64,000 nt of DNA from an uncultured Gemmatimonadales bacterium (GTDB lineage Bacteria; Gemmatimonadota; Gemmatimonadetes; Gemmatimonadales; Gemmatimonadaceae), in the NCBI GenBank assembly GCA_963793305.1, contig CAWBZV010000014.1:160001-224000 (forward strand), read 5' to 3'. A model generated the notes under the pieces. It saw only the letters and a list, made by a program, of their open reading frames with translations, was not told where the DNA came from and ran no database searches. Position numbers and translations under genes: made by a program. Positions 1-64,000 of this stretch are shown here, piece after piece; the stretch's first letter is position 1, and each line of letters starts with the position of its first letter.

Positions 1-2
1 GC

Positions 3-872
3 GTCGCGTACTTCAGCCAGCCGTTGAGAGCCGCCGTCGAGACGGGTGACGATGCGCAGATCACGGTCTTCGACACGACGTTGCATGCGCTGGCGCTCAC
101 GCTCCGTGGACGGCACCTGATCATCGCGGGGCCTGGCCAGGATGGCCTGCGGACGATCGTGGAAGTGTTCGAGGTCTCGAACGACAGCTCGATGACGCTC
201 GTCGCCGGAGGACCGAACGCGGATCGTCCGACGTGGACCACGCTCTTGCCGGCGGGCGCCACGCGCTTTCGCGTCGGACAAGGCGATATCGCGGCCGACG
301 CCGTGACCGCGACGAATGGACGCGTCGACGTCTTCGCGCCGTTCGCGCCTGGCGTGAAACAGTTCTCGTTCTCGTTCGCGCTCCCGCAGAGCGCGTTTCC
401 GGTCGCGCTGCCGCTCGAGCACCCGACCGGCATGATCGAGGCGTTGACGGAGGAGCCCGCGGCGACGGTGCGCTCGCCGGCGCTCGCGCCGACGGCGGCG
501 GTGACGGTTCAGGGCCAGACGTTCCAACGTTTCGTTGGGGAGAACACGCCGGCCAGCGGCGTCCTGCGCATCGATGTCCCGGCGCCTCCCGTGAGCGGCC
601 AGCCGATCTACATGGCCGCGCTGATCGCGGTCGTCGGCGGCGCGTTGCTGCTCGGGCTCGCGCGAGCGTTCACACGCCCGGTCCTGCGCGCGATCGCGCC
701 CGAGGGCGAACGGGAGCGCCTGGCGCGCGAGATCGCCGAGTTGGACGATGCGTTCGGGCGGAGTCCTTCTCCGTCACAACGAGCGCGGGCGACCTACACC
801 ACGAAACGCGATGCGCTCAAAGCCGAGCTCACCAATGCGCTGGCTGCTGCTCCTCGCGCTCACCGCGTGTAG
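3..872 (+). CDS. hypothetical exported/membrane protein, 5'-truncated by window edge
   Basis: Frame is open from position 3 (VAYFSQPLRAAV...). Hydrophobic segment near the C-terminus (IYMAALIAVVGGALLLGLA), then a helical tail. Overlaps the next gene. Confidence 0.7.
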   Translation, partial: VAYFSQPLRAAVETGDDAQITVFDTTLHALALTLRGRHLIIAGPGQDGLRTIVEVFEVSNDSSMTLVAGGPNADRPTWTTLLPAGATRFRVGQGDIAADAVTATNGRVDVFAPFAPGVKQFSFSFALPQSAFPVALPLEHPTGMIEALTEEPAATVRSPALAPTAAVTVQGQTFQRFVGENTPASGVLRIDVPAPPVSGQPIYMAALIAVVGGALLLGLARAFTRPVLRAIAPEGERERLAREIAELDDAFGRSPSPSQRARATYTTKRDALKAELTNALAAAPRAHRV

Positions 873-1662
873 CGGCAGCCACCAAGCGTCGCCGCGCGAT
901 CGCGCGACCGACGATTTTGGTGACACCGTTCCGGTTGGGTTGGCGGCCCGTCGCATCGCGTCGCTCAACCCCGCGACGACCGAGTTGCTCTTCGCCATGG
1001 GCGACGGAGGCCGGCTCGTCGGCCGCACGCACTGGGATGACTATCCGCCCGCAGCGGCTGCCGTGCCGGACCTCGGCAACGGACTGCGGCCGAATATCGA
1101 GGCGGTGCTCGCCGTGCATCCCGATCTCGTGCTGCTCTACGCCAGCGCCGACAATCGGTCGACCGCGCTCAAGCTGCACGAGCTCGGCGTCGCGACGCTG
1201 TCCATCAAAGTCGATCACATCGCCGACTTCGCGCGGGAGGCTCGCCTTCTGGGGCGGGTGCTCGGCGATTCCGCGGCCGCCGCGACGGTGGTCGACTCGG
1301 TCCAGCGCACGCTCGACCGCGTGCGCGCGGCCACGGCTTCGCTGCCGCATCCGACGGTCTTCTGGGTCGTCTGGGAGTCGCCACTGATGGCCGTCGGTGG
1401 CGGCAGCTTTCTCGACGAGCTGATCACGATCGCCGGGGGAACCAATATTTATGGCGCGATGAGTGCGCCATCTCCCGTCGTCTCGCGCGAGGACGTCATG
1501 AGCCATCACCCGGACGTGATCTTTACGTCTCCCCAGGGGGCCAAAGATTGGAGCGGCCGGGTACTCGTGCCGGACACGACGCTCATTGGCCACCCATCCG
1601 TGCGACTCGGCGAAGCCGCCGTCTCGTTGGCCAATCTGTTGCACCCGGGAGTGATAAAGTAG
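835..1662 (+). CDS. cobalamin/Fe-siderophore ABC transporter substrate-binding lipoprotein (BtuF-like)
   Basis: ATG 835 with lipobox LLLALTAC. Motifs RIASLNPATTELLFAMG, LVGRTHWDDYP, PNIEAVLAVHPDLV, GGGSFLDELITIAGG. Confidence 0.85.
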   Translation: MRWLLLLALTACSGSHQASPRDRATDDFGDTVPVGLAARRIASLNPATTELLFAMGDGGRLVGRTHWDDYPPAAAAVPDLGNGLRPNIEAVLAVHPDLVLLYASADNRSTALKLHELGVATLSIKVDHIADFAREARLLGRVLGDSAAAATVVDSVQRTLDRVRAATASLPHPTVFWVVWESPLMAVGGGSFLDELITIAGGTNIYGAMSAPSPVVSREDVMSHHPDVIFTSPQGAKDWSGRVLVPDTTLIGHPSVRLGEAAVSLANLLHPGVIK

Positions 1663-2612
1663 GTGCGGCGTCTCTGGGTGGGTGCCGTGATCGTGCTGTT
1701 TGTTTTGTTCATAGTTGCCCTGGCGGTTGGCCCGGTGGCGATCCCGATGCACGACCTGTGGAGCAGCGAGATCGTCCGCGCGGTACGCCTGCCGCGTGCC
1801 GTGCTGGCGCTGCTCGTCGGCGCCGGCCTCGGGATGAGTGGTGGCGCGCTCCAAGGCGTGCTCCGGAATGGGCTGGCCGAGCCGTACCTGCTCGGCGTGT
1901 CCGGCGGTGCGGCCGTCGGCGCGGTCGTGGCCGCGATGCTCGGACTCGCCGGACCGGCGACGACACCGCTCGCCGCGCTCATCGGCGCGGTGGCGGCGGT
2001 GGTGCTGGTGCTGATCGTCGCTCGGGTGGGTGGCGGGCGAGGCGCGGATCCGCGTGTGCTGATCATGGCTGGCGTGGTCGTCGGCGCCTTCGCGAATGCC
2101 GCTATCATGGTCGCGCTGGCATCGGCGCCGGCGGATACCGTTCGCGGGGCCGTCTGGTGGATGATGGGGTCTGTGGCCGACGCGAATTGGCCCGGGATCG
2201 CGTGGCTGGCGGGCTACGTCGCGGTCGGCGGCTCCCTGTTGCTCCTCTGGGCGCCGGAGATCGACGCGCTCGCCCTGGGAGACGAGGCCGCCGCGGCGAT
2301 CGGCGTCGACGTTGACCGGGCGAGCCGGCGGATCTTTCTCGCTGCCGCCACCGTTGCCGCGGCGACCGTCGCGGCGGCGGGTCTCGTCGGGTTCGTCGGG
2401 CTCGTCGTCCCACACATTGCCCGCAGCGGTGGCGCCCGTGCGTCTCGCGCCATCCTCGGGGCCTCGGCCCTCGTGGGGGCCGCGCTGGTGCTCGCGGCCG
2501 ACATTGCGGCCCGCACGGCTCGGGCGCCGGCCGATCTGCCACTCGGCGCGATTACGGCCCTCGTCGGTGTTCCGTTCTTTCTGTCCGATTGCGCCTTCGG
2601 CGCTCGCCGTGA
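1663..2612 (+). CDS. FecCD/BtuC-family ABC permease (probable 1-nt deletion near 2583)
   Basis: VRLPRAVLALLVGAGL, LRNGLAEPYLLGVSGGA, GFVGLVVPHIAR, LPLGAITALVGVPFF. Restoring one base gives ...RLRLRRSP* ending at TGA 2610-2612 with a GTGA overlap. Confidence 0.85.
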
Positions 2613-3381
2613 TCACCGTTCGCGACCTCGTGGTGCGGTACGACGGCGCGCCAAGTTGGCGTTCGACGGTGTGACCTTGGGAGCCGAGAGGGGCGCGTTA
2701 ACGGCACTCGTTGGCCCGAATGGCAGCGGGAAGAGCACGCTGGTGCGAGCGATGATCGGGCGCGTACCGGTCGAGCGGGGCAGCATTCGCATCGATGAGG
2801 AGGACGCGCTGGCGCTGTCCCGTCGCGCGTTCGCCAGGCGGGTAGCCGTGGTCACGCAACGCGATGAGCCGGCGTTTCCGCTGCTCGGCCGCGAGTACAT
2901 CGCGCTGGGACGCTATGCGCATGGCGGGTTGTTCCGAACGGCGCAGAGCGACGATCCGGCGGTCGACGAGGCCGCCGAGCGAGCGGGGGTCACGGCGTTC
3001 CTGGAGCGGCGGACGGACCAGCTATCCGGCGGGGAGTGGCAGCGGCTGCGTATCGCCAGGGCGTTGGCGCAGGGTGGTGAAGCGCTGGTGCTCGATGAGC
3101 CGACGACCTTCTTGGATATCGGGCATGAAATGGCGCTCTTCGAGCTCCTGGCGGATCTCGCGCGGAGTGGCTTGGCCGTGCTGCTCGTGAGCCATCAGCT
3201 CAACCTCGTCGCGAGGTTCGCGGGACACGTCGTCCTACTACACCATGGCCGCGTGGTGGCCGCAGGGTCGCCCACAAACGTTATGCAGGCGCCGGTGCTG
3301 GAGTCGGTGTACGAGTGGCCGCTCGTCGTCACGCACGATCCCGCCGTCGGCGCGCCAATGTTGGTGCCGCTCCGACGTTAG
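2609..3381 (+). CDS. ABC transporter ATP-binding protein (BtuD/FepC-like; probable 1-nt deletion near 2652)
   Basis: GTG 2609 gives MITVRDLVVRYDG, then a frame shift into GPNGSGKST (Walker A), LSGGEWQR (signature), VLDEPT (Walker B) and VSHQLN. Confidence 0.85.
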
Positions 3382-3390
3382 ACTTCGGGT

Positions 3391-4150
3391 ATGGCGCTCG
3401 TGACAACCGAGGCCGTTGTGCTGCACGCGTTCGACTACATGGAGTCGTCGCGGATCTATCGCCTCCTGACGCGTGATCGTGGGCTGCAATCCGCGCTGGC
3501 GAAAGGCGCCCGGCGCGCGAGGGCGAAAGTCGGCAGCTCGGTCGACCTCTTCGCGCAGGGGGAAGCGCATCTCTACGTCAAGCAGGGGCGCGATCTGCAC
3601 ACACTGGCGACGTTCGATGTCACGCGCTCGCGCACGGCGCTGGTGGCTGTGCCCGGGCGGTTCACGGCGGCGGCGGCGTTGGCCGAGCTGGTGCTGCGGT
3701 TCATGCAGGAAGATCCCGTTGGTGGTCCCGCGATCTTCGACACCGTCGTTCACGGTCTGGAGATGATCAGCGCGGCGGACGCCGCCGCCGTTCGCGAAGC
3801 CGGCCTCTCGGCCGCGTGGTCGCTCGTCGCCGAGCTCGGATTCGCGCCGGAGGTCGAGCACTGCAGCAGCTGCCACTCGGCGGTCGAGCCCACGATCGCC
3901 GCGGCGTTCAGCTGCCCGGCAGGAGGGGTGCTGTGCGAGCGCTGCGCGCGCGGGGCGTCCGTCAAACGACTCCTTCCGCCGAGGGCGCGCGAGGCGCTCG
4001 TTCGCTGGTCCGCCGGCGAGCGGTCGACGATCGCCGACGATGGTGACGGTCGGGCGCACCAGCGCCTCCTGCGCGAGTTCGTGTCCGAGCATTCTGGCCG
4101 AGTCGCGAGAGCTCCGCGCATTCACGGCGTGGGAAACTAACGTCATATGA
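3391..4150 (+). CDS. recO: DNA repair protein RecO (extra T near 4092)
   Basis: [21 protein letters not shown]...AKGARR N-terminus, CxxC...CxxC zinc motif. Removing one T gives [12 protein letters not shown]...* with an ATGA overlap on selB. Confidence 0.9.
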
Positions 4151-6012
4151 TCCTCGGCACGGCCGGGCATATCGACCACGGGAAGACCGCGCTGGTCAAA
4201 GCGCTGACCGGTGTGGATACCGACCGGCTGCCCGAGGAGCGACGGCGGGGGATCACGATCGAGCTCGGATTCGCGCCACTCGTGCTGGAGGGCGTCGGCA
4301 CGGTCGGTGTGGTTGACGTGCCGGGCCACGAGGCGTTCGTCAGGACCATGCTCGCCGGAGCGAGCGGGATCGATCTGGCGTTGCTTGTCGTGGCGGCGGA
4401 TGAGGGGCCGATGCCGCAGACGCGGGAGCATTCGGCGATACTCGACCTGCTCGGCATCCGCGCCGGGGTGGTCGCGCTGACGAAAGTAGACCTGGTCGAT
4501 CCCGACTGGCTGGCCCTCGTGCGGGAAGATCTCGGCGGCTTACTCGCGACTTCGTCGCTCGCCACCGCTCCCATGGTCGACACATTGGTCCTGACGGGTG
4601 CGGGGCTCGACGATCTGCGAGTGGCGCTGACTAGCGCCGCCCTGGCGATTCCACGGCGGGACGACGCCGACCTCTTTCGCATGCCGGTCGACCGGGCGTT
4701 CACCATCAAGGGCACCGGCACCGTGGTCACGGGCACCGTGTGGAGCGGGTCGCTGAGTAGGGACGCTGTCGTCCGGATCATGCCCGGCGGGCGAGAGGCG
4801 CGCGTGCGGGGCCTGGAGTCGCACGGCCAGTCAGTCGACCGGGTGACGCCGGGATCGCGGGCCGCCGTGAGTCTGGGCGGTGTCGACGTCGGCGATGTGC
4901 CTCGCGGGTCGACGCTGGTGACCGACGCGGCGTGGACCGAAGCGAGCGTCATCCGGGCGGACGTTCGCCTCGTCGACGGGGCCGAGCTCGGACCCCGCAC
5001 GCGGGTGCGCTTCCACCTCGGCACGAGGGATGTCAGTGCACGGGTCGTTGCCAGATCAGGCAACGGAGACAAGGCAGCCCGCATCGTGCTGGACGAGCCG
5101 ATCGTCGCTCGGGGAGGGGATCGGTTTGTCCTCAGAACCGCGTCGCCAGTGTCCACGGTAGGAGGCGGTGTCATCACTGACCCGTCGCCAGTGGGGCGGC
5201 GTGTGAGAGTGTGGCAGGGGTCGGGGTACAGCGTCGGTGAGCGTCTAGAATTGTTGATAACTGATGCTGGTGAGTCAGGTCTTGAGCGCACACGCCTCCC
5301 AGTGCGACTCGGTATCACAAAAGATCGCATCGAATCAACACTAGATAACACTAGTCAACAGTATGTAGTAATTAATGATAAACTATTCGACATGCTGTGG
5401 ATTGGTAGCGCTGAAGACCGCGTGCTCGCCGATGTCGATGCGTTCCATGCGCGCGAGCCGCTAGAGGCGGGAATGTCGCTACAAGCGATTCGCAGCGGGC
5501 TAGGTGTAGTACCAGTAGTGGCCAATGCGGTCGTCTCGCGATTGGTGGAGCGCGGCCTCGTGGTCGTCGATCGCGGGTTAGTGCATCGGAACGGATGGTC
5601 ACCGAGCCCGAGTTTGGCGCAGCGGTCAGCGCTCGACGCAGTGGAGCGGGTTCTGCATCAATCTGGAAGGGAGCCGCCGAGCGTTGGCGAGCTGGCGGCG
5701 ACGTACGGGTCCGAAGTTGGAGCGATTCTGCGTTTGCTCGAACGGAGGGGGCAGATCGTTCAAGTTGAGCCGGATCGGTATTATGCAGTATCGGCGCTGG
5801 AGGCCGTGGTTTCGGACCTTCGGCGTGGGACTGAGACCGGAAGGGCCTATGGGCCGTCAGAACTGAGGGAGGTCCTGGGGGTATCCAGGAAGTATCTGAT
5901 CCCATTGTTGGAATATTGTGACCGGAGGGCGGTCACTGCACGAAGAGAGTCGGGTAGGATCGTGCAACCGTTTGATGCAGTTGACAGTCAGTTGGATAGA
6001 CGCCTATCGTAG
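4147..6012 (+). CDS. selB: selenocysteine-specific translation elongation factor
   Basis: [56 protein letters not shown], and the C-terminal winged-helix motif [13 protein letters not shown]. Confidence 0.95.
5981..6010 (+). promoter_or_regulatory. putative sigma70 promoter for the 6073 gene
   Basis: TTGACA (5981-5986), 18-nt spacer, TATCGT (6005-6010), at the 3' end of selB. Confidence 0.45.
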
Positions 6013-6072
6013 TGATGGGCCGTCACTAAGGAGCTAGGCGCAACTTTCTTTCGTCAGTCTCGGAGCGTTCGT

Positions 6073-6528
6073 ATGGTTAGCCGTTGGGCAGCACTTGTTT
6101 TTGTGCTTGCTCTCGGTGTGTTGGTACCACGACACGCCTTGGCGCAGGGAGGGACTCTTCCTGCACCGGGGAAAAGTCGTCCCGGGTTGGTCTTAGGATC
6201 GAGCTACCCGAACCCCTTGGTTTCGGAGACGAGGATTCCGTTCACGGTTGGTGATAGTACGTGCACGGGATCGACGCGGCAGTACAAGGTCAGTCTCCGG
6301 ATCTACAATCTGTTGGCCCAGCTGGTGGCGGTGCCGGTGTTGCAGAATGGTACCATCACGCTTGCCGGGGGCGAGCCGTTAGGGGGTGTGCTACTCACCT
6401 GTGGCAGGTACACGGCGTATTGGAATGGCACGTCAGTGATGGATAAGCAGCGCGTCGCGCCAGGAGTGTATCTCTATCAACTGGACGTTGACGGGCAGAC
6501 TGACGTGAAGAAGATATTGGTCCAATAG
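6073..6528 (+). CDS. secreted small protein with FlgD-Ig / T9SS-CTD-like domain
   Basis: GGAG RBS, signal peptide ending ALA-Q, motifs SYPNP, LRIYNLLAQLV, YWNG, PGVYLYQL, KKILV. Confidence 0.7.
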   Translation: MVSRWAALVFVLALGVLVPRHALAQGGTLPAPGKSRPGLVLGSSYPNPLVSETRIPFTVGDSTCTGSTRQYKVSLRIYNLLAQLVAVPVLQNGTITLAGGEPLGGVLLTCGRYTAYWNGTSVMDKQRVAPGVYLYQLDVDGQTDVKKILVQ

Positions 6529-6529
6529 C

Positions 6530-6568
6530 AAGACGCTCCGGCCCCTGTGGCGCGGGGCGTCTTTTTTT
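6530..6568 (+). terminator. Rho-independent terminator
   Basis: AAGACGCTCCG ... CGGGGCGTCTT stem (one G-U pair) running into a T tract, directly after TAG 6528. Confidence 0.8.
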
Positions 6569-6632
6569 GTGCGCGTGGCGCTTCGCGCCTACGCACACTG
6601 TAATCGAGCCCCAGGCGAAGCGCCGCGCGCAC

Positions 6633-7060
6633 CTAGATGGCTGGTTTCTTGGCCGGAGGCACAACCGGCTGCCGTACGCCAGGTGTGCCAGGCGGACGAG
6701 CGACCGAAGGCGCCGCAGGCGCTGAGGGAGTTGTCGTCCGGTTGGGGACGGGATGCGCAGCCTTGTTCGCGGCGGCCGCCACGCGAGCATCGATCGCGTG
6801 AAGCAACTCCACCGCGTGATCCGGCCGCTCGGCGAGCCGACTCGCCACACTCTCGAGCACGGTCGGCGTGAGCCGATACACCCGGAGTACGGAGTCCCGC
6901 TTGCGGACGCGGCCAGCGCTATCCAGACTGGTATCCTGGGCCACCAACCGAAGCCCAGTCATGGACCTGACGAACGTCGAATCGCTGACATCGCTCCCAG
7001 TCGGATGTCGGCACGCCAGGCTGGCGGCTGCTATGATAATCCCTAGGCCAGCGCGGCATG
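6633..7060 (-). CDS. hypothetical lipoprotein (probable extra base just after the start codon)
   Basis: 3' part of ORF 6633..8858. Removing one C after ATG 7060 gives the lipoprotein signal [16 protein letters not shown]. Pro/Ala-rich tail. Confidence 0.55.
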
Positions 7061-7099
7061 CCGGCCGCGCCCAAACGTGCCAGTTTCGCGGCCTAGAGG

Positions 7100-7115
7100 C
7101 GGTCCTCCGATTGCG
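7100..7115 (+). promoter_or_regulatory. putative sigma54-type -24/-12 element upstream of clpB
   Basis: CGGTCCTCCGATTGCG has GG-N10-GC spacing with TTGC and ends 12 nt before ATG 7128. Confidence 0.35.
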
Positions 7116-7127
7116 AATCACAGACGC

Positions 7128-9733
<2,606 letters not shown>

Positions 9734-9737
<4 letters not shown>

Positions 9738-10195
9738 GGATCGATGAGCGCGATGCCGTCTTCATGACATTGGCGCTCGACGAAGCACGTGCGGCGGCGT
9801 CGGCGGGCGAAGTGCCCGTCGGCGCCGTCGTCGTATTCGGCGACACGATCGTGGCGCGAGCGAGCAATCGCATGCGCCGCGACAACGAGGCCACGGCGCA
9901 CGCGGAGTCCCTGGCGATCCGCGCCGCCTATCTCACGCTCGGCCGTCCCCGGCTCGAAGGATGCACGTTGTACGTGACCCTCGAGCCGTGCGCGATGTGC
10001 GCGGGCGCGATCGTGCTGGCGCGGTTCGACCGGATCGTGTTCGGCGCCTGGGACGAGAAAGCCGGCATGGCGGGATCGGTCGGCGATCTCCTCAGGCACC
10101 CGCGCTTGAATCACCGACCGGAGGTCGCGGCCGGTGTCTGCGCCGACGAGTGCGGCGCGCTCCTCACGGCCTTCTTCGCGGCGCGCCGTCAGTAG
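9734..10195 (+). CDS. tadA: tRNA adenosine(34) deaminase
   Basis: [36 protein letters not shown] overlap with clpB. Confidence 0.92.
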
Positions 10196-11469
10196 AGCGC
10201 ATACAGGTTTCCATCGGCGCTTCCGATGTACAGCGTGTGGTCGACGATGACCGGCGACGACAGGATGGCGCCGAGGATGAATTGTTTCTCGACGAGGGCG
10301 ACCATCGTGTCGTAGAACGGCTCGAAATGCTTGCCGGCGAAGTCGATCGTGCCGTCCGGCTTGAGGTACGCTGGCAAGTGGGCGCGCGACCCATCACTCT
10401 GGAACGTCCAGGCTGATTTCTTCGTGTTCAGGTCGACAGCCGTTAGCGTGCCGTCCCAGTTGCCGACGTACAGCCAATGTCCGGCGAGGGCTGGCGACCC
10501 AAAGATGTACCAGCGCACCGGCAACTCGAACACCGTGGCCCCGGTCTTGGCATCGAGCGCCCAAATGCGCTTGGAGTCGCTCGTGCCAAAATACACCTTA
10601 CCGTCGCGCACCGCGGGCGAGCTGACGACCCAGGAGCCGTGGTTGTCGAACGACCACTTCTGGGCGCCGGTCTGCGCGTCGAGGGCATAGAACTTCGAGT
10701 CTCGGCATCCGAAGTAGACCATGCCATCGGCTACCGCGGCCGAGCTCTGAATGCCGACCTGATTATGAATGTCGGGATCTTCGCCGGTCTTGAATCGCCA
10801 TTTGAGAGTGCCCGTCGCGGCGTTGAGCGCGTAGAACCAACTGTCCCAGCTTCCGATATACACGACGCCGTCGGCGATCGCGGGCGATGCGTGGATGACA
10901 TCACCCGTCTGATACTTCCAACGCAGTGAGCCTGACGCGGCGTCGACCGCGTAGACATAGCCGTCACCGCTGCCGAAGTACACGACACCGTTGGACACCG
11001 CCGGCGATGACAGAAAGACGTTGAACGGGTCGGGCATCCGCTCGGCGACTGGCAGCACGCCGTGGAGGTGCGTTCCCGCGAACCGGCGCTCCCCTTGGGT
11101 CGCGAACTTCCATTTCAGCGTGCCGGCAGATGCGTCAGCCGCGTACAGATTCCCGTCGTAACTCACGACATAGACGACGCCGTTCGACACGGCTGGCGAG
11201 GATGTCACGCGGGCGCCGGTCGCGAGCTTCCAGCGCAGGGTCCCGTGGCCCAAATCGACCGCATACAGGTTGCCATCGGTGCTGCCAACGTACGCGGTCC
11301 GGCCTGCGATGGCGGGTGATGCGATCACGCGACCGCCGGTGTGGAACCGCCATTTGACGCCGGCCAGCTTCGCGATGCCGGTATCACCGTAGACAGCCGT
11401 GTGCGCGAGGTCGCCACGGAACATCGCGGTCTGGAGCAGGGCGACGCAGCCGAGCAGGAGTAAGGGCAT
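10189..11469 (-). CDS. PQQ-binding-like beta-propeller repeat protein
   Basis: Repeated SSPAV..G.VY.GS.DG..YA.DA..G...W units. N-terminal MFRGD..HT motif after a short signal. Confidence 0.9.
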   Translation of the reverse strand: MPLLLLGCVALLQTAMFRGDLAHTAVYGDTGIAKLAGVKWRFHTGGRVIASPAIAGRTAYVGSTDGNLYAVDLGHGTLRWKLATGARVTSSPAVSNGVVYVVSYDGNLYAADASAGTLKWKFATQGERRFAGTHLHGVLPVAERMPDPFNVFLSSPAVSNGVVYFGSGDGYVYAVDAASGSLRWKYQTGDVIHASPAIADGVVYIGSWDSWFYALNAATGTLKWRFKTGEDPDIHNQVGIQSSAAVADGMVYFGCRDSKFYALDAQTGAQKWSFDNHGSWVVSSPAVRDGKVYFGTSDSKRIWALDAKTGATVFELPVRWYIFGSPALAGHWLYVGNWDGTLTAVDLNTKKSAWTFQSDGSRAHLPAYLKPDGTIDFAGKHFEPFYDTMVALVEKQFILGAILSSPVIVDHTLYIGSADGNLYALY

Positions 11470-11537
11470 TCGGTGAACTTGCGGACGACTTCCCGGATTT
11501 GACACGTTCGAGTGATGAAATCACCGATGGCGGGGGC

Positions 11538-12050
11538 GTGATAGACTACCCGTACTTCCGACCGACACCCACGGAGTTGGCCGCGTTCATCGCGAGCCAG
11601 CGAATGGGACGACTGGTGACAGCGAATGCGGAGGGATGTCCGCACATTGGCCTCTATCCGTTTGTCACGGATGGAGACGCGGTCGAGGTGCATCTCGTGG
11701 AAGGTGATGGCCAGGTCGCCGACATCCGCCAGAACCCCAGGGTCGTGTTCGAGGTCGACGAGATCCTCGCGTTCATGCCCTCGTATTTGGAGCATCCGGA
11801 GAGCGGCCAAAAAGCCGATCACCACTATCGGACGGCGATGATCGAGGGCGAGGCGCGTATCGCAGACGAGCCCGACGCGGTCGCCGAGCACCTCAGTCGA
11901 CTCATCGCACGGTATCAACCCGAAGGCAGATATCGTCCGGTGACCGCGACGGATCCCATGTACGCCCCGGGCGTTGCCCGCCTTGTCATGATCCGCGTCG
12001 AACCCGCGCGAGTATGGGCCAAATTCAAATTGGGCCAGCAGCCAAGATGA
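11538..12050 (+). CDS. FMN-binding split-barrel protein (PaiB / pyridoxamine 5'-phosphate oxidase-like), possibly C-terminally short
   Basis: GRLVT...G.PH...YPF, NPRVVFEVD, YRTAMIEG, AKFKLGQ near the C-terminus. Confidence 0.7.
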   Translation: MIDYPYFRPTPTELAAFIASQRMGRLVTANAEGCPHIGLYPFVTDGDAVEVHLVEGDGQVADIRQNPRVVFEVDEILAFMPSYLEHPESGQKADHHYRTAMIEGEARIADEPDAVAEHLSRLIARYQPEGRYRPVTATDPMYAPGVARLVMIRVEPARVWAKFKLGQQPR

Positions 12051-12823
12051 AAACGCTCCTGACCGGTGTGGCAATGGGTGAGTCGCCGCGGTGGCACGAG
12101 GGGCGTCTCTGGTTCTCTGATTGGGGCGCGCAGGAGATCATCGCCGTAGACCCTCAGGGCAAGCGGGAAGTCGTGCGCCGCGTACCGTTCGAGCTGCCAT
12201 TCTCATTCGACTGGCTCCCCAACGGCCGCCTGATCGTGATCGCGGGCCGCGAGGCCAAAATCCACGATGACTACGCGGATCTTTCGTCGATCGCAGCAGG
12301 CTGGAACGAGATCGTCGTCGACGGGCGCGGCAACACGTACGTCAACGGCACCGGCGTCATCGCGCTGGTCAGACCGGACGGATCAGTCGAGCGCGTCGGT
12401 GACGGCGGAGCGTTCCCGAACGGCATGGCCGTGACACCCGACAACGCGACGCTCATTCTCGCCGAGTCCTACGCACGGCAACTGGCCGCGTTCGACATCG
12501 CGGCCGACGGGACGCTGTCGAATCGGCGCACGTGGGCCGCGCTCGGCAATGGCGTGCCTGACGGGATATGCATGGATGCCGATGGCGCCGTCTGGTACGC
12601 CGACGTGCCGAACAAGTGCTGCGTCCGCGTGCGCGAGGGTGGCGACGTGCTCGACAAGGTGCAACTCGACCGCGGCGGGTTTGCGTGCATGCTCGGCGGC
12701 AGCACATTGTACATCGTCGCCAACGAGTGGCGCGGCATGGACAAGGTCGCCGAGGTCGCGGCGGCACGAACTGGACAGATTCTTACGATCGAAGCACCCT
12801 CTCCTCACACTGGATGGCCATGA
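12047..12823 (+). CDS. SMP-30/gluconolactonase/LRE family protein
   Basis: GESPRWHEGRLWFSDW, NEIVVDGRG, FPNGMAVTPD, PDGICMDADGAVW. Confidence 0.9.
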   Translation: MKTLLTGVAMGESPRWHEGRLWFSDWGAQEIIAVDPQGKREVVRRVPFELPFSFDWLPNGRLIVIAGREAKIHDDYADLSSIAAGWNEIVVDGRGNTYVNGTGVIALVRPDGSVERVGDGGAFPNGMAVTPDNATLILAESYARQLAAFDIAADGTLSNRRTWAALGNGVPDGICMDADGAVWYADVPNKCCVRVREGGDVLDKVQLDRGGFACMLGGSTLYIVANEWRGMDKVAEVAAARTGQILTIEAPSPHTGWP

Positions 12824-13200
12824 ACGCATATCTGTCAGCATCGCTCACGGTGAAAGACGTTCGGACGAGCGTCGCCTGGTACCGCAATGTGTTGGGATTC
12901 ACCGTCAGTCAGGAGCACGAGCGCGGCGGCGTGCTCCGCGCGGTTTCGATGAGCGCCGGCGCCGCTGCCGCCGCAATCCTTTTGAGTCAGGACAATGGCG
13001 CGAAGGGCGCCGACCGCGCGAAAGGCGAGGGGATTTCGCTGATGCTCACGACCGAGAACGTCAATGACCTCGCGGCGCAAGCGAAGGCTCACGGTGCGAC
13101 GCTCGACTCCGAGCCGGCCGACATGGGTGGACGGAGAGCGTTTCGGCTCCGGGACCCGGACGGATTCCGGCTTACCATCGCCACCGAGCGGAAGGCCTAG
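12820..13200 (+). CDS. VOC/glyoxalase family protein
   Basis: LTVKDVRTSVAWYRNVLGF ... GRRAFRLRDPDGF. Confidence 0.85.
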   Translation: MNAYLSASLTVKDVRTSVAWYRNVLGFTVSQEHERGGVLRAVSMSAGAAAAAILLSQDNGAKGADRAKGEGISLMLTTENVNDLAAQAKAHGATLDSEPADMGGRRAFRLRDPDGFRLTIATERKA

Positions 13201-13202
13201 AC

Positions 13203-14309
13203 GTGTCGTCCATATTCAGTCCGCTTCGGGTTGGGGATCTGGAGCTCGCCAATCGCGTGGCCATGGCGCCGATGACGCGCCTGCGTGCCGGGAGGACGGG
13301 GACGCCAACCGTCCTCAACGCGACCTACTACGCGCAACGCGCGAGCGCCGGGCTCATTATCACGGAAGCAACGGACATCTCAGCCCAAGCCACGGGCTAC
13401 GCCGGCGCACCGGGAATCTGGTCGGCCGATCAGATCGCTGGCTGGCGGCTCGTCACGCGGGCCGTGCACGAGCGCGGCGGGAAGATCCTCGTGCAGCTGT
13501 GGCATACGGGCCGGATCTCGCACCCATCGCTGCAGCCAGGTGGTGCGCTACCGGTCGCGCCATCGGCGATCGCTCCGAAGGGCGACGCCGTGACGTGGAC
13601 CGGGAAGCAGCCATTCGTCACGCCGCGCGCGCTCTCGATTGAGGAGATTCCCGGCATCGTGCAGCAGTTCGAGCAGGCGGCGCGCAACGCACGCGAGGCG
13701 GACTTCGACGGCGTCGAGATACACGGGGCGAACGGGTATCTCATCGACCAGTTCCTGCGCAATGGCGCTAACCATCGGACCAATGCCTACGGCGGGACGC
13801 CAACGAACCGCGCGCGGTTGCTCTTCGAGGTCGTCGAGGCGGTCGTCGGCGTGTGGGGCTCCGGTCGCGTGGGCGTGCGCCTGTCGCCGCTCGGAACCAA
13901 CTCCAGTATGAGCGACAGCGACCCAATGCAAACCTATCATGTGGTCGCCGAAGGCCTCAGCCGCTTTCATCTCGCGTTTCTCGAAGCGCGCGTAGCGTTG
14001 CCCGCGGGCAATGCCATGCTGCGCATGCTCCGTGAGACGTTCCACGGTCGCCTCATGCTGAACGAAGGCATGACGCTCGATACTGCCAACGCACTCATCG
14101 CGAGCGGCGAGATCGATCTGGCGAGCTTCGCGCGGCCGTTCATTGGGAACCCCGACCTCGTCGCGCGGTTCGCCCAGGGAGCGCCGTTGGCCACGAGCAA
14201 CAATGCCACGTGGTACGGCGGCGAGGCGGCGGGGTACGTCGATTATCCGTCGCTCACTGCCGTTGGAACAGCACCTCCTGAATCTTCCCGTCTGGCGTCC
14301 GATACATGA
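13203..14309 (+). CDS. alkene reductase (Old Yellow Enzyme, NemA-like)
   Basis: NRVAMAPMTRLRA, YYAQRASAGLIITEA, QLWHTGR, EIHGANGYLIDQFL, GYVDYP. Confidence 0.92.
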   Translation: MSSIFSPLRVGDLELANRVAMAPMTRLRAGRTGTPTVLNATYYAQRASAGLIITEATDISAQATGYAGAPGIWSADQIAGWRLVTRAVHERGGKILVQLWHTGRISHPSLQPGGALPVAPSAIAPKGDAVTWTGKQPFVTPRALSIEEIPGIVQQFEQAARNAREADFDGVEIHGANGYLIDQFLRNGANHRTNAYGGTPTNRARLLFEVVEAVVGVWGSGRVGVRLSPLGTNSSMSDSDPMQTYHVVAEGLSRFHLAFLEARVALPAGNAMLRMLRETFHGRLMLNEGMTLDTANALIASGEIDLASFARPFIGNPDLVARFAQGAPLATSNNATWYGGEAAGYVDYPSLTAVGTAPPESSRLASDT

Positions 14310-15675
14310 GGGCGCCGGCGGACTGCTTGCCGGTGGTGAAGTGGATCACCGCGACCTCCATGCCGCCCCGCTCCGCGGTATTATCGACCTCGACGTTGCT
14401 GATTGGGCCCAGTGACTTGGTCGCACTCTGTATGAGCGCCGGCGTAAGGAACGCGCTGTAATCATCGCCCAGCGTCGAGCGGTCCACGTGTCCCGATTGC
14501 AACCCAACTAGGAACGTCCGCGCGGCATCGCGGGCTGATGGGCCGTTGATCGTGGGCACGTCGACGTGCGGCACGAGCTTGTCGAGAATGTGGTCCTCGA
14601 GCGAGTCGAGCGATGCGAAATCCGTGTTCGCCATCATGACGATCGCCGAGCGGGTCGCGGGCACGACAATGTTCTCGGCCACGAATCCGCTCACGGCTCC
14701 GCCATGTCTAAACACGACGGCTGGCCCCTCTTCGACTATGCCGTCTCCGCAGCCATAGCCCGTCGAACGCCCGTCCTTCAAACGGCGCGGCGTCGTGAGC
14801 GTCCGGTACGAGTCGTCGGACAGCACTTTGCCGCCGATCAACGCCATGTCCCAGGCCGCGATGTCGCTCGGCGTCGACCAGATCGCGCCCGCGCTTCCGG
14901 CCCAGCCACGCCCTTCGGGCTCGGCGGGGAACGCTGAGCCGAGTGCGTACGTGGTGTAGCCGGTCGCCATCGCTGGTGTGTGATCGACCGGGTCGAATTG
15001 CGTATGCGTCATCCCGACCGGTGTGAAGATGCGCTGGGCGAGGAACGCGCCGAACGGCTGGCCGCCGGCTTGCTCGACGACGCGACCGAGAATAAGAAAG
15101 TTCGTGTTGCTGTAGGACCAGCGCGTGCCCGGGTCGAAGTCCAGTGGGCGCGTCGCGTACTCGTCGATGATCTGATCCGCGGTCGCGGGCTTTTGCATCT
15201 CGCGATCGACGAAATCGAGCGGATAGAAATCGCGATAGCCCGAGACATGGTTGCCGAGGTCGAGCAGCGTGATGTCGCCGGCGCGGGTGAGCTTCGGGAA
15301 GTACTTGGCCACGGGATCCTGCAGCGTGAGCTTCCCATCCTGGGCGAGGAGGAGCACGGCCGAGCAGGTGAACTGCTTCGTGACCGAGCCGACGGCGAAC
15401 ATCGTCTCGGCCGAGACCGAGTCGTGAGAAGCGAGCGTCTTGAGGCCGTAGCCCTTGGCCAGAACGACTTTGCCGTCCTGCGCGACGGCGACCGAGAGTC
15501 CGACGAGGTGCTTGTCGGTCACGGTCGCGCGGATCAAGCTGTCGATCTGTGCGACCGATACCGGCGCAACGGGCACCGTGCCGACAATGGCGTACGCACT
15601 CGTGGTGACCGTTGGGACGGGTTTGCTACAGGCCGCGAGGAGACTGACGATCGCCACACTGAACGCTATTCGCAT
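14254..15675 (-). CDS. serine hydrolase, beta-lactamase family (lipoprotein)
   Basis: Lipobox LLAAC, SxxK (GSVTKQF), YSN, HGG. Confidence 0.9.
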   Translation of the reverse strand: MRIAFSVAIVSLLAACSKPVPTVTTSAYAIVGTVPVAPVSVAQIDSLIRATVTDKHLVGLSVAVAQDGKVVLAKGYGLKTLASHDSVSAETMFAVGSVTKQFTCSAVLLLAQDGKLTLQDPVAKYFPKLTRAGDITLLDLGNHVSGYRDFYPLDFVDREMQKPATADQIIDEYATRPLDFDPGTRWSYSNTNFLILGRVVEQAGGQPFGAFLAQRIFTPVGMTHTQFDPVDHTPAMATGYTTYALGSAFPAEPEGRGWAGSAGAIWSTPSDIAAWDMALIGGKVLSDDSYRTLTTPRRLKDGRSTGYGCGDGIVEEGPAVVFRHGGAVSGFVAENIVVPATRSAIVMMANTDFASLDSLEDHILDKLVPHVDVPTINGPSARDAARTFLVGLQSGHVDRSTLGDDYSAFLTPALIQSATKSLGPISNVEVDNTAERGGMEVAVIHFTTGKQSAGALMYRTPDGKIQEVLFQRQ

Positions 15676-15686
15676 AGTACCCTGGT

Positions 15687-16133
15687 TTATGGAACGACCG
15701 CAATGCCTTCGATCTCGATCATGTATTCGTCGCGAGCCAGAGCCACGGCGCCGGTGAGCGTGCTCGCCGGGAGATGATCGCGATCGAGAAATTTGTCGCG
15801 AACGTCGCGGAGCGCCAGCACTTTGTCGTGGTCGAGGCCCACCACGAAGTAGTTCAGCTTCACGAGATTGGCGGTGGTGGCGCCCGCCGCGGACAATTCG
15901 GCGCGCAGGTTCTCAAACGCCTGAGTAGCCTGCGCGCGGAAGTCGCCGCGGCCGACAACGTCACCGTGCGCGTCAGCCGAGACCGCGCCCGAGAGATAAA
16001 CAATCTTTCCGTGCTCGACGACGACCGCGTGGGAATATCCCGGCGGCGGCGCGAGGTTCGGCGCGGTGACGTAGTGCGCTTGGGCGCCGGCAAGCGCCGG
16101 GAATACCGCAATCAGGATCGCGAATGTTCTCAT
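15687..16133 (-). CDS. RidA/YjgF family protein with apparent signal peptide
   Basis: GYSHAV, YLSGAV, QAFENL, PASTL.G...LA....IEIEGIA. N-terminus MRTFAILIAVFPALAGA-Q. Confidence 0.85.
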   Translation of the reverse strand: MRTFAILIAVFPALAGAQAHYVTAPNLAPPPGYSHAVVVEHGKIVYLSGAVSADAHGDVVGRGDFRAQATQAFENLRAELSAAGATTANLVKLNYFVVGLDHDKVLALRDVRDKFLDRDHLPASTLTGAVALARDEYMIEIEGIAVVP

Positions 16134-16222
16134 GGGCCAAACGTGACCAAGCTGGACCAGGGCTTGCAAGGGGGTAATCGTTTGTGCATGAGGAGCGCGG
16201 ACTTGGGGGCCTAGCGCACGCG

Positions 16223-17713
16223 ATGAGCAGCGCAGACCGGCTGCTCCTCGACGGCGTGCTCGACTATGCCCTGTTTGCCCTCGATCCGCAGGGTTGCGTG
16301 CTCGTATGGAACGCGGGCGCCGAGCGCATGTATGGGTACCGGGCCGACGATATCGCCGGGCAAGACTTCGTGATCTCGTACACGGAGGACGATGTCGCCG
16401 AAGGTCGACCGGCTCGAGAGCTCGAGATCGCGACGACGCGGGGCCGGGTGCAAAGCGAGGCCTGGCGTGTCCGCGAAGACGGCTCGCGGTTCTGGACGAG
16501 CACGATACTGACGGCGCTCCGTGATGACGCAGGGGCGCTGGTGGGATTCGCCGGCGTGACCCGCGACTTGAGCGATCGTCGACAGGCCGACATCGCGCTG
16601 CAGCAAAGCGAGCAGGGCTTCCGGCTTCTCGTTCAGAGCGTGCGGGACTACGCCATCTTCATGCTCGACCCGACGGGCCATATCGCCTCGTGGAACGCCG
16701 GCGCGGAGCGCATCAAGGGCTATACGGCCGACGAGATCACGGGCCAGCATTTTTCGATCTTCTATCCGCCGGAGGATAAGGGGGACGGCAAGCCGGCCCG
16801 CGAGCTGGAGATCGCGATACGGACCGGGGTGTACGGGGAAGAGGGCTGGCGCCTGCGTAAAGACGGATCGCGCTTCTGGGCGAGCGTGGTCATTACGGCT
16901 CTCCGAAACGAGGACGGCAGTCTGGCGGGATTCGCCAAGGTCACCCGCGATCTCACCGAGCGGCAGGCGGGGCAGCTCCGGGCATTGGAGGACGCGCGGC
17001 GCGTGACGGAAGCGGAGACGGCGAATCGCGTCAAGGGCGAGTTTCTCGCCGCAATGTCACACGAGCTCCGGACGCCGCTCAACGCGATCGCGGGCTATGC
17101 GGATCTGATGCTGATGGGCGTGAGCGGTCCAGTCACCGAGGAGCAGCGCTCCCACCTGCAGCGCATCGCCAAGAGCCAGCAGCACCTGCTCGGGATCATC
17201 AACGACCTGCTCAACTTCAGTCGACTCGAAGCCGGCCGTGTCGTATTCGATCTCGGATCGGTCGCGCTCCGGGACATCACCCACGGAATCGTGCCAATGA
17301 TCGCGCCGCAGGCGAATGCGAAGCAGCTCTCGGTCACCGCCCTGTGCGCGTGCGATTGCCGGGCGCACGCGGATCGGTCGAAGGTCGAGCAGATTCTGCT
17401 CAATCTGCTTTCGAACGCCGTCAAGTTCACCGACACCGGCGGGTCGATCGAGGTGACGTGCGGCTCGGAGGGCGATCGAGTCTGGCTCAAGGTATGCGAT
17501 ACGGGAGCTGGCATCCCGGCGAGCGCGATCGAGCGCATCTTCTCGCCGTTCGTTCAGGTCGGACGGAGTCTCGCCAGTCCCAAGGAAGGCGCGGGCCTGG
17601 GTCTCTCGATCAGTCGCGAGCTCGCGCGGGCAATGGGCGGGGAGCTGACGGTGGAGAGTAGCGAAGGCGTCGGCTCGACCTTCACCCTCACGCTCCCGCA
17701 ATTTTCGGCGTAG
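16223..17713 (+). CDS. PAS-PAS sensor histidine kinase
   Basis: Two PAS/PAC repeats (WNAGAER..GY...G, WR.R.DGSRFW), H-box MSHELRTPLNAI, NLLSNAVKFT, GAGLGLSIS. Confidence 0.93.
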   Translation: MSSADRLLLDGVLDYALFALDPQGCVLVWNAGAERMYGYRADDIAGQDFVISYTEDDVAEGRPARELEIATTRGRVQSEAWRVREDGSRFWTSTILTALRDDAGALVGFAGVTRDLSDRRQADIALQQSEQGFRLLVQSVRDYAIFMLDPTGHIASWNAGAERIKGYTADEITGQHFSIFYPPEDKGDGKPARELEIAIRTGVYGEEGWRLRKDGSRFWASVVITALRNEDGSLAGFAKVTRDLTERQAGQLRALEDARRVTEAETANRVKGEFLAAMSHELRTPLNAIAGYADLMLMGVSGPVTEEQRSHLQRIAKSQQHLLGIINDLLNFSRLEAGRVVFDLGSVALRDITHGIVPMIAPQANAKQLSVTALCACDCRAHADRSKVEQILLNLLSNAVKFTDTGGSIEVTCGSEGDRVWLKVCDTGAGIPASAIERIFSPFVQVGRSLASPKEGAGLGLSISRELARAMGGELTVESSEGVGSTFTLTLPQFSA

Positions 17714-17715
17714 GG

Positions 17716-18754
17716 CTAGCGCGCCCGATAGTCCTTCCAATCACGCTCAATGGCTTGGGCCATCGCCTTGGCCGCATGATGGAGCCATCGAGAGTGGCGC
17801 CGACGCACATCGGTCAGCGCCGCTTTCGCTTGAGCAGGGCTGCCGAGGTGCACGTTCGCGGTCTCGACGCCCATCGCGTGCACGAGCCGCGCCTCGTCCC
17901 GCTTGGCGGCCAACGTCGCGATCTCGATCGGGTTCGAGTCGGGTGCGAGGCGTTTGACGATCCATCGGCCCACGACGCGCTGAAACGGATCTGGTGATCG
18001 GATCGCGCGTGTCATCGCGCGCTCATAATAGCGCTTGGGCGGAATGAGCGCCTTGGCTTCGCGCGCGATCTCGGCGCCGTCGCACATGGCGATCATCGCG
18101 AATCGTGGCTGACCGAGGCTGCCAAGACCGGCTTCTCGTCGCACGATCGTTCGCTGCGTGATGGGGTGCGGCACCAGCGCTCCGAGTGCGTTGAGCGCCG
18201 ATCGTGGCGCCTCGCGCACGATTGGCCACTCGCGCAACCGGTCCCAGAAGTGTCGGGGAGGCTTGACCTCCTCGAATGCCGAGCTTTTCCAGGTGCTCGT
18301 GGGATTCCGCCAGCACGAACGGAGATCCACCCTGGCGAAGCGTCGAGATGTATCCGTCGAGAATGGCCTCGCAGGCGTCGCGAGGCCGTATGTCGACGAG
18401 GCCGGCGTCGCGAGCGATCCTGGCGCTCGCCGCCAAACGGACCAGATCGTTCGTGTAGGGAAGGGGATGCGCGTCGTCGAAGTCGTCGACACCCCACGCC
18501 AAGCGACCTTCGGTGTCGCGCCAGGTGCCGAAGCTGTCCACATGCAGATCGCCGACGGCGAGGACGCGCGGGGCGCTGCGCGCATCGGCGACAACCGAAG
18601 GATAGAGCTGTGCCCACCGATAGTAGGTGCCGCGCAGAAAGGCGAAGAGGTCGTCTCGCATGCGGGCATGCTTGTCCCGCAGCGCTGATGCGACGATCGG
18701 CGTTTCTCGTCGCAGCCGGCGCTCGTACTCCCGTGTCGCCTGATGGATGTCCAC
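17716..18754 (-). CDS. DUF2252-family protein (kinase-like; extra base near 18276)
   Basis: FAFLRGTYYRW, VGDLHVDSFG, DDFDDA in ORF 18023..18754, continuing into AGLGSLG...REAKA in ORF 17716. Confidence 0.8.
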
Positions 18755-19264
18755 TTACCGCCGGCCTGACATCCCGGCGTCGGCGTCGCGGTTGATGGTC
18801 TGAATAGCCAGCGCGGTGAGTAGCTCGTCGGCCTGCTTCTCCTCGTCGAGCGTCTGCTGCAGCAGGCTCGCGTGTACCGAGTATCCGAGCTGTTCGGCCC
18901 AGGTCCGCGCGCTCCCGTAATTCGCCATCTCGTAGTGCTCGACGCTTTGGGCGCCGGACAGGAGGCCAACATCGAGGATGCCGGCTTCGGGATCTTCTTT
19001 CATGAGCTCGGCTCCTTCGTCGATGATCCCTTGAATGCCTCGACACATCTTGCCTTTCGGACTCTTCCCCAGCTCCTCGAAGATCTGGTCGAGGCGCTCG
19101 ACGTGCGTCTCGGTCTGCAGCCGGTGCGTCTCGAACGCGTCGCGCAGCGCCTCATGCGTGGCGGCGTTCACCATCTTTGGCAGCGCCTTCAGGATCTGGT
19201 GCTCGGCGCTGTACAGATCCTTGAGCTTCTCGACGTACAGGTCCGTCATTGTGGTCGGGGCCAT
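18755..19264 (-). CDS. ferritin-like DUF892 (YciF-like) stress protein
   Basis: LKDLYSAEHQILKALPKM, QSVEHYEMANYG, TLDEEK. GGAGG RBS. Confidence 0.92.
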   Translation of the reverse strand: MAPTTMTDLYVEKLKDLYSAEHQILKALPKMVNAATHEALRDAFETHRLQTETHVERLDQIFEELGKSPKGKMCRGIQGIIDEGAELMKEDPEAGILDVGLLSGAQSVEHYEMANYGSARTWAEQLGYSVHASLLQQTLDEEKQADELLTALAIQTINRDADAGMSGRR

Positions 19265-19310
19265 CGGTCCTCCGAATAGGCGATGCGGGGTTGTGTGTGA
19301 CAGCCTCTAA

Positions 19311-19326
19311 TGCAATCGCCGGTCCG
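19311..19326 (-). promoter_or_regulatory. putative sigma54-type -24/-12 element for the DUF892-DUF2252 operon
   Basis: Minus strand reads CGGACCGGCGATTGCA (GG-N10-GC, TTGCA), about 46 nt upstream of ATG 19264. Confidence 0.35.
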
Positions 19327-19379
19327 TGGCGTCGATCTTGCCAGATCGGCCGCATCGCTGTCTTCCCGGAGGTTGACCC

Positions 19380-20396
19380 ATGCGACCGATACTCTTGTCA
19401 GCACTGTTCTTCGTAGCCACCGCACGGGCCCAGCAAGTCGAGATCGGCCTGTATCCGACGGCGCGTCATTACACGCCGGATGTCGGATATGGTGGCCTCT
19501 GGGGTGGCGGGCTCACCGGTACGCTCGGTTATCACTTCACATCGTTTCTCGCGCTCGAAGCGGGATACAGCGACACGTGGAATCCGGAGATCCCCACGCA
19601 CTTGCGCGGGAATCCCCTGACGCAGCTGGCGACGGGCTCGCTCGTGCTCGAAGTGCCGAGCCATGCGCCCGTCGTCCCGTACGTGTCCGGAGGCGCGGGA
19701 TATAACTGGTTCCAATTTCATTTGCCCGACCCGGCGTACCCGGCACTGACCGACATCCGCACAAAGGGATTCTGGGTGTGGCATCCCGCCGCCGGCCTGA
19801 AGTTCAAGCTGAGCCACAATACCGCGCTGCGAGCGGAAGCGAACATGGATGTCCAAAACCATCGACGCGCGACCGCGGGAGGATTCCTCGGTATCTCGTT
19901 CTTCCCAGGAGCGAAGCGACCCGCGCCGCGCGTCGAGCGCATTATCACAACGCCACCTCCCATACACGACACCACCGTCGTGACCCGCGTCGACACGGTC
20001 CGCTTGACGGTGCCGCACGAAGTGCAGAGGACCGTCGTCGACACGAGCGTCTTGCTCGTGTTGCAGGACGTGAACTTCGGGTTCGGCCGGTCCGATCTGC
20101 GGCCGCGAGCCAAGCCGGTGCTCGATCGAGGGGCGCAGCAACTCAACAGCATCGGCAACGTGCCGATTCAGATCATCGGCTACACCGATAGCGTCGGCTC
20201 CGACAGCTACAACAATCGACTCGGCCTCGCGCGCGCCACCGCCGTTCGAGACTACCTCGTGCAGGCTGGCGTAGACCCAAACCGGATCTCCGTGTCGAGT
20301 GGCGGGAAGGGCAACCCCGTCGCATCCAATCGCACGGCCGCGGGAAGGGCGCTCAACCGGCGCGTCGTGATTCGGAAGAATGTGGGCGGTACATAA
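19380..20396 (+). CDS. OmpA-family protein (N-terminal beta-barrel + C-terminal peptidoglycan-binding domain)
   Basis: Signal peptide, PYVSGGAG barrel strand, VNFGFGRSDL, GYTDSVGS..YN..LGLARA, NRRV. Confidence 0.9.
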   Translation: MRPILLSALFFVATARAQQVEIGLYPTARHYTPDVGYGGLWGGGLTGTLGYHFTSFLALEAGYSDTWNPEIPTHLRGNPLTQLATGSLVLEVPSHAPVVPYVSGGAGYNWFQFHLPDPAYPALTDIRTKGFWVWHPAAGLKFKLSHNTALRAEANMDVQNHRRATAGGFLGISFFPGAKRPAPRVERIITTPPPIHDTTVVTRVDTVRLTVPHEVQRTVVDTSVLLVLQDVNFGFGRSDLRPRAKPVLDRGAQQLNSIGNVPIQIIGYTDSVGSDSYNNRLGLARATAVRDYLVQAGVDPNRISVSSGGKGNPVASNRTAAGRALNRRVVIRKNVGGT

Positions 20397-20417
20397 GTTC
20401 AGGGTTAAGATTTGCGC

Positions 20418-21296
20418 ATGAAATATCTCATATGCGCTTTCGTGCTGGCCGGCGCACTGCGGGCGCAACCGGTCAAGGTGTATATCTCGGTCGACATGGA
20501 GGGGGTCGCCGGTGTCGTCACCGCCGACCAACTCCTGCCGACGGGATTCGAGTACGAGCGGTTCCGGACGTTTATGACCGCCGAGGCGGTCGCCGCGATC
20601 CAGGGAGCGCGCGATGCCGGCGCGACGGCGATCGTCGTCAGCGACTCGCACGGCAATGGCGAGAACTTGCTCATCGAGCAGCTGCCGACCGACGTCACGC
20701 TGGTCCGCTCGTGGCCACGGCCGCTCACGATGATGGAGGGGATCGACTCATCGTTCGCGGCCGCCGTGTTTATCGGCTATCACGCGTCGACGACGAATCC
20801 CGCCGGCGTCCGCGCCCACACATTCTCGAGCGCCACGTTCACGAGCGTGGAGCTCAACGGCGTCCCGATCCCCGAGGCGGGCCTCAATGCCGCGATCGCC
20901 GGCCGATTCGGCGTGCCCGTCGTGGCGATTTCAGGGGACGATATCGCCGTGCACGAAGCGCAGCAAATGATCGGCGGCCTCGAGGGTGCCGTCGTCAAGC
21001 GCGCGATCAGCTTTCACGCCGCGGCGACCATGACGCCGGCCGCGGCGCAGGCCTTGATTCGCACCACGGTTCGTGCGGGCGTCCAGCGGCGAGCCAGCAT
21101 CAAGCCGTACGTCCTGGCCACCCCCGTGCGCTTGGATCTCAGCTTCAAGAACTATCGGCCGGCCGAGCTGTTGACCTATCTCCCGGGTGTCCAGCGCGTC
21201 TCGTCACACACGATTCGCTTCGTGGGCCACGACATCACCAACGTCTCGCGATTTATCGAGTTCGTGACGAACTATCAGCCCGATCTCTCGCCGTGA
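20418..21296 (+). CDS. M55-family D-aminopeptidase (DppA-like) with signal peptide
   Basis: KVYISVDMEGVAG, DSHG, GYHA, AHT, SGDD. Confidence 0.9.
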   Translation: MKYLICAFVLAGALRAQPVKVYISVDMEGVAGVVTADQLLPTGFEYERFRTFMTAEAVAAIQGARDAGATAIVVSDSHGNGENLLIEQLPTDVTLVRSWPRPLTMMEGIDSSFAAAVFIGYHASTTNPAGVRAHTFSSATFTSVELNGVPIPEAGLNAAIAGRFGVPVVAISGDDIAVHEAQQMIGGLEGAVVKRAISFHAAATMTPAAAQALIRTTVRAGVQRRASIKPYVLATPVRLDLSFKNYRPAELLTYLPGVQRVSSHTIRFVGHDITNVSRFIEFVTNYQPDLSP

Positions 21297-22728
21297 GCGC
21301 CGCGCCTGCCACGCTTCTCGCGCGATGGGGCGCGTTGTCGAGCATTCGGATGTAGGCATCGTGGGCCTCGCGCGAGCGGCCGGCGGCCAGTAGCAGGTCG
21401 CCGTAGAGCTCGCGCGCCGGGAGCACCGGTCCCGGTGATATCGGCAGCGAGGGCTGTCGATCCTCGAGATCGGCCGCTGCCGACGCACGGGAGATCGCGC
21501 CGGCCGTATCGCCCGCGGCGAGTGCGAGCCACGCCGATGCGGCCAGTCGCTGAATCTTGACCTCGGGAACTTTGTCCTCGATGGCGGCAAGCTCGTCTAC
21601 GTCGACCCGCGCAGCGCTGGTGTCGCCACTCCGCGCCGCGCCGATCGCGCGAGCGAAGTGCGTGATCGCCTCGGTCTCGCGGGCGTCGGGCGCCGGGCGT
21701 ATCGTGAGCACCGCGGCCTCCTTCCAGGCGCTGCGCTCGAGCGCATAGCGGGCCGGGATCGCCGCCAGCGCGTAGGCGTTGGTGTACGACCCGGCCGGAT
21801 AGCTGACCGTGACGGCGTTGGCCTCGTCAACGATCTTCTTCGCGTCGCTGTCGCGGTGCTTCTGCAGGTACGCGTAGACGAGATAGTCCATCGCGTGGCC
21901 GCGCTGATCCCAGAGCCCGTGCCAACCCTGTTGCACCTCATACTGCCGCGCGACGCCGGCTGACTTGACGTTCGCCGCAATGTCTTCGTCCCACAGCCCC
22001 ATGCGCGTGAAGATGTGGGACGGCATGTGCAACGCATGCGGCACGGCGGGCGCGATCTGGGCGTAGCGTCGCGCGGCATCGAGCGCGAGCGGCGCGAGCG
22101 GCGGCGAGTCGTTGGCGTGGATCACGTAGTGCGCCAGACCGGGATGCGTCGGGTCGGCGCGGAACAGCGGAAACAGGATCGAGTCCGCGCGTCGCGTCCG
22201 CGCGCCGGTCGTGTCGTACGCGGCGCCGTTGCCGAGGATCGCCAGCGCGTAGAAGATCGCCGCTTCGTGATCCTCGGGGTTCTGCCGGTACACTTTCTCC
22301 ATCGCCTGCTCGTACGCGGCGATCCGTACACGGTAGGACGGTGTGGGAAGCTCGCGATAGTACGTCGCGATCGCATCCGCGTAGTCGCGCTCGCGCGGCG
22401 TATGCGCGAGCGTCGTCGCGCGTTCGCTCAAGTCGTGCCCACGCTTCAAGTCGTCGGGTGACGGCGGCGCCCACATCGGGTGGAGCAGGCTCATCGCCTG
22501 ACCCCAGTACGCCATCGCGCAGTCCGAGTCCGCGGCGCTCACCGCCGCGAATGTGCGGAACGACTCCTCGTACCAGAACGAGTGCAGCAGCGCGACGCCA
22601 CGATCGAACTGGGGCTGCACGTCGCTCGCGCACGACGTCGCGAAGTGCACGTGGCCGATCTCGTGCTCGTGCGCCTCCTGGGCGCCGAGGACGGTGGACA
22701 TGGCCAGCAGCATCAGCGGAGCGCGCAT
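21253..22728 (-). CDS. secreted TPR-like helical protein
   Basis: Signal peptide, GHVHFATSC...FDRGVALLHSFWY, HPGLAHYVIHAND, HALHMPSHIF. Confidence 0.75.
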   Translation of the reverse strand: MRAPLMLLAMSTVLGAQEAHEHEIGHVHFATSCASDVQPQFDRGVALLHSFWYEESFRTFAAVSAADSDCAMAYWGQAMSLLHPMWAPPSPDDLKRGHDLSERATTLAHTPRERDYADAIATYYRELPTPSYRVRIAAYEQAMEKVYRQNPEDHEAAIFYALAILGNGAAYDTTGARTRRADSILFPLFRADPTHPGLAHYVIHANDSPPLAPLALDAARRYAQIAPAVPHALHMPSHIFTRMGLWDEDIAANVKSAGVARQYEVQQGWHGLWDQRGHAMDYLVYAYLQKHRDSDAKKIVDEANAVTVSYPAGSYTNAYALAAIPARYALERSAWKEAAVLTIRPAPDARETEAITHFARAIGAARSGDTSAARVDVDELAAIEDKVPEVKIQRLAASAWLALAAGDTAGAISRASAAADLEDRQPSLPISPGPVLPARELYGDLLLAAGRSREAHDAYIRMLDNAPHRARSVAGAALTARDRADSSSRTR

Positions 22729-22749
22729 AGCACCTCTCGTCCGTCAATA

Positions 22750-23778
22750 CTACAGTCGCTCGCAGGCCGCGCTCAACAGTGCTTTAGCCTTGTCATAGTC
22801 GGCGGACTTGAGATCGAGCGTCACCATCACGTCGTGCCGCGTGGCGCCCAAGATGGAGCCATTGATGAGCGCGGCCGAGTCCCAGGGCCCGCGCAGCGTG
22901 GTGTCGGTCTTGAAGCTCGTCGTGACGGGAGCACCCGTAGCGGAGCCACCGACCATCTTCATGAGACCGCCCATCATCTTCTGCTGCGACGAGTCGAGCG
23001 TGGGCATCGAGACTTGGGGCGTGCCAAGGACCCCGCTCCCCATGGGCATCGTGTGCTTCAGCCGGTCGAGCGCCTGGTATCCGCCGCGCCACGTGACGGC
23101 CAATGGATACGATCGGGGGTCGGCACCCCCCTTCACCTTATACGTGCACTCCGAGCCATCGGGGTCGGCGACCGGATTGCCGTCCAACGGCCCGAGGATC
23201 TGCACAACCCGCGCACGCGGTATCAGATCGCACGCACTCGCCAGACGCGGATGCGGTTTCGGCGCGAGCGCGGCTGAGCGCGCGCCGTCATAGTCCAACG
23301 GATGGTTGAGCCGACCGACGATCTTCGTGGCGAGATCGATGGCGCCGGGTTTGCCGCCCTCTGACCCGCTGACGTCGACGATGATCTGGGCGTCGGACTT
23401 CCACACGGTCAGGCTACCCATTATCGACCACATCGATCGGTCCCATGGTCCGGGCGGACCGGCCAGGAGGCGTGCGCCGGGAGTCTGGCCGCCGGCGATG
23501 GTCTTTGGGGCGCCCGTGACGACCTGACCGACCTGGGGGGCCCCGGCGCCGCGTGAGACCGTTACGACAACGCTTCGTCCGTCCCGCCCGCGATACATGC
23601 AGGCATCGCCGGTCGGACTCGGGGCGACGTCGCCGTCGTCGTAGCGGTAAGGAGGGTTAGCGAGGGGGCCGACGTAGGTCTCGGCCTCGCTCGAGGCGAG
23701 CCATCGGCACGAATCCGTTCCGTCCTGCGCTTGGCAGGCGGTGGCCGCGAACACGAAGATGATGAGAGAGAGTCGCAT
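22750..23778 (-). CDS. hypothetical lipoprotein with two internally repeated Cys-paired domains
   Basis: Lipobox AATAC. Repeats SCRWL...GPL.NP...ACMY...GPWD and ACDLI...GPL.GNP...ECTY...GPWD. Confidence 0.7.
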   Translation of the reverse strand: MRLSLIIFVFAATACQAQDGTDSCRWLASSEAETYVGPLANPPYRYDDGDVAPSPTGDACMYRGRDGRSVVVTVSRGAGAPQVGQVVTGAPKTIAGGQTPGARLLAGPPGPWDRSMWSIMGSLTVWKSDAQIIVDVSGSEGGKPGAIDLATKIVGRLNHPLDYDGARSAALAPKPHPRLASACDLIPRARVVQILGPLDGNPVADPDGSECTYKVKGGADPRSYPLAVTWRGGYQALDRLKHTMPMGSGVLGTPQVSMPTLDSSQQKMMGGLMKMVGGSATGAPVTTSFKTDTTLRGPWDSAALINGSILGATRHDVMVTLDLKSADYDKAKALLSAACERL

Positions 23779-23880
23779 GCGGCCATCGTAGCGCGGTCGC
23801 ATCTCGCTGCCGTCTCTTGCGTGACAGACGGTCGCGAGACGGGTGGGACCTAGCGTGCCACCCTCCTCCTGCACGAGGTC

Positions 23881-24999
23881 ATGGTGCCCACGCTCCGACT
23901 CGCCGCGCTGATCGCGCTTCTTCCCACACTCTCCGTGTCCGCCCAGGGCCGCACCAGGACGTACTACATTGCTGCCGACCCGGTGTCCTGGGACTACCTA
24001 CCCGGTGGCCGCGATGGGATCGTTGGTGCGCCGATGGCCGACACGGCGTTCTTCGCCAATGCCAAGCCCGGCCAGTGGCGACGACGTACCAGAAGGTGCT
24101 CTATCGGGCGTACACCGATAGCTCCTTTCGCACACTGGAGGCTCGCCCTCCGGAGTGGCGGCACTTGGGATTTCTGGGTCCGCTCATTCGGGCCACAGTA
24201 GGCGACACCATTCGCGTCGTATTCCGCAACAACGGCCAGCGGCCATACAGCGTCCACCCGCATGGTGTGTTCTACGAGAAGAGCTCCGAGGGGGCGCCGT
24301 ACGACGATGGCACAACGGGTATCCACCGGACGGGCAATGGCGTGCCGCCTGGCGGCACCCACGTCTATGTATGGCCCGTGCCCGATCGCGCCGGCCCCGG
24401 CCCGATGGACGGAAGCTCCGTCCTATGGATGTATCACTCGCACGTGGACGAAGTCCGCGACATCAACACCGGGCTCTTTGGTCCCATGATCGTGACGGCG
24501 CGCGGGAAAGCCCGACCGGATGGCTCGCCGATCGATGTCGACCGCGAAATCATCGCCAGCTTCATGCAGGTCGAAGAAAACGACAGCTGGCTGCGGGACA
24601 AGAACGCCCTGTGGCGGGACTCGCTCGAGCACCTGGGCCCGACGCCGAATCCCTCGAAAACGCAGGACGTTCTACCCGTGGTTCGTGAAGTTCACGATCA
24701 ACGGCTTCGTGCACGGCAGCATGCCGCTCGACGAGATCACGATGAAACAGAACGAGCGGGTGCGCTGGTATCTCATGGCGTCGACGAACGACTTCGACTT
24801 TCATGCCCCGCACTGGCATGGCAACACCGTCATCGTGAACGGTATGCGGACGGACGTGACGCAACTGGCCATGATGCAGATGGCGATCGCCGACATGATC
24901 CCCGACAACGTCGGCACGTGGCTCTTCCACTGCCACGTCTCGTTTCACAACGAAGAGGGGATGGCCGTGCGCTACCGCGTTATCGCGGCAACGCCGTGA
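23881..24999 (+). CDS. two-domain multicopper oxidase, ceruloplasmin-like (frameshifts near 24070 and 24670)
   Basis: Across three frames: signal peptide, RTYYIAA, LGFLGPLIRA, HPHG, YHSH, HAPHWHG, HCHVSFHNEEGM. Confidence 0.85.
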
Positions 25000-27496
25000 G
25001 CCGATGGAGCACGGGGTCGGTGTGGAGAAAGTAGGGCCACGCGCCACGGTCTCGCGACTCGCGCACGAGCGCGGCGCCGTCGTCCGGTCGGCCCAGGAGC
25101 ACGGCAATGCGCGCGCGATAGAATGAGGACCCCCAGCTGCCGCGGTCCGCGGGCAGTGATGCCAGCCAGGCATCCGCTGCCCGCGCCGTTCCCGTGTCGC
25201 CGCTCGCGGCCGCCAATCCACCCAGTGTGCCACGGAAGTCGACGTTCCCCGTATCCTCGGCCACGAGCGTGCGCGTGAGAGCGAGGGCGGGGGCGAGCGT
25301 TCCCCGCAATTCGTTCAACCACACCTTGAACGTCCGGAACTCCTGCGAGTTGCGTGTTCCCGCAGGCTGGGCGTCGATCCACGCGATAGTGCTGGCAGCC
25401 GCCTCACGCGCCGCCGACGTGTCCCCATGCACCATGAGCTCGCGTGACCCGTAGGTGCCGATCCAGGCCGGAGTGCCAGTGAGCTCCGTGCGGCCATAGG
25501 TATTGGGACCCAGACCGGAGCCAAGGCTGGGCTCGGGTGGCAGTGCGAAGGACGCATCGAGCTCGCGCAGCACTTCCGCGGGCCGGTGCAGGCCCGCCAA
25601 CGCGCGGACGCGGTTAAAGATCTGGTCGAGGGTCTCGTGGGAGATCTGGTGGTTGGCGGCAACCAGCTCCGAGTCGTGCTGGCCCAAGAGGTGATAGGCC
25701 TCGCAGAGGTCCCCCCAATAGTCGATGTGGTCCGGGGTCGGCAGCCAGTCCAAATCTGTCTGCGGGTTCATCCGCAGCAGCGCCTCGATCGCCAGCGCCG
25801 GGCGATCGGCCCAGAGCGCCGCACCCGCGGTCGACACTTGCATCGGTGATGAGGGCGGGAGGGCGCGGCCTCGTTCGATCACGAGTCGCAGCTGCTCGTC
25901 GTTGCGGCCGTGACAGTGCGCCACCGCGATGCGGAGCGTGAACCCATCGACCGGTTCCAACGCGTGGCGATGGAGACGGGGCAGCGCGGCAATCGAGTCG
26001 ACCGCCACGCAGTCACCCAGTCGCGCCGCGGCGGTGGCGAAGCCGATCGTCGACCCGTCGAACGTGGAGTCGACCGCCATCGACACCGCGTAGAGCGATT
26101 CGGCGCGGACGGGGTCGCCGAACCAGAACTGGTCGTGGCCCGCGATGTACGGACTGTACGCTTCGAATGGCGGAGGCGGGACGCTCGCGTTCCACGCGGC
26201 CGCGAAATGGGGATCCAGTATCGAGGCGACCGAGGCCAGGACACGCGAACGCGTGGCTTCAACGCCATCGGCCGGCCGCGCGAGGCTCGACGCCAGCGGC
26301 CCGACGCTGCGCAGGACGCGGGTCGATGCGACATCGATGACCGACGCGATGAACAGGAGGCTGTCGCCAGAGCGATAGTAGCTGCCGGTGATGAGCGTAC
26401 TGGCCCCGTTCCGGCGTGCCAGCGCAATCGGTTCGATGGGCTGCCCCGCCGATGCGTGGACGCGGGTGAACAGCACGCGTGGGTCGACGACCTCGATCAG
26501 CTTCGTTTGCAGGATGCTGCGAGTGATCCAGTCCACGACCATGTCGCCGACGGGGTCGAGGCGGGGGTCGCCGGTACGGTTTTCGAAGACCGAGACGATG
26601 AGACGAGGGTGCGGGTGGGCAGACGCCGACGGCGCCCGTGCCAGCACCCCGAGCATCGCGAGCGCGACCACGCCCGCCGCTCCCGCCATGGGCCACCAGC
26701 GGCGCCGCCTCCGCTGCGGCGGTATCGCTGTCGCCGCCTCGGCCGGCGTGATGTCCACCGGGGCGGCGCTCCGGGCGCGCAAGCGCTCGAACAGCGCTCG
26801 TGCCTCCGCACTCGGCTCGGCGTCGAGCTCCGCTTTCAATCGCTGCGTGAACGTCTCGTACAATCGCAGGGCTGCACTGCGGTCGCCGGCTGCATCGAGC
26901 GCCAGCGCTGCCTTTTGCAACCAACCCTCGTCGAACGGCGCGAGCTCACCCGCCCGCAACGCGGCGCGGGCGGCGTCGGCGTGACGCCCCTCGCGCATGG
27001 CGGTGTCGACCACGGCGCCGAGTGCGCGCAGCGCGAGCTCGCGGGCGCGTGCTCGCTCGCGAATGATCCAGTCCTCGAACGTCTCGCCGGCATTGCTGAC
27101 GTGAAATCCGTCGAGCAGCTCGCCGCGGTACAGCCCAGCGGCTTCGTCGTAGCGGTTGGCGGCGACGGCATCGCGCAGCGCGACGACATCACACCAGAGT
27201 TTCGCGCCATCGAGCTTGATCTCGTCGTCCCCACGACTCGCGAAGACGTTGTCGCCCAGCGCGAGACGCAGTTGATAGAGCGTGTTGCGAAGCGCGCGCC
27301 GCGCCGCGAACTGATCGAGCTCGGGCCAGAACACCGCCAGCAGACTGTCGCGCCGGTGGTACACGTCGGCGCCGATGGCCAGGTACGCCAGCAATGCCAG
27401 CCGCTTCGGCTGTGCGAGGAGGGCGCTCGCATCAGTGCCGTCGGCGCGCGAGATCTGAGGCGCGCCGAACAGCGCGAGGCGTATCACGGTAGCCAC
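24980..27496 (-). CDS. SARP/BTAD transcriptional regulator with TM segment, TolB-like and TPR regions
   Basis: QPKRLALLAYL, RDSLLAVFWPE, LYRGELLDGF, ELDAEPS, then a TM helix and VFENRTGDPRLD. Confidence 0.85.
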   Translation of the reverse strand: MATVIRLALFGAPQISRADGTDASALLAQPKRLALLAYLAIGADVYHRRDSLLAVFWPELDQFAARRALRNTLYQLRLALGDNVFASRGDDEIKLDGAKLWCDVVALRDAVAANRYDEAAGLYRGELLDGFHVSNAGETFEDWIIRERARARELALRALGAVVDTAMREGRHADAARAALRAGELAPFDEGWLQKAALALDAAGDRSAALRLYETFTQRLKAELDAEPSAEARALFERLRARSAAPVDITPAEAATAIPPQRRRRRWWPMAGAAGVVALAMLGVLARAPSASAHPHPRLIVSVFENRTGDPRLDPVGDMVVDWITRSILQTKLIEVVDPRVLFTRVHASAGQPIEPIALARRNGASTLITGSYYRSGDSLLFIASVIDVASTRVLRSVGPLASSLARPADGVEATRSRVLASVASILDPHFAAAWNASVPPPPFEAYSPYIAGHDQFWFGDPVRAESLYAVSMAVDSTFDGSTIGFATAAARLGDCVAVDSIAALPRLHRHALEPVDGFTLRIAVAHCHGRNDEQLRLVIERGRALPPSSPMQVSTAGAALWADRPALAIEALLRMNPQTDLDWLPTPDHIDYWGDLCEAYHLLGQHDSELVAANHQISHETLDQIFNRVRALAGLHRPAEVLRELDASFALPPEPSLGSGLGPNTYGRTELTGTPAWIGTYGSRELMVHGDTSAAREAAASTIAWIDAQPAGTRNSQEFRTFKVWLNELRGTLAPALALTRTLVAEDTGNVDFRGTLGGLAAASGDTGTARAADAWLASLPADRGSWGSSFYRARIAVLLGRPDDGAALVRESRDRGAWPYFLHTDPVLHRLTALPR

Positions 27497-27566
27497 TGTC
27501 TCCTAATAGTCTCCGACCTGCTCACCAGTGGCGACCCCGAAGATGTCGTACGGACCGTCCCTGGCC

Positions 27567-28308
27567 TCATTTGGGCAGACTATACAGCACCTTCCCGTTC
27601 TCGTCCAGAAACTCGAGCGTGGCGACGTTCGAGGAGTCCACCGCCATCCGAATGCGAGGCTTCCCCTTCGTGTCCATGAGGAGGACGGCCGCGTCGTCGT
27701 GCTTCGTGCGGCCGACGAACACGCGTTCCGTGAAGTGCCCCATTCTCGGTCCCGTGCTCCTTGAGCAGTGCTTGCATGGCGTCTTTCTTCGGTTGCCCGT
27801 CGCTCATCGTTTGCACCTTCACGAGCCCGCGGACAAGGTCGGCGGTGAGGGGGACGTTCGGCTGATCCCAGACCTCGAATGCGGATTCCTTGTAGTCGCC
27901 TTCCTGGCTATGGCTCATGCCAATCGCCTCGTTCTGCCGATAGTTGTCGAACCGGATCGTGCCGCCGGCGACCGGTTTGCCGTCGACCATCTTCCCGCTA
28001 TACACGAGGCCGCCGTCCTCGTCGCCCTCGTCATTGAAGAAGATCATGCCGGCGCCATCGCGCTTGCCATCGCGGTAGGAGAGGTCCACGCCGGCGATCG
28101 TGCCGCCGGGCATCCGATCCGTGTTGGCGATCGCCAGCCGCAAGTGGCCGTCCTTTTCACGGATATTGATTCGCTCGGCGTCGATCTCGGTGAATTTGGC
28201 GCTCCCTGGACCCTTGGCGGCGACGAAGATGAGAACGCCAAACGCCAACGCGGACGTATACGCGTACGCTTTCAGGAATCGCAGCTCCCGCTCGATCTTG
28301 CTGTCCAT
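27567..28308 (-). CDS. hypothetical membrane-anchored protein (extra base near 27743)
   Basis: GGAGG RBS, N-terminal TM, FTEIDAERINIRE. Repaired C-terminus ERVFVG...LEFLDENGKVLYSLPK*. Confidence 0.65.
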
Positions 28309-28357
28309 TTTGCGCGGCCTCCGCCTGGGATTGGTAATTGTACGGACAAATAAGACT

Positions 28358-28847
28358 TCACTCCCGGGCGCGTGCTGTCCAGAGCCACATCCCGCTCATC
28401 GTGTCGATGGTGATGGGATGGCCGAGCAGGCGGGCCTGCACCACGATCTGTCCGCGATGGTGGCCGTCGTGGACCATGTAGTACGTGAGGAACTGTACGG
28501 GTTGGTGCGTGGACCGTCCGACGCGCCCGCCGCGTTCGAGCGCCGGCTCCAACACCTCCAGTACCGCTCGGCGCTTGGCCATGAGCGCGCGAACGGCGGC
28601 GGCCTGCGTCACCGTGTGCCGATCGAGCTCCGGCGGGACGGAGACTTTTGGCGCGGCCCGGCGCAAGTACACCAGCGCGCAGTTGTGCATGTGGGCCACG
28701 ATCGCGGCGATCGTGCGCATCTTGGGCGCCGGCGGCTTCGCGCGCCAGAACGTCCGGGTCGAGTCGCTCGACGAGGTACGCGTTCACCCGCGCGCTCGCC
28801 GAGTAGGCGCCGAGTAGCTCGGCCGTAAGGTCAGGATTGGTGGGCAT
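28358..28847 (-). CDS. DinB-family protein (extra base near 28750)
   Basis: Repaired LDPDVWRAKPP..RTIAAIVAHMHN, C-terminal HDGHHRGQI. Confidence 0.8.
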
Positions 28848-28921
28848 GACCCGAATTTATGCGCTCTGGTTGTATGCGACTTGCGTAAGGCTGCTCCCGT
28901 TGACTCATCACGGGAGTGTCC

Positions 28922-29971
28922 ATGGTGTCCGCGGTTCCTCGTCGGTCTGCGTCGCTTACGGTGTTTGTCACGTGTACGATCGCCATAATAGCCGCTTGCT
29001 CCGATTCGGCGGCGCCACCAATGGCGTCATCGATCCGAGCGTCGGCCGCCGCGCTACCGGTCGTGAATGCGGTCGTGCGTGTGCTGCCTGGACTCGATGG
29101 AGCACATCCGCACGGGATCGACGAGTTCGATGAGGTCGTTGGCAGCACCGCGGCGAATGTGCCGTTCTATTGGAGCCCGTCGCTCGGGTTGGTTCTGTTG
29201 CCTCACCCCGGGTTTGCGACGGGGCAAGCGGCGACGATCAACGACCATGGGGCGATGTCGGGTACTCTCGGCGGGAGTACGGCCATCGTCTGGATGCCGT
29301 TACACACTGGCCAGTTTCGCGTGTTCCAGTCACCAGCGTCGCAAAATTGCTCGGCGTCGGTGCTGACGTGGGGTGGCGAGCTCGTTGGGACGTGCGTCGC
29401 GACGAATGGCACCGCGTATGGAACGATATTCAACTGGCACGGGGCGCCGACCCAGACCTCAGGGTACGAGTACAACGACCTCTCCGGCGACGGGTATCTC
29501 GTCGGGGCGCAAGACGACAATGGTGTGCTGACGGCGCCGATTGTTGTCTTGCCGAGCGGCCAGGTGACGGTGTTGCATGGGGTCGATGGTGCGATACACA
29601 AATGGGCCGCTGTCAATGCGGTGGCCGAGGGTGGGTACCTCGCGGGCTACAGCACCGAGGCCGGGTGCACGCAAGCGGTCGTGTGGGGTTTGTTCACCTC
29701 GGGGCACGCGACATGGCCCGAACGTTACCTCGACGTATGCGGCGAGGCGAACGGCATTACGTCAGACGGGTATGTCGTCGGGACATCATTCTCCGGCTGG
29801 GCTTTCCTCTGGTATGAGGAGCCGGGGCCGGGCTTGCAGCGGCTTCCGGGGCTCGGGCAAGCCGGCGAGACCAGTACAGCCGTGGCGATCTCACTGCATC
29901 ATGCGCTCGGCACGATCACATCGAATGGTGTGACGCACACGGTTATCTGGAATCTGCCAAACCGTACGTGA
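28922..29971 (+). CDS. lipoprotein with HAF-like extracellular repeats
   Basis: Lipobox IIAAC. Repeated units such as GIDEFDEVVG, TINDHGAMSG, ANGITSDGYVVG and AFLW. Confidence 0.65.
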   Translation: MVSAVPRRSASLTVFVTCTIAIIAACSDSAAPPMASSIRASAAALPVVNAVVRVLPGLDGAHPHGIDEFDEVVGSTAANVPFYWSPSLGLVLLPHPGFATGQAATINDHGAMSGTLGGSTAIVWMPLHTGQFRVFQSPASQNCSASVLTWGGELVGTCVATNGTAYGTIFNWHGAPTQTSGYEYNDLSGDGYLVGAQDDNGVLTAPIVVLPSGQVTVLHGVDGAIHKWAAVNAVAEGGYLAGYSTEAGCTQAVVWGLFTSGHATWPERYLDVCGEANGITSDGYVVGTSFSGWAFLWYEEPGPGLQRLPGLGQAGETSTAVAISLHHALGTITSNGVTHTVIWNLPNRT

Positions 29972-30815
29972 CGCCGTCGATGTACACACTCTTGTTGTCG
30001 GTGAACGGATAGAACGCGAGCACGCGTTGCACGGCGCCGCCGTCGCCATCGAGCTCCAAGGTGTAGCCGGACACCTTGTACGCGCCGCCCAGGTTCGTGT
30101 TGCCGCGGCCACGCGAGGTGGTTGTCGTGGTGACCTGGCCGTTGCTGCCGGCGGATGCGCTGCCGCTTCCATGCTGATCCTGGTAGGAGCTCGCGCTTAC
30201 CGCCGAATCCGCCGCCGGCTTGCACGGCTCCAGTGCCGGCGATCACGCCCGAGCTGCGGGCGAATCGCCCGTTCTGGGAGAATGTGATGGTGGCGGATGT
30301 GTTGTACGAGCCCATGCCGCCGAACCTCGTCGAATTGCGGTGAATCAAGTTGATCTGCAGCGATGCGCCCGCTGGCAGCGGGCGCACGCGGTCGGCCTCG
30401 AGTTTGGTCCACTGACTCGACCCATTCTGGATCAGGATATCGCTTCCCGATTGCTTCCAACGATGCCACTTGGCCGGCTCTCGTTGTTTGGAGGCGACTT
30501 CATCGAGTTGCTCGGGCGGTACCGTGAGGCCCAGATAGGCCCAGCCATCGGGCAGCAGGAGATCGGCCGACTCGACGTAGGCGTAGCCCGTGGCCGTGGT
30601 CTGGCCGCGGCCTTCGTGCAAGATCACGAAACTCGAATTGCGACTCGGTGCACGCGGCGCGGCAGCCGTGCCACCGACGATCCTGCCGGCGGTCCGGACG
30701 TAATCCACGGCGGTCGCCGCGGGCAGGTTCGTCACGACGGCGCAGGGATGGGTTGTCCGCGGACCGAGGCGAGTGGCAGCGCGAACAGCAGAAAGAGGGC
30801 GTTTGGCGATCGCAT
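29943..30815 (-). pseudogene. secreted hypothetical protein, multiply frameshifted or degenerate
   Basis: Signal peptide MRSPNALFLLFALPLASVRG from ATG 30815 stops at 30732. Coherent protein resumes in another frame and shifts again near 30198 to end ...YIDGVTYGLADSR* at 29943. Confidence 0.5.
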
Positions 30816-30870
30816 AGGCTTCTTGGCTACATAACGACCGCCTCGGTCGGATCATTATTTCGTCACGATT

Positions 30871-31653
30871 CTAGTAAGATGGCCCCAGCTTCTCCATGAG
30901 CTGCGCCCGGCGATTCCGGCTGACAGCGAGCGTGGTGCCGTCGAGGAGCACCACGGTCAGACCTCCGATCGGGTGGCGAAGCACCTCACGCACGCGGCGG
31001 AGGTTGATAATCGCCGAGCGGTGAATGCGCGTGAAGGCGGCGCAGTCGAGCTGTGCCTCGAGCAATGCCAGCGTCGCCCGCATGATGTGACGCCGTCCGT
31101 TGACGTGCAGCACCGCGCAATAATCGTCGGCTTCGATCCAGTCGACCTCGCTGGCAGGGATAACGATGTCTTTCCGTCCCACCCGCACCAGGAGTTGGTT
31201 GGTCGTCGGGGCGGTAGCGGTCGCGTGGTCGTCGAGCAGCGCGCGGAGTCGTCGCTCGAGGTCCGTGTCCCGCGTGCGCGTCAGCGCGTCGCGCGCCCGG
31301 TCGAGTGCCTGCGCGAAGCGATCGGCGGCGACGGGCTTGAGCAGATAGTCGATCGCCCGTACGTCGAACGCGCGCACGGCGAAAGCATCGTACGCGGTCA
31401 CGAAGATTACCGCCGGCATCGCCGCCGGACCGACCGCGCGCAGCACGCCGAAGCCGTCGACCTCGGGCATCTGTACGTCGAGGAACACGAGATCGGGTCG
31501 CCCACCGCGAATCAGTCGAATGGCGGCGTGACCGCCGAGGGCTTCGCCGGCGATCTCGACGTCATCGTGCTCGCTGAGCAGCGCGCGCAGGGAAGCGTTC
31601 CCGAGGGGCTCGTCATCGACGAGGAGCACGCGAATCGGCCGGCGCCGACTCAT
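30871..31653 (-). CDS. LytTR-family response regulator
   Basis: VLLVDDEP, FLDVQMP, FVTAYD, DYLLKP, WIEADDY, FTRIHRSAIINL. Confidence 0.93.
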   Translation of the reverse strand: MSRRRPIRVLLVDDEPLGNASLRALLSEHDDVEIAGEALGGHAAIRLIRGGRPDLVFLDVQMPEVDGFGVLRAVGPAAMPAVIFVTAYDAFAVRAFDVRAIDYLLKPVAADRFAQALDRARDALTRTRDTDLERRLRALLDDHATATAPTTNQLLVRVGRKDIVIPASEVDWIEADDYCAVLHVNGRRHIMRATLALLEAQLDCAAFTRIHRSAIINLRRVREVLRHPIGGLTVVLLDGTTLAVSRNRRAQLMEKLGPSY

Positions 31654-32699
31654 GTGGATTGGCGGAGCGGGATCATGATGTCCGCCTGCACGCCGCCCCC
31701 GGCGGCGCGCCCGAGATCGAGGCATCCGTCCGTGCCGTAGAGCGCCGCGAGACGCGCACGAGTGTTCTTGAGACCGACGCCCGTCGCGCCGTCCAATGTC
31801 CAGCCGATCGGCAGCCCGGGTCCGTCGTCGGTCACGCGCAAGTGCAGCCGCTTGGACTCCGCGAAGGCTTCGATGCGCACATGGACCGGGGCTTCACGTC
31901 GGGCGACACCATGCCGAACGGCATTCTCGACCAACGGTTGCAGGACCATGCTCGGGACGAGGGCGTTGCCGACGCCGTCCACGGCGCCGACCGAGATCGT
32001 CAAGCGCTCACCGAATCGCGCGCGCTCGATCGCCAGGTAGCGGTCGAGCAACGCCAACTCGTCGCGCAACGGAATCTCCTGGCTCGCGGTGTCCTGCAGC
32101 AGGTGTCGCAGGAGCTCGCTCAGGTGCGTCAGGACTCGCACGCCCTCTTCGGGCTCGCGTGCTCGGACGAGGCCTACCGCGGCGTTGAGGGCGTTGAACA
32201 GAAAGTGCGGATGCAACTGCGCGCGCAGGGCACTGAGCTGCGCTTGGGCCAGCTCGGCTGACAACGTCGATGCGCGGCGCAGGTTCTCGACCGCATACCC
32301 CGCGACGAGGATCGTCACGTACAGGATCAACGAAAACGGGAACCAGTCGGCGAGGAGTGGGCCGAAGTCCTGCTGTCCGCCCCACGTCGCGGCGATGACC
32401 GCAACGTGGATCGTGATGGCCATCGCACACGCAACCACGTGCACGAGAATCGCCACCGGACGCACGGGGCGCCGCAGGGGGAATCGCTGGGCGAGCCACA
32501 GGATCGCTGGCGTCAGGAGCACCCACACGAACCATCCTGGCGCGTGGTGCAGAACCACACGCCAGAGTGGCGTCGGCGTGCCTTTGAGCCGATCCCTCAC
32601 GTACGTGCCCGAGACCTCGGCGAGCGCGGCGACCGACCACACGGCGGTGATCGTCAGCATGGAGAGTCGGCGTGCGCGCATCGTGCCGAACAATGGCAT
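31650..32699 (-). CDS. LytS/YesM-type membrane histidine kinase
   Basis: N-terminal TM helices, LRAQLHPHFLFNALN, LQPLVENAVRHG, GVGLKN. Start codon uncertain. Confidence 0.92.
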   Translation of the reverse strand: MPLFGTMRARRLSMLTITAVWSVAALAEVSGTYVRDRLKGTPTPLWRVVLHHAPGWFVWVLLTPAILWLAQRFPLRRPVRPVAILVHVVACAMAITIHVAVIAATWGGQQDFGPLLADWFPFSLILYVTILVAGYAVENLRRASTLSAELAQAQLSALRAQLHPHFLFNALNAAVGLVRAREPEEGVRVLTHLSELLRHLLQDTASQEIPLRDELALLDRYLAIERARFGERLTISVGAVDGVGNALVPSMVLQPLVENAVRHGVARREAPVHVRIEAFAESKRLHLRVTDDGPGLPIGWTLDGATGVGLKNTRARLAALYGTDGCLDLGRAAGGGVQADIMIPLRQST

Positions 32700-32821
32700 G
32701 AAGGCCCGGGGCGCGCTACGCAAATGCAGCGAGTGACACTGGCCGTGCCGTCGGCGGTGCGGTGTGGGCGACTCGCTGCAGGGCCGGACTGGAGCGCGAT
32801 AGCGCTCCGTACGTTGCCGCC

Positions 32822-35167
32822 ATGCTGCTTCTCCTCATCGCCGTGTTGGATAGCATTGCTCCCGCACGTGTGTACGATGGCCGCGCGAGAGCGATCACGG
32901 TCGGAGTGCCCCGTCTCGATACCGCCGTCACCGTCGACGGCACGCTGTCCGCACCGGTCTGGCGGCAGGCCGCGCTGCTCACCGGATTCTCCGAGTACAA
33001 ACCCGTCGATGGCGTGCCGGCCGAAGACTCCACGCAGGTCCTCGTGTGGTACTCCAAGGACGCCGTCTACTTCGGCATTCGGGCGTACGAGCGACACGGA
33101 CCGCCGCACGCGACGCACGCCAACCGCGACAAGATCGACGGTGACGACAACGTGCAGCTCATCTTGAGCCCGTTCATCCATTCACACCAAGCGCTGGTGT
33201 TCGCCGTCAATCCGTACGGCGTCCAGGAAGACGGCACGATCACCGAAGGCGTGGCGACGACGATCGGAAGCACGGGGATCCCCAACGCGACGGGGCCCGA
33301 TTCGGTCGACGTGAGCCCGGATTTCGTGTACGACTCCAAGGGACAGCTCACGCCGTTCGGGTATCAGGTCGAGGTCCGGATCCCGTTTCGGAGCATCAAG
33401 TTCCCGGCGCGATCGCCCCAGGACTGGGGCATCAACATCCTGCGCAAGATCCAGCACTCGGGCCACAGCGACACCTGGTACCCCACGAAGCTGGCGGCCG
33501 CGTCGTACCTCGATCAGGCCGGTGCGCTCGCCGGCCTGCACGACCTCGACGCGGGGCTGGTGTTGGATCTCAATCCTATCGTCACCCAGAAGGTCATCGG
33601 CAATCCCACCTCAGGTCCGCCTTCGGGCTGGGGCTACGACGCGGCACGTCCGCAATTTGGAGGGAACGTGCGCTGGGGGATCACGTCGAACCTCCTGCTC
33701 AACGGCACGTATCGGCCGGATTTCGCGGAGGTCGAGTCGGACGCCACGCAGCTCATCCTCGATCCCCGGATCGGCGTGCAGTACCCGGAGAAGCGCCCGT
33801 TCTTCCTCGACGGATTGGAGCAGTTCAATACGCCGAACAATCTCATTTATACGCGCCAGATCGAATCCCCGATCGCGGCATCCAAACTGACCGGCAAGGT
33901 CGGCAACGTCTCGCTCGCCTACCTCGGCGCGATTGACGAGGAGGACCAGGGCGGCCTCGATGGCGGGCACCCGGCCATCAACGTGCTCCGTGTTCGCGAC
34001 GACTTCGCGCAGGGCTCACAGATCGGCGCCGTACTCACCGACAAAGAGGCCGGCGGGAGCTTCAACCGCCTCGTCGGCGCCGATTCCCGCATCACGTTCG
34101 GCCAACTGTATACGGTCAACCTGCAGGCCGCCACGAGCCTCACGCGCGATGCGGGGTCGAGTACCGCGGGTCCGCTGTGGGAGGCCGACTTCACCCGCAC
34201 CGGACGCGCGTTCTACCTGAAGTACCGTCTCAAGGGCGTCGATCCGGAGTTTGACGCCGCCAGCGGCTTCATTTCGCGCGGCAATGTCGTGGAGGCGATA
34301 TTCGACCAACGATACACGTTCTACCCGAAGCACTCGTTCCTGGACACGTTCGGCGTCGGTTTCTACTCTTACGACAACTGGGGCTACCGGAACTTCACCT
34401 CGTTCCATGCGCCCTTGGAACGAGGATATCAGCCGTACGTGATGGCCACACTCCACGGCGGCTGGCAGATCCTGTACCAGTTCGACGAGGGGTTCTACGG
34501 CTACGACCCATCGATCTACCGCAATTATTACCTGGGCCACATCGGCGCCCACGACACGACTTACACACACTTCCCCGGCGGATCTTCGCTCTGGAACATC
34601 GATCACATGCTCCAGGTCACGACGCCGACGTTCGCGCACGTCGATCTGTCGATGCTCCAGCTCTATGGCAACGACTTCAATTTCTTCGAATGGGCGCCGG
34701 CCTATTTCTGGTGGACGTCGCTGACCCTGAATTACCGGCCAACCGCCAACGTGCGCGCGCAGCTCATGTACAACGCGCAGATCTACTGGCGGCGCGACGA
34801 TAACTCGATCGCCGGCAAGACCCTCATCCCGCGGCTCGACATCGAGTACCAACTCTCGCGACCCATTTTCTTCCGGGTCGTCGGACAGTACGACGCGGCG
34901 TATCAGAATACGCTGCGCGACGACTCGCGCACCGGCTTGCCGATTTTTCTCTTGAACCCGGCGACCGGGACCTATTCGCGGGCCACGGCGTTTCAGAGCA
35001 ACCAGCTCCAACTCTCGGCGCTGTTCGCGTACCAGCCGATTCCCGGAACCGTCGCCTTCGTCGGCTACGGCAACACGTTGACCGAGCCGAATGGATTCCA
35101 GTTCAACCCATTGCGGCGGGTCGCCGATAATATCTTCGTCAAGTTCAGCTATCTGTTCCGGATGTGA
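32822..35167 (+). CDS. CBM9-like + DUF5916 domain exported / outer-membrane protein
   Basis: VDGTLSAPVW, FAVNPYGVQEDG, EVRIPFRSIKF, PDFAEVESD, EKRPFFLDG, C-terminal FVKFSYLF. Confidence 0.8.
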   Translation: MLLLLIAVLDSIAPARVYDGRARAITVGVPRLDTAVTVDGTLSAPVWRQAALLTGFSEYKPVDGVPAEDSTQVLVWYSKDAVYFGIRAYERHGPPHATHANRDKIDGDDNVQLILSPFIHSHQALVFAVNPYGVQEDGTITEGVATTIGSTGIPNATGPDSVDVSPDFVYDSKGQLTPFGYQVEVRIPFRSIKFPARSPQDWGINILRKIQHSGHSDTWYPTKLAAASYLDQAGALAGLHDLDAGLVLDLNPIVTQKVIGNPTSGPPSGWGYDAARPQFGGNVRWGITSNLLLNGTYRPDFAEVESDATQLILDPRIGVQYPEKRPFFLDGLEQFNTPNNLIYTRQIESPIAASKLTGKVGNVSLAYLGAIDEEDQGGLDGGHPAINVLRVRDDFAQGSQIGAVLTDKEAGGSFNRLVGADSRITFGQLYTVNLQAATSLTRDAGSSTAGPLWEADFTRTGRAFYLKYRLKGVDPEFDAASGFISRGNVVEAIFDQRYTFYPKHSFLDTFGVGFYSYDNWGYRNFTSFHAPLERGYQPYVMATLHGGWQILYQFDEGFYGYDPSIYRNYYLGHIGAHDTTYTHFPGGSSLWNIDHMLQVTTPTFAHVDLSMLQLYGNDFNFFEWAPAYFWWTSLTLNYRPTANVRAQLMYNAQIYWRRDDNSIAGKTLIPRLDIEYQLSRPIFFRVVGQYDAAYQNTLRDDSRTGLPIFLLNPATGTYSRATAFQSNQLQLSALFAYQPIPGTVAFVGYGNTLTEPNGFQFNPLRRVADNIFVKFSYLFRM

Positions 35168-36375
35168 TGCGGCGCAAAGGCGAGCAGCCAATGCACGAGC
35201 AGCGCGGGCATCGCGATGAGCAGCACGGCGATGGCGTACTCGGTGCGCGAGACGCCGACGCCGAACGGGAACCATATCCCGGGAATATGCAGGAGCGAGA
35301 TCTCGGTCGGGAAAAGCGACATCGCCACCAACACCACGGCGGGTACGGCGAGCCACGCCTCGCGGCCCTGTTGCCGTACGCCAACAACGGTGATGGCGAT
35401 CAAGAGCGCGGCCAACGCGAGCCGCACGACCTGCGCGAACGTCGCGGCGTGCGCGTACTGCGCGATCATCAAGAGCGCGGTGAGTACGCCGATCGCCGCC
35501 GGGGTCCACGCGGGGCGGCGCACGCCGAACCACCCACGCCAAGCCATCACCCACGCGCCAGTCATGAGTGGAATCAGCAGGGTGACCGTGACGATATCGA
35601 ACACCGGCCGACTCTCGTACGGGAGCCAGAAGAAGACCGCCTGGTTCTCGCGGCGCGCGCCGATGAGGAGCAGCGCCACGATGAGCCACCAGTCGCCTCT
35701 ATCGGCGGTATCGAACTGCATCAGGATCAACACCACGAGCGCGACGGGGATGAACCCGAGGCCCTCGACGCAGTCGACGATGTACCCGTTGAACTTCTCC
35801 AACCACTGCAGATCATACTGCGCCCTCACCGCGGCCGCCCGGCCCAAAGCGGGCGCGATGCGGATGCCGCCGCCGGACGGATCGCCGATCAACGCACGCG
35901 GTCTGGCCCATGCGCGAATGGCAATGACCACGGTGTCGGACGCATGTGAGAGCGCGAACAGGTGCGGCTTGGTGTTGTACATGGTCGGCGGCGTGGTCGA
36001 GAAGTCGCCCGCGCCGCCGGCGAGGCGCCCATCGATGAAGAGCTGATACGCGTCGTCCACCTGCAGGGGACCGAGTACGGCGAGCGTGTCGGTCAGCGGC
36101 GCGGTGAGCACGACGCGCGTGCGATACCACGCGAACCCCGTATACCCCGCGTGTCCCCGCGCGCCCCAGCCGTTGACCCAGCCCTTGAGTCCTACGTCGC
36201 CATCGTGCGCGTCGGGCGATGGCGGTGTGAGGTCGACGGCCTCCCACGCGGCGTCGTCGAAATGCGGATCGGCCCACGCCGCGTCGTCACCCGTATGGAA
36301 TTTCCACTCGGTGAGCGTGACAATGGCGTGTCCGAGCGTAACCGATCCAGCGAGGACCAGCGACAAGGCGAGCAT
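35149..36375 (-). CDS. membrane protein: galactose-binding-like periplasmic domain + multi-TM region
   Basis: WKFHTGDDAAWADPHFDDAAW, GFAWYR, VDDAYQLFIDG, then about 6-7 hydrophobic helices. Confidence 0.7.
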   Translation of the reverse strand: MLALSLVLAGSVTLGHAIVTLTEWKFHTGDDAAWADPHFDDAAWEAVDLTPPSPDAHDGDVGLKGWVNGWGARGHAGYTGFAWYRTRVVLTAPLTDTLAVLGPLQVDDAYQLFIDGRLAGGAGDFSTTPPTMYNTKPHLFALSHASDTVVIAIRAWARPRALIGDPSGGGIRIAPALGRAAAVRAQYDLQWLEKFNGYIVDCVEGLGFIPVALVVLILMQFDTADRGDWWLIVALLLIGARRENQAVFFWLPYESRPVFDIVTVTLLIPLMTGAWVMAWRGWFGVRRPAWTPAAIGVLTALLMIAQYAHAATFAQVVRLALAALLIAITVVGVRQQGREAWLAVPAVVLVAMSLFPTEISLLHIPGIWFPFGVGVSRTEYAIAVLLIAMPALLVHWLLAFAPHHIRNR

Positions 36376-36422
36376 GGCGCCAGTATATCGCGGTCGGCTC
36401 GCTCCTAGCTAGATTGGGGGCC

Positions 36423-37205
36423 ATGGAAGAGACCTTACTGAGCCGCTTCATGCAGGCGCTGGTGACGGGTGCGATCCGGGTCGTCGATCTGAGCCAGCCG
36501 CTCGATCCGACCACCCCTGTCATCCAATTGCCGCCGGACTTCGGCCCCTCCTGGCCGTTCCGCTTGGAGGAGATCTCCCACTATGACAGCCGCGGACCGG
36601 CGTGGTACTGGAACAACTTTTCCTGCGGCGAGCACACGGGGACGCATTTCGATGCGCCGGTGCACTGGGTGACCGGCAAGGACTACCCGAAGAACGCCAC
36701 GGACAGCATCCCGGCCGAGAAGCTCGTGGCGCCGGCGTGCGTCATTGACGTCTCACGCGAAGCGGCCGCCGATAGCGACTTCTTGCTGACCCCTGCGCAC
36801 GTCGAGGCATGGGAAAAGAAGCACGGGCGCATCGAGGCGGGATCCTGGGTGCTCATGCGGACCGACTGGTCCAAGCGACGCGCCCCCGCGGCGTTCTTGA
36901 ACATGACCGATACGGGCGCCCACGTTCCGGGGCCTGACCCATCCCTGGTTCCGTTCCTGGCGAAGGAGCGCAATGTGATCGGCTGGGGGTCCGAGGGCGT
37001 CGGCACCGACGCCGGCCAGGCGTTTCGGTTCGACCCTCCGTTCCCGTGCCACAGCATCATGCACGGCAGCAACAAATTCGGACTGGCCAGCCTGACCAAC
37101 CTCGATCAGCTCCCGCCCAAAGGCGCGATCCTGATCACGCCTCCGCTCAAGATCGTCAACGGCTCCGGAAGCCCTTGCCGCGTGCTCGCGTTGGTGACGG
37201 CATGA
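36423..37205 (+). CDS. cyclase-family metallo-amidohydrolase, isatin hydrolase-like
   Basis: HTGTHFDAPVHW metal motif. QLPPDF, ISHYD.RGP and HWVTGKDY match isatin hydrolases as I recall them. GSGSP C-terminus. Confidence 0.85.
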   Translation: MEETLLSRFMQALVTGAIRVVDLSQPLDPTTPVIQLPPDFGPSWPFRLEEISHYDSRGPAWYWNNFSCGEHTGTHFDAPVHWVTGKDYPKNATDSIPAEKLVAPACVIDVSREAAADSDFLLTPAHVEAWEKKHGRIEAGSWVLMRTDWSKRRAPAAFLNMTDTGAHVPGPDPSLVPFLAKERNVIGWGSEGVGTDAGQAFRFDPPFPCHSIMHGSNKFGLASLTNLDQLPPKGAILITPPLKIVNGSGSPCRVLALVTA

Positions 37206-37217
37206 TACATTAGGAGT

Positions 37218-39350
37218 ATGGCGGAACGGAGTTTCGCGAAGGAGGTCCGCAAGCTCAGCCTGGGCGCCGGCGAGGAATTTCGCGGCGAAGGCATCCTCGC
37301 CGTCACCAAAGCTCTCCTGCAGTCCGGCGTCTCGTACGTCGCGGGATATCAAGGGGCGCCGATCTCCCACTTGATGGACGTGCTCACCGACGCCAACGCG
37401 ATCCTCGAGTCGCTCGGCGTCCACTTCGAGCACAGCGCGTCCGAGGCGACCGCCGCCGCGACCCTCGCCGCGTCCGTCAACTATCCGCTCCGTGGCGCCG
37501 TCACGTTCAAGTCGACGGTCGGAACGAATGTCGCGTCCGACGCCCTGGCGAATCTGGCATCGGGCGGTGTCTGCGGCGGCGCACTGATCATCGTCGGCGA
37601 GGACTATGGCGACGGCTCCAGCATCATGCAGGAGCGGTCGCACGCGTTCGCGATGAAATCGCAGATGTGGCTCCTCGATCCGCGGCCCAATCTGCCATTG
37701 ATCGTGCGCGCGGTCGAGCAAGGGTTCGCGCTGTCCGAGGCGAGCCATACGCCCGTGATGCTGGAGCTGCGCATCCGGGCGTGTCACGTGCACGGGCGGT
37801 TTATCGCCAAAGACAACGTTCGGCCCTCCTTCACGCTGAAAGACGCGATGGAGCGGCCCGTGCGCGACACCAGTCGCATCGTGCTCCCGCCGTCGAGTTT
37901 TCTCCACGAGCAAGAGAAGATTCGCACCCGGTGGCCCGCGGCACAGCAGTTCATCGTCGAGCAAGGGCTCAACGAAATCTTCGCCGCGGACGCCCAGGAC
38001 ATTGGGATAATCCTGCAGGGCGGCATGTACAACACCACCGTGCGGTCGCTCGAGCTGCTGGGCCTCGCCGACGCGTTTGGCGACAGCAAGATCCCGCTCT
38101 ATGTCCTCAACGTCACGTATCCGCTCGTCAATGACGAAGTGCGGCAATTCTGCGCCGGGAAACGGGCTGTCCTGATCATCGAAGAAGGCCAGCCCGATTT
38201 CATCGAGCAAGCGTTGAATGCCATGCTGCGCAAATCCGGCAGCACGACGCGGGTGGACGGGAAGGATGTCCTGCCGATGGCGGGCGAGTATACGGCGGCC
38301 GTCGTCATGTCCGGCGTTCGTGCATTCATCGAGCGCCATGCACCAAGCCTGCTGCAACCGCGCGCGAGGCCAGTTGCGGCGAGCGCGAAGCGCGAGCTGC
38401 CCGTTCATTCCCGGCCACCGTCGTTTTGTACGGGTTGTCCCGAACGCCCGATCTTCACCGCCATGAAGCTGGTGGAGCGCGAGCTCGGCCAGCATCACGT
38501 GAGCTGCGACATTGGCTGTCACTTGTTCTCGATCCTGCCGCCGTTCAACATTGGCGCCACGACGATGGGCTATGGCCTCGGCTGGGCCGGGGCGGCGGCG
38601 TTCAACACCAAGGAGACGGACAAGCGCACGGTCTCCTTCATGGGCGACGGCGGTTTCTGGCACAATGGCCTGACGAGCGGCGTCGGCAACGCCGTGTTCA
38701 ATCAGAGCGACAGTGTACTGATCGTCGTCGACAACAGCTATACCGCGGCAACCGGTGGACAGGATATCCTGTCGTCCAAGGCCGACAACCCGATCCGCCG
38801 GACCAAGCTGTCGATTGCCGACGCGGTTCGGGGTGTGGGCGTCAAGTGGGTTCGGACGGTGACGCGAACGTATGACGTCGCCCACATGCGCGACGTCCTC
38901 CGGGATGCGCTCACCACGAAGGAAAAGGGGCCAAAGGTCATCGTGGCCCAGAGCGAGTGCACGCTGAACAAGCAGCGGCGCGTCAAACCGCTGATGCTAC
39001 AGCGCGCGAAGGAGGGGCATCGGGTCGTGCGCGAGAAATTCGGCGTCGATTCTGATACCTGTACGGGCGACCATTCGTGCATCCGCCTCTCCGGGTGTCC
39101 GTCGCTCACCGTGGCCGACAACCCCGATCCATTGCGCCCGGATCCGGTGGCGACGGTGCTCGACAGCTGCGTCGGGTGTGGCCTGTGCGGCGAAGTCGCC
39201 CACGCGGCAAAATTGTGCCCGTCGTTCTATCGAGCCGACGTCGTCTCGAATCCCGGCCGGTGGGAGCGCATGACCGCTCGCGTGCGGGCCATGCTGATCG
39301 GCGTCCTGCAACGGCGACTCGACCGGCGCCTCGCCGGCATCTACGGATGA
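37218..39350 (+). CDS. iorA: indolepyruvate:ferredoxin oxidoreductase family, alpha subunit
   Basis: GYQGAP, SFCTGCPER, DIGC, TPP motif GDGGFWHNG...N, ferredoxin CTGDHSC / CVGCGLC. Confidence 0.92.
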   Translation: MAERSFAKEVRKLSLGAGEEFRGEGILAVTKALLQSGVSYVAGYQGAPISHLMDVLTDANAILESLGVHFEHSASEATAAATLAASVNYPLRGAVTFKSTVGTNVASDALANLASGGVCGGALIIVGEDYGDGSSIMQERSHAFAMKSQMWLLDPRPNLPLIVRAVEQGFALSEASHTPVMLELRIRACHVHGRFIAKDNVRPSFTLKDAMERPVRDTSRIVLPPSSFLHEQEKIRTRWPAAQQFIVEQGLNEIFAADAQDIGIILQGGMYNTTVRSLELLGLADAFGDSKIPLYVLNVTYPLVNDEVRQFCAGKRAVLIIEEGQPDFIEQALNAMLRKSGSTTRVDGKDVLPMAGEYTAAVVMSGVRAFIERHAPSLLQPRARPVAASAKRELPVHSRPPSFCTGCPERPIFTAMKLVERELGQHHVSCDIGCHLFSILPPFNIGATTMGYGLGWAGAAAFNTKETDKRTVSFMGDGGFWHNGLTSGVGNAVFNQSDSVLIVVDNSYTAATGGQDILSSKADNPIRRTKLSIADAVRGVGVKWVRTVTRTYDVAHMRDVLRDALTTKEKGPKVIVAQSECTLNKQRRVKPLMLQRAKEGHRVVREKFGVDSDTCTGDHSCIRLSGCPSLTVADNPDPLRPDPVATVLDSCVGCGLCGEVAHAAKLCPSFYRADVVSNPGRWERMTARVRAMLIGVLQRRLDRRLAGIYG

Positions 39351-40769
39351 GAGCGACGAGCATCGCCATCCTGGCGATGGGCGGCGAGGGCGGTGGTGTC
39401 CTCGCCGACTGGATCGTCGACGTCGCCGAGCACGCGGGGTATCGGGCGCAGACGACATCGGTCCCGGGCGTGGCGCAGCGGACCGGCGCGACGATCTACT
39501 ACGTGGAGATCTTCCCGGCGTCGGACCGCGAGCCGGTGCTGGCGCTCATGCCGGTGCCCGGCGAAGTCGACGTCGTGATCGCGTCTGAGCTCATGGAGGC
39601 TGGGCGCGCGGTGCAGCGTGGATTGGTCACGAGCGACCGGACGACGCTCATCATGTCGACGCACCGGGTCTATTCGATGACCGAGCGCACGGCATCAGCG
39701 GACGGGCGCGTCGACTCCGCCACGCTGCTCGAGGGGGCGAAGCAGGCGGCGCGCCTGTGCGTGAGCCGCGACTTCTCCAGAATCGCCGAGGACAACAAGA
39801 GCGTCATCAGCGCGGCCTTGCTCGGCGCGCTCGCGGCAACACACGCGCTGCCGTTCGAGCGCCGGCAGTTCGAAGAGGCCATCGACCGGGGTGGCGTTGG
39901 CGTGGCATCGAGTCGCGCCGCATTTGCCGCGGGCCTCGCTGCCGCAAAAAATGGCGACCGGCCGACCGCGGCCCCCGCCCCTGCGACGTTCGAGCGTAGG
40001 ACCACGACTCGCCGCTCTAGCTACCCGGGTCCGCCAGTCGTATCCGGCTGTATCCCATGAGATCTTGATCGCCGGGATCCAGCGGCTTGCCGACTACCAG
40101 GACGAACGATATGCGGCCGAGTACCTGGATCGGCTGGAGCCGATTCGCGACGTCGATTCGGGGGATTGTCTCGTACTCAAAGAGACCGCGCGCTATCTGG
40201 CGCTCTGGATGTCGTACGAGGACGCCATCCGCGTCGCCGACCTCAAGATTCGCGGCGGTCGTTTCGCGCGCGTCGTGCGCGAGTCGCGAGCCACCGACGG
40301 GCAGGTCGTGCACATCAACGAGTTCCTGCACCCGCAGATCGGCGAGCTGGCCGACATCGCGCCGGGATGGCTTGGCCGATGGATGCTGAATAGCTCGGCC
40401 GTCCGATGGGTCATCGGAGCACTCACCAAGAAAGGGACCGTTCTCCAGACGACGTCCCTCTACGGGTTCGCGCGCCTCTATTTCCTGGCGTCGCTGCGGC
40501 CAATGCGGCGCGGCTCGCTTCGTTTCGCACGCGAGCATGCGAAGATCGTCGAGTGGCTCAACCAGATTCCCGCGTTGGCGAAAACAAACTACCCGCTCGC
40601 GCTGGAAGTCGCGCAGGTCCCGCGCCTCGTGAAGGGGTACGGCGAGACACACGAACACGGGAGTCGCCGATTCGACGACGTCATGCGCGCCGTGCCCGAG
40701 CTCAGCGCGCGAGACGATGCGGCGCCGCGACTCCGCGCGCTGCGCGAGGCGGCGCTGGCCGAGGTATGA
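39347..40769 (+). CDS. iorB: indolepyruvate oxidoreductase beta-family subunit (extra base near 39989)
   Basis: [21 protein letters not shown], then [32 protein letters not shown] in the next frame. Confidence 0.88.
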
Positions 40770-43041
40770 GAATCGCGTGCCTGGGAGGCGGGCCGGCTGG
40801 ACTCTACTTCTCGATTCTCGCGAAGAAGGCCAATCCATCCTGGGACATCACGGTCGTCGAGCGCAACCGGGCCGACGACACGTTCGGCTGGGGCGTGGTC
40901 TTCTCCGACAAGACGATGGACGGATTCAGGACCGATCGACCCCGAGACGCACGACGCGATCGTCCGAGCGTTCCGCCATTGGGATGACATTGACGTCCAC
41001 TTCAAAGGCCGAGTGGTGACCTCCGGTGGTCACGGGTTTTGCGGTATCGCGCGGATAACCCTGTTGCAGATCCTGCAGCAGACGGGCCCGCGAGCTCGGT
41101 GTCGATCTTCGGTTTCAGACCGAGGTGAGTGACCCCACCGGCTACGCGCGCGACTTCGATCTCGTGGTCGCATTGGATGGCGCCAACTCCGTCACGAGGC
41201 GTACGTTCGAGCCGATCTTCCGGCCGAACATCGATGTCCGGCGGAATCGCTTTATCTGGCTCGGCAGCCGCGCCAAGCTCGACGCCTTCACGTTCGACTT
41301 CCGCGAGACCGAGTGGGGCTGGTTCAACCTCCACGCGTATCGGTTCGCCGAGGACTGGTCGACGTTCATCGTCGAGACCCCGGAGCAGAACTGGCGGGCG
41401 GCCGGCATAGACCGGATGCCGCTGGCCGAGTCGATCCACTTGTGCGAAGCGCTGTTCGCCGACCGGCTGCAGGGTCAGCCGCTCATCTCCAACGCGCACC
41501 ACAAGCAGGGCGCCGACGCCTGGCTCACGTTCCAGCGCATTCTCTGTGAGCGCTGGTACCACGAGAACATCGTGCTGATCGGCGACGCGGCGCACACGGC
41601 GCATTTCAGCATCGGCTCCGGCACCAAGCTGGCGATGGAGGATGCGATCGCCCTCGCGCGCGTGCTCTCGGCCGGCGGCGCGCTGGCGCAGTACCAGAGC
41701 GAGCGCGAGGTCGAGGCGCTCAAGCTGCAGAGCGCCGCCCGCAATCGGATGGAGTGGTTCGAGCAGATCGAGCGCTACGTGCACCTGGAGCCGGAACAGT
41801 TCGCCTACAGCCTGCTCACGGGGAGCCAGCGGATCGGCCACGAGAATCTGAAGGTGCGGGACAAGCAGTACGTGGCCAGCGTGGAGCGATGGTTCGGCGA
41901 GCGGTGCGGCGTGACCGATGTCCGTCCGCCCATGTTCACGCCGTTCACCGTCCGCGGCGTATCCCTCAAGAATCGCGTGCTGGTCTCGCCAATGGCGACG
42001 TACCGCGCGATCGACGGGATGCCGAACGACTTTCATCTCGTGCATTTCGGCGCCCGGGCGATGGGTGGCGCTGCCATGGTCTTCACCGAGATGACCTGCG
42101 TGTCGCCGGAAGGCCGGATCACGCCCGGGTGCTTGGGTCTTTGGACGGATGCGCAGCGCGATGAGTGGACGCGCATCGTCCACTACGTCCACGCCGAGAC
42201 CGACGCGAAGATCGCGCTGCAACTCGGGCACTCGGGGCGCAAAGGGTCTACGCGTCGCGGATGGGAAGGCATTGACCAACCGCTCGACAGTGACAACTGG
42301 CCGCTCGTCTCGGCATCGGCCATCCCGTACATCGAGGGCGTCTCGGACACCCCGCGCGAGGCAACACACGCCGACCTGGCGTGCATCCGCGAGCAGTTTG
42401 TCGCCGCGGCGCGACGGGGCGCGATCGCGGGGTTCGACTGGCTCGAGCTGCACTGTGCCCACGGGTATTTTCTGTCGAGCTTTATCTCCCCACTGACCAA
42501 TCATCGGTCCGATCAGTACGGCGGTTCGCTCGCCAATCGCTGCCGCTATCCGCTGGAAGTGTTCCGGGCCATGCGTGATGTCTGGCCGGACGATCGGCCG
42601 GTGAGCGTCCGCATCTCGGCCCATGACTGGGTGCCGGGCGGACTGACGCCCGATGACGCGATCGAGGTCGCTCGCTTGTTCAAGGACGCCGGCGCCGACG
42701 TGATCGACTGCTCATCGGGGCAGGTCAGCAAGGCCGAGCGGCCGGTGTACGGCCGGATGTTCCAGGTGCCGTTCGCCGACCGGATTCGGAACGAGGTCGG
42801 CATACCGACGATCGCGGTCGGCAATATTTTCGAGGGCGACCACGTGAACACGATCATCGCGGCCGGCCGCGCCGATCTCTGCGCGGTCGCCCGCCCGCAC
42901 CTCGCCGACCCGGCGTGGACGCTGCACGAAGCCGCGAAGCAGGGGTACGCGGATCTCTGGTGGCCCGATCCCTATCTCAACGGAAAACAGCAATTGGAAC
43001 GCAACCTGGCGCGCGCCGCGCTCCTCGCATTGCAGGTATGA
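40766..43041 (+). CDS. abmA: 2-aminobenzoyl-CoA monooxygenase/reductase (salicylyl-CoA 5-hydroxylase family; extra bases near 40933 and 41082)
   Basis: [37 protein letters not shown] (flavin monooxygenase) fused to an OYE domain ([23 protein letters not shown]). Confidence 0.9.
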
Positions 43042-43739
43042 CACTGACTGGGAAGCACGCCGTCGTGACCGGCGGCAATCGCGGCATCGGCGCCGCGATC
43101 GTCCGCGCATTGCAGGAGCACGGCGCGCGAGTCACCGTCGTCCACCGGGCGACCGTGGATGTGGCTGATGGCGACGCGGTGGCCCGAGCCTTTGCCGGAA
43201 TGGGTCGGGTCGACATTCTGGTCAACAACGCTGGCCAGGCGGGCTCGGCGCCCTTCGCCAAAACGGACCACGAGCTGTGGCGCCGGATGATGAGCGTCAA
43301 CCTCGATGGCACCTACTATTGCATGCAGGCCGTGCTGCCGGGCATGCGCGAGGCAGGGTGGGGGCGGATCGTCAACATCGCCAGCACCGCGGGCTTGGTT
43401 GGATACCGGTACGTCTCGGCCTACTGCGCCGCGAAGCACGCCGTGATCGGTCTCACGCGCGCGGTGGCGCTGGAAGTCGCGACCGTAGGAATTACCGTCA
43501 ATGCCGTGTGCCCGGGATACACGGAGACCGATATGGCCAGCGACGCCATCGCGAAGATCGCCGAGCGCACGAAGCGCACGCGCGAGGAGGCGCGCTCCGA
43601 GCTCGAGGCGCACAACCCACAACACCGACTCGTACGGCCCGAGGAGGTCGCGAATGCCGTCGCCTGGCTCTGCCTGCCGGGCAGCGAGGCCATCACGGGG
43701 CAGACGATCGCCGTCGCCGGCGGTGAGGTCATGACATAA
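43038..43739 (+). CDS. SDR-family oxidoreductase (AbmB-like)
   Basis: [21 protein letters not shown]. Confidence 0.9.
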
Positions 43740-44525
43740 TGGACATTGAGTACGTCACCACCCAGGGCGTCGCGACGATTACGCTCAATCGGCCCGAGCG
43801 CAAGAATCCCCTCACGTTCGAGATGTACGCCGAGCTGCGGGATCATTTTCGTGGGCTCAACACAAGCGGAGATGTCAAAGCCGTTGTCGTCACCGGCGCC
43901 GGTGAGAATTTCTGCTCCGGGGGAGACGTCCACGAGATCATCGGACCGCTGACCAAGCGCGATATGCCGGGTCTGTTGGAGTTCACCCGACTCACCGGCG
44001 ACCTGGTCAAAGGCCATGCGCGCGTGCCCACAGCCCATCGTCTCGGCTATCGACGGGATCTGTGTCGGCGCGGGCGCGATCATCGCGCTGGCGTCCGATT
44101 TTCGGTACGGAACGGCGCGGAGCAAGACCGCGTTCCTGTTCACGCGTGTAGGCCTCGCCGGGTGCGACATGGGCGCGTGCGCTATGTTGCCGCGCGTGAT
44201 CGGTCAGGGTCGTGCGGCCGAGCTCTTGTACACTGGGCGCAGCATGGGTGGCGAGGAGGCCGAGCGCTGGGGGTTCTTCAACCGCCTGTGCGAGCCGGGG
44301 AATGTCCTCGGCGAAGCGACAACCTTGGCGGCCGAGCTGGCAGCGGGGCCGACTTTCGCGCACGGCATGACGAAGAAGATGCTTCAGCAAGAATGGAACA
44401 TGGGCGTCGATGAGGCGATCGAGGCCGAGGCGCAGGCGCAGGCGATCTGTATGGCGACGAAGGATTTTGATCGTGCGTATCGCGCGTTCGTCGCGAAAAC
44501 GAAACCCGTGTTCGAGGGCAACTGA
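43739..44525 (+). CDS. enoyl-CoA hydratase family protein (AbmC-like; extra A near 44010)
   Basis: [22 protein letters not shown], then [23 protein letters not shown] in the next frame. Confidence 0.9.
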
Positions 44526-44528
44526 CGG

Positions 44529-45659
44529 ATGGCCGATCGCGCTTTCCTCGATTGGCCATTCTTCGAGGCTCGTCATCGCGCTCTTGCGGGCGAGATAGAC
44601 GCGTGGGCCACTGAGCACGTCGGCGCGGCCGACGCGGATGTCGATGCGCAATGCCGCGCGCTGGTGAAAGCGCTCGGACAGGCCGGGTGGCTCAAGTACG
44701 CGATCGGCGACATCGATACCCGCGCGGTGTGTCTCATTCGCGAAACGCTCGCCCGGCACGAGGGCTTGGCGGATTTCGCCTTCGCCATGCAGGGTCTGGG
44801 ATCGGGCCCGATTTCATTGTTCGGCAATGCCGACCAGAAAGAGCGATATGTCTCCCGCGCGGGCGACGGCTCGAGCATCGCCGCTTTTGCGCTCTCTGAG
44901 CCCGGCACCGGATCCGATGCGGCCGCGCTGACCTGTGCCGCGCGGCGCGATGGGGATAGTTATGTGCTGGACGGCGAGAAGACGTGGATCTCGAATGGCG
45001 GGATAGCCGACTTCTACGTCGTCTTCGCCCGTACCGGCGAAGCGCCCGGAGCCAAGGGTATCACGGCGTTCGTGGTCGAGCCGGACACACCGGGCTTCGA
45101 CTGCTCCGAGCGCATCGAGGTGATCGCGCCGCACCCACTCGCGCGTCTCACGTTCGCGAGCTGCCGCGTGCCGGTCGCCCAGGTGATCGGCGAAGCAGGG
45201 CAGGGCTTCAAGATCGCGATGGCGACGCTCGACGTCTTCCGGACGTCGGTCGCCGCGGCAGCGCTCGGGTTTGCCCGGCGGGCGCTCGACGAAGCCTTGC
45301 GCCACGCGACGACGCGATCGATGTTCGGCCAGATGCTGGCCGACTTTCAGTTGACGCAAGCCAAGATCGCGACGATGGCGACGGGCATCGATACCGCCGC
45401 CCTGCTCACGTACCGCGCCGCGTGGCTTCGCGATCGCGGCCAGCGCGTGACGGTCGAGGCGGCGATGGCGAAGATGGTCGCCACCGAGACCGCGCAACAC
45501 GTGATCGATAGCGCCGTGCAGCTCCTCGGCGCGCTCGGCGTCGTGCAAGGGCATCCCGTTGAACAGCTCTATCGCGAGATTCGACCCTTGCGTATCTATG
45601 AAGGCGCGACCGAGGTGCAACAGTTGATCATTGCGCGCGGGATCATGAAAGGTGCCTGA
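44529..45659 (+). CDS. acyl-CoA dehydrogenase (AbmD-like)
   Basis: [34 protein letters not shown]. Confidence 0.93.
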
Positions 45660-46071
45660 CGTTTATCGCTCGGATATTCTCATCCGGTTCAGGCATTGCG
45701 ATCCCGCCGGAATCGTGTTCTTCCCGCGCTATATGGAGATGTTCAACGATCTCGTCGAGGACTGGTGCCGCGAGGCGCTGGGCTTCGACTTCAACGAGAT
45801 CCACCTCCAGCGGGGCTGGGGCTTACCCACCGTGCATCTCGACGTCGATTTTCGCGCTCCGAGTGTGCTGGGCGACCGGTTGTCGGCGACGCTTCGGGTG
45901 AATCACATCGGATCGAGCTCGATCGGCGTGGATATCACGCTCTGCGGACCAGATGGCGCCGAGCGGGTGCGAGGAAAGTCGGTGCTGGTGTTCACGAGCG
46001 CCGTGTCCAAGCGCGCCGCGCCGATTCCGGACGAGTTACGCGCTCGTATCACCCAATTTTATGCCGGTTGA
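45652..46071 (+). CDS. acyl-CoA thioesterase (4HBT / hot-dog family)
   Basis: [25 protein letters not shown]. Confidence 0.9.
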
Positions 46072-46444
46072 CCTGTTGCAGCCCGAGGGCTGGGAACGGC
46101 CGCGAGGCTACGCCTACGGAGTCGCGGCACGTGGCCGTATCGTGTGCGTGAGCGGCATGATCGGCTCGGGTCCCGACTTCGTGAGCCAGGTGCGCGATGC
46201 ACTGGGCCGTATCGTGAGAGTCCTGGCCGAAGCGCACGCGAAGCCGGAACATATAGTCCGGATGACTTGGTACGTGGTGGACAAGGCCGAGTACGTCGGC
46301 GCGTCCAAGGCGACGGGAGACGTGTACCGCGAGGTCATGGGCCGGCACTACCCCGCCATGACGGCGGTCGAGGTGTCCGGCTTGATCGAGCCGCACGCTC
46401 GCGTGGAGATCGAGGTTACGGCGGTAGTGCCCGACGACGCTTGA
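46061..46444 (+). CDS. RidA/YjgF family protein (abm-cluster type)
   Basis: LQPEGWERPRGY, VRMTWYV, HYPAMT.VEVSGL, VEIEVTA. Confidence 0.9.
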   Translation: MPVDLLQPEGWERPRGYAYGVAARGRIVCVSGMIGSGPDFVSQVRDALGRIVRVLAEAHAKPEHIVRMTWYVVDKAEYVGASKATGDVYREVMGRHYPAMTAVEVSGLIEPHARVEIEVTAVVPDDA

Positions 46445-47798
46445 CGATGAAGTACACGATCGTCAGGGCGCCGAGCCATGGCAGCCCCGCGATCAGTGTG
46501 ATGCGCATCCCCTCGACCCACCACGTGGTCACGAGAATCGCGACCATCGCCACGGCGCCTAGGATCGAGGTGTATGGATAGCCGATCAGGCGCGCGGGCA
46601 GCGGCCGTCCACCCGCTGCCTCCCACCGCGGCCGGAACCGGATGTGCGTGACGAAGATCATGAGCCACACGAACAGGATGCCGAACAGCGAGACGCCGTA
46701 CAGGTAGACGAACGCGCTGTTGGGATAGATCACGGCGACGGCCAGCGCGATCGCCAGCCCCAACGTCGAGGCGAGGAGCGCGGGGACCGGCACGCCCCGT
46801 TTGGACAGGCGGCCGAACGCCGCCGGCGCGTACCCGCCCCGCGAGAGCGAGAACATCATGCGGCTCACGAGATAGAAATTGCAGTTCATGCTCGACGCGG
46901 CCGCGCTGATCACGACGAAGTTGACGATGATAGCCGCCGCCGGCACGTCCATCAGCTCGAAGACCCTCACGAACGGACTCGTCGTGACCGTCGACCCGGG
47001 CTGGATCTGATTCCACGGGACGAGGCCGACCAGTACCGTGATCGCGCCCAAGTAGAACACGAGCAGGCGGCCGACGGTCTGCTTCAGCGCGCGGGGGATG
47101 GCGACGTTGGGGTCCTTGGCCTCGCCCGCCGTGACGGCGGCGACTTCGGTCCCGGTGTAGCTCAGGATCACGATCACCATCGCCATCCAGACGGCGGATA
47201 GCCCGTGAGGGAAGAACCCGCCGTGGCTCGTGTAGTTCGTGAGGCCGATGGGTGTTCCACCGAAACCGAAGATGGCGCCGGCGCCGAGGACGATGAAGAG
47301 GACGATCGCGATCAACTTGATCATCGAGAACCAGTACTCGATCCATCCGAAGCTGCCGACGCTGCGGGCATTGACCGCGATCAACGCGACCGAGAACGCC
47401 AGGACCCACAGCCAGCGCGACGTATGGGGGAACCACCACTGACAGTAGATGGCGATGGCGATCGCCTCGTTGCCGATCGCGATGCACTGGCACGCCCAGT
47501 ACGTATAGCGGACCGTGAACCCGGCCCACGGGTTGACGTATCGCTCGGCGTAGACGCCGAATGATCCGGCGGTCGGCATCGCGACCGCCATCTCGGACAG
47601 CGCGCCCATGAAAATCAGCGTGATCGCGGCCCCGAGGACGTAGCTCAGGATGACGGCGGGGCCGGCGATGTGAACCGAGAGCGAGCTCCCGAGGAACAGC
47701 CCGGTGCCGATCGCGCCGCCGAGCGCGATCATGCTCAGCTGACCGACGCCCAGCTCGCGCGACAGCTCCTCGCCCGTCGGCTCGGCGGGGGAGGTCAC
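46416..47798 (-). CDS. APC-superfamily amino acid permease (AAT/AroP-like)
   Basis: MIALGGAIGTGLFLGS, EYWFSMIK, SYTGTE..AVTAGEAKDP, about 12 TM helices. GTGA overlap with the upstream gene. Confidence 0.92.
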   Translation of the reverse strand: MTSPAEPTGEELSRELGVGQLSMIALGGAIGTGLFLGSSLSVHIAGPAVILSYVLGAAITLIFMGALSEMAVAMPTAGSFGVYAERYVNPWAGFTVRYTYWACQCIAIGNEAIAIAIYCQWWFPHTSRWLWVLAFSVALIAVNARSVGSFGWIEYWFSMIKLIAIVLFIVLGAGAIFGFGGTPIGLTNYTSHGGFFPHGLSAVWMAMVIVILSYTGTEVAAVTAGEAKDPNVAIPRALKQTVGRLLVFYLGAITVLVGLVPWNQIQPGSTVTTSPFVRVFELMDVPAAAIIVNFVVISAAASSMNCNFYLVSRMMFSLSRGGYAPAAFGRLSKRGVPVPALLASTLGLAIALAVAVIYPNSAFVYLYGVSLFGILFVWLMIFVTHIRFRPRWEAAGGRPLPARLIGYPYTSILGAVAMVAILVTTWWVEGMRITLIAGLPWLGALTIVYFIVKRRRALPP

Positions 47799-48950
47799 GC
47801 GCGCGCGAGCAAGTCTCGATTATCCTCCAGTACCGTCAGTGCGGCGTCGACGTCGTCGAGCGTGTTGTAGACGTGGAAGCCGAAGCGAATACCATCTTTG
47901 CGTGACGAGACCGCCACGCCGCGCGCGGTCAGCTTCGCGACTGCGGCCTGGGCGTCACGCGCACGCACCACGACCAAGGGGCCGACGCTCGACACCGGTG
48001 TCTTCGTGGCGACGCCGAGGTCGCGGAGTCCGCTCAGGAACGCGCGGGCCAGCTTCTCGACCTGCGCCGCGACGTTATCCAATCCCACCCGAGCTAAGAG
48101 CTCCAACGCCGGCCGGACGAGATAGACGCTGGGCATGGGCGGCGACCCGCCCTCATAGCGCCGGGCATCGGGCGCGGGGTCCAAGATGCGGGTCTCGAAC
48201 GCGAACGCATTGCGCTGCGCGAGCCAGCTGGTCATGGTCGGGTTCATCGCCTCGATCAGTCCGCGCCGGATATACAGGAAGGCGATGCCCGGGGGCCCAA
48301 GGAGATACTTGAGGGTGCCGGTGACGAAGAAGTCGACGCCGAGCGCTTTGACATTCGATCGGGCGCGTCCCGCAGTCCTGATAGCCATCGAGGAAGAGCA
48401 GCGCGCCGTTGTCGTGGGCAATGCGCGTGATCGCGGGGATGTCCGATCGCGAGCCGTTGACGAACGAGACCGCGGTCAACGGCACGATCTTCGTGCGCTT
48501 GTCGACTGCCTTGGTGTATGCCTCGGTCGGGACCTGATTGTCGGTGCCGTCGAGGAACCGGATCTTCGCTCCCCGTGGCTGCTGCGCCAGCCAGATCTGG
48601 CCCATTGTCGGAAACTCGAACTCGCTCATGACGACGGTATCGCGCCCATCGTGGCCATTGAACGCGAGCGCATTGGCGATGGGGTTGATCGCCGCCGACA
48701 CGCTGGTCGTGATGGCGACCTCGTCGGGCTCGGCGTTGATCAACTTGGCAAACTGGCGGCGGAGCCCCTCGTAGCACTCCATCCACGTGTCCCACGGGGT
48801 GACGGACGTCCGCCAACTCTCTATGTAGGCCCGCATCCCGGCCTCGCTCGCATCGGAGATCGCGCCCTGCGAGCAGTTGTAGAGATAGGTTTTTTCGCTG
48901 AGGATCGGGAAGTGTGATCGCAGTTCGGCGACCTGGTCGTCAGTGAGCAT
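47795..48950 (-). CDS. class V PLP-dependent enzyme (kynureninase-like fold, non-canonical; extra base near 48354)
   Basis: LRSHFPIL, YLYNCSQGA, EFPT, DGYQ..G.RPIDVKALGVDF, PLP Lys in TGTLKYLLGPPG, RRYEGGSP, HVYN. Confidence 0.85.
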
Positions 48951-48993
48951 GCCCAAATCTGGCGTACGGACGACCACGGTTCTAGTATGCACC

Positions 48994-49731
48994 ATGGACC
49001 GGAAACACTTTTATGCGACGATGAACGGGGAGGGAACGCTCGATTACGAGCGGTATCTCAATACGAAAGCGCTCCTCTCGTGCCAAAAGGATTTCGCGGA
49101 CTTTTGCAACGGCGACGAGCTCCAGTTCCAGATCGTGCACCAGGTGGAGGAACTGTGGATGAAGCTCATCGGGTACACGTTGCTGGATATCGACGACTAT
49201 TTGCAGCAGGAGAACACCAACCGCGTCGTCACGCTGTTCGGCCGGACGCACACGGCGCTCCGCCTCATGATTAGCCAGCTGGCGCTCCTCGAGACCATGT
49301 CGCCCCGCGAATATCAGGAGATTCGCCTCCGATTGGGCAACGGCAGCGGGCAGGAGTCGCCGGGCTATCGGACGCTGCTCAAGATGCCCGCGCACATCTG
49401 GCAGTCGTTTCAAACGTATTATCTCGACAATCACGGTCTGACCGTCGAGAAGATCTACAATACCGAGTATGCCCACGGCAATGCCTATGTCGTGGCCGAG
49501 GCGATGGCGGAATTCGACGAGCTATTTCAACGATTCCGGTATTGCCACGTGCAGCTCATCCAGCGCACGATCGGGCTCGGCTCCAAGTCCCTCAAGGGTC
49601 GCCCGGTCGACCGGCTCATCGAAGGGGCACACGCCACGTTCTTCCCCGAGCTGTGGGACATCAGGAGCCAGATGACGGACGGGTGGGGCAGTCAGTACGG
49701 CGTGGTGCGCGACTCCCTTTCCGCACACTAG
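48994..49731 (+). CDS. tryptophan 2,3-dioxygenase-family heme enzyme (atypical, MarE-like loop)
   Basis: YERYL, DELQFQIVHQVEELWMK, EYQEIR, GSGQESPG, proximal His in FRYCH, RTIG, FFPELW. Confidence 0.88.
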   Translation: MDRKHFYATMNGEGTLDYERYLNTKALLSCQKDFADFCNGDELQFQIVHQVEELWMKLIGYTLLDIDDYLQQENTNRVVTLFGRTHTALRLMISQLALLETMSPREYQEIRLRLGNGSGQESPGYRTLLKMPAHIWQSFQTYYLDNHGLTVEKIYNTEYAHGNAYVVAEAMAEFDELFQRFRYCHVQLIQRTIGLGSKSLKGRPVDRLIEGAHATFFPELWDIRSQMTDGWGSQYGVVRDSLSAH

Positions 49732-49745
49732 CGCCGCCCCTGCTC

Positions 49746-50963
49746 ATGTGCCGTGCGTGGGTAGACGGCGCGGCGCCCGGCGCGACGACGGATTCGAGCG
49801 GGCACTATCGGATCAACGCGGTTCCCGCGGGATCGCACCACCTGATCGTCCGCCACCCGGCGCTCGATTCTCGCGCGCTCGCGATCCGATCGGTCACGTT
49901 CGACTTACCGCCGAATGGTACGGTCTCCGTTGCACTGGCGACGCCGTCGGTCGCGACTATGCTCAGGCTGTTCTGCTCGGATGTCACTCCGGCCGCGCTC
50001 ATCTTCGGTCGCGTCTCTCGTGTCGACAGCGACGATCCGGTGTCGGGCGCCACGGTCACCGCCGCTTGGGTGGAGTCCCGTCCGGTGGGTCGTACGGCGA
50101 GCACCGACTCGACTGGGCGGTACCACGTGTGTGTCGCGCCGGACCACGCGATCATGTTGCGAGCACGACTGGAGACCGACGCCATGAGCTATGTGCCGTC
50201 GCCAGCCACGGACACCGTATTGTTCGCCGACGTGCGGCTGCCAGCGCCAGGTGAGCGCACGGGGGCCACGCTCTCGGGGCAAGTCGTGAACGAGGTCGGA
50301 GGAACGGTCAGTGGAGCGTCGATCACAGTCCTCGAGACGCCCGGCGCAAACGCCACGACCGGTTCCGACGGACGGTTCCGTCTCGCGGATCTGCCCCCGG
50401 GTTCCCGCGTGCTGATCGTGCGTACCGTGGGCCTCGATGCGAGCATCCTGCCCGTTGACCTTTCGGCTCGAGCGCCACGCACCGTGAACGTGTCGATGCG
50501 TCGCCCTCCGCCAACGTTGGCGACGGTCAATGTCACCGCCGAGCGGGCCGAGCTGGACGAGGCGTACCGGCGGCTCGGTTTCACTGAGCGACAGCGCATC
50601 GGCATCGGGCGGTTCATCACCGAAGATCAGATCCGGAACCACGGCGCGCTCACGACCGGCGATGTGCTGACGCAAATCCAGGGCATTAAGGTGGGCGACA
50701 ATGGCGACCATGGTGTCGACGCCGAGGCCATCGATGGCAGGGCCTCGCAGTTCGACCCCACTACCAACGCCTGCACGTTGTACGTTCTCGACGGCCAGTT
50801 CGTGGGTCAGGACGATTACGCGCGACGGCTCCCCCCACCGGCGCAGGTGATCGGCATCGAGATTTACAGGGCAGGCGAGCCGGCGCCGGTCGCGCCGCCG
50901 GCCGGCACCTCGGGGTGCGCCATGGTCATCGTCTGGACGCGGGCCATGCTCTCTCAAAAGTGA
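49746..50963 (+). pseudogene. carboxypeptidase-regulatory-like repeats + TonB-plug-like domain protein, N-terminus apparently missing
   Basis: Three T.TD..G.Y/F beta-sandwich repeats, GF.ER...G.G.FIT, YVLDG, GIEIY, GC..VIVWT. No signal peptide, and it begins directly after the TDO stop codon. Confidence 0.6.
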
Positions 50964-50967
50964 GTGT

Positions 50968-51875
50968 GCGGGTACTCCGAAGCCGCGCCCGGGCGAATCG
51001 CCCGTCGCGTCATACAAAGTCGTCATGCCCGGGTATTTCGGCGTCATGGGCATCCGATTGCTCGCGGGCCGCGACGTTGCACCGAGCGACCGGGCTGGCG
51101 CGCCTGGTGTCGTGGTCGTGAATGAGTATCTCGCGAAACAGTACTGGCCTCAGGAGAGCGCGATCGGAAAGCGGTTGACGTTGAACAGCGATTCGACGGG
51201 CCAGCCCATCTGGCTCACCGTCGTCGGCGTCGTCCACAATACGATTCACGACCAGTGGGCGGCGCCGCCCGAAGAGGAAGTCTTCGTGCCGTTCGCGCAG
51301 CAACCCGACTACCTCGGCAACCCGAAATCGCAGTTCGCCTACCTGTCGTTCGTCGTCCGCGTGGCGGCGGGGGCGGGGGACCTGATCCCGAGTATCCGCG
51401 CCACGATTCGGTCGCTCGATCCCGCCGTCGCGGTCGCGGAGGTACAGACCATGACACGCATCGTCGAGTCCGCGACCGCGCGCCAGCGCTTCTACCTCCT
51501 GTTGCTCGGTGCGTTCGCGGCGATCGCGCTCGTCCTCGCCGCCGTGGGATCTATGGTGTCATGAGCTACGCCGTCTCGAGCCGCACGCACGAGATCGGCC
51601 TGCGGATGGCGCTCGGCGCCCAGCCGAACCAACTCCTCTCGCGGGTGATCGGCGACGGGATGATCGCGGTCGCGATCGGCGCAGTCGCCGGGATGCTCGG
51701 CGCGCTAGCGCTCTCACAGGTGATCGCGACCATGCTCTACGGCGTGCGCCCGACCGACCTCCCGACGTTCGTGAGCGTCGCGATCGGGCTCGGTCTCGTC
51801 GCGCTCGCCGGCTGCTACATTCCCGCCCGTCGCGCGGCCACGGTCGACCCGCTCGTCGCGCTGCGGACGGACTAG
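50968..51875 (+). pseudogene. C-terminal fragment of an ADOP/MacB-FtsX ABC permease (also missing G near 51548)
   Basis: VMPGYF..MGIRLLAGR, VVVNEYLA..YWP, GIYGVMSYAVS.RTHEIGLRMALGA, PARRAATVDPLVALR. Only about 300 aa with no N-terminal half. Confidence 0.75.
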
Positions 51876-52852
51876 AGATTGAAGAGTCGCGCCGCGTTCA
51901 GCCCCAAAATCTTCGCGCGGTCTGCCTCCGGGATCGGCAGCCCGCGCAGCGATTCCAGCATCGACGGAATGCTTCCGATCTGGTGGGGGTAGTCACTGCC
52001 GGCCAGAATGTGATCGACGCCCGCGAATGCGATCGCCAGCTGCAGCGCGTCGCGGTCGAAGTTCACCGTGTCGTAGTAAAATCGTTTTAGATAGTCGCTC
52101 GGCGGTCGATTGATGTTCACGCGGCACTCGCGAAACGCATGATATCCGCGGTCCAGTCGCTCGGCCAGATAGGGAATCGCCCCGCCGAGATGACCCAACA
52201 CCCAGCGAATCCGCGGAAATCGCTCGGGGACGCCGGCGAACACCAGGTGTGCCGCCGCGAGCGTCGTGTCCATCAAGAATCCGACGAGTGGCATCAACCA
52301 ATAATCGGTCATCGCCTCCACGCCCACTGGATCGGTCGGGTCGATGTGCAGCACCACTCCGAGCGCATCCGCCGCTTCATACAGCGGCCAGAACCTCGCG
52401 TCCGCGAGGGCCACTCCATTGACGTTGCTGAAGAGCATCGCGCCGTGCAACCCCAGCTGGCCGCACGCGCGCTCGAGCTCGCGCACCGACGCTGCGGGAT
52501 CATTCAGCGGCAAGGTCGCATAGGCCGCAAATCGACCCTTCTTGTCGCTCACCACGCGCGCGAACGCATCGTTCACGAGGCTGGCCAGCCGCGCCGCCGT
52601 CGCCGTCGATTCCACGTGCGTGCCCGGCGTCGTCAGCGACATCACTTGCGTGTCCACGCCGAGCTGCTTCAGCACGCCTTCGCGATAATCGATATCGCGA
52701 TGCCCGCGCACCGCGATGTTGTAATCGCCGGGATAGTGGAGCCACGGATTCCCGTCGGCGTCGATGGTCACCTTCACGTTGCTCGGTCCGGTTTGCAACG
52801 CGTTGATGTAGGCCGGCGGATAGTAGTGGTTGTGAACGTCGATGATGCTCAC
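51872..52852 (-). CDS. amidohydrolase_2 family protein (ACMS decarboxylase-like)
   Basis: IDVHNH, GHLGGAIPY, YYDT, GSDYPH. Confidence 0.88.
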   Translation of the reverse strand: MSIIDVHNHYYPPAYINALQTGPSNVKVTIDADGNPWLHYPGDYNIAVRGHRDIDYREGVLKQLGVDTQVMSLTTPGTHVESTATAARLASLVNDAFARVVSDKKGRFAAYATLPLNDPAASVRELERACGQLGLHGAMLFSNVNGVALADARFWPLYEAADALGVVLHIDPTDPVGVEAMTDYWLMPLVGFLMDTTLAAAHLVFAGVPERFPRIRWVLGHLGGAIPYLAERLDRGYHAFRECRVNINRPPSDYLKRFYYDTVNFDRDALQLAIAFAGVDHILAGSDYPHQIGSIPSMLESLRGLPIPEADRAKILGLNAARLFNL

Positions 52853-54166
52853 GTGCGAGTCCTTTTATAGAATGGCCAGCCGGCAACCACGAAGAGCAAA
52901 CCGACCGCGCTCTCGCGCGGCGCGGCCACGATCTGATTGCACACAATCACCGTGCAGGCAGCGACAAACAGCGCTGGAACGACTGGATAGCCCCAGACTT
53001 TATAAGCGGGCGCATAACTTGGACGCCGTCGCAGCCGAAAAATGCCAATCACCATCAGCGCGAAGAATATCCACTCGGTGAACACCACGCGCGTAAACAA
53101 TGCCCGATACGTTCCCGTTGCGACGAGCACGCTCGACCACATGGCCTGTGCCACGATTGCGACGTAGGGGGTGCGAAATCGCGAATGGATCGCGCCGAAC
53201 CACTTGAATGCCAGTCCGTCTTCCGCCATCGCGAAGTACACGCGCGGCCCGCTCAGTATGACGCCGTTCACCGCGCTCGCGCCCGAGAGAATCACCAGCG
53301 CCGAGACAATGCCACCACCCCACGTTCCCGCGAGCGCATTCGCGGCATTGGCCGCTACGCGCTGCGACGTAATCATTTGTTGGAGGGGCAGCACGCGAAG
53401 GTAGGCGGCATTCAAGCCGAGATAGCAGGCCGTCACGACGAGTGTGCCGATGAGCAGCGCGCGGGGGATCGTGCGGTCGGCGGCGCGGGTCTCGCCGGCC
53501 GTGTACGTCACCATGTGCCATTCCGCCGAACGCGAACAGGCCCGCGATCATGGCGAGTAGAAACGCTCGGGGCCCGGGCAAGGGTTCGTGTGTCGCGGTC
53601 ACTGGCGCAATATGAGCGCGGCCAGCGATCACGAACACAAACACGAAGATCAGCGCCAGTGCCAGCACCTTGGCTGACGTGAGCGCCGTCTGCACCGCGC
53701 TGCCTTGTCTCACGCCAAAGTAGTTCACGCCCGACAGCACGAGGATGACTCCGATGGCGACGGCCTGCACTCCTCGGTCGCCGAGCGGTACGAAATAGCC
53801 CACATACCGCGCGACGATCACGGCGATCGCCGCGATAATTCCGGAGTGCATAATCCAGAACATCGCCCAGCCCCACAAGAAGCCCGCCAGCGGCGAGATG
53901 CCTTCGCGCAGGAACACATAGACGCCGCCCGTCTTCGGAAACGCCGACGCAAGCTCCGCGCACGCCATCGCGCCGCACAACGTCAACAGGCCCGCGAACA
54001 GCCACACCGCCATCATGGCGGGGACGTTGGGCACGAGCCGGCTGATTTCCGACGGCTGAACGAAAATCGATGTGCCGAGAATGATGCCCGCGACAATCGC
54101 CGACGTGGCCAACACTCCCATGGTTCGCTTCAGGCCGGCGTCGGGGGCTTTCTCGGATTCTGCCAC
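52849..54166 (-). CDS. APC-superfamily amino acid permease (LAT/SteT-like; extra base near 53521)
   Basis: ILGTSIFVQP, AELASAFPKTGGVYVFL, repaired FAFGGWHMVTYTAGE, PRVYFAMAEDG, YKVWGYP. Confidence 0.88.
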
Positions 54167-54224
54167 GCTCAAAGCTGCTATCGGCCGTCTTGTGCTGCAA
54201 CTTGTATACGAACAGTATACAGCC

Positions 54225-56775
54225 ATGATATCACTCGGCCGTTTGCTGCGCGCCCTGTATCCGCTCATCGCGATCCCCACGCTCCTGGTGGGACAAGCGC
54301 CGACGACCCTCAGCGTCGCTGATCGTCGGCGCATCGATGCGGTGTTCAAGGACTACGACAAGCCGCACGTCCCGGGATGTGCTTTAGGCGTTCTCCGCAA
54401 CGGCCACATTGCCTACGGTCGCGGGTACGGCTGGGCCGATCTCGAGCACAACGTGCCGATCACGACGGCGAGTCTGTTCGATATCGGCTCGACGTCCAAG
54501 CAGTTCGCCGCCGCCAGCATCGCGCTACTGGCCGAGGACCACAAGCTCGCGTTCACCGACGATGTGCGGAAGTACGTCCCGGAGCTGCCCGATTACGGCA
54601 CGACGATCACCATCGACAATCTCATGCGGCACACGAGCGGGTTGCGCGACTACAACGGCCTCCTCGTGCTCGCCGGTCACTCCTTCGAGGAAGTGACGAC
54701 GGATTCGCAGGCGCTCGCGCTCATCGTGCGTCAGCGCCAGCTCAATTTTCCGCCCGGCTCGCGCTACGAATATTCGAACACCGGCTTTTTCCTGCTCTCG
54801 GTCATTGTGCACCGCGTGAGCGGCCAGACGCTGGCCGATTTCGCGCGCGAGCGAATATTTCTACCTCTCGGCATGACGTATACCCTGTATCGGAATCATG
54901 CCTCGATGCTGATTCCCAATGGGGCGATGGGCTATGCGCCGACCGACAGTGGGTTCAAGAACAGCATGTCCAACTGGGAGCAGACCGGCGACGGCGCCGT
55001 GCAACTGTCCATCGACGATGCGCTCCGGTGGGACGAGAACTTCTACCACCCCAAGGTTGGCGGCCAATGGATGGTGGATCAGCTGCAAGCGCGCGGCACG
55101 CTGGCGAATGGCGACTCGATCAATTACGCTCGCGGTCTCTTCGTCCATCCGTATCGGGGATTGCGGCGGATCGAGCATGGCGGTGACTGGATCGGGTATC
55201 ACGCCGCGTACGCACGATTCCCCGACCAGCACACGTCGATCGTGGTCCTCTGCAATTCCGACGGCATCTCGCCGGATGGCTTGAGCGACCAGGTCGCCGA
55301 CATCGTACTGGCAAAGGACTTTCCCGCGAAGGCCCTGGCGGCGACAGCGGCCAGTCACGCCAAGCCGAGCACAATGCCGGCCGTCGCGACGAGCCGGTTG
55401 GTGGGGAGCTACTTCGACAGCACGACCGACGAGGTGTATGGCGTCGTCGACACGGGCGGCGGAACACCGGCTCTCAAATTCGCCGGCCGGACATTTCCGT
55501 TGCGGGCGACAGGTCTGTCGACATTCGCGGTTCCTGGACTACCGGTGTCCGTCACGTTCAGCGTGGGTGATACTGGGCCGGCCCGGTCACTCCGTCTCGA
55601 GGTCGCATCGGAGGATCGTCCGGAAGCCACGCGTTTCACTCCGGCCACGCCAGCTCCGGACTCACTACGTGCCTACGCCGGACGCTACGATAGTCCCGAG
55701 CTCGGCGTCTCGTGGTCGGTTGCCGTCGACAAAGACCATCTCGTGCTGGCCGGTCCGATACCGGTTGTCGAGATTGCCGGCTCACTCGAGCCCGCGATGG
55801 CGGATGGATTCACCGCGCCGGGTGCTTTTATTCGATTCACGGGCGATGGCTTCGAGCTCAGCGCGAGCCGCATGAAGGGCATTCGGTTCGACCGGGGCCC
55901 GGCGCCGTCTGGGTTGTCGCGACAGCCCGCCGACGCTCCCGCCGCGTGGAAGTCGTTGATCGGTGACTACGGAGCGCCGACCGATTCCAACCCGGTGACC
56001 GTCTTCGAGCGCGCTGGCCAGTTGCTCGAGGCCAAGAAGGGCGAGGCGCCGAGTGGCCTGACGCCGGACTCCGCTCGCCAGATCTCGCTCCCTCGCCGCG
56101 ATTATGTGTCAGCGACCGGCAACTTCTACGTCCATCCGGTTCGACCCGTTGACGAGCTGAGACGGGAGGCGCTGCGGGCCAAGCCTCCCGCGGAAGCGGG
56201 ACCGTTTCGGACGCCGGACCTGGTGGACATCACCACGCTCGATCCGGCGATCCATTCTCGACATCCGGTACGCGTCGACGACCAATTTCCTGCGAACGCC
56301 AGTCTACACCGAGGCCCGGGCTTTTCTCCAACGACCCGCGGCCGACGCGTTGATCCGCATCCTCAATAAGCTCAAACCGCTCGGCTACGGCCTCTTGATC
56401 CACGATGCGTATCGCCCCTGGTTCGTGACGAAGATCTTCTGGGATGCCACGCCGCCGGAAGGAAAGATCTTCGTCGCGGATCCCTCGCAGGGCTCGCGCC
56501 ACAACCGGGGATGCGCCGTCGACCTGACGCTCTACGATCTCGCGACGGGCCAGCCTATCGTGATGCCCGGGACCTACGACGAAATGTCGCAGCGATCGTT
56601 CGCGGCGTATCTTGGGGGTACATCGCTCGAACGTTGGCATCGCGATCTGCTGCGCGCGGCCATGGAATCGGAGGGATTCAGCGTGTACGACCCCGAGTGG
56701 TGGCACTTCGATTACAAGGATTGGAAGCAGTATCCCATACTCAATACTCCGTTCGAGAAGCTGGAGCAACGATGA
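54225..56775 (+). CDS. serine hydrolase (beta-lactamase family) fused to M15 D-Ala-D-Ala dipeptidase (extra T near 56255)
   Basis: GSTSKQF, YSN, HGG. After repair: LDIRYA..NF, DAYRP, SRHNRGCAVDL, EWWHF (VanX/DdpX motifs). Confidence 0.82.
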
Positions 56776-58460
56776 CCGTCACACGTCTTCTGTCTATCGC
56801 GGCGGTTGGGTCGCTCGCCGCTTGCGCTGGACACCAGAGCGGCGCCGCCGGCGGCGCACCCGCTCCGGCCGCGACCGGCATCTCGGCCACTGATCTCCAC
56901 CGTTGGCTCTTCGCTTTCTCCGACGACTCGATGTTGGGGCGCGGCTCGGGCACCGAGGGCAACGTCAAAGGGACGCGCTACATCGCGGCCGAAGTCGCCC
57001 GTCTCGGTCTCAAGCCTGCTGGCGAGAATGGCACTTATTTCGTGAACGTGCCGCTTAAGATGCGGCGCCTGGACAGCGCCAGCTCTCTCGCGGTCGGCGG
57101 TACGCCGCTCACGCTCATGACCGACTACGTGGCCGTCGCGTCGTTCCCCGGGTTCCCGCGGATGGGTACGACGCTGGATGCGCAGCATGGCCTGGCCGTG
57201 ATCAACGGCGGCCGGATCGCCGACACCAGCGTGACGCTCTCGCCGTCGCAGATCGCCGGCAAGATCGTGGTCGTCGATCTCCCGTTGACCGGCGATGGGC
57301 GGCCCGACCCGCGCTTCTGGACCCATGGGGGACTGGACCGGTATCAAGGCGCCGCCGCTATCGCGGTCGTCGCGATGAGCACACTGCCGCCGCAAGCCTT
57401 GAGGTTCTTTGCTAGCGAACGGTTGCGGTTGGCTGATCCCGCGACGGAGCAGGGCATGCCGACAGGTGGTCCGGCGGGCCTGCTCATCACGCGGGCAACG
57501 GCCGACAAGATGATGGCTGCCGGCGCGACGGTCGTGGGTAAGATCCAATTCATCGATCGCCCATCCGCGTTTCCCGCGCGCGACGTCGTCGCGATCCTCC
57601 CAGGCAGCGATCCATCGCTCGCCGGTGAGTACGTCGCGCTCGGCGGCCACAACGATCACCTGGGCGTCGACCACGGCGCCGCGGTCGATCTCGACTCGCT
57701 CCACGCGTTCAACACGGCTGTCTGGCAGCTGCGCGGACTCTCGCCGGACGGCCCGCGGCCCACGCCGGAGCAGCTCGCCACGATCCACGTCAACGTGGAC
57801 TCCCTCCGCCGTCTACATCCGGTGCGCCGCGATTCGGTGTACAAGGGCGCGGATGACGATGGTTCGGGCTCGGTCTCGGTGCTGGCGATCGCACAGGCGT
57901 TCGCGCGATCGCATACCCGCCCGAAGCGCTCGATCCTCTTCGTCTGGCACACGGGCGAAGAGTTGGGCCTGTTCGGCTCGGAGTATTTCACGGATCACCC
58001 GACCGTACCGCGCGACTCGATCGTCGCGCAGCTGAACATGGACATGGTGGGTCGCGGCGATGCGGGGGACATCAAAGGCGGCGGGCCGACGTACGTGGAG
58101 CTGGTCGGCTCGCGCCGGCTGTCGACGGAGTTGGGTGACATCGTCGAGGCCGTGAACAAGACGGAGCCACTCCCGCTCACGTTCGACTATACGTTCGACG
58201 CCAACGGACACCCCGAGAACATCTACTGCCGGAGCGATCACTACGAGTATGCGCGCTACGGCATCCCGATCGTGTTCTTCACGACGGGGTTGCACCAGGA
58301 CTACCACCAGCTGAGTGACGAGCCGCAGTACATCGACTACGAGCACATGGCGCGGGTGGACCACTTGGTGTACGACATCGCGGTCCGCGTGGCCGACCTC
58401 GATCACCGCGTCGTCGTCGACAAGCCGAAGCCGGACCCGCACGGGCGCTGCCAGCAGTAG
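56772..58460 (+). CDS. M28-family metallopeptidase lipoprotein with PA-like insert
   Basis: Lipobox LAAC, GHNDHLG, GADDDGSG, GEELGLFGS, NMDMVGR, RSDH, DYH. Confidence 0.9.
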   Translation: MTVTRLLSIAAVGSLAACAGHQSGAAGGAPAPAATGISATDLHRWLFAFSDDSMLGRGSGTEGNVKGTRYIAAEVARLGLKPAGENGTYFVNVPLKMRRLDSASSLAVGGTPLTLMTDYVAVASFPGFPRMGTTLDAQHGLAVINGGRIADTSVTLSPSQIAGKIVVVDLPLTGDGRPDPRFWTHGGLDRYQGAAAIAVVAMSTLPPQALRFFASERLRLADPATEQGMPTGGPAGLLITRATADKMMAAGATVVGKIQFIDRPSAFPARDVVAILPGSDPSLAGEYVALGGHNDHLGVDHGAAVDLDSLHAFNTAVWQLRGLSPDGPRPTPEQLATIHVNVDSLRRLHPVRRDSVYKGADDDGSGSVSVLAIAQAFARSHTRPKRSILFVWHTGEELGLFGSEYFTDHPTVPRDSIVAQLNMDMVGRGDAGDIKGGGPTYVELVGSRRLSTELGDIVEAVNKTEPLPLTFDYTFDANGHPENIYCRSDHYEYARYGIPIVFFTTGLHQDYHQLSDEPQYIDYEHMARVDHLVYDIAVRVADLDHRVVVDKPKPDPHGRCQQ

Positions 58461-58658
58461 CTCCAACAGAGCCTTCGGGGACCGGTGCCGACTCGTTGGG
58501 CTGATAGACCTCGACGGCGATGAGCGCATTGCCGGTCGCTCCGGCCGACCGTGAAAAGGTGGCCCATACGAACGCCGAGCGCTTGCTACGCCTCTCAACG
58601 TGACGACGCACTGAAGGCGAGTTGCTACGGCATTGCGAATGCCATACGTTCTCGCTCC

Positions 58659-59939
58659 GTGATTCGTCCCGCGTGCGGCGCGCTGATCATTCTTTTCGCC
58701 ATGTGTGCGGCCCCAGTGGCCGCTCAACGCGGTGACACTACCGCCGCGGCGGCCGCCATCTACCGGCGCTACGCCGCCCAAGTGGTTCGTATCGAGGTCG
58801 TAGAACAGAGCTCCGCGGCCAAGTCTGGTGTGGGCTCCGGCTTCTTCGTGACGGCCGCCGGCCACATTGTCACGAATTATCACGTCATCGCCTCGCTGGT
58901 CACCGACCCGGATCGCTACCGGGCTCAGATCACCAGTTCGGGCAAGCAACCGTCGCCGCTGCATCTCGTCGCGATCGATGTGGTGCACGACCTGGCTGTC
59001 CTGACTTCCTCCGTCCATCCGCCCGCGTTCATCACGCCGGCGCCCGTGACCATCTCCAACGGCACGCGGCTCTACTCCCTCGGTCACCCGTTGGATCTGG
59101 GATTGAGTGTCGTGGAGGGCACATACAATGGACTGGTCGATAGCACCTTATATCCCAAGATCCATTTCACGGGCGCCATCAACCCCGGCATGAGCGGCGG
59201 CCCAGTGCTCACGGCCTCCGGCGCGCTCGTGGGAATCAACGTCTCCACGGAAGACGACGAAGTCGGATTCCTCGTGCCCGCGGACCGCGCCAGCGCGCTC
59301 CTGACGACGGTACTCGCCCCGGACTATCGCGCGCCGACGGCGTTCCTCCCAGTGGTGTCGCGGCAACTGCGCGACTATCAGGACACGTACCTGCCGCAAC
59401 TCTTCTCGGATTCCACGCCTTCGATCACGCTCGGACCATACGCCGTCCCCACCAGGCCGGGGTCGTTCTTCCGCTGCTGGGCCGACGCGACCGATGGTCG
59501 CACCACGAAGTTTCGCCGCACGGACCATTGGTGCTCCACGGAGGATGCCGTGTTCATCTCCGATGAGCAGTCATCGGGTCTCATCGCGATGCACCACGAG
59601 TTGTTGGCCAGCGCCACGCTGGGTCGCGTCCGGTTCACCAACCTCGTCGCCGCGCACCTCGGGGAACGAGGGAACGCGACGGGCGGGCTCGAGGACGATG
59701 TGACCTCCTATCGGTGCGAGACGCGCAACGTGCGGTCGAACGGCATCACGTTCCGCGCGACGCTCTGCATCCGCGCCTACCGAAAGCTCGATGGCTTCTA
59801 CGATGCCCGCTTCGTCGCGGTCACGCTGGGTGGCGCGAGCACGGCGCTCATTTCGAGTCTCAATCTCACCGGCGTCACCTTCGACAACGTCGAACGGACG
59901 ACGCGCGGGTTCTTGCGGCGCATTCGATGGGCCCGGTGA
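58659..59939 (+). CDS. secreted trypsin-like (S1C) serine protease with Cys-rich C-terminal domain
   Basis: GSGF, VTNYHV, HDLAVL, NPGMSGGP catalytic-triad motifs. Signal peptide ending VAA-Q. Confidence 0.88.
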   Translation: MIRPACGALIILFAMCAAPVAAQRGDTTAAAAAIYRRYAAQVVRIEVVEQSSAAKSGVGSGFFVTAAGHIVTNYHVIASLVTDPDRYRAQITSSGKQPSPLHLVAIDVVHDLAVLTSSVHPPAFITPAPVTISNGTRLYSLGHPLDLGLSVVEGTYNGLVDSTLYPKIHFTGAINPGMSGGPVLTASGALVGINVSTEDDEVGFLVPADRASALLTTVLAPDYRAPTAFLPVVSRQLRDYQDTYLPQLFSDSTPSITLGPYAVPTRPGSFFRCWADATDGRTTKFRRTDHWCSTEDAVFISDEQSSGLIAMHHELLASATLGRVRFTNLVAAHLGERGNATGGLEDDVTSYRCETRNVRSNGITFRATLCIRAYRKLDGFYDARFVAVTLGGASTALISSLNLTGVTFDNVERTTRGFLRRIRWAR

Positions 59940-60895
59940 TCGTCGAAGTGCTCGACGCTCGCGGCGCCGTCCGCCATCGCGTCGATGTCATCGCCTTGCC
60001 GGCCACGATCGGCCGTGCCTATGACAGTGCGGTCGTGTTGGACGACCCGTACGTCGATCCGGTCCATGCGCGGATCGTCGCGTCGGACGGCTGGCTGGCT
60101 ATCGAAGATGCGGGCAGCATGAACGGCATCCGCGCCAGTCGCGGCGAGGCGGTCGCCCGCGTCGATCTGGCCTCGGGCGACACCGTGCGTGTCGGTCGGA
60201 CGGTCCTCCGATTCGTCGATCCATCGCGGCCACTCGCACCCACGCTCGCGGATCGGCAACGCGCGACGACGGCGGGCGCCAGTTGGGCGACGCGACCGAT
60301 GGTCGCCTGGAGCGTGTTGATCGCAACGATGGTCCTCATCGTCGTCGGTGAGCTCTTTGCGGCCGACAACCGGCCAGTCACCAGCACCGTCCTGAGCCTG
60401 CTCCTCGGTTGGATCCTGCTAGTCGGCGTGTGGGCAGGGATCTGGGCGGTCATCAATCGCATCGTCGTGCATCGGTTCCGGTTCCTGGCACACATGGCCA
60501 TCGGGTCGCTCGCGGGCGACATTGCCATCGTGTTCGGCCAGACGGAGGCGTTCGTGCAGTTCCTCTTTCCCGCGAGCGTGTTGGCCACGATCTTGGGCAC
60601 AGCTGGAGAAGTGACGGCGATCGGGGTCCCGATTGCGTTGCATCTCGCCCTCGTGTCGACATTGTCGCGGGCCAAGCGCTGGGCCATCGGATTGGCTTTT
60701 GGTGCGGCCATCGCCACCATGACCATCGCCAGCCAGGTGATCGATCACCGCAAGTTTTCCGCGACACCCACGGTTGCAGCCAGACTCGAACCCCTGCCGG
60801 CGTCGTGGATTCCCGCGCAGGCGCCGGACAATTTCTTCACCGAAGTCCGGCGACTTCGCACACGCGTCGACGCCATGGCCGCCGAGCGCCCTTAA
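59927..60895 (+). CDS. FHA-domain membrane protein
   Basis: IGRAYD..VVLDDPYV...HA, D.GS.NG, followed by several TM helices. Confidence 0.85.
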   Translation: MGPVIVEVLDARGAVRHRVDVIALPATIGRAYDSAVVLDDPYVDPVHARIVASDGWLAIEDAGSMNGIRASRGEAVARVDLASGDTVRVGRTVLRFVDPSRPLAPTLADRQRATTAGASWATRPMVAWSVLIATMVLIVVGELFAADNRPVTSTVLSLLLGWILLVGVWAGIWAVINRIVVHRFRFLAHMAIGSLAGDIAIVFGQTEAFVQFLFPASVLATILGTAGEVTAIGVPIALHLALVSTLSRAKRWAIGLAFGAAIATMTIASQVIDHRKFSATPTVAARLEPLPASWIPAQAPDNFFTEVRRLRTRVDAMAAERP

Positions 60896-60896
60896 G

Positions 60897-61251
60897 ATGC
60901 GCCGGTACCATCACATCGGCATTCCCACGACCGAAGCGAAGCCTGGCGAGACGCACGTGAAGCACCTGAAACTCTTCATCGTCAGCCACGACAAAAGCGA
61001 ATTTGGCGTGGAGTGGATGCGTTTCGAGCCGGACGCCGCGGTCCCTGATCTCGTCCGTCACGTCCCCCACGTCGCATTCGAAGTAACCGATCTCGCCTCC
61101 GAGCTCGCCGGCCGCGAGATCCTGATTCCTCCCAACAGTCCATTCCGCCGGGGTCCGCGTCGCGTTCATAGTCGAAAACGGTGCGCCGATCGAACTACTC
61201 GAATTCACCGACCCGAACCATCCTGCCCGTCGCCAGCACGAGTGGCCGTGA
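60897..61251 (+). CDS. VOC-like small protein (extra T near 61143)
   Basis: YHHIGIPT, PHVAFEV, repaired PNSPSAGVRVAFIVENGAPIELLEF. Confidence 0.8.
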
Positions 61252-62451
61252 TGCCGGCTGAGTTGCAAGAGTTCCTGCTCTCATGAAACGACGCTCCACC
61301 GTCCAGTACAGCAGTGTAGAGAGACACACCGCCGCCACTCCCGCTGCGCCCATCAACGACCAGTACTCGATTGGAGAGAGGGTCTTGATCGGCACCCATC
61401 GATTGACGAGATGAGTAACGGTGAAGAGCACGATTCCGTGGGTGATGTAAAAACTGTAACTGGCGGTGCCGAGGAAGAAGACGGCCTTCGAAGACAGGAG
61501 CCCGAAGAAATCGTTGCCCGCGACGACAAAGACGAACACGACTGCCAATAGCCAAAACTCGGCGGGAGAGTACGGGCCCACGTTGAACAGGACGGGCGCG
61601 GCGAGACAGAACAGCGGGATCGGTGTCAGGCGGCGTTGTTTCAATATCTGCCACCAACGCTTCGGCCATTGCGCATAGGAGACGGCGACCAGCATGCCGA
61701 TCCCAAATCCGAACCCAAACACTGAATTCACCGCAAAGGCAATGAACGGCAAGAGCCCACCACGAACCAGAGCGGGAGTAAACGCGACAATGCCATGTCG
61801 CGCCAGCACCCAACTGACAACGCCCGCCAGCGCCATATAGATGATGATTCGATAGCCCTTGAAGAGAAAAAAGATGAGTGGTAAGAGCAGATAAAAGATC
61901 ACCTCGAACATCAAGGTCCAGACGACGCTGGCGTTGATCAGATTGGCCCGGGGAAGGCCATTGACTTCGCGCGTGGGAACAAAGATCAACCAGCGGCCAA
62001 CCTCGCCCAGAACAGTCCCGGGGGATTCGGCGAGCGTGAAATCCTTGATCGCAAAGACGATGAGCATGACAATGGCGACCGACACATAATAGGCCGGTAA
62101 CAACCGGCGCGCGCGTCCCGCCAGAAACTTGCCGTATCCTCCTACTCCGTCGTGGGCGAGACACTTGGACCAGAAGAGAAAACCGCTGAGGAAGAAGAAC
62201 AGCACGACGGGTCCCGGACCGAGAAAAGCATAAAACGGACTGGGCGGGATGGTCCAAATGCCGGTGTGAAAATCAAAGTAGGTCACGACCGCGTGAGAAA
62301 AGAAGACGCTCATCGCGAGCAGGCCGCGTAGCGACTCCAAGGGAACGTGCAGTTTGTCCCGATGCTGCGGAAGAAAATGCGCGAGGATCCCTGCCACGCC
62401 GATCAGGCAAGGAGCGAGCACAAAATAGGGCAGGGGACTGGTCACGGACAT
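61195..62451 (-). CDS. acyltransferase family 3 (OafA-like) membrane protein
   Basis: LESLRGLLA..V..SH, FFFLSGF, RARRLLPAY, WTLMFEVIFY, LGTASYSFYITH, VERRF. Confidence 0.9.
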   Translation of the reverse strand: MSVTSPLPYFVLAPCLIGVAGILAHFLPQHRDKLHVPLESLRGLLAMSVFFSHAVVTYFDFHTGIWTIPPSPFYAFLGPGPVVLFFFLSGFLFWSKCLAHDGVGGYGKFLAGRARRLLPAYYVSVAIVMLIVFAIKDFTLAESPGTVLGEVGRWLIFVPTREVNGLPRANLINASVVWTLMFEVIFYLLLPLIFFLFKGYRIIIYMALAGVVSWVLARHGIVAFTPALVRGGLLPFIAFAVNSVFGFGFGIGMLVAVSYAQWPKRWWQILKQRRLTPIPLFCLAAPVLFNVGPYSPAEFWLLAVVFVFVVAGNDFFGLLSSKAVFFLGTASYSFYITHGIVLFTVTHLVNRWVPIKTLSPIEYWSLMGAAGVAAVCLSTLLYWTVERRFMRAGTLATQPASRPLVLATGRMVRVGEFE

Positions 62452-62552
62452 CCGAGGCGATTCGCGGGGCTCCACAGTGGAAATGCGACTCGCCCGACAA
62501 ATATTCCCGGTTGGCAATATCTTTGACCGTCGCCTGAACAATGAGGAGCGCC

Positions 62553-63092
62553 ATGGGAAAGCTCGTCTTCGGCATGATGCTATCGCTCGATGGCTACATC
62601 GCAGACCCCACCGGGGCGCTCTTGCCGCCACCCGGCGCCCAACTTGGTCGCTATTTCAGCGACCAAGTCCGTGGTCTCGCCGGCATTGTCTACGGCCGGC
62701 GCATGTACGAGGTGATGCGTTACTGGGATGACGATCAGCCCGATTGGGACGCCGGCGATTTCGATTTCGCGGCAACGTGGCGCGCGAAGCCGAAATGGGT
62801 CGCATCGCGCACACTCAAGTCGGTCGGCCCCAACGCGACGCTGATCCGCGACGACGTCGTCGGGTTCGTGCGCAAACTGAAAGGCGATATCAATGGAGAA
62901 ATCGACGTCGCCGGCCCCGAGCTCGCCGGGCTGCTGACTGCCAACGCCTTGATCGACGAGTATCGCCTCTACTTCCGCCCGTTCGTACTCGGCGGTGGCA
63001 AACCCTATTTCGCCGGGCCTCGGCCGCCACTCCACCTCGTTGGTACGGAATCCGTCGGTGAAGACGCGGTGCGGCTGACCTACATCATCTAA
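62553..63092 (+). CDS. dihydrofolate reductase family / RibD C-terminal domain protein
   Basis: SLDGYI, YGRRMYE, PKWVASRTL, LIDEYRLY..P.VLGGG. GAGGAG RBS. Confidence 0.9.
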   Translation: MGKLVFGMMLSLDGYIADPTGALLPPPGAQLGRYFSDQVRGLAGIVYGRRMYEVMRYWDDDQPDWDAGDFDFAATWRAKPKWVASRTLKSVGPNATLIRDDVVGFVRKLKGDINGEIDVAGPELAGLLTANALIDEYRLYFRPFVLGGGKPYFAGPRPPLHLVGTESVGEDAVRLTYII

Positions 63093-63342
63093 GCCGCTGG
63101 CGCATCCGCTCGGCCGCCTGCTTGATCGCATCCGCCCGCGTCTCTCCGGCGGCGACGCGTTCTTTGATGAACTCAATGTAGTCGCCCGGACTCGGTTGAT
63201 CGGATATGCGGACCCCCGCCAGACAGGGCCCACACAACTCTTCCACGCTCTCGTCGCGCGTCGGCCCCACACCGGTCAGATTCACCGCCGTCTTGTGGAT
63301 CCGCTCAGTTGCCTCACGCTGCCCGCATCGCTGGCAGATCAC
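63085..63342 (-). CDS. small CxxC...CxxC zinc-binding protein (resembles McsA N-terminus)
   Basis: GGAGG RBS, MICQRCGQREAT...ELCGPC. Confidence 0.55.
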   Translation of the reverse strand: MICQRCGQREATERIHKTAVNLTGVGPTRDESVEELCGPCLAGVRISDQPSPGDYIEFIKERVAAGETRADAIKQAAERMRQRLR

Positions 63343-63360
63343 ATCATCCTCCGGCGTCCT

Positions 63361-63744
63361 CTAGGTCCAATCGTCACTGCTGTTGGAGGTCGAGCCGAAC
63401 ACACTCTCCTCCATTATTTGGGTGAAACTGATCCGGACTTGCTCCTGCTCGTACGTCGACGGCGCTGTCGCGTGCTTCGGACTTTGCGTCGCCGCGCGCT
63501 GAAGGTCGAGCCCGATGATGCGCGCGTTGCTCAATACCACGGAGTTGCCCGAGGGATCCGTGAGCTTCAGGGTCGGAAGGGACCGTTTCCCGAGCGCCGT
63601 GAACTTTGACCACAGCGCGTCGCGTTGCCGCGAAAGCGTCAACTGGTTGGGCCGAATCTTGTCTTGCTTCACGACACCGACCAAATGCCAATCGGGTCCA
63701 GCGCTTTCGAGTACCACGCGACCGCGAATGGTCAAGAGCGCCAC
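63361..63744 (-). CDS. divergent Hcp/TssD-like protein
   Basis: AGGAGG RBS before GTG 63744. MALLTIRG start, VVLSNARI, EQVRISFTQI, terminal SDDW. Confidence 0.5.
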   Translation of the reverse strand: MALLTIRGRVVLESAGPDWHLVGVVKQDKIRPNQLTLSRQRDALWSKFTALGKRSLPTLKLTDPSGNSVVLSNARIIGLDLQRAATQSPKHATAPSTYEQEQVRISFTQIMEESVFGSTSNSSDDWT

Positions 63745-64000
63745 ACGACCTCCTCCTGTTGGGGCAATCCTCGACTCGTTCCCGCAATACTCACCCCGAG
63801 TGGTGGCAGAGGCAATAAAGATGTCCCAAGAGAGCGGGTTTTCGGGCAGGGCGCGGATCGCCCAAGTGTCGTGCGCAGCACTACTTGGATGGGCGACCGA
63901 GGGCAGATTCGATTCGCAGCCATGCGGAGCTCGGCCAGCTGTCGGCCTGCGCAGTGCATCGACGCAAACCGACGTGGACGGCAATGTATTGTTCGAGATG

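Follow-up and report, generated by a model that had tools for sequence, protein, structure and literature searches.

The question raised by this locus is whether tryptophan can be catabolized aerobically without passing through kynurenine. The locus lies between positions 36,423 and 49,731 of the window, the 64,000-nucleotide stretch of DNA that was analysed, and the source is a soil bacterium. With kynABU and the abm genes it has in common a tryptophan 2,3-dioxygenase (TDO) fold, a cyclase fold, a kynureninase-related class V PLP enzyme, AbmA, a short-chain dehydrogenase (SDR), an enoyl-CoA hydratase (ECH), an acyl-CoA dehydrogenase (ACAD), a thioesterase and RidA, and the overall balance would be the same, tryptophan in and alanine plus activated anthranilate out. 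In contrast to kynABU, the cluster falls short of all three kyn family models, has an SLKGR loop, GLAS for the KynB glutamate and Leu for the kynureninase tyrosine, and IorAB replaces the ligase, which adjoins the monooxygenase in Arthrobacter Rue61a. Our reading, held at somewhat less than even confidence, is that tryptophan would be converted to dioxindolylalanine, this to isatin and alanine, isatin to isatinate, and isatinate to anthraniloyl-CoA for degradation by the Abm enzymes.

Open reading frames together with domain and family-model searches located all 12 genes where the initial annotation had placed them. From the cyclase to RidA the genes form a forward-strand run with intergenic gaps of −11 to +12 bp, while the start codons of the divergent TDO-like (+) and PLP (−) genes are 43 bp apart. 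Five single extra bases break the frames of iorB (~39,986–39,989), abmA (~40,928 and ~41,081), ECH (~44,008) and the PLP gene (~48,353). As none of the five occurs in three relatives (91–92% DNA identity) or in the run X1 contigs of a strain ~99% alike, these frameshifts are most likely assembly errors. The iorB frame is open in the related loci L001 and L002, and abmA is a 757-aa open frame in L001.

The cyclase (36,423–37,205, +; PF04199) matches the isatin hydrolases of PDB entries 5nmp (E 6e-103) and 5nnb (E 8e-100). The signature of these enzymes is an HxGxHxD Mn site with GLAS or GLQC and no Glu for a second Zn (PMC6117287). The cyclase carries HTGTHFD at 71 and GLAS at 220, and has Ala where a binuclear Zn site has its Glu; among alignments at ≥74% identity, GLAS was present in 39 of 39, some of the loci overlapping. 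The KynB formamidase was considered and rejected (TIGR03035, 23.7 bits against a cut-off of 223.05). Thus the cyclase is of the isatin-hydrolase type, as had been claimed, and not of the KynB type; by motif it is a member of the Mn-type isatin hydrolase family, predicted to open isatin to the aryl 2-oxoacid isatinate in a Mn-dependent manner. It is the single cyclase found in the genome (G000). In a second subclade of isatin hydrolases a two-subunit ThDP decarboxylase directly precedes the hydrolase gene in all six fetched loci, taking IorAB's place, which suggests that the product of the cyclase is a 2-oxoacid and favours the isatin route.

IorA (37,218–39,350, +; TPP_enzyme_C) is the alpha subunit of a ThDP/Fe-S 2-oxoacid oxidoreductase of the IadA-like subfamily; it scores 294 bits with TIGR03336, under the cut-off of 650.9, and is 63–70% identical to proteobacterial iorA products encoded near isatin hydrolase genes. 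The two halves of the IorB-type beta subunit (39,347–40,769, +; POR and DUF6537) score 329 and 299 bits with NF006179 (cut-off 348), and the ThDP motif and Cys clusters are present in the pair. Judging from family chemistry and gene linkage, IorAB would convert isatinate and CoA to 2-aminobenzoyl-CoA by oxidative decarboxylation; no report of an Ior-type enzyme assayed on isatinate was found in the literature. The AbmA-type 2-aminobenzoyl-CoA monooxygenase/reductase (40,766–43,041, +) reaches 1065.8 bits with NF006101 (cut-off 1078) over a 638-aa part and a further 92.3 over its N-terminal part. It is followed by SDR (43,038–43,739, +; PF13561/PF00106), ECH (43,739–44,525, +; NF006107, 144 and 311 bits for the halves, cut-off 330), ACAD (44,529–45,659, +; PF00441 and related domains), a 4HBT-type thioesterase (45,652–46,071, +; PF13279) and RidA (46,061–46,444, +; PF01042). 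The combination of AbmA with beta-oxidation genes that marks an abm block is therefore present, the A. evansii gene order serving as the comparison, and from the established function of these families the ring would be degraded here. The lack of an anthranilate-CoA ligase, another of the deviations first pointed out, holds both for the cluster and for G000, in which nothing exceeds the TIGR02262 cut-off (best 185.6 against 375; genome 92% complete). If IorAB makes 2-aminobenzoyl-CoA by CoA-acylating decarboxylation, no ligase is needed. We regard the steps from isatin to ring degradation as probable.

The lower half has a known counterpart. In the iad loci of Variovorax paradoxus CL14 and Bradyrhizobium japonicum an indole compound is degraded via isatin and isatinic acid to anthranilate, with iorA/iorB (iadA/iadB) as markers (PMC9613470); these are induced by IAA in B. 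japonicum. In Variovorax, iadC-K2 without iadAB is enough to restore anthranilate, which speaks against the isatin route. The present cluster shares the iorA/iorB marker and the isatin hydrolase, so that its lower half resembles auxin and indole catabolism, and in Ruegeria and Roseibium homologues of its cyclase (57–58%) are found at the place of iadI. As isatin hydrolase with IorAB already marks auxin-degrading iad loci, the lower module is not new. The Rieske IadCDE, the ligase IadF, the thiolase IadG and IadH/J are not among the 12 genes; the upper part consists instead of a heme TDO homologue, a PLP enzyme and an amino-acid permease, which points to an amino acid as substrate whose side chain would leave as alanine. 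The proposed route from isatin through isatinate to a ThDP enzyme is well supported.

The PLP enzyme (47,795–48,950, −; PF00266) was studied through its intact orthologue P0121 (384 aa, 97–99% identical). Of the proteins with solved structures, the one nearest to it along the full length is the Pseudomonas fluorescens kynureninase 1qz9 (E 4e-27). S27, W53, W56, F113, W242 and R355 align with the kynureninase pocket residues, whose roles are known in the P. fluorescens enzyme, and vary hardly at all across 112 clade sequences. The tyrosine before the PLP lysine, which is catalytic in kynureninase, is Leu in 112 of 112. A canonical KynU was rejected, since P0121 scores 76.9 bits with TIGR01814 (cut-off 246.4) and has DGYQ and GTLKY instead of DxAH and CxYKY (true KynU controls show DMAH or DLAH and CTYKY), and a 27-row tree places the enzyme in its own clade separate from KynU. 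A cysteine desulfurase of SufS/CsdA type was likewise rejected (TIGR01979, 133.5 against 475.1 bits); only the fold is shared, and among the Foldseek matches listed there are only SufS-type desulfurases at 20–26% identity. The claim that kynureninase motifs are lacking is overstated: the enzyme falls short of the family model and has the Tyr-to-Leu exchange, but it keeps the aromatic pocket and is a divergent relative of kynureninase, not motif-free.

In our scheme it would act as a retro-aldolase, splitting the Cβ–Cγ bond of a tertiary γ-hydroxy amino acid into alanine and isatin, or giving isatinate directly if the lactam is opened beforehand. Kynureninase, Fgm3 and UstD likewise make or break the Cβ–Cγ bond of an alanine unit: Fgm3 acts on γ-hydroxy-arginine as a retro-aldolase, and engineered UstD builds tertiary γ-hydroxy amino acids. 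Also favouring the isatin route, several loci hold, next to our PLP enzyme, a second one that most resembles Fgm3. Our enzyme differs from these lyases and aldolases in forming its own clade with no solved close relative, and the consulted portions of the literature on class V PLP C–C lyases and aldolases mention no oxindole substrate. On balance, we think it rather likely that the PLP enzyme supplies isatin or isatinate.

The APC permease (46,416–47,798, −; PF00324, E 8e-106) would import tryptophan or already oxidised tryptophan. Among 35 metagenome loci of at least 6 kb, the PLP gene is adjoined by a permease in 29 and accompanied by TDO in 7, and dipeptidases, aminopeptidases and peptide transporters surround the PLP–permease pair; pathway genes of any kind occur in 10 of these 35 loci of the close PLP clade, which weakens the case for the isatin route. 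PLP adjoins isatin hydrolase in five genomes (G545, G681, G575, G488 and G660) where no SLKGR TDO was found. Such neighbourhoods suit a salvage of damaged tryptophan, in which permease, PLP enzyme, isatin hydrolase, IorAB and Abm would recycle abiotic dioxindolylalanine from oxidised peptides, the heme enzyme being an optional feeder with mixed products (N-formylkynurenine and oxindoles) that enter only in part; the five products of MarE fit as well. We consider salvage unlikely, because TDO with PLP is the strongest association in an even genome sample (see below), fusions and tight operons unite the two, and the conservation of the TDO clade (71–99% identity across two phyla) is unlike that of a sloppy side enzyme.

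The short heme enzyme (48,994–49,731, +; 245 aa, PF03301) is the only TDO-family gene found in G000. The loop S199-L-K-G-R203, noted earlier in place of GTGGS, is present; it and proximal His185, distal His49 and the carboxylate-binding Arg111 do not vary among the close homologues that were aligned (40 of 40). Its register is backed by the intermediates GTKGT and GTQGT, the ungapped phmmer alignment to XcTDO placing the loop one residue off. These His and Arg residues are those of canonical TDO, which in XcTDO include H55. A canonical KynA was rejected on account of the loop and a TIGR03036 score of 116 bits (cut-off 390.7), and its alignment to XcTDO has a gap of ~48 residues. With MarE it has in common the SLxGR-type loop, distal His, carboxylate-binding Arg and a simplified helix region lacking the extra helical insert of TDO. 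The predicted model is nearest to MarE among solved folds (Foldseek E 4e-9, TM 0.73, Z 20.3), with a modest lead over XcTDO (1e-7, 0.70, 18.6). By sequence it is nearer to XcTDO (E 6e-23 against 2e-6 for MarE; profiles, 3e-29 against 3e-9), which counts against the isatin route; identity to MarE is ~20%, NGSG stands at MarE's DATG, and MarE belongs to a biosynthetic cluster for β-methyl-Trp while our enzyme stands in a catabolic context. Luz15 has ~400 aa with an N-terminal extension before the TDO-like domain and residues to 398 (PMC13091554); a Luz15-type tryptophan hydroxylase was rejected, the present enzyme being a single domain without that extension.

In the first and weakest step of our scheme, the SLKGR enzyme would attach both oxygens of O2 at the indole 2,3-bond and leave that bond intact, with no need of outside electrons, giving 3-hydroxy-2-oxindolylalanine (dioxindolylalanine), a +32 product isomeric with N-formylkynurenine. 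The C3 hydroxylation, first seen as the weak point if the enzyme were only a monooxygenase, is made easier to accept by MarE, which without ascorbate forms a 2-oxindole that bears an additional hydroxyl at C3 (1b1), yet only as a minor product of five, the main one being N-formylkynurenine-like (PMC12312684). Human TDO with a GTGGS-to-SLGGS swap still gives ~95% N-formylkynurenine. Both results weigh against the isatin route. Since the main product of MarE without reductant is N-formylkynurenine-like and one clade pairs its SLKGR TDO with canonical kynureninase, SLKGR alone does not predict the product. Dioxindolylalanine is for us a working product held at just under even confidence, and the first step could instead be the ordinary kynurenine reaction. 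With ascorbate, MarE makes 2-oxindoles from L-Trp, and a monooxygenase of this type would use outside electrons to form oxindolylalanine (+16); hydroxylation of C3 would then fall to air or to an unlinked enzyme; alternatively, the PLP enzyme would eliminate oxindole, releasing pyruvate and ammonia, and the oxindole would be oxidised to isatin afterwards. In its favour, 57 of 80 TDO loci have flavin reductase (27), F420 (18) or LLM (30) genes nearby, a count that also argues against our scheme, and the distant short TDO P0192 is fused to a 2Fe-2S/FAD reductase. However, no reductase, LLM or other hydroxylase occurs in the cluster or the other close-PLP loci shown, and one more step is required than in our scheme, so this explanation is improbable.

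The set of TDO, PLP, isatin hydrolase and iorAB is found again in other genomes of Gemmatimonadota and Acidobacteriota, arranged in five or more gene orders, so the two gene blocks do co-occur elsewhere. PLP lies within 10 kb of TDO in 7 of 80 loci, all seven (five gene orders) also holding iorAB, and L057 has a same-strand run TDO-PLP-IH-iorA-iorB. Two fusions of a short TDO with a class V PLP enzyme (P0183, P0211) were also found. A close PLP orthologue (≥62%) is present in 9 of 50 TDO-bearing genomes, each with a close isatin hydrolase and with PLP within ~15 kb of iorAB (in G023 despite TDO being 3 Mb off), though counts of this kind overstate independence because the genomes are related. 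No kynureninase exceeds the cut-off in these nine, and no aryl-CoA ligase in these nine and G533, against 28 of the 40 others. In 360 evenly drawn Terriglobia genomes, TDO and PLP were observed together in 12 against 1.6 expected, and isatin hydrolase accompanied PLP in 10 against 1.9 expected; PLP and isatin hydrolase are at most 25 kb apart in 10 of 11 genomes with both, the centre genome included. Against the isatin route, TDO with isatin hydrolase is not enriched in this sample (5 against 2.9 expected, p 0.19), 73 of 80 TDO loci have no PLP gene within 10 kb, and 28 of 50 TDO genomes have no close isatin hydrolase.

Twelve related Acidiferrales genomes have no close PLP orthologue but do have SLKGR TDO and IH-iorAB-abm; linkage was checked in ten of them and spans no more than ~20 kb, except in G015, where isatin hydrolase alone was seen. 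All twelve have canonical kynureninase, an aryl-CoA ligase is present in 10 of 11 tested, and a further cyclase, bearing the KynB-type Glu, in 5 of 5 tested; a search of them for canonical TDO found none. Their gene content indicates that they could run a full kynurenine route. For our cluster, a divergent form of that route would have TDO make N-formylkynurenine, the cyclase double as formamidase and the PLP enzyme, as a distant kynureninase, release alanine and anthranilate (or N-formylanthranilate), with IH-IorAB-Abm a separate isatin module clustered there because all serve indole compounds. The retained His49 and Arg111, the kynureninase-like pocket, the substitution of canonical KynU for the PLP enzyme in the twelve genomes, the N-formylkynurenine-type products of MarE and loop-swapped TDO, and the Lrp regulator beside TDO in Rhizobium and Alloyangia agree with it, an Lrp regulator being likewise associated with kynA. 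Yet with only an isatin-hydrolase-type cyclase and no ligase over cut-off in G000, free anthranilate would have no evident entry to AbmA; the invariant Leu also stands against it, and it accounts neither for the position of PLP directly before IH-iorA in L057, L082, L195 and L197 nor for the pairing of isatin hydrolase with two different ThDP enzymes. We judge it rather unlikely.

As a tentative proposal, less favoured than its reverse, the SLKGR clade would be a dedicated non-ring-opening tryptophan 2,3-dioxygenase making dioxindolylalanine and the kynureninase-like clade its retro-aldolase, jointly an aerobic tryptophan route. If so, this route merges with isatin catabolism and reaches a CoA pathway without ATP cost, and a PrnB/IDO-like enzyme or canonical kynureninase takes the same slots in some lineages. 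The displacements seen, including the ThDP decarboxylase described above, fit the isatin scheme. In Novosphingobium KACC 22771, IH-iorA-iorB share one region with a PrnB-family heme enzyme and a sister PLP enzyme; in Caballeronia SBC1, iorAB-abmA-cyclase are preceded by a class V PLP enzyme together with amino-acid ABC genes; and in Alloyangia the SLKGR TDO has a similar PLP enzyme as its neighbour.

The twelve genes of the cluster lie where the initial annotation had placed them. Nine of these, from the cyclase (putative isatin hydrolase, IH) through iorA, iorB, abmA, SDR, ECH, ACAD and thioesterase to RidA, are packed in one plus-strand run, with −11 to +12 bp between neighbors. The permease and PLP genes converge on this run, and the TDO gene is divergent from the PLP gene. 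The 43 bp between the divergent PLP and TDO start codons (48951-48993) are near-identical in L001, the locus of a close relative, and this spacer would hardly accommodate a regulator site or two promoters. The nearest relatives of the window are MAGs of the Gemmatimonadaceae, with 99% identity in the TDO. Single extra bases disrupt iorB (one), abmA (two), ECH (one) and the PLP gene (one). As all five are absent from three relatives (91–92% DNA identity) and from the contigs of X1, the run of a near-identical strain (~99% alike), they were treated as assembly errors, and a pseudogene reading was ruled out on the same ground. The PLP enzyme analyses were run on P0121, an intact orthologue, in place of the frameshifted gene. 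An amino-acid permease-like gene at 52849-54349 is split across two overlapping minus-strand ORFs, probably by another assembly frameshift.

The cluster is real and conserved, and it represents known enzyme families newly arranged, with two probable new activities. In the best single scheme, which we favor only tentatively, the short TDO would convert tryptophan to 3-hydroxy-2-oxindolylalanine (dioxindolylalanine), the PLP enzyme would cleave the latter by a retro-aldol reaction to isatin and alanine, isatin hydrolase would open isatin to isatinate, and IorAB would give 2-aminobenzoyl-CoA for the Abm pathway.

Motifs and displacement patterns both give good support to the isatin half of this scheme. 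The cyclase had been proposed to be of isatin-hydrolase rather than KynB type, and this was borne out by a full-length match to solved isatin hydrolases (5nmp, E 6e-103), a score of 23.7 bits against 223 for the KynB model, and the presence of HTGTHFD and GLAS. According to PMC6117287, GLAS/GLQC and a Mn site form the isatin-hydrolase signature, and all verified KynB have Glu where isatin hydrolases have GLAS/GLQC. No second cyclase was found in the window's genome, and homologues (57–58%) occupy the iadI slot in iad-like operons of Ruegeria and Roseibium. A second isatin-hydrolase subclade (57–60%, mostly GLAG at the motif) directly follows a two-subunit ThDP decarboxylase in all six fetched Terriglobia loci (L241:10833-12734, L242, L243, L258, L259, L260). 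This ComD/ComE-like protein, scoring 132 bits with TIGR03846 and thus below cut-off, is a candidate isatinate decarboxylase. Because two different ThDP enzymes adjoin the cyclase, its product would be a 2-oxoacid. PMC12633357 reports C7H7NO, the formula of 2-aminobenzaldehyde, in the Variovorax pathway. In three of the six loci, the hydrolase gene faces a permease, a member of the PLP clade found in the window and a further PLP enzyme with Fgm3 as its best solved match.

Other replacements were seen on plasmids. In Novosphingobium sp. KACC 22771 (L269:6843-26591, ~20 kb), a transporter and a sister PLP enzyme (38%) are followed by a PrnB/bacterial-IDO-family heme enzyme with Lrp and then by IH-iorA-iorB, which suggests that isatin is supplied by catabolic oxygenases among the PrnB-like proteins in some cases. 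In one region of the cultured strain Caballeronia sp. SBC1 (L315:4407-24387), genes for an amino-acid ABC transporter and a class V PLP enzyme (27%) precede iorAB, abmA and a GLQC isatin hydrolase, accompanied by cupin, FAH, nitrilase-family and racemase genes, with neither a ligase nor a TDO among the 23 genes listed. In Alloyangia pacifica YSBP01, one plasmid carries an SLKGR TDO (61%) and a similar PLP enzyme, while on a second plasmid an indole monooxygenase gene adjoins IH, iorAB and abmA.

In iad loci for auxin degradation, iorA and iorB are marker genes, and IAA is broken down to anthranilate by way of isatin and isatinic acid (PMC9613470, PMC3788728 and PMC8383072). Since nine genes, iadC-K2, are enough to reach anthranilate without iadAB (PMC12633357), we can only infer that IorAB acts on isatinate. 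In Arthrobacter, an anthranilate ligase adjoins the monooxygenase (PMC3534580). Transamination of kynurenine followed by IorAB was rejected by reasoning, as the thiolase it would need is missing from the cluster and the keto acid would cyclize. The literature covered, which excludes most subscription papers, contains nothing on tryptophan catabolism via dioxindolylalanine and isatin, nor on such a gene set.

The heme enzyme has 245 residues, and 40 of 40 close homologues conserve its His49, Arg111, His185 and SLKGR. The claim that SLKGR replaces the GTGGS of TDO holds in a 100-sequence alignment, which sets one on the other via intermediates such as GTKGT. About 48 residues of the helical insert of XcTDO, a canonical TDO, are missing. 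The nearest structure to the predicted model (pLDDT 77.5) is MarE, a 2-oxindole-forming heme enzyme (E 4e-9 and TM 0.73, versus 1e-7 and 0.70 for XcTDO), and a second structural comparison agrees (Z 20.3 versus 18.6); by sequence comparison XcTDO is the closer. MarE has SLGGR and DATG loops (PMC11904535), whereas the window's enzyme has NGSG instead of DATG. The initial annotation had named hydroxylation at C3 as its weak point. According to PMC12312684, MarE without ascorbate gives mainly an NFK-like (N-formylkynurenine) product and a minor 2-oxindole hydroxylated at C3, and human TDO with SLGGS still yields ~95% NFK. The fold is therefore capable of the proposed intermediate, which eases the weak point, but the loop is no proof of what the window's enzyme makes. 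A monooxygenase route appears improbable. A Luz15-type tryptophan hydroxylase was rejected for size mismatch (PMC13091554).

The PLP enzyme had been described as lacking kynureninase motifs, which is correct for the active-site signatures but not for the pocket. P0121 failed the kynureninase model (76.9 bits, cut-off 246.4), DLAH and CTYKY are replaced by DGYQ and GTLKY, and all 112 clade sequences have Leu before the PLP lysine; the Tyr at this position is catalytic in kynureninase. On the other hand, the solved protein that P0121 matches best by sequence is Pseudomonas fluorescens kynureninase (E 4e-27, residues 4-376), and Ser27, Trp53, Trp56, Phe113, Trp242 and Arg355 are retained. Kynureninase itself cleaves dihydrokynurenine by retro-aldol. 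In a 27-row tree, two long branches of which are unreliable, the clade stands apart from canonical KynU. Precedents for the proposed chemistry are Fgm3, a retro-aldolase on γ-hydroxy-arginine (10.1101/2023.03.21.533663), and UstD (PMC11976203). A cysteine desulfurase identity was rejected as below cut-off, and a fold search was uninformative, with SufS-type structures alone among the matches listed. A 250-aa bicupin, with weak matches at best and a weak ureidoglycine-aminohydrolase similarity, separates the PLP gene from the permease at L177:10524-11276 and in 19 other loci, though not in the window's.

Of at least 565 TDO loci, the best 80 were surveyed for co-occurrence, and 50 of the 79 genomes were searched whole. 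A PLP gene lies within 10 kb of the TDO in seven loci, all with iorAB, in five gene orders. Nine of the 50 genomes carry the close PLP orthologue (at least 62%), and every one of them has the close isatin hydrolase and a PLP gene within ~15 kb of iorAB; this holds even for G023, whose TDO lies 3 Mb off. The PLP enzyme is linked to each half of the pathway. Kynureninase exceeded the cut-off in none of these nine. An aryl-CoA ligase did so in none of ten (the nine and G533) versus 28 of 40 others, a contrast confounded by six of the ten being Gemmatimonadota. In an even sample of 360 Terriglobia genomes, with the centre genome dropped, TDO was found in 30, the PLP clade in 19 and isatin hydrolase in 35. 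TDO+PLP (12 observed, 1.6 expected) and PLP+IH (10, 1.9) exceed expectation, but TDO+IH shows no enrichment (5, 2.9); five PLP candidates were scored per genome, kin are not independent, and three genomes (G474, G499, G702) are flagged unpublished. The predicted co-occurrence is upheld, but 73 of the 80 TDO loci have no nearby PLP gene. In Gemmatimonadota, the SLKGR clade occurs in three of 351 genomes including the window's, too sparse for statistics.

The close isatin hydrolase is missing in 28 of the 50 TDO genomes, a further point against the scheme. Among 35 metagenome loci (6 kb or more) of the close PLP clade, a permease was found in 29, TDO in seven, IH or ior in six, and any pathway gene in ten (0 of 17 in a more distant tier). 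Salvage of oxidized tryptophan, weighed between these TDO-poor loci and the TDO+PLP excess in Terriglobia, is an unlikely alternative.

The most important counter-evidence is from the Acidiferrales, in which 12 related genomes, among them G027 (flagged unpublished), have the SLKGR TDO and close isatin hydrolase without a close PLP orthologue. Canonical kynureninase occurs in exactly these 12 of the 50 genomes, and abm or iorAB genes lie near the TDO in those examined. An aryl-CoA ligase is present in 10 of 11 tested and a second cyclase with NLEN in five of five, and canonical TDO was found in 0 of 50 genomes. Either their SLKGR TDO makes NFK, or their kynureninase cleaves dioxindolylalanine, which by our reasoning resembles the tetrahedral intermediate of kynureninase. 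The former would suit a divergent kynurenine route, which we consider possible but distinctly less probable than the dioxindolylalanine scheme. No kynurenine genes are among the annotated neighbors of the Acidiferrales kynureninase in eight loci, the neighbors being unrelated. Because the 12 genomes form one clade, the pattern may be a single event. None of 49 genomes matched PF06052, for NAD synthesis via 3-hydroxyanthranilate, but as control genomes gave no match either, this absence carries no weight.

If true, the dioxindolylalanine scheme would add an undescribed route of tryptophan consumption in soil bacteria and a natural enzyme steering the TDO reaction to 3-hydroxy-2-oxindole instead of ring cleavage, and would bear on what decides product outcome within the TDO/IDO/MarE family. 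It would also name a direct biological source of isatin and a proposed substrate of IorAB, the IadA/B pair of auxin-degrading loci, and the PLP enzyme would be an aldolase of use for chiral 3-substituted 3-hydroxyoxindoles. More than 2,000 proteins were matched by the TDO query, many labelled tryptophan 2,3-dioxygenase, and may not all make formylkynurenine. The scheme is directly testable with four soluble enzymes and substrates that are commercial or easily made.

The short TDO is also found in other settings. Flavin reductase (27), F420 genes (18) or LLM (30) lie near the TDO in 57 of the 80 loci, which counts against the scheme; in Acidobacteria (L040-L080), flavin reductase and F420 genes (cofD, cofE, cofG, npdG) are just downstream. 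In L014, L025, L027, L033, L036, L038, L069 and L070 (~7600-20300), the SLKGR TDO ends a run of FAH and homocitrate-synthase-like genes, opposite to which are an F420-type LLM, two ApbA, two M24, one M20 and a molybdo-hydroxylase gene, a putative catabolic cluster. In P0183 and P0211, a class V PLP domain 32–35% identical to P0121 is fused with a distant short TDO; other fusion partners of short TDO domains are a 2Fe-2S/FAD reductase (P0192), an NAD-binding epimerase and an ATP-grasp domain (P0189, P0202). On a Micromonospora zamorensis plasmid (L160:4352-12609), nitric oxide synthase, a globin-domain protein, a short TDO (GTKGT), a class V PLP enzyme, MFS and a 423-aa protein with TDO-like motifs, as judged by eye, possibly form a small biosynthetic cluster.
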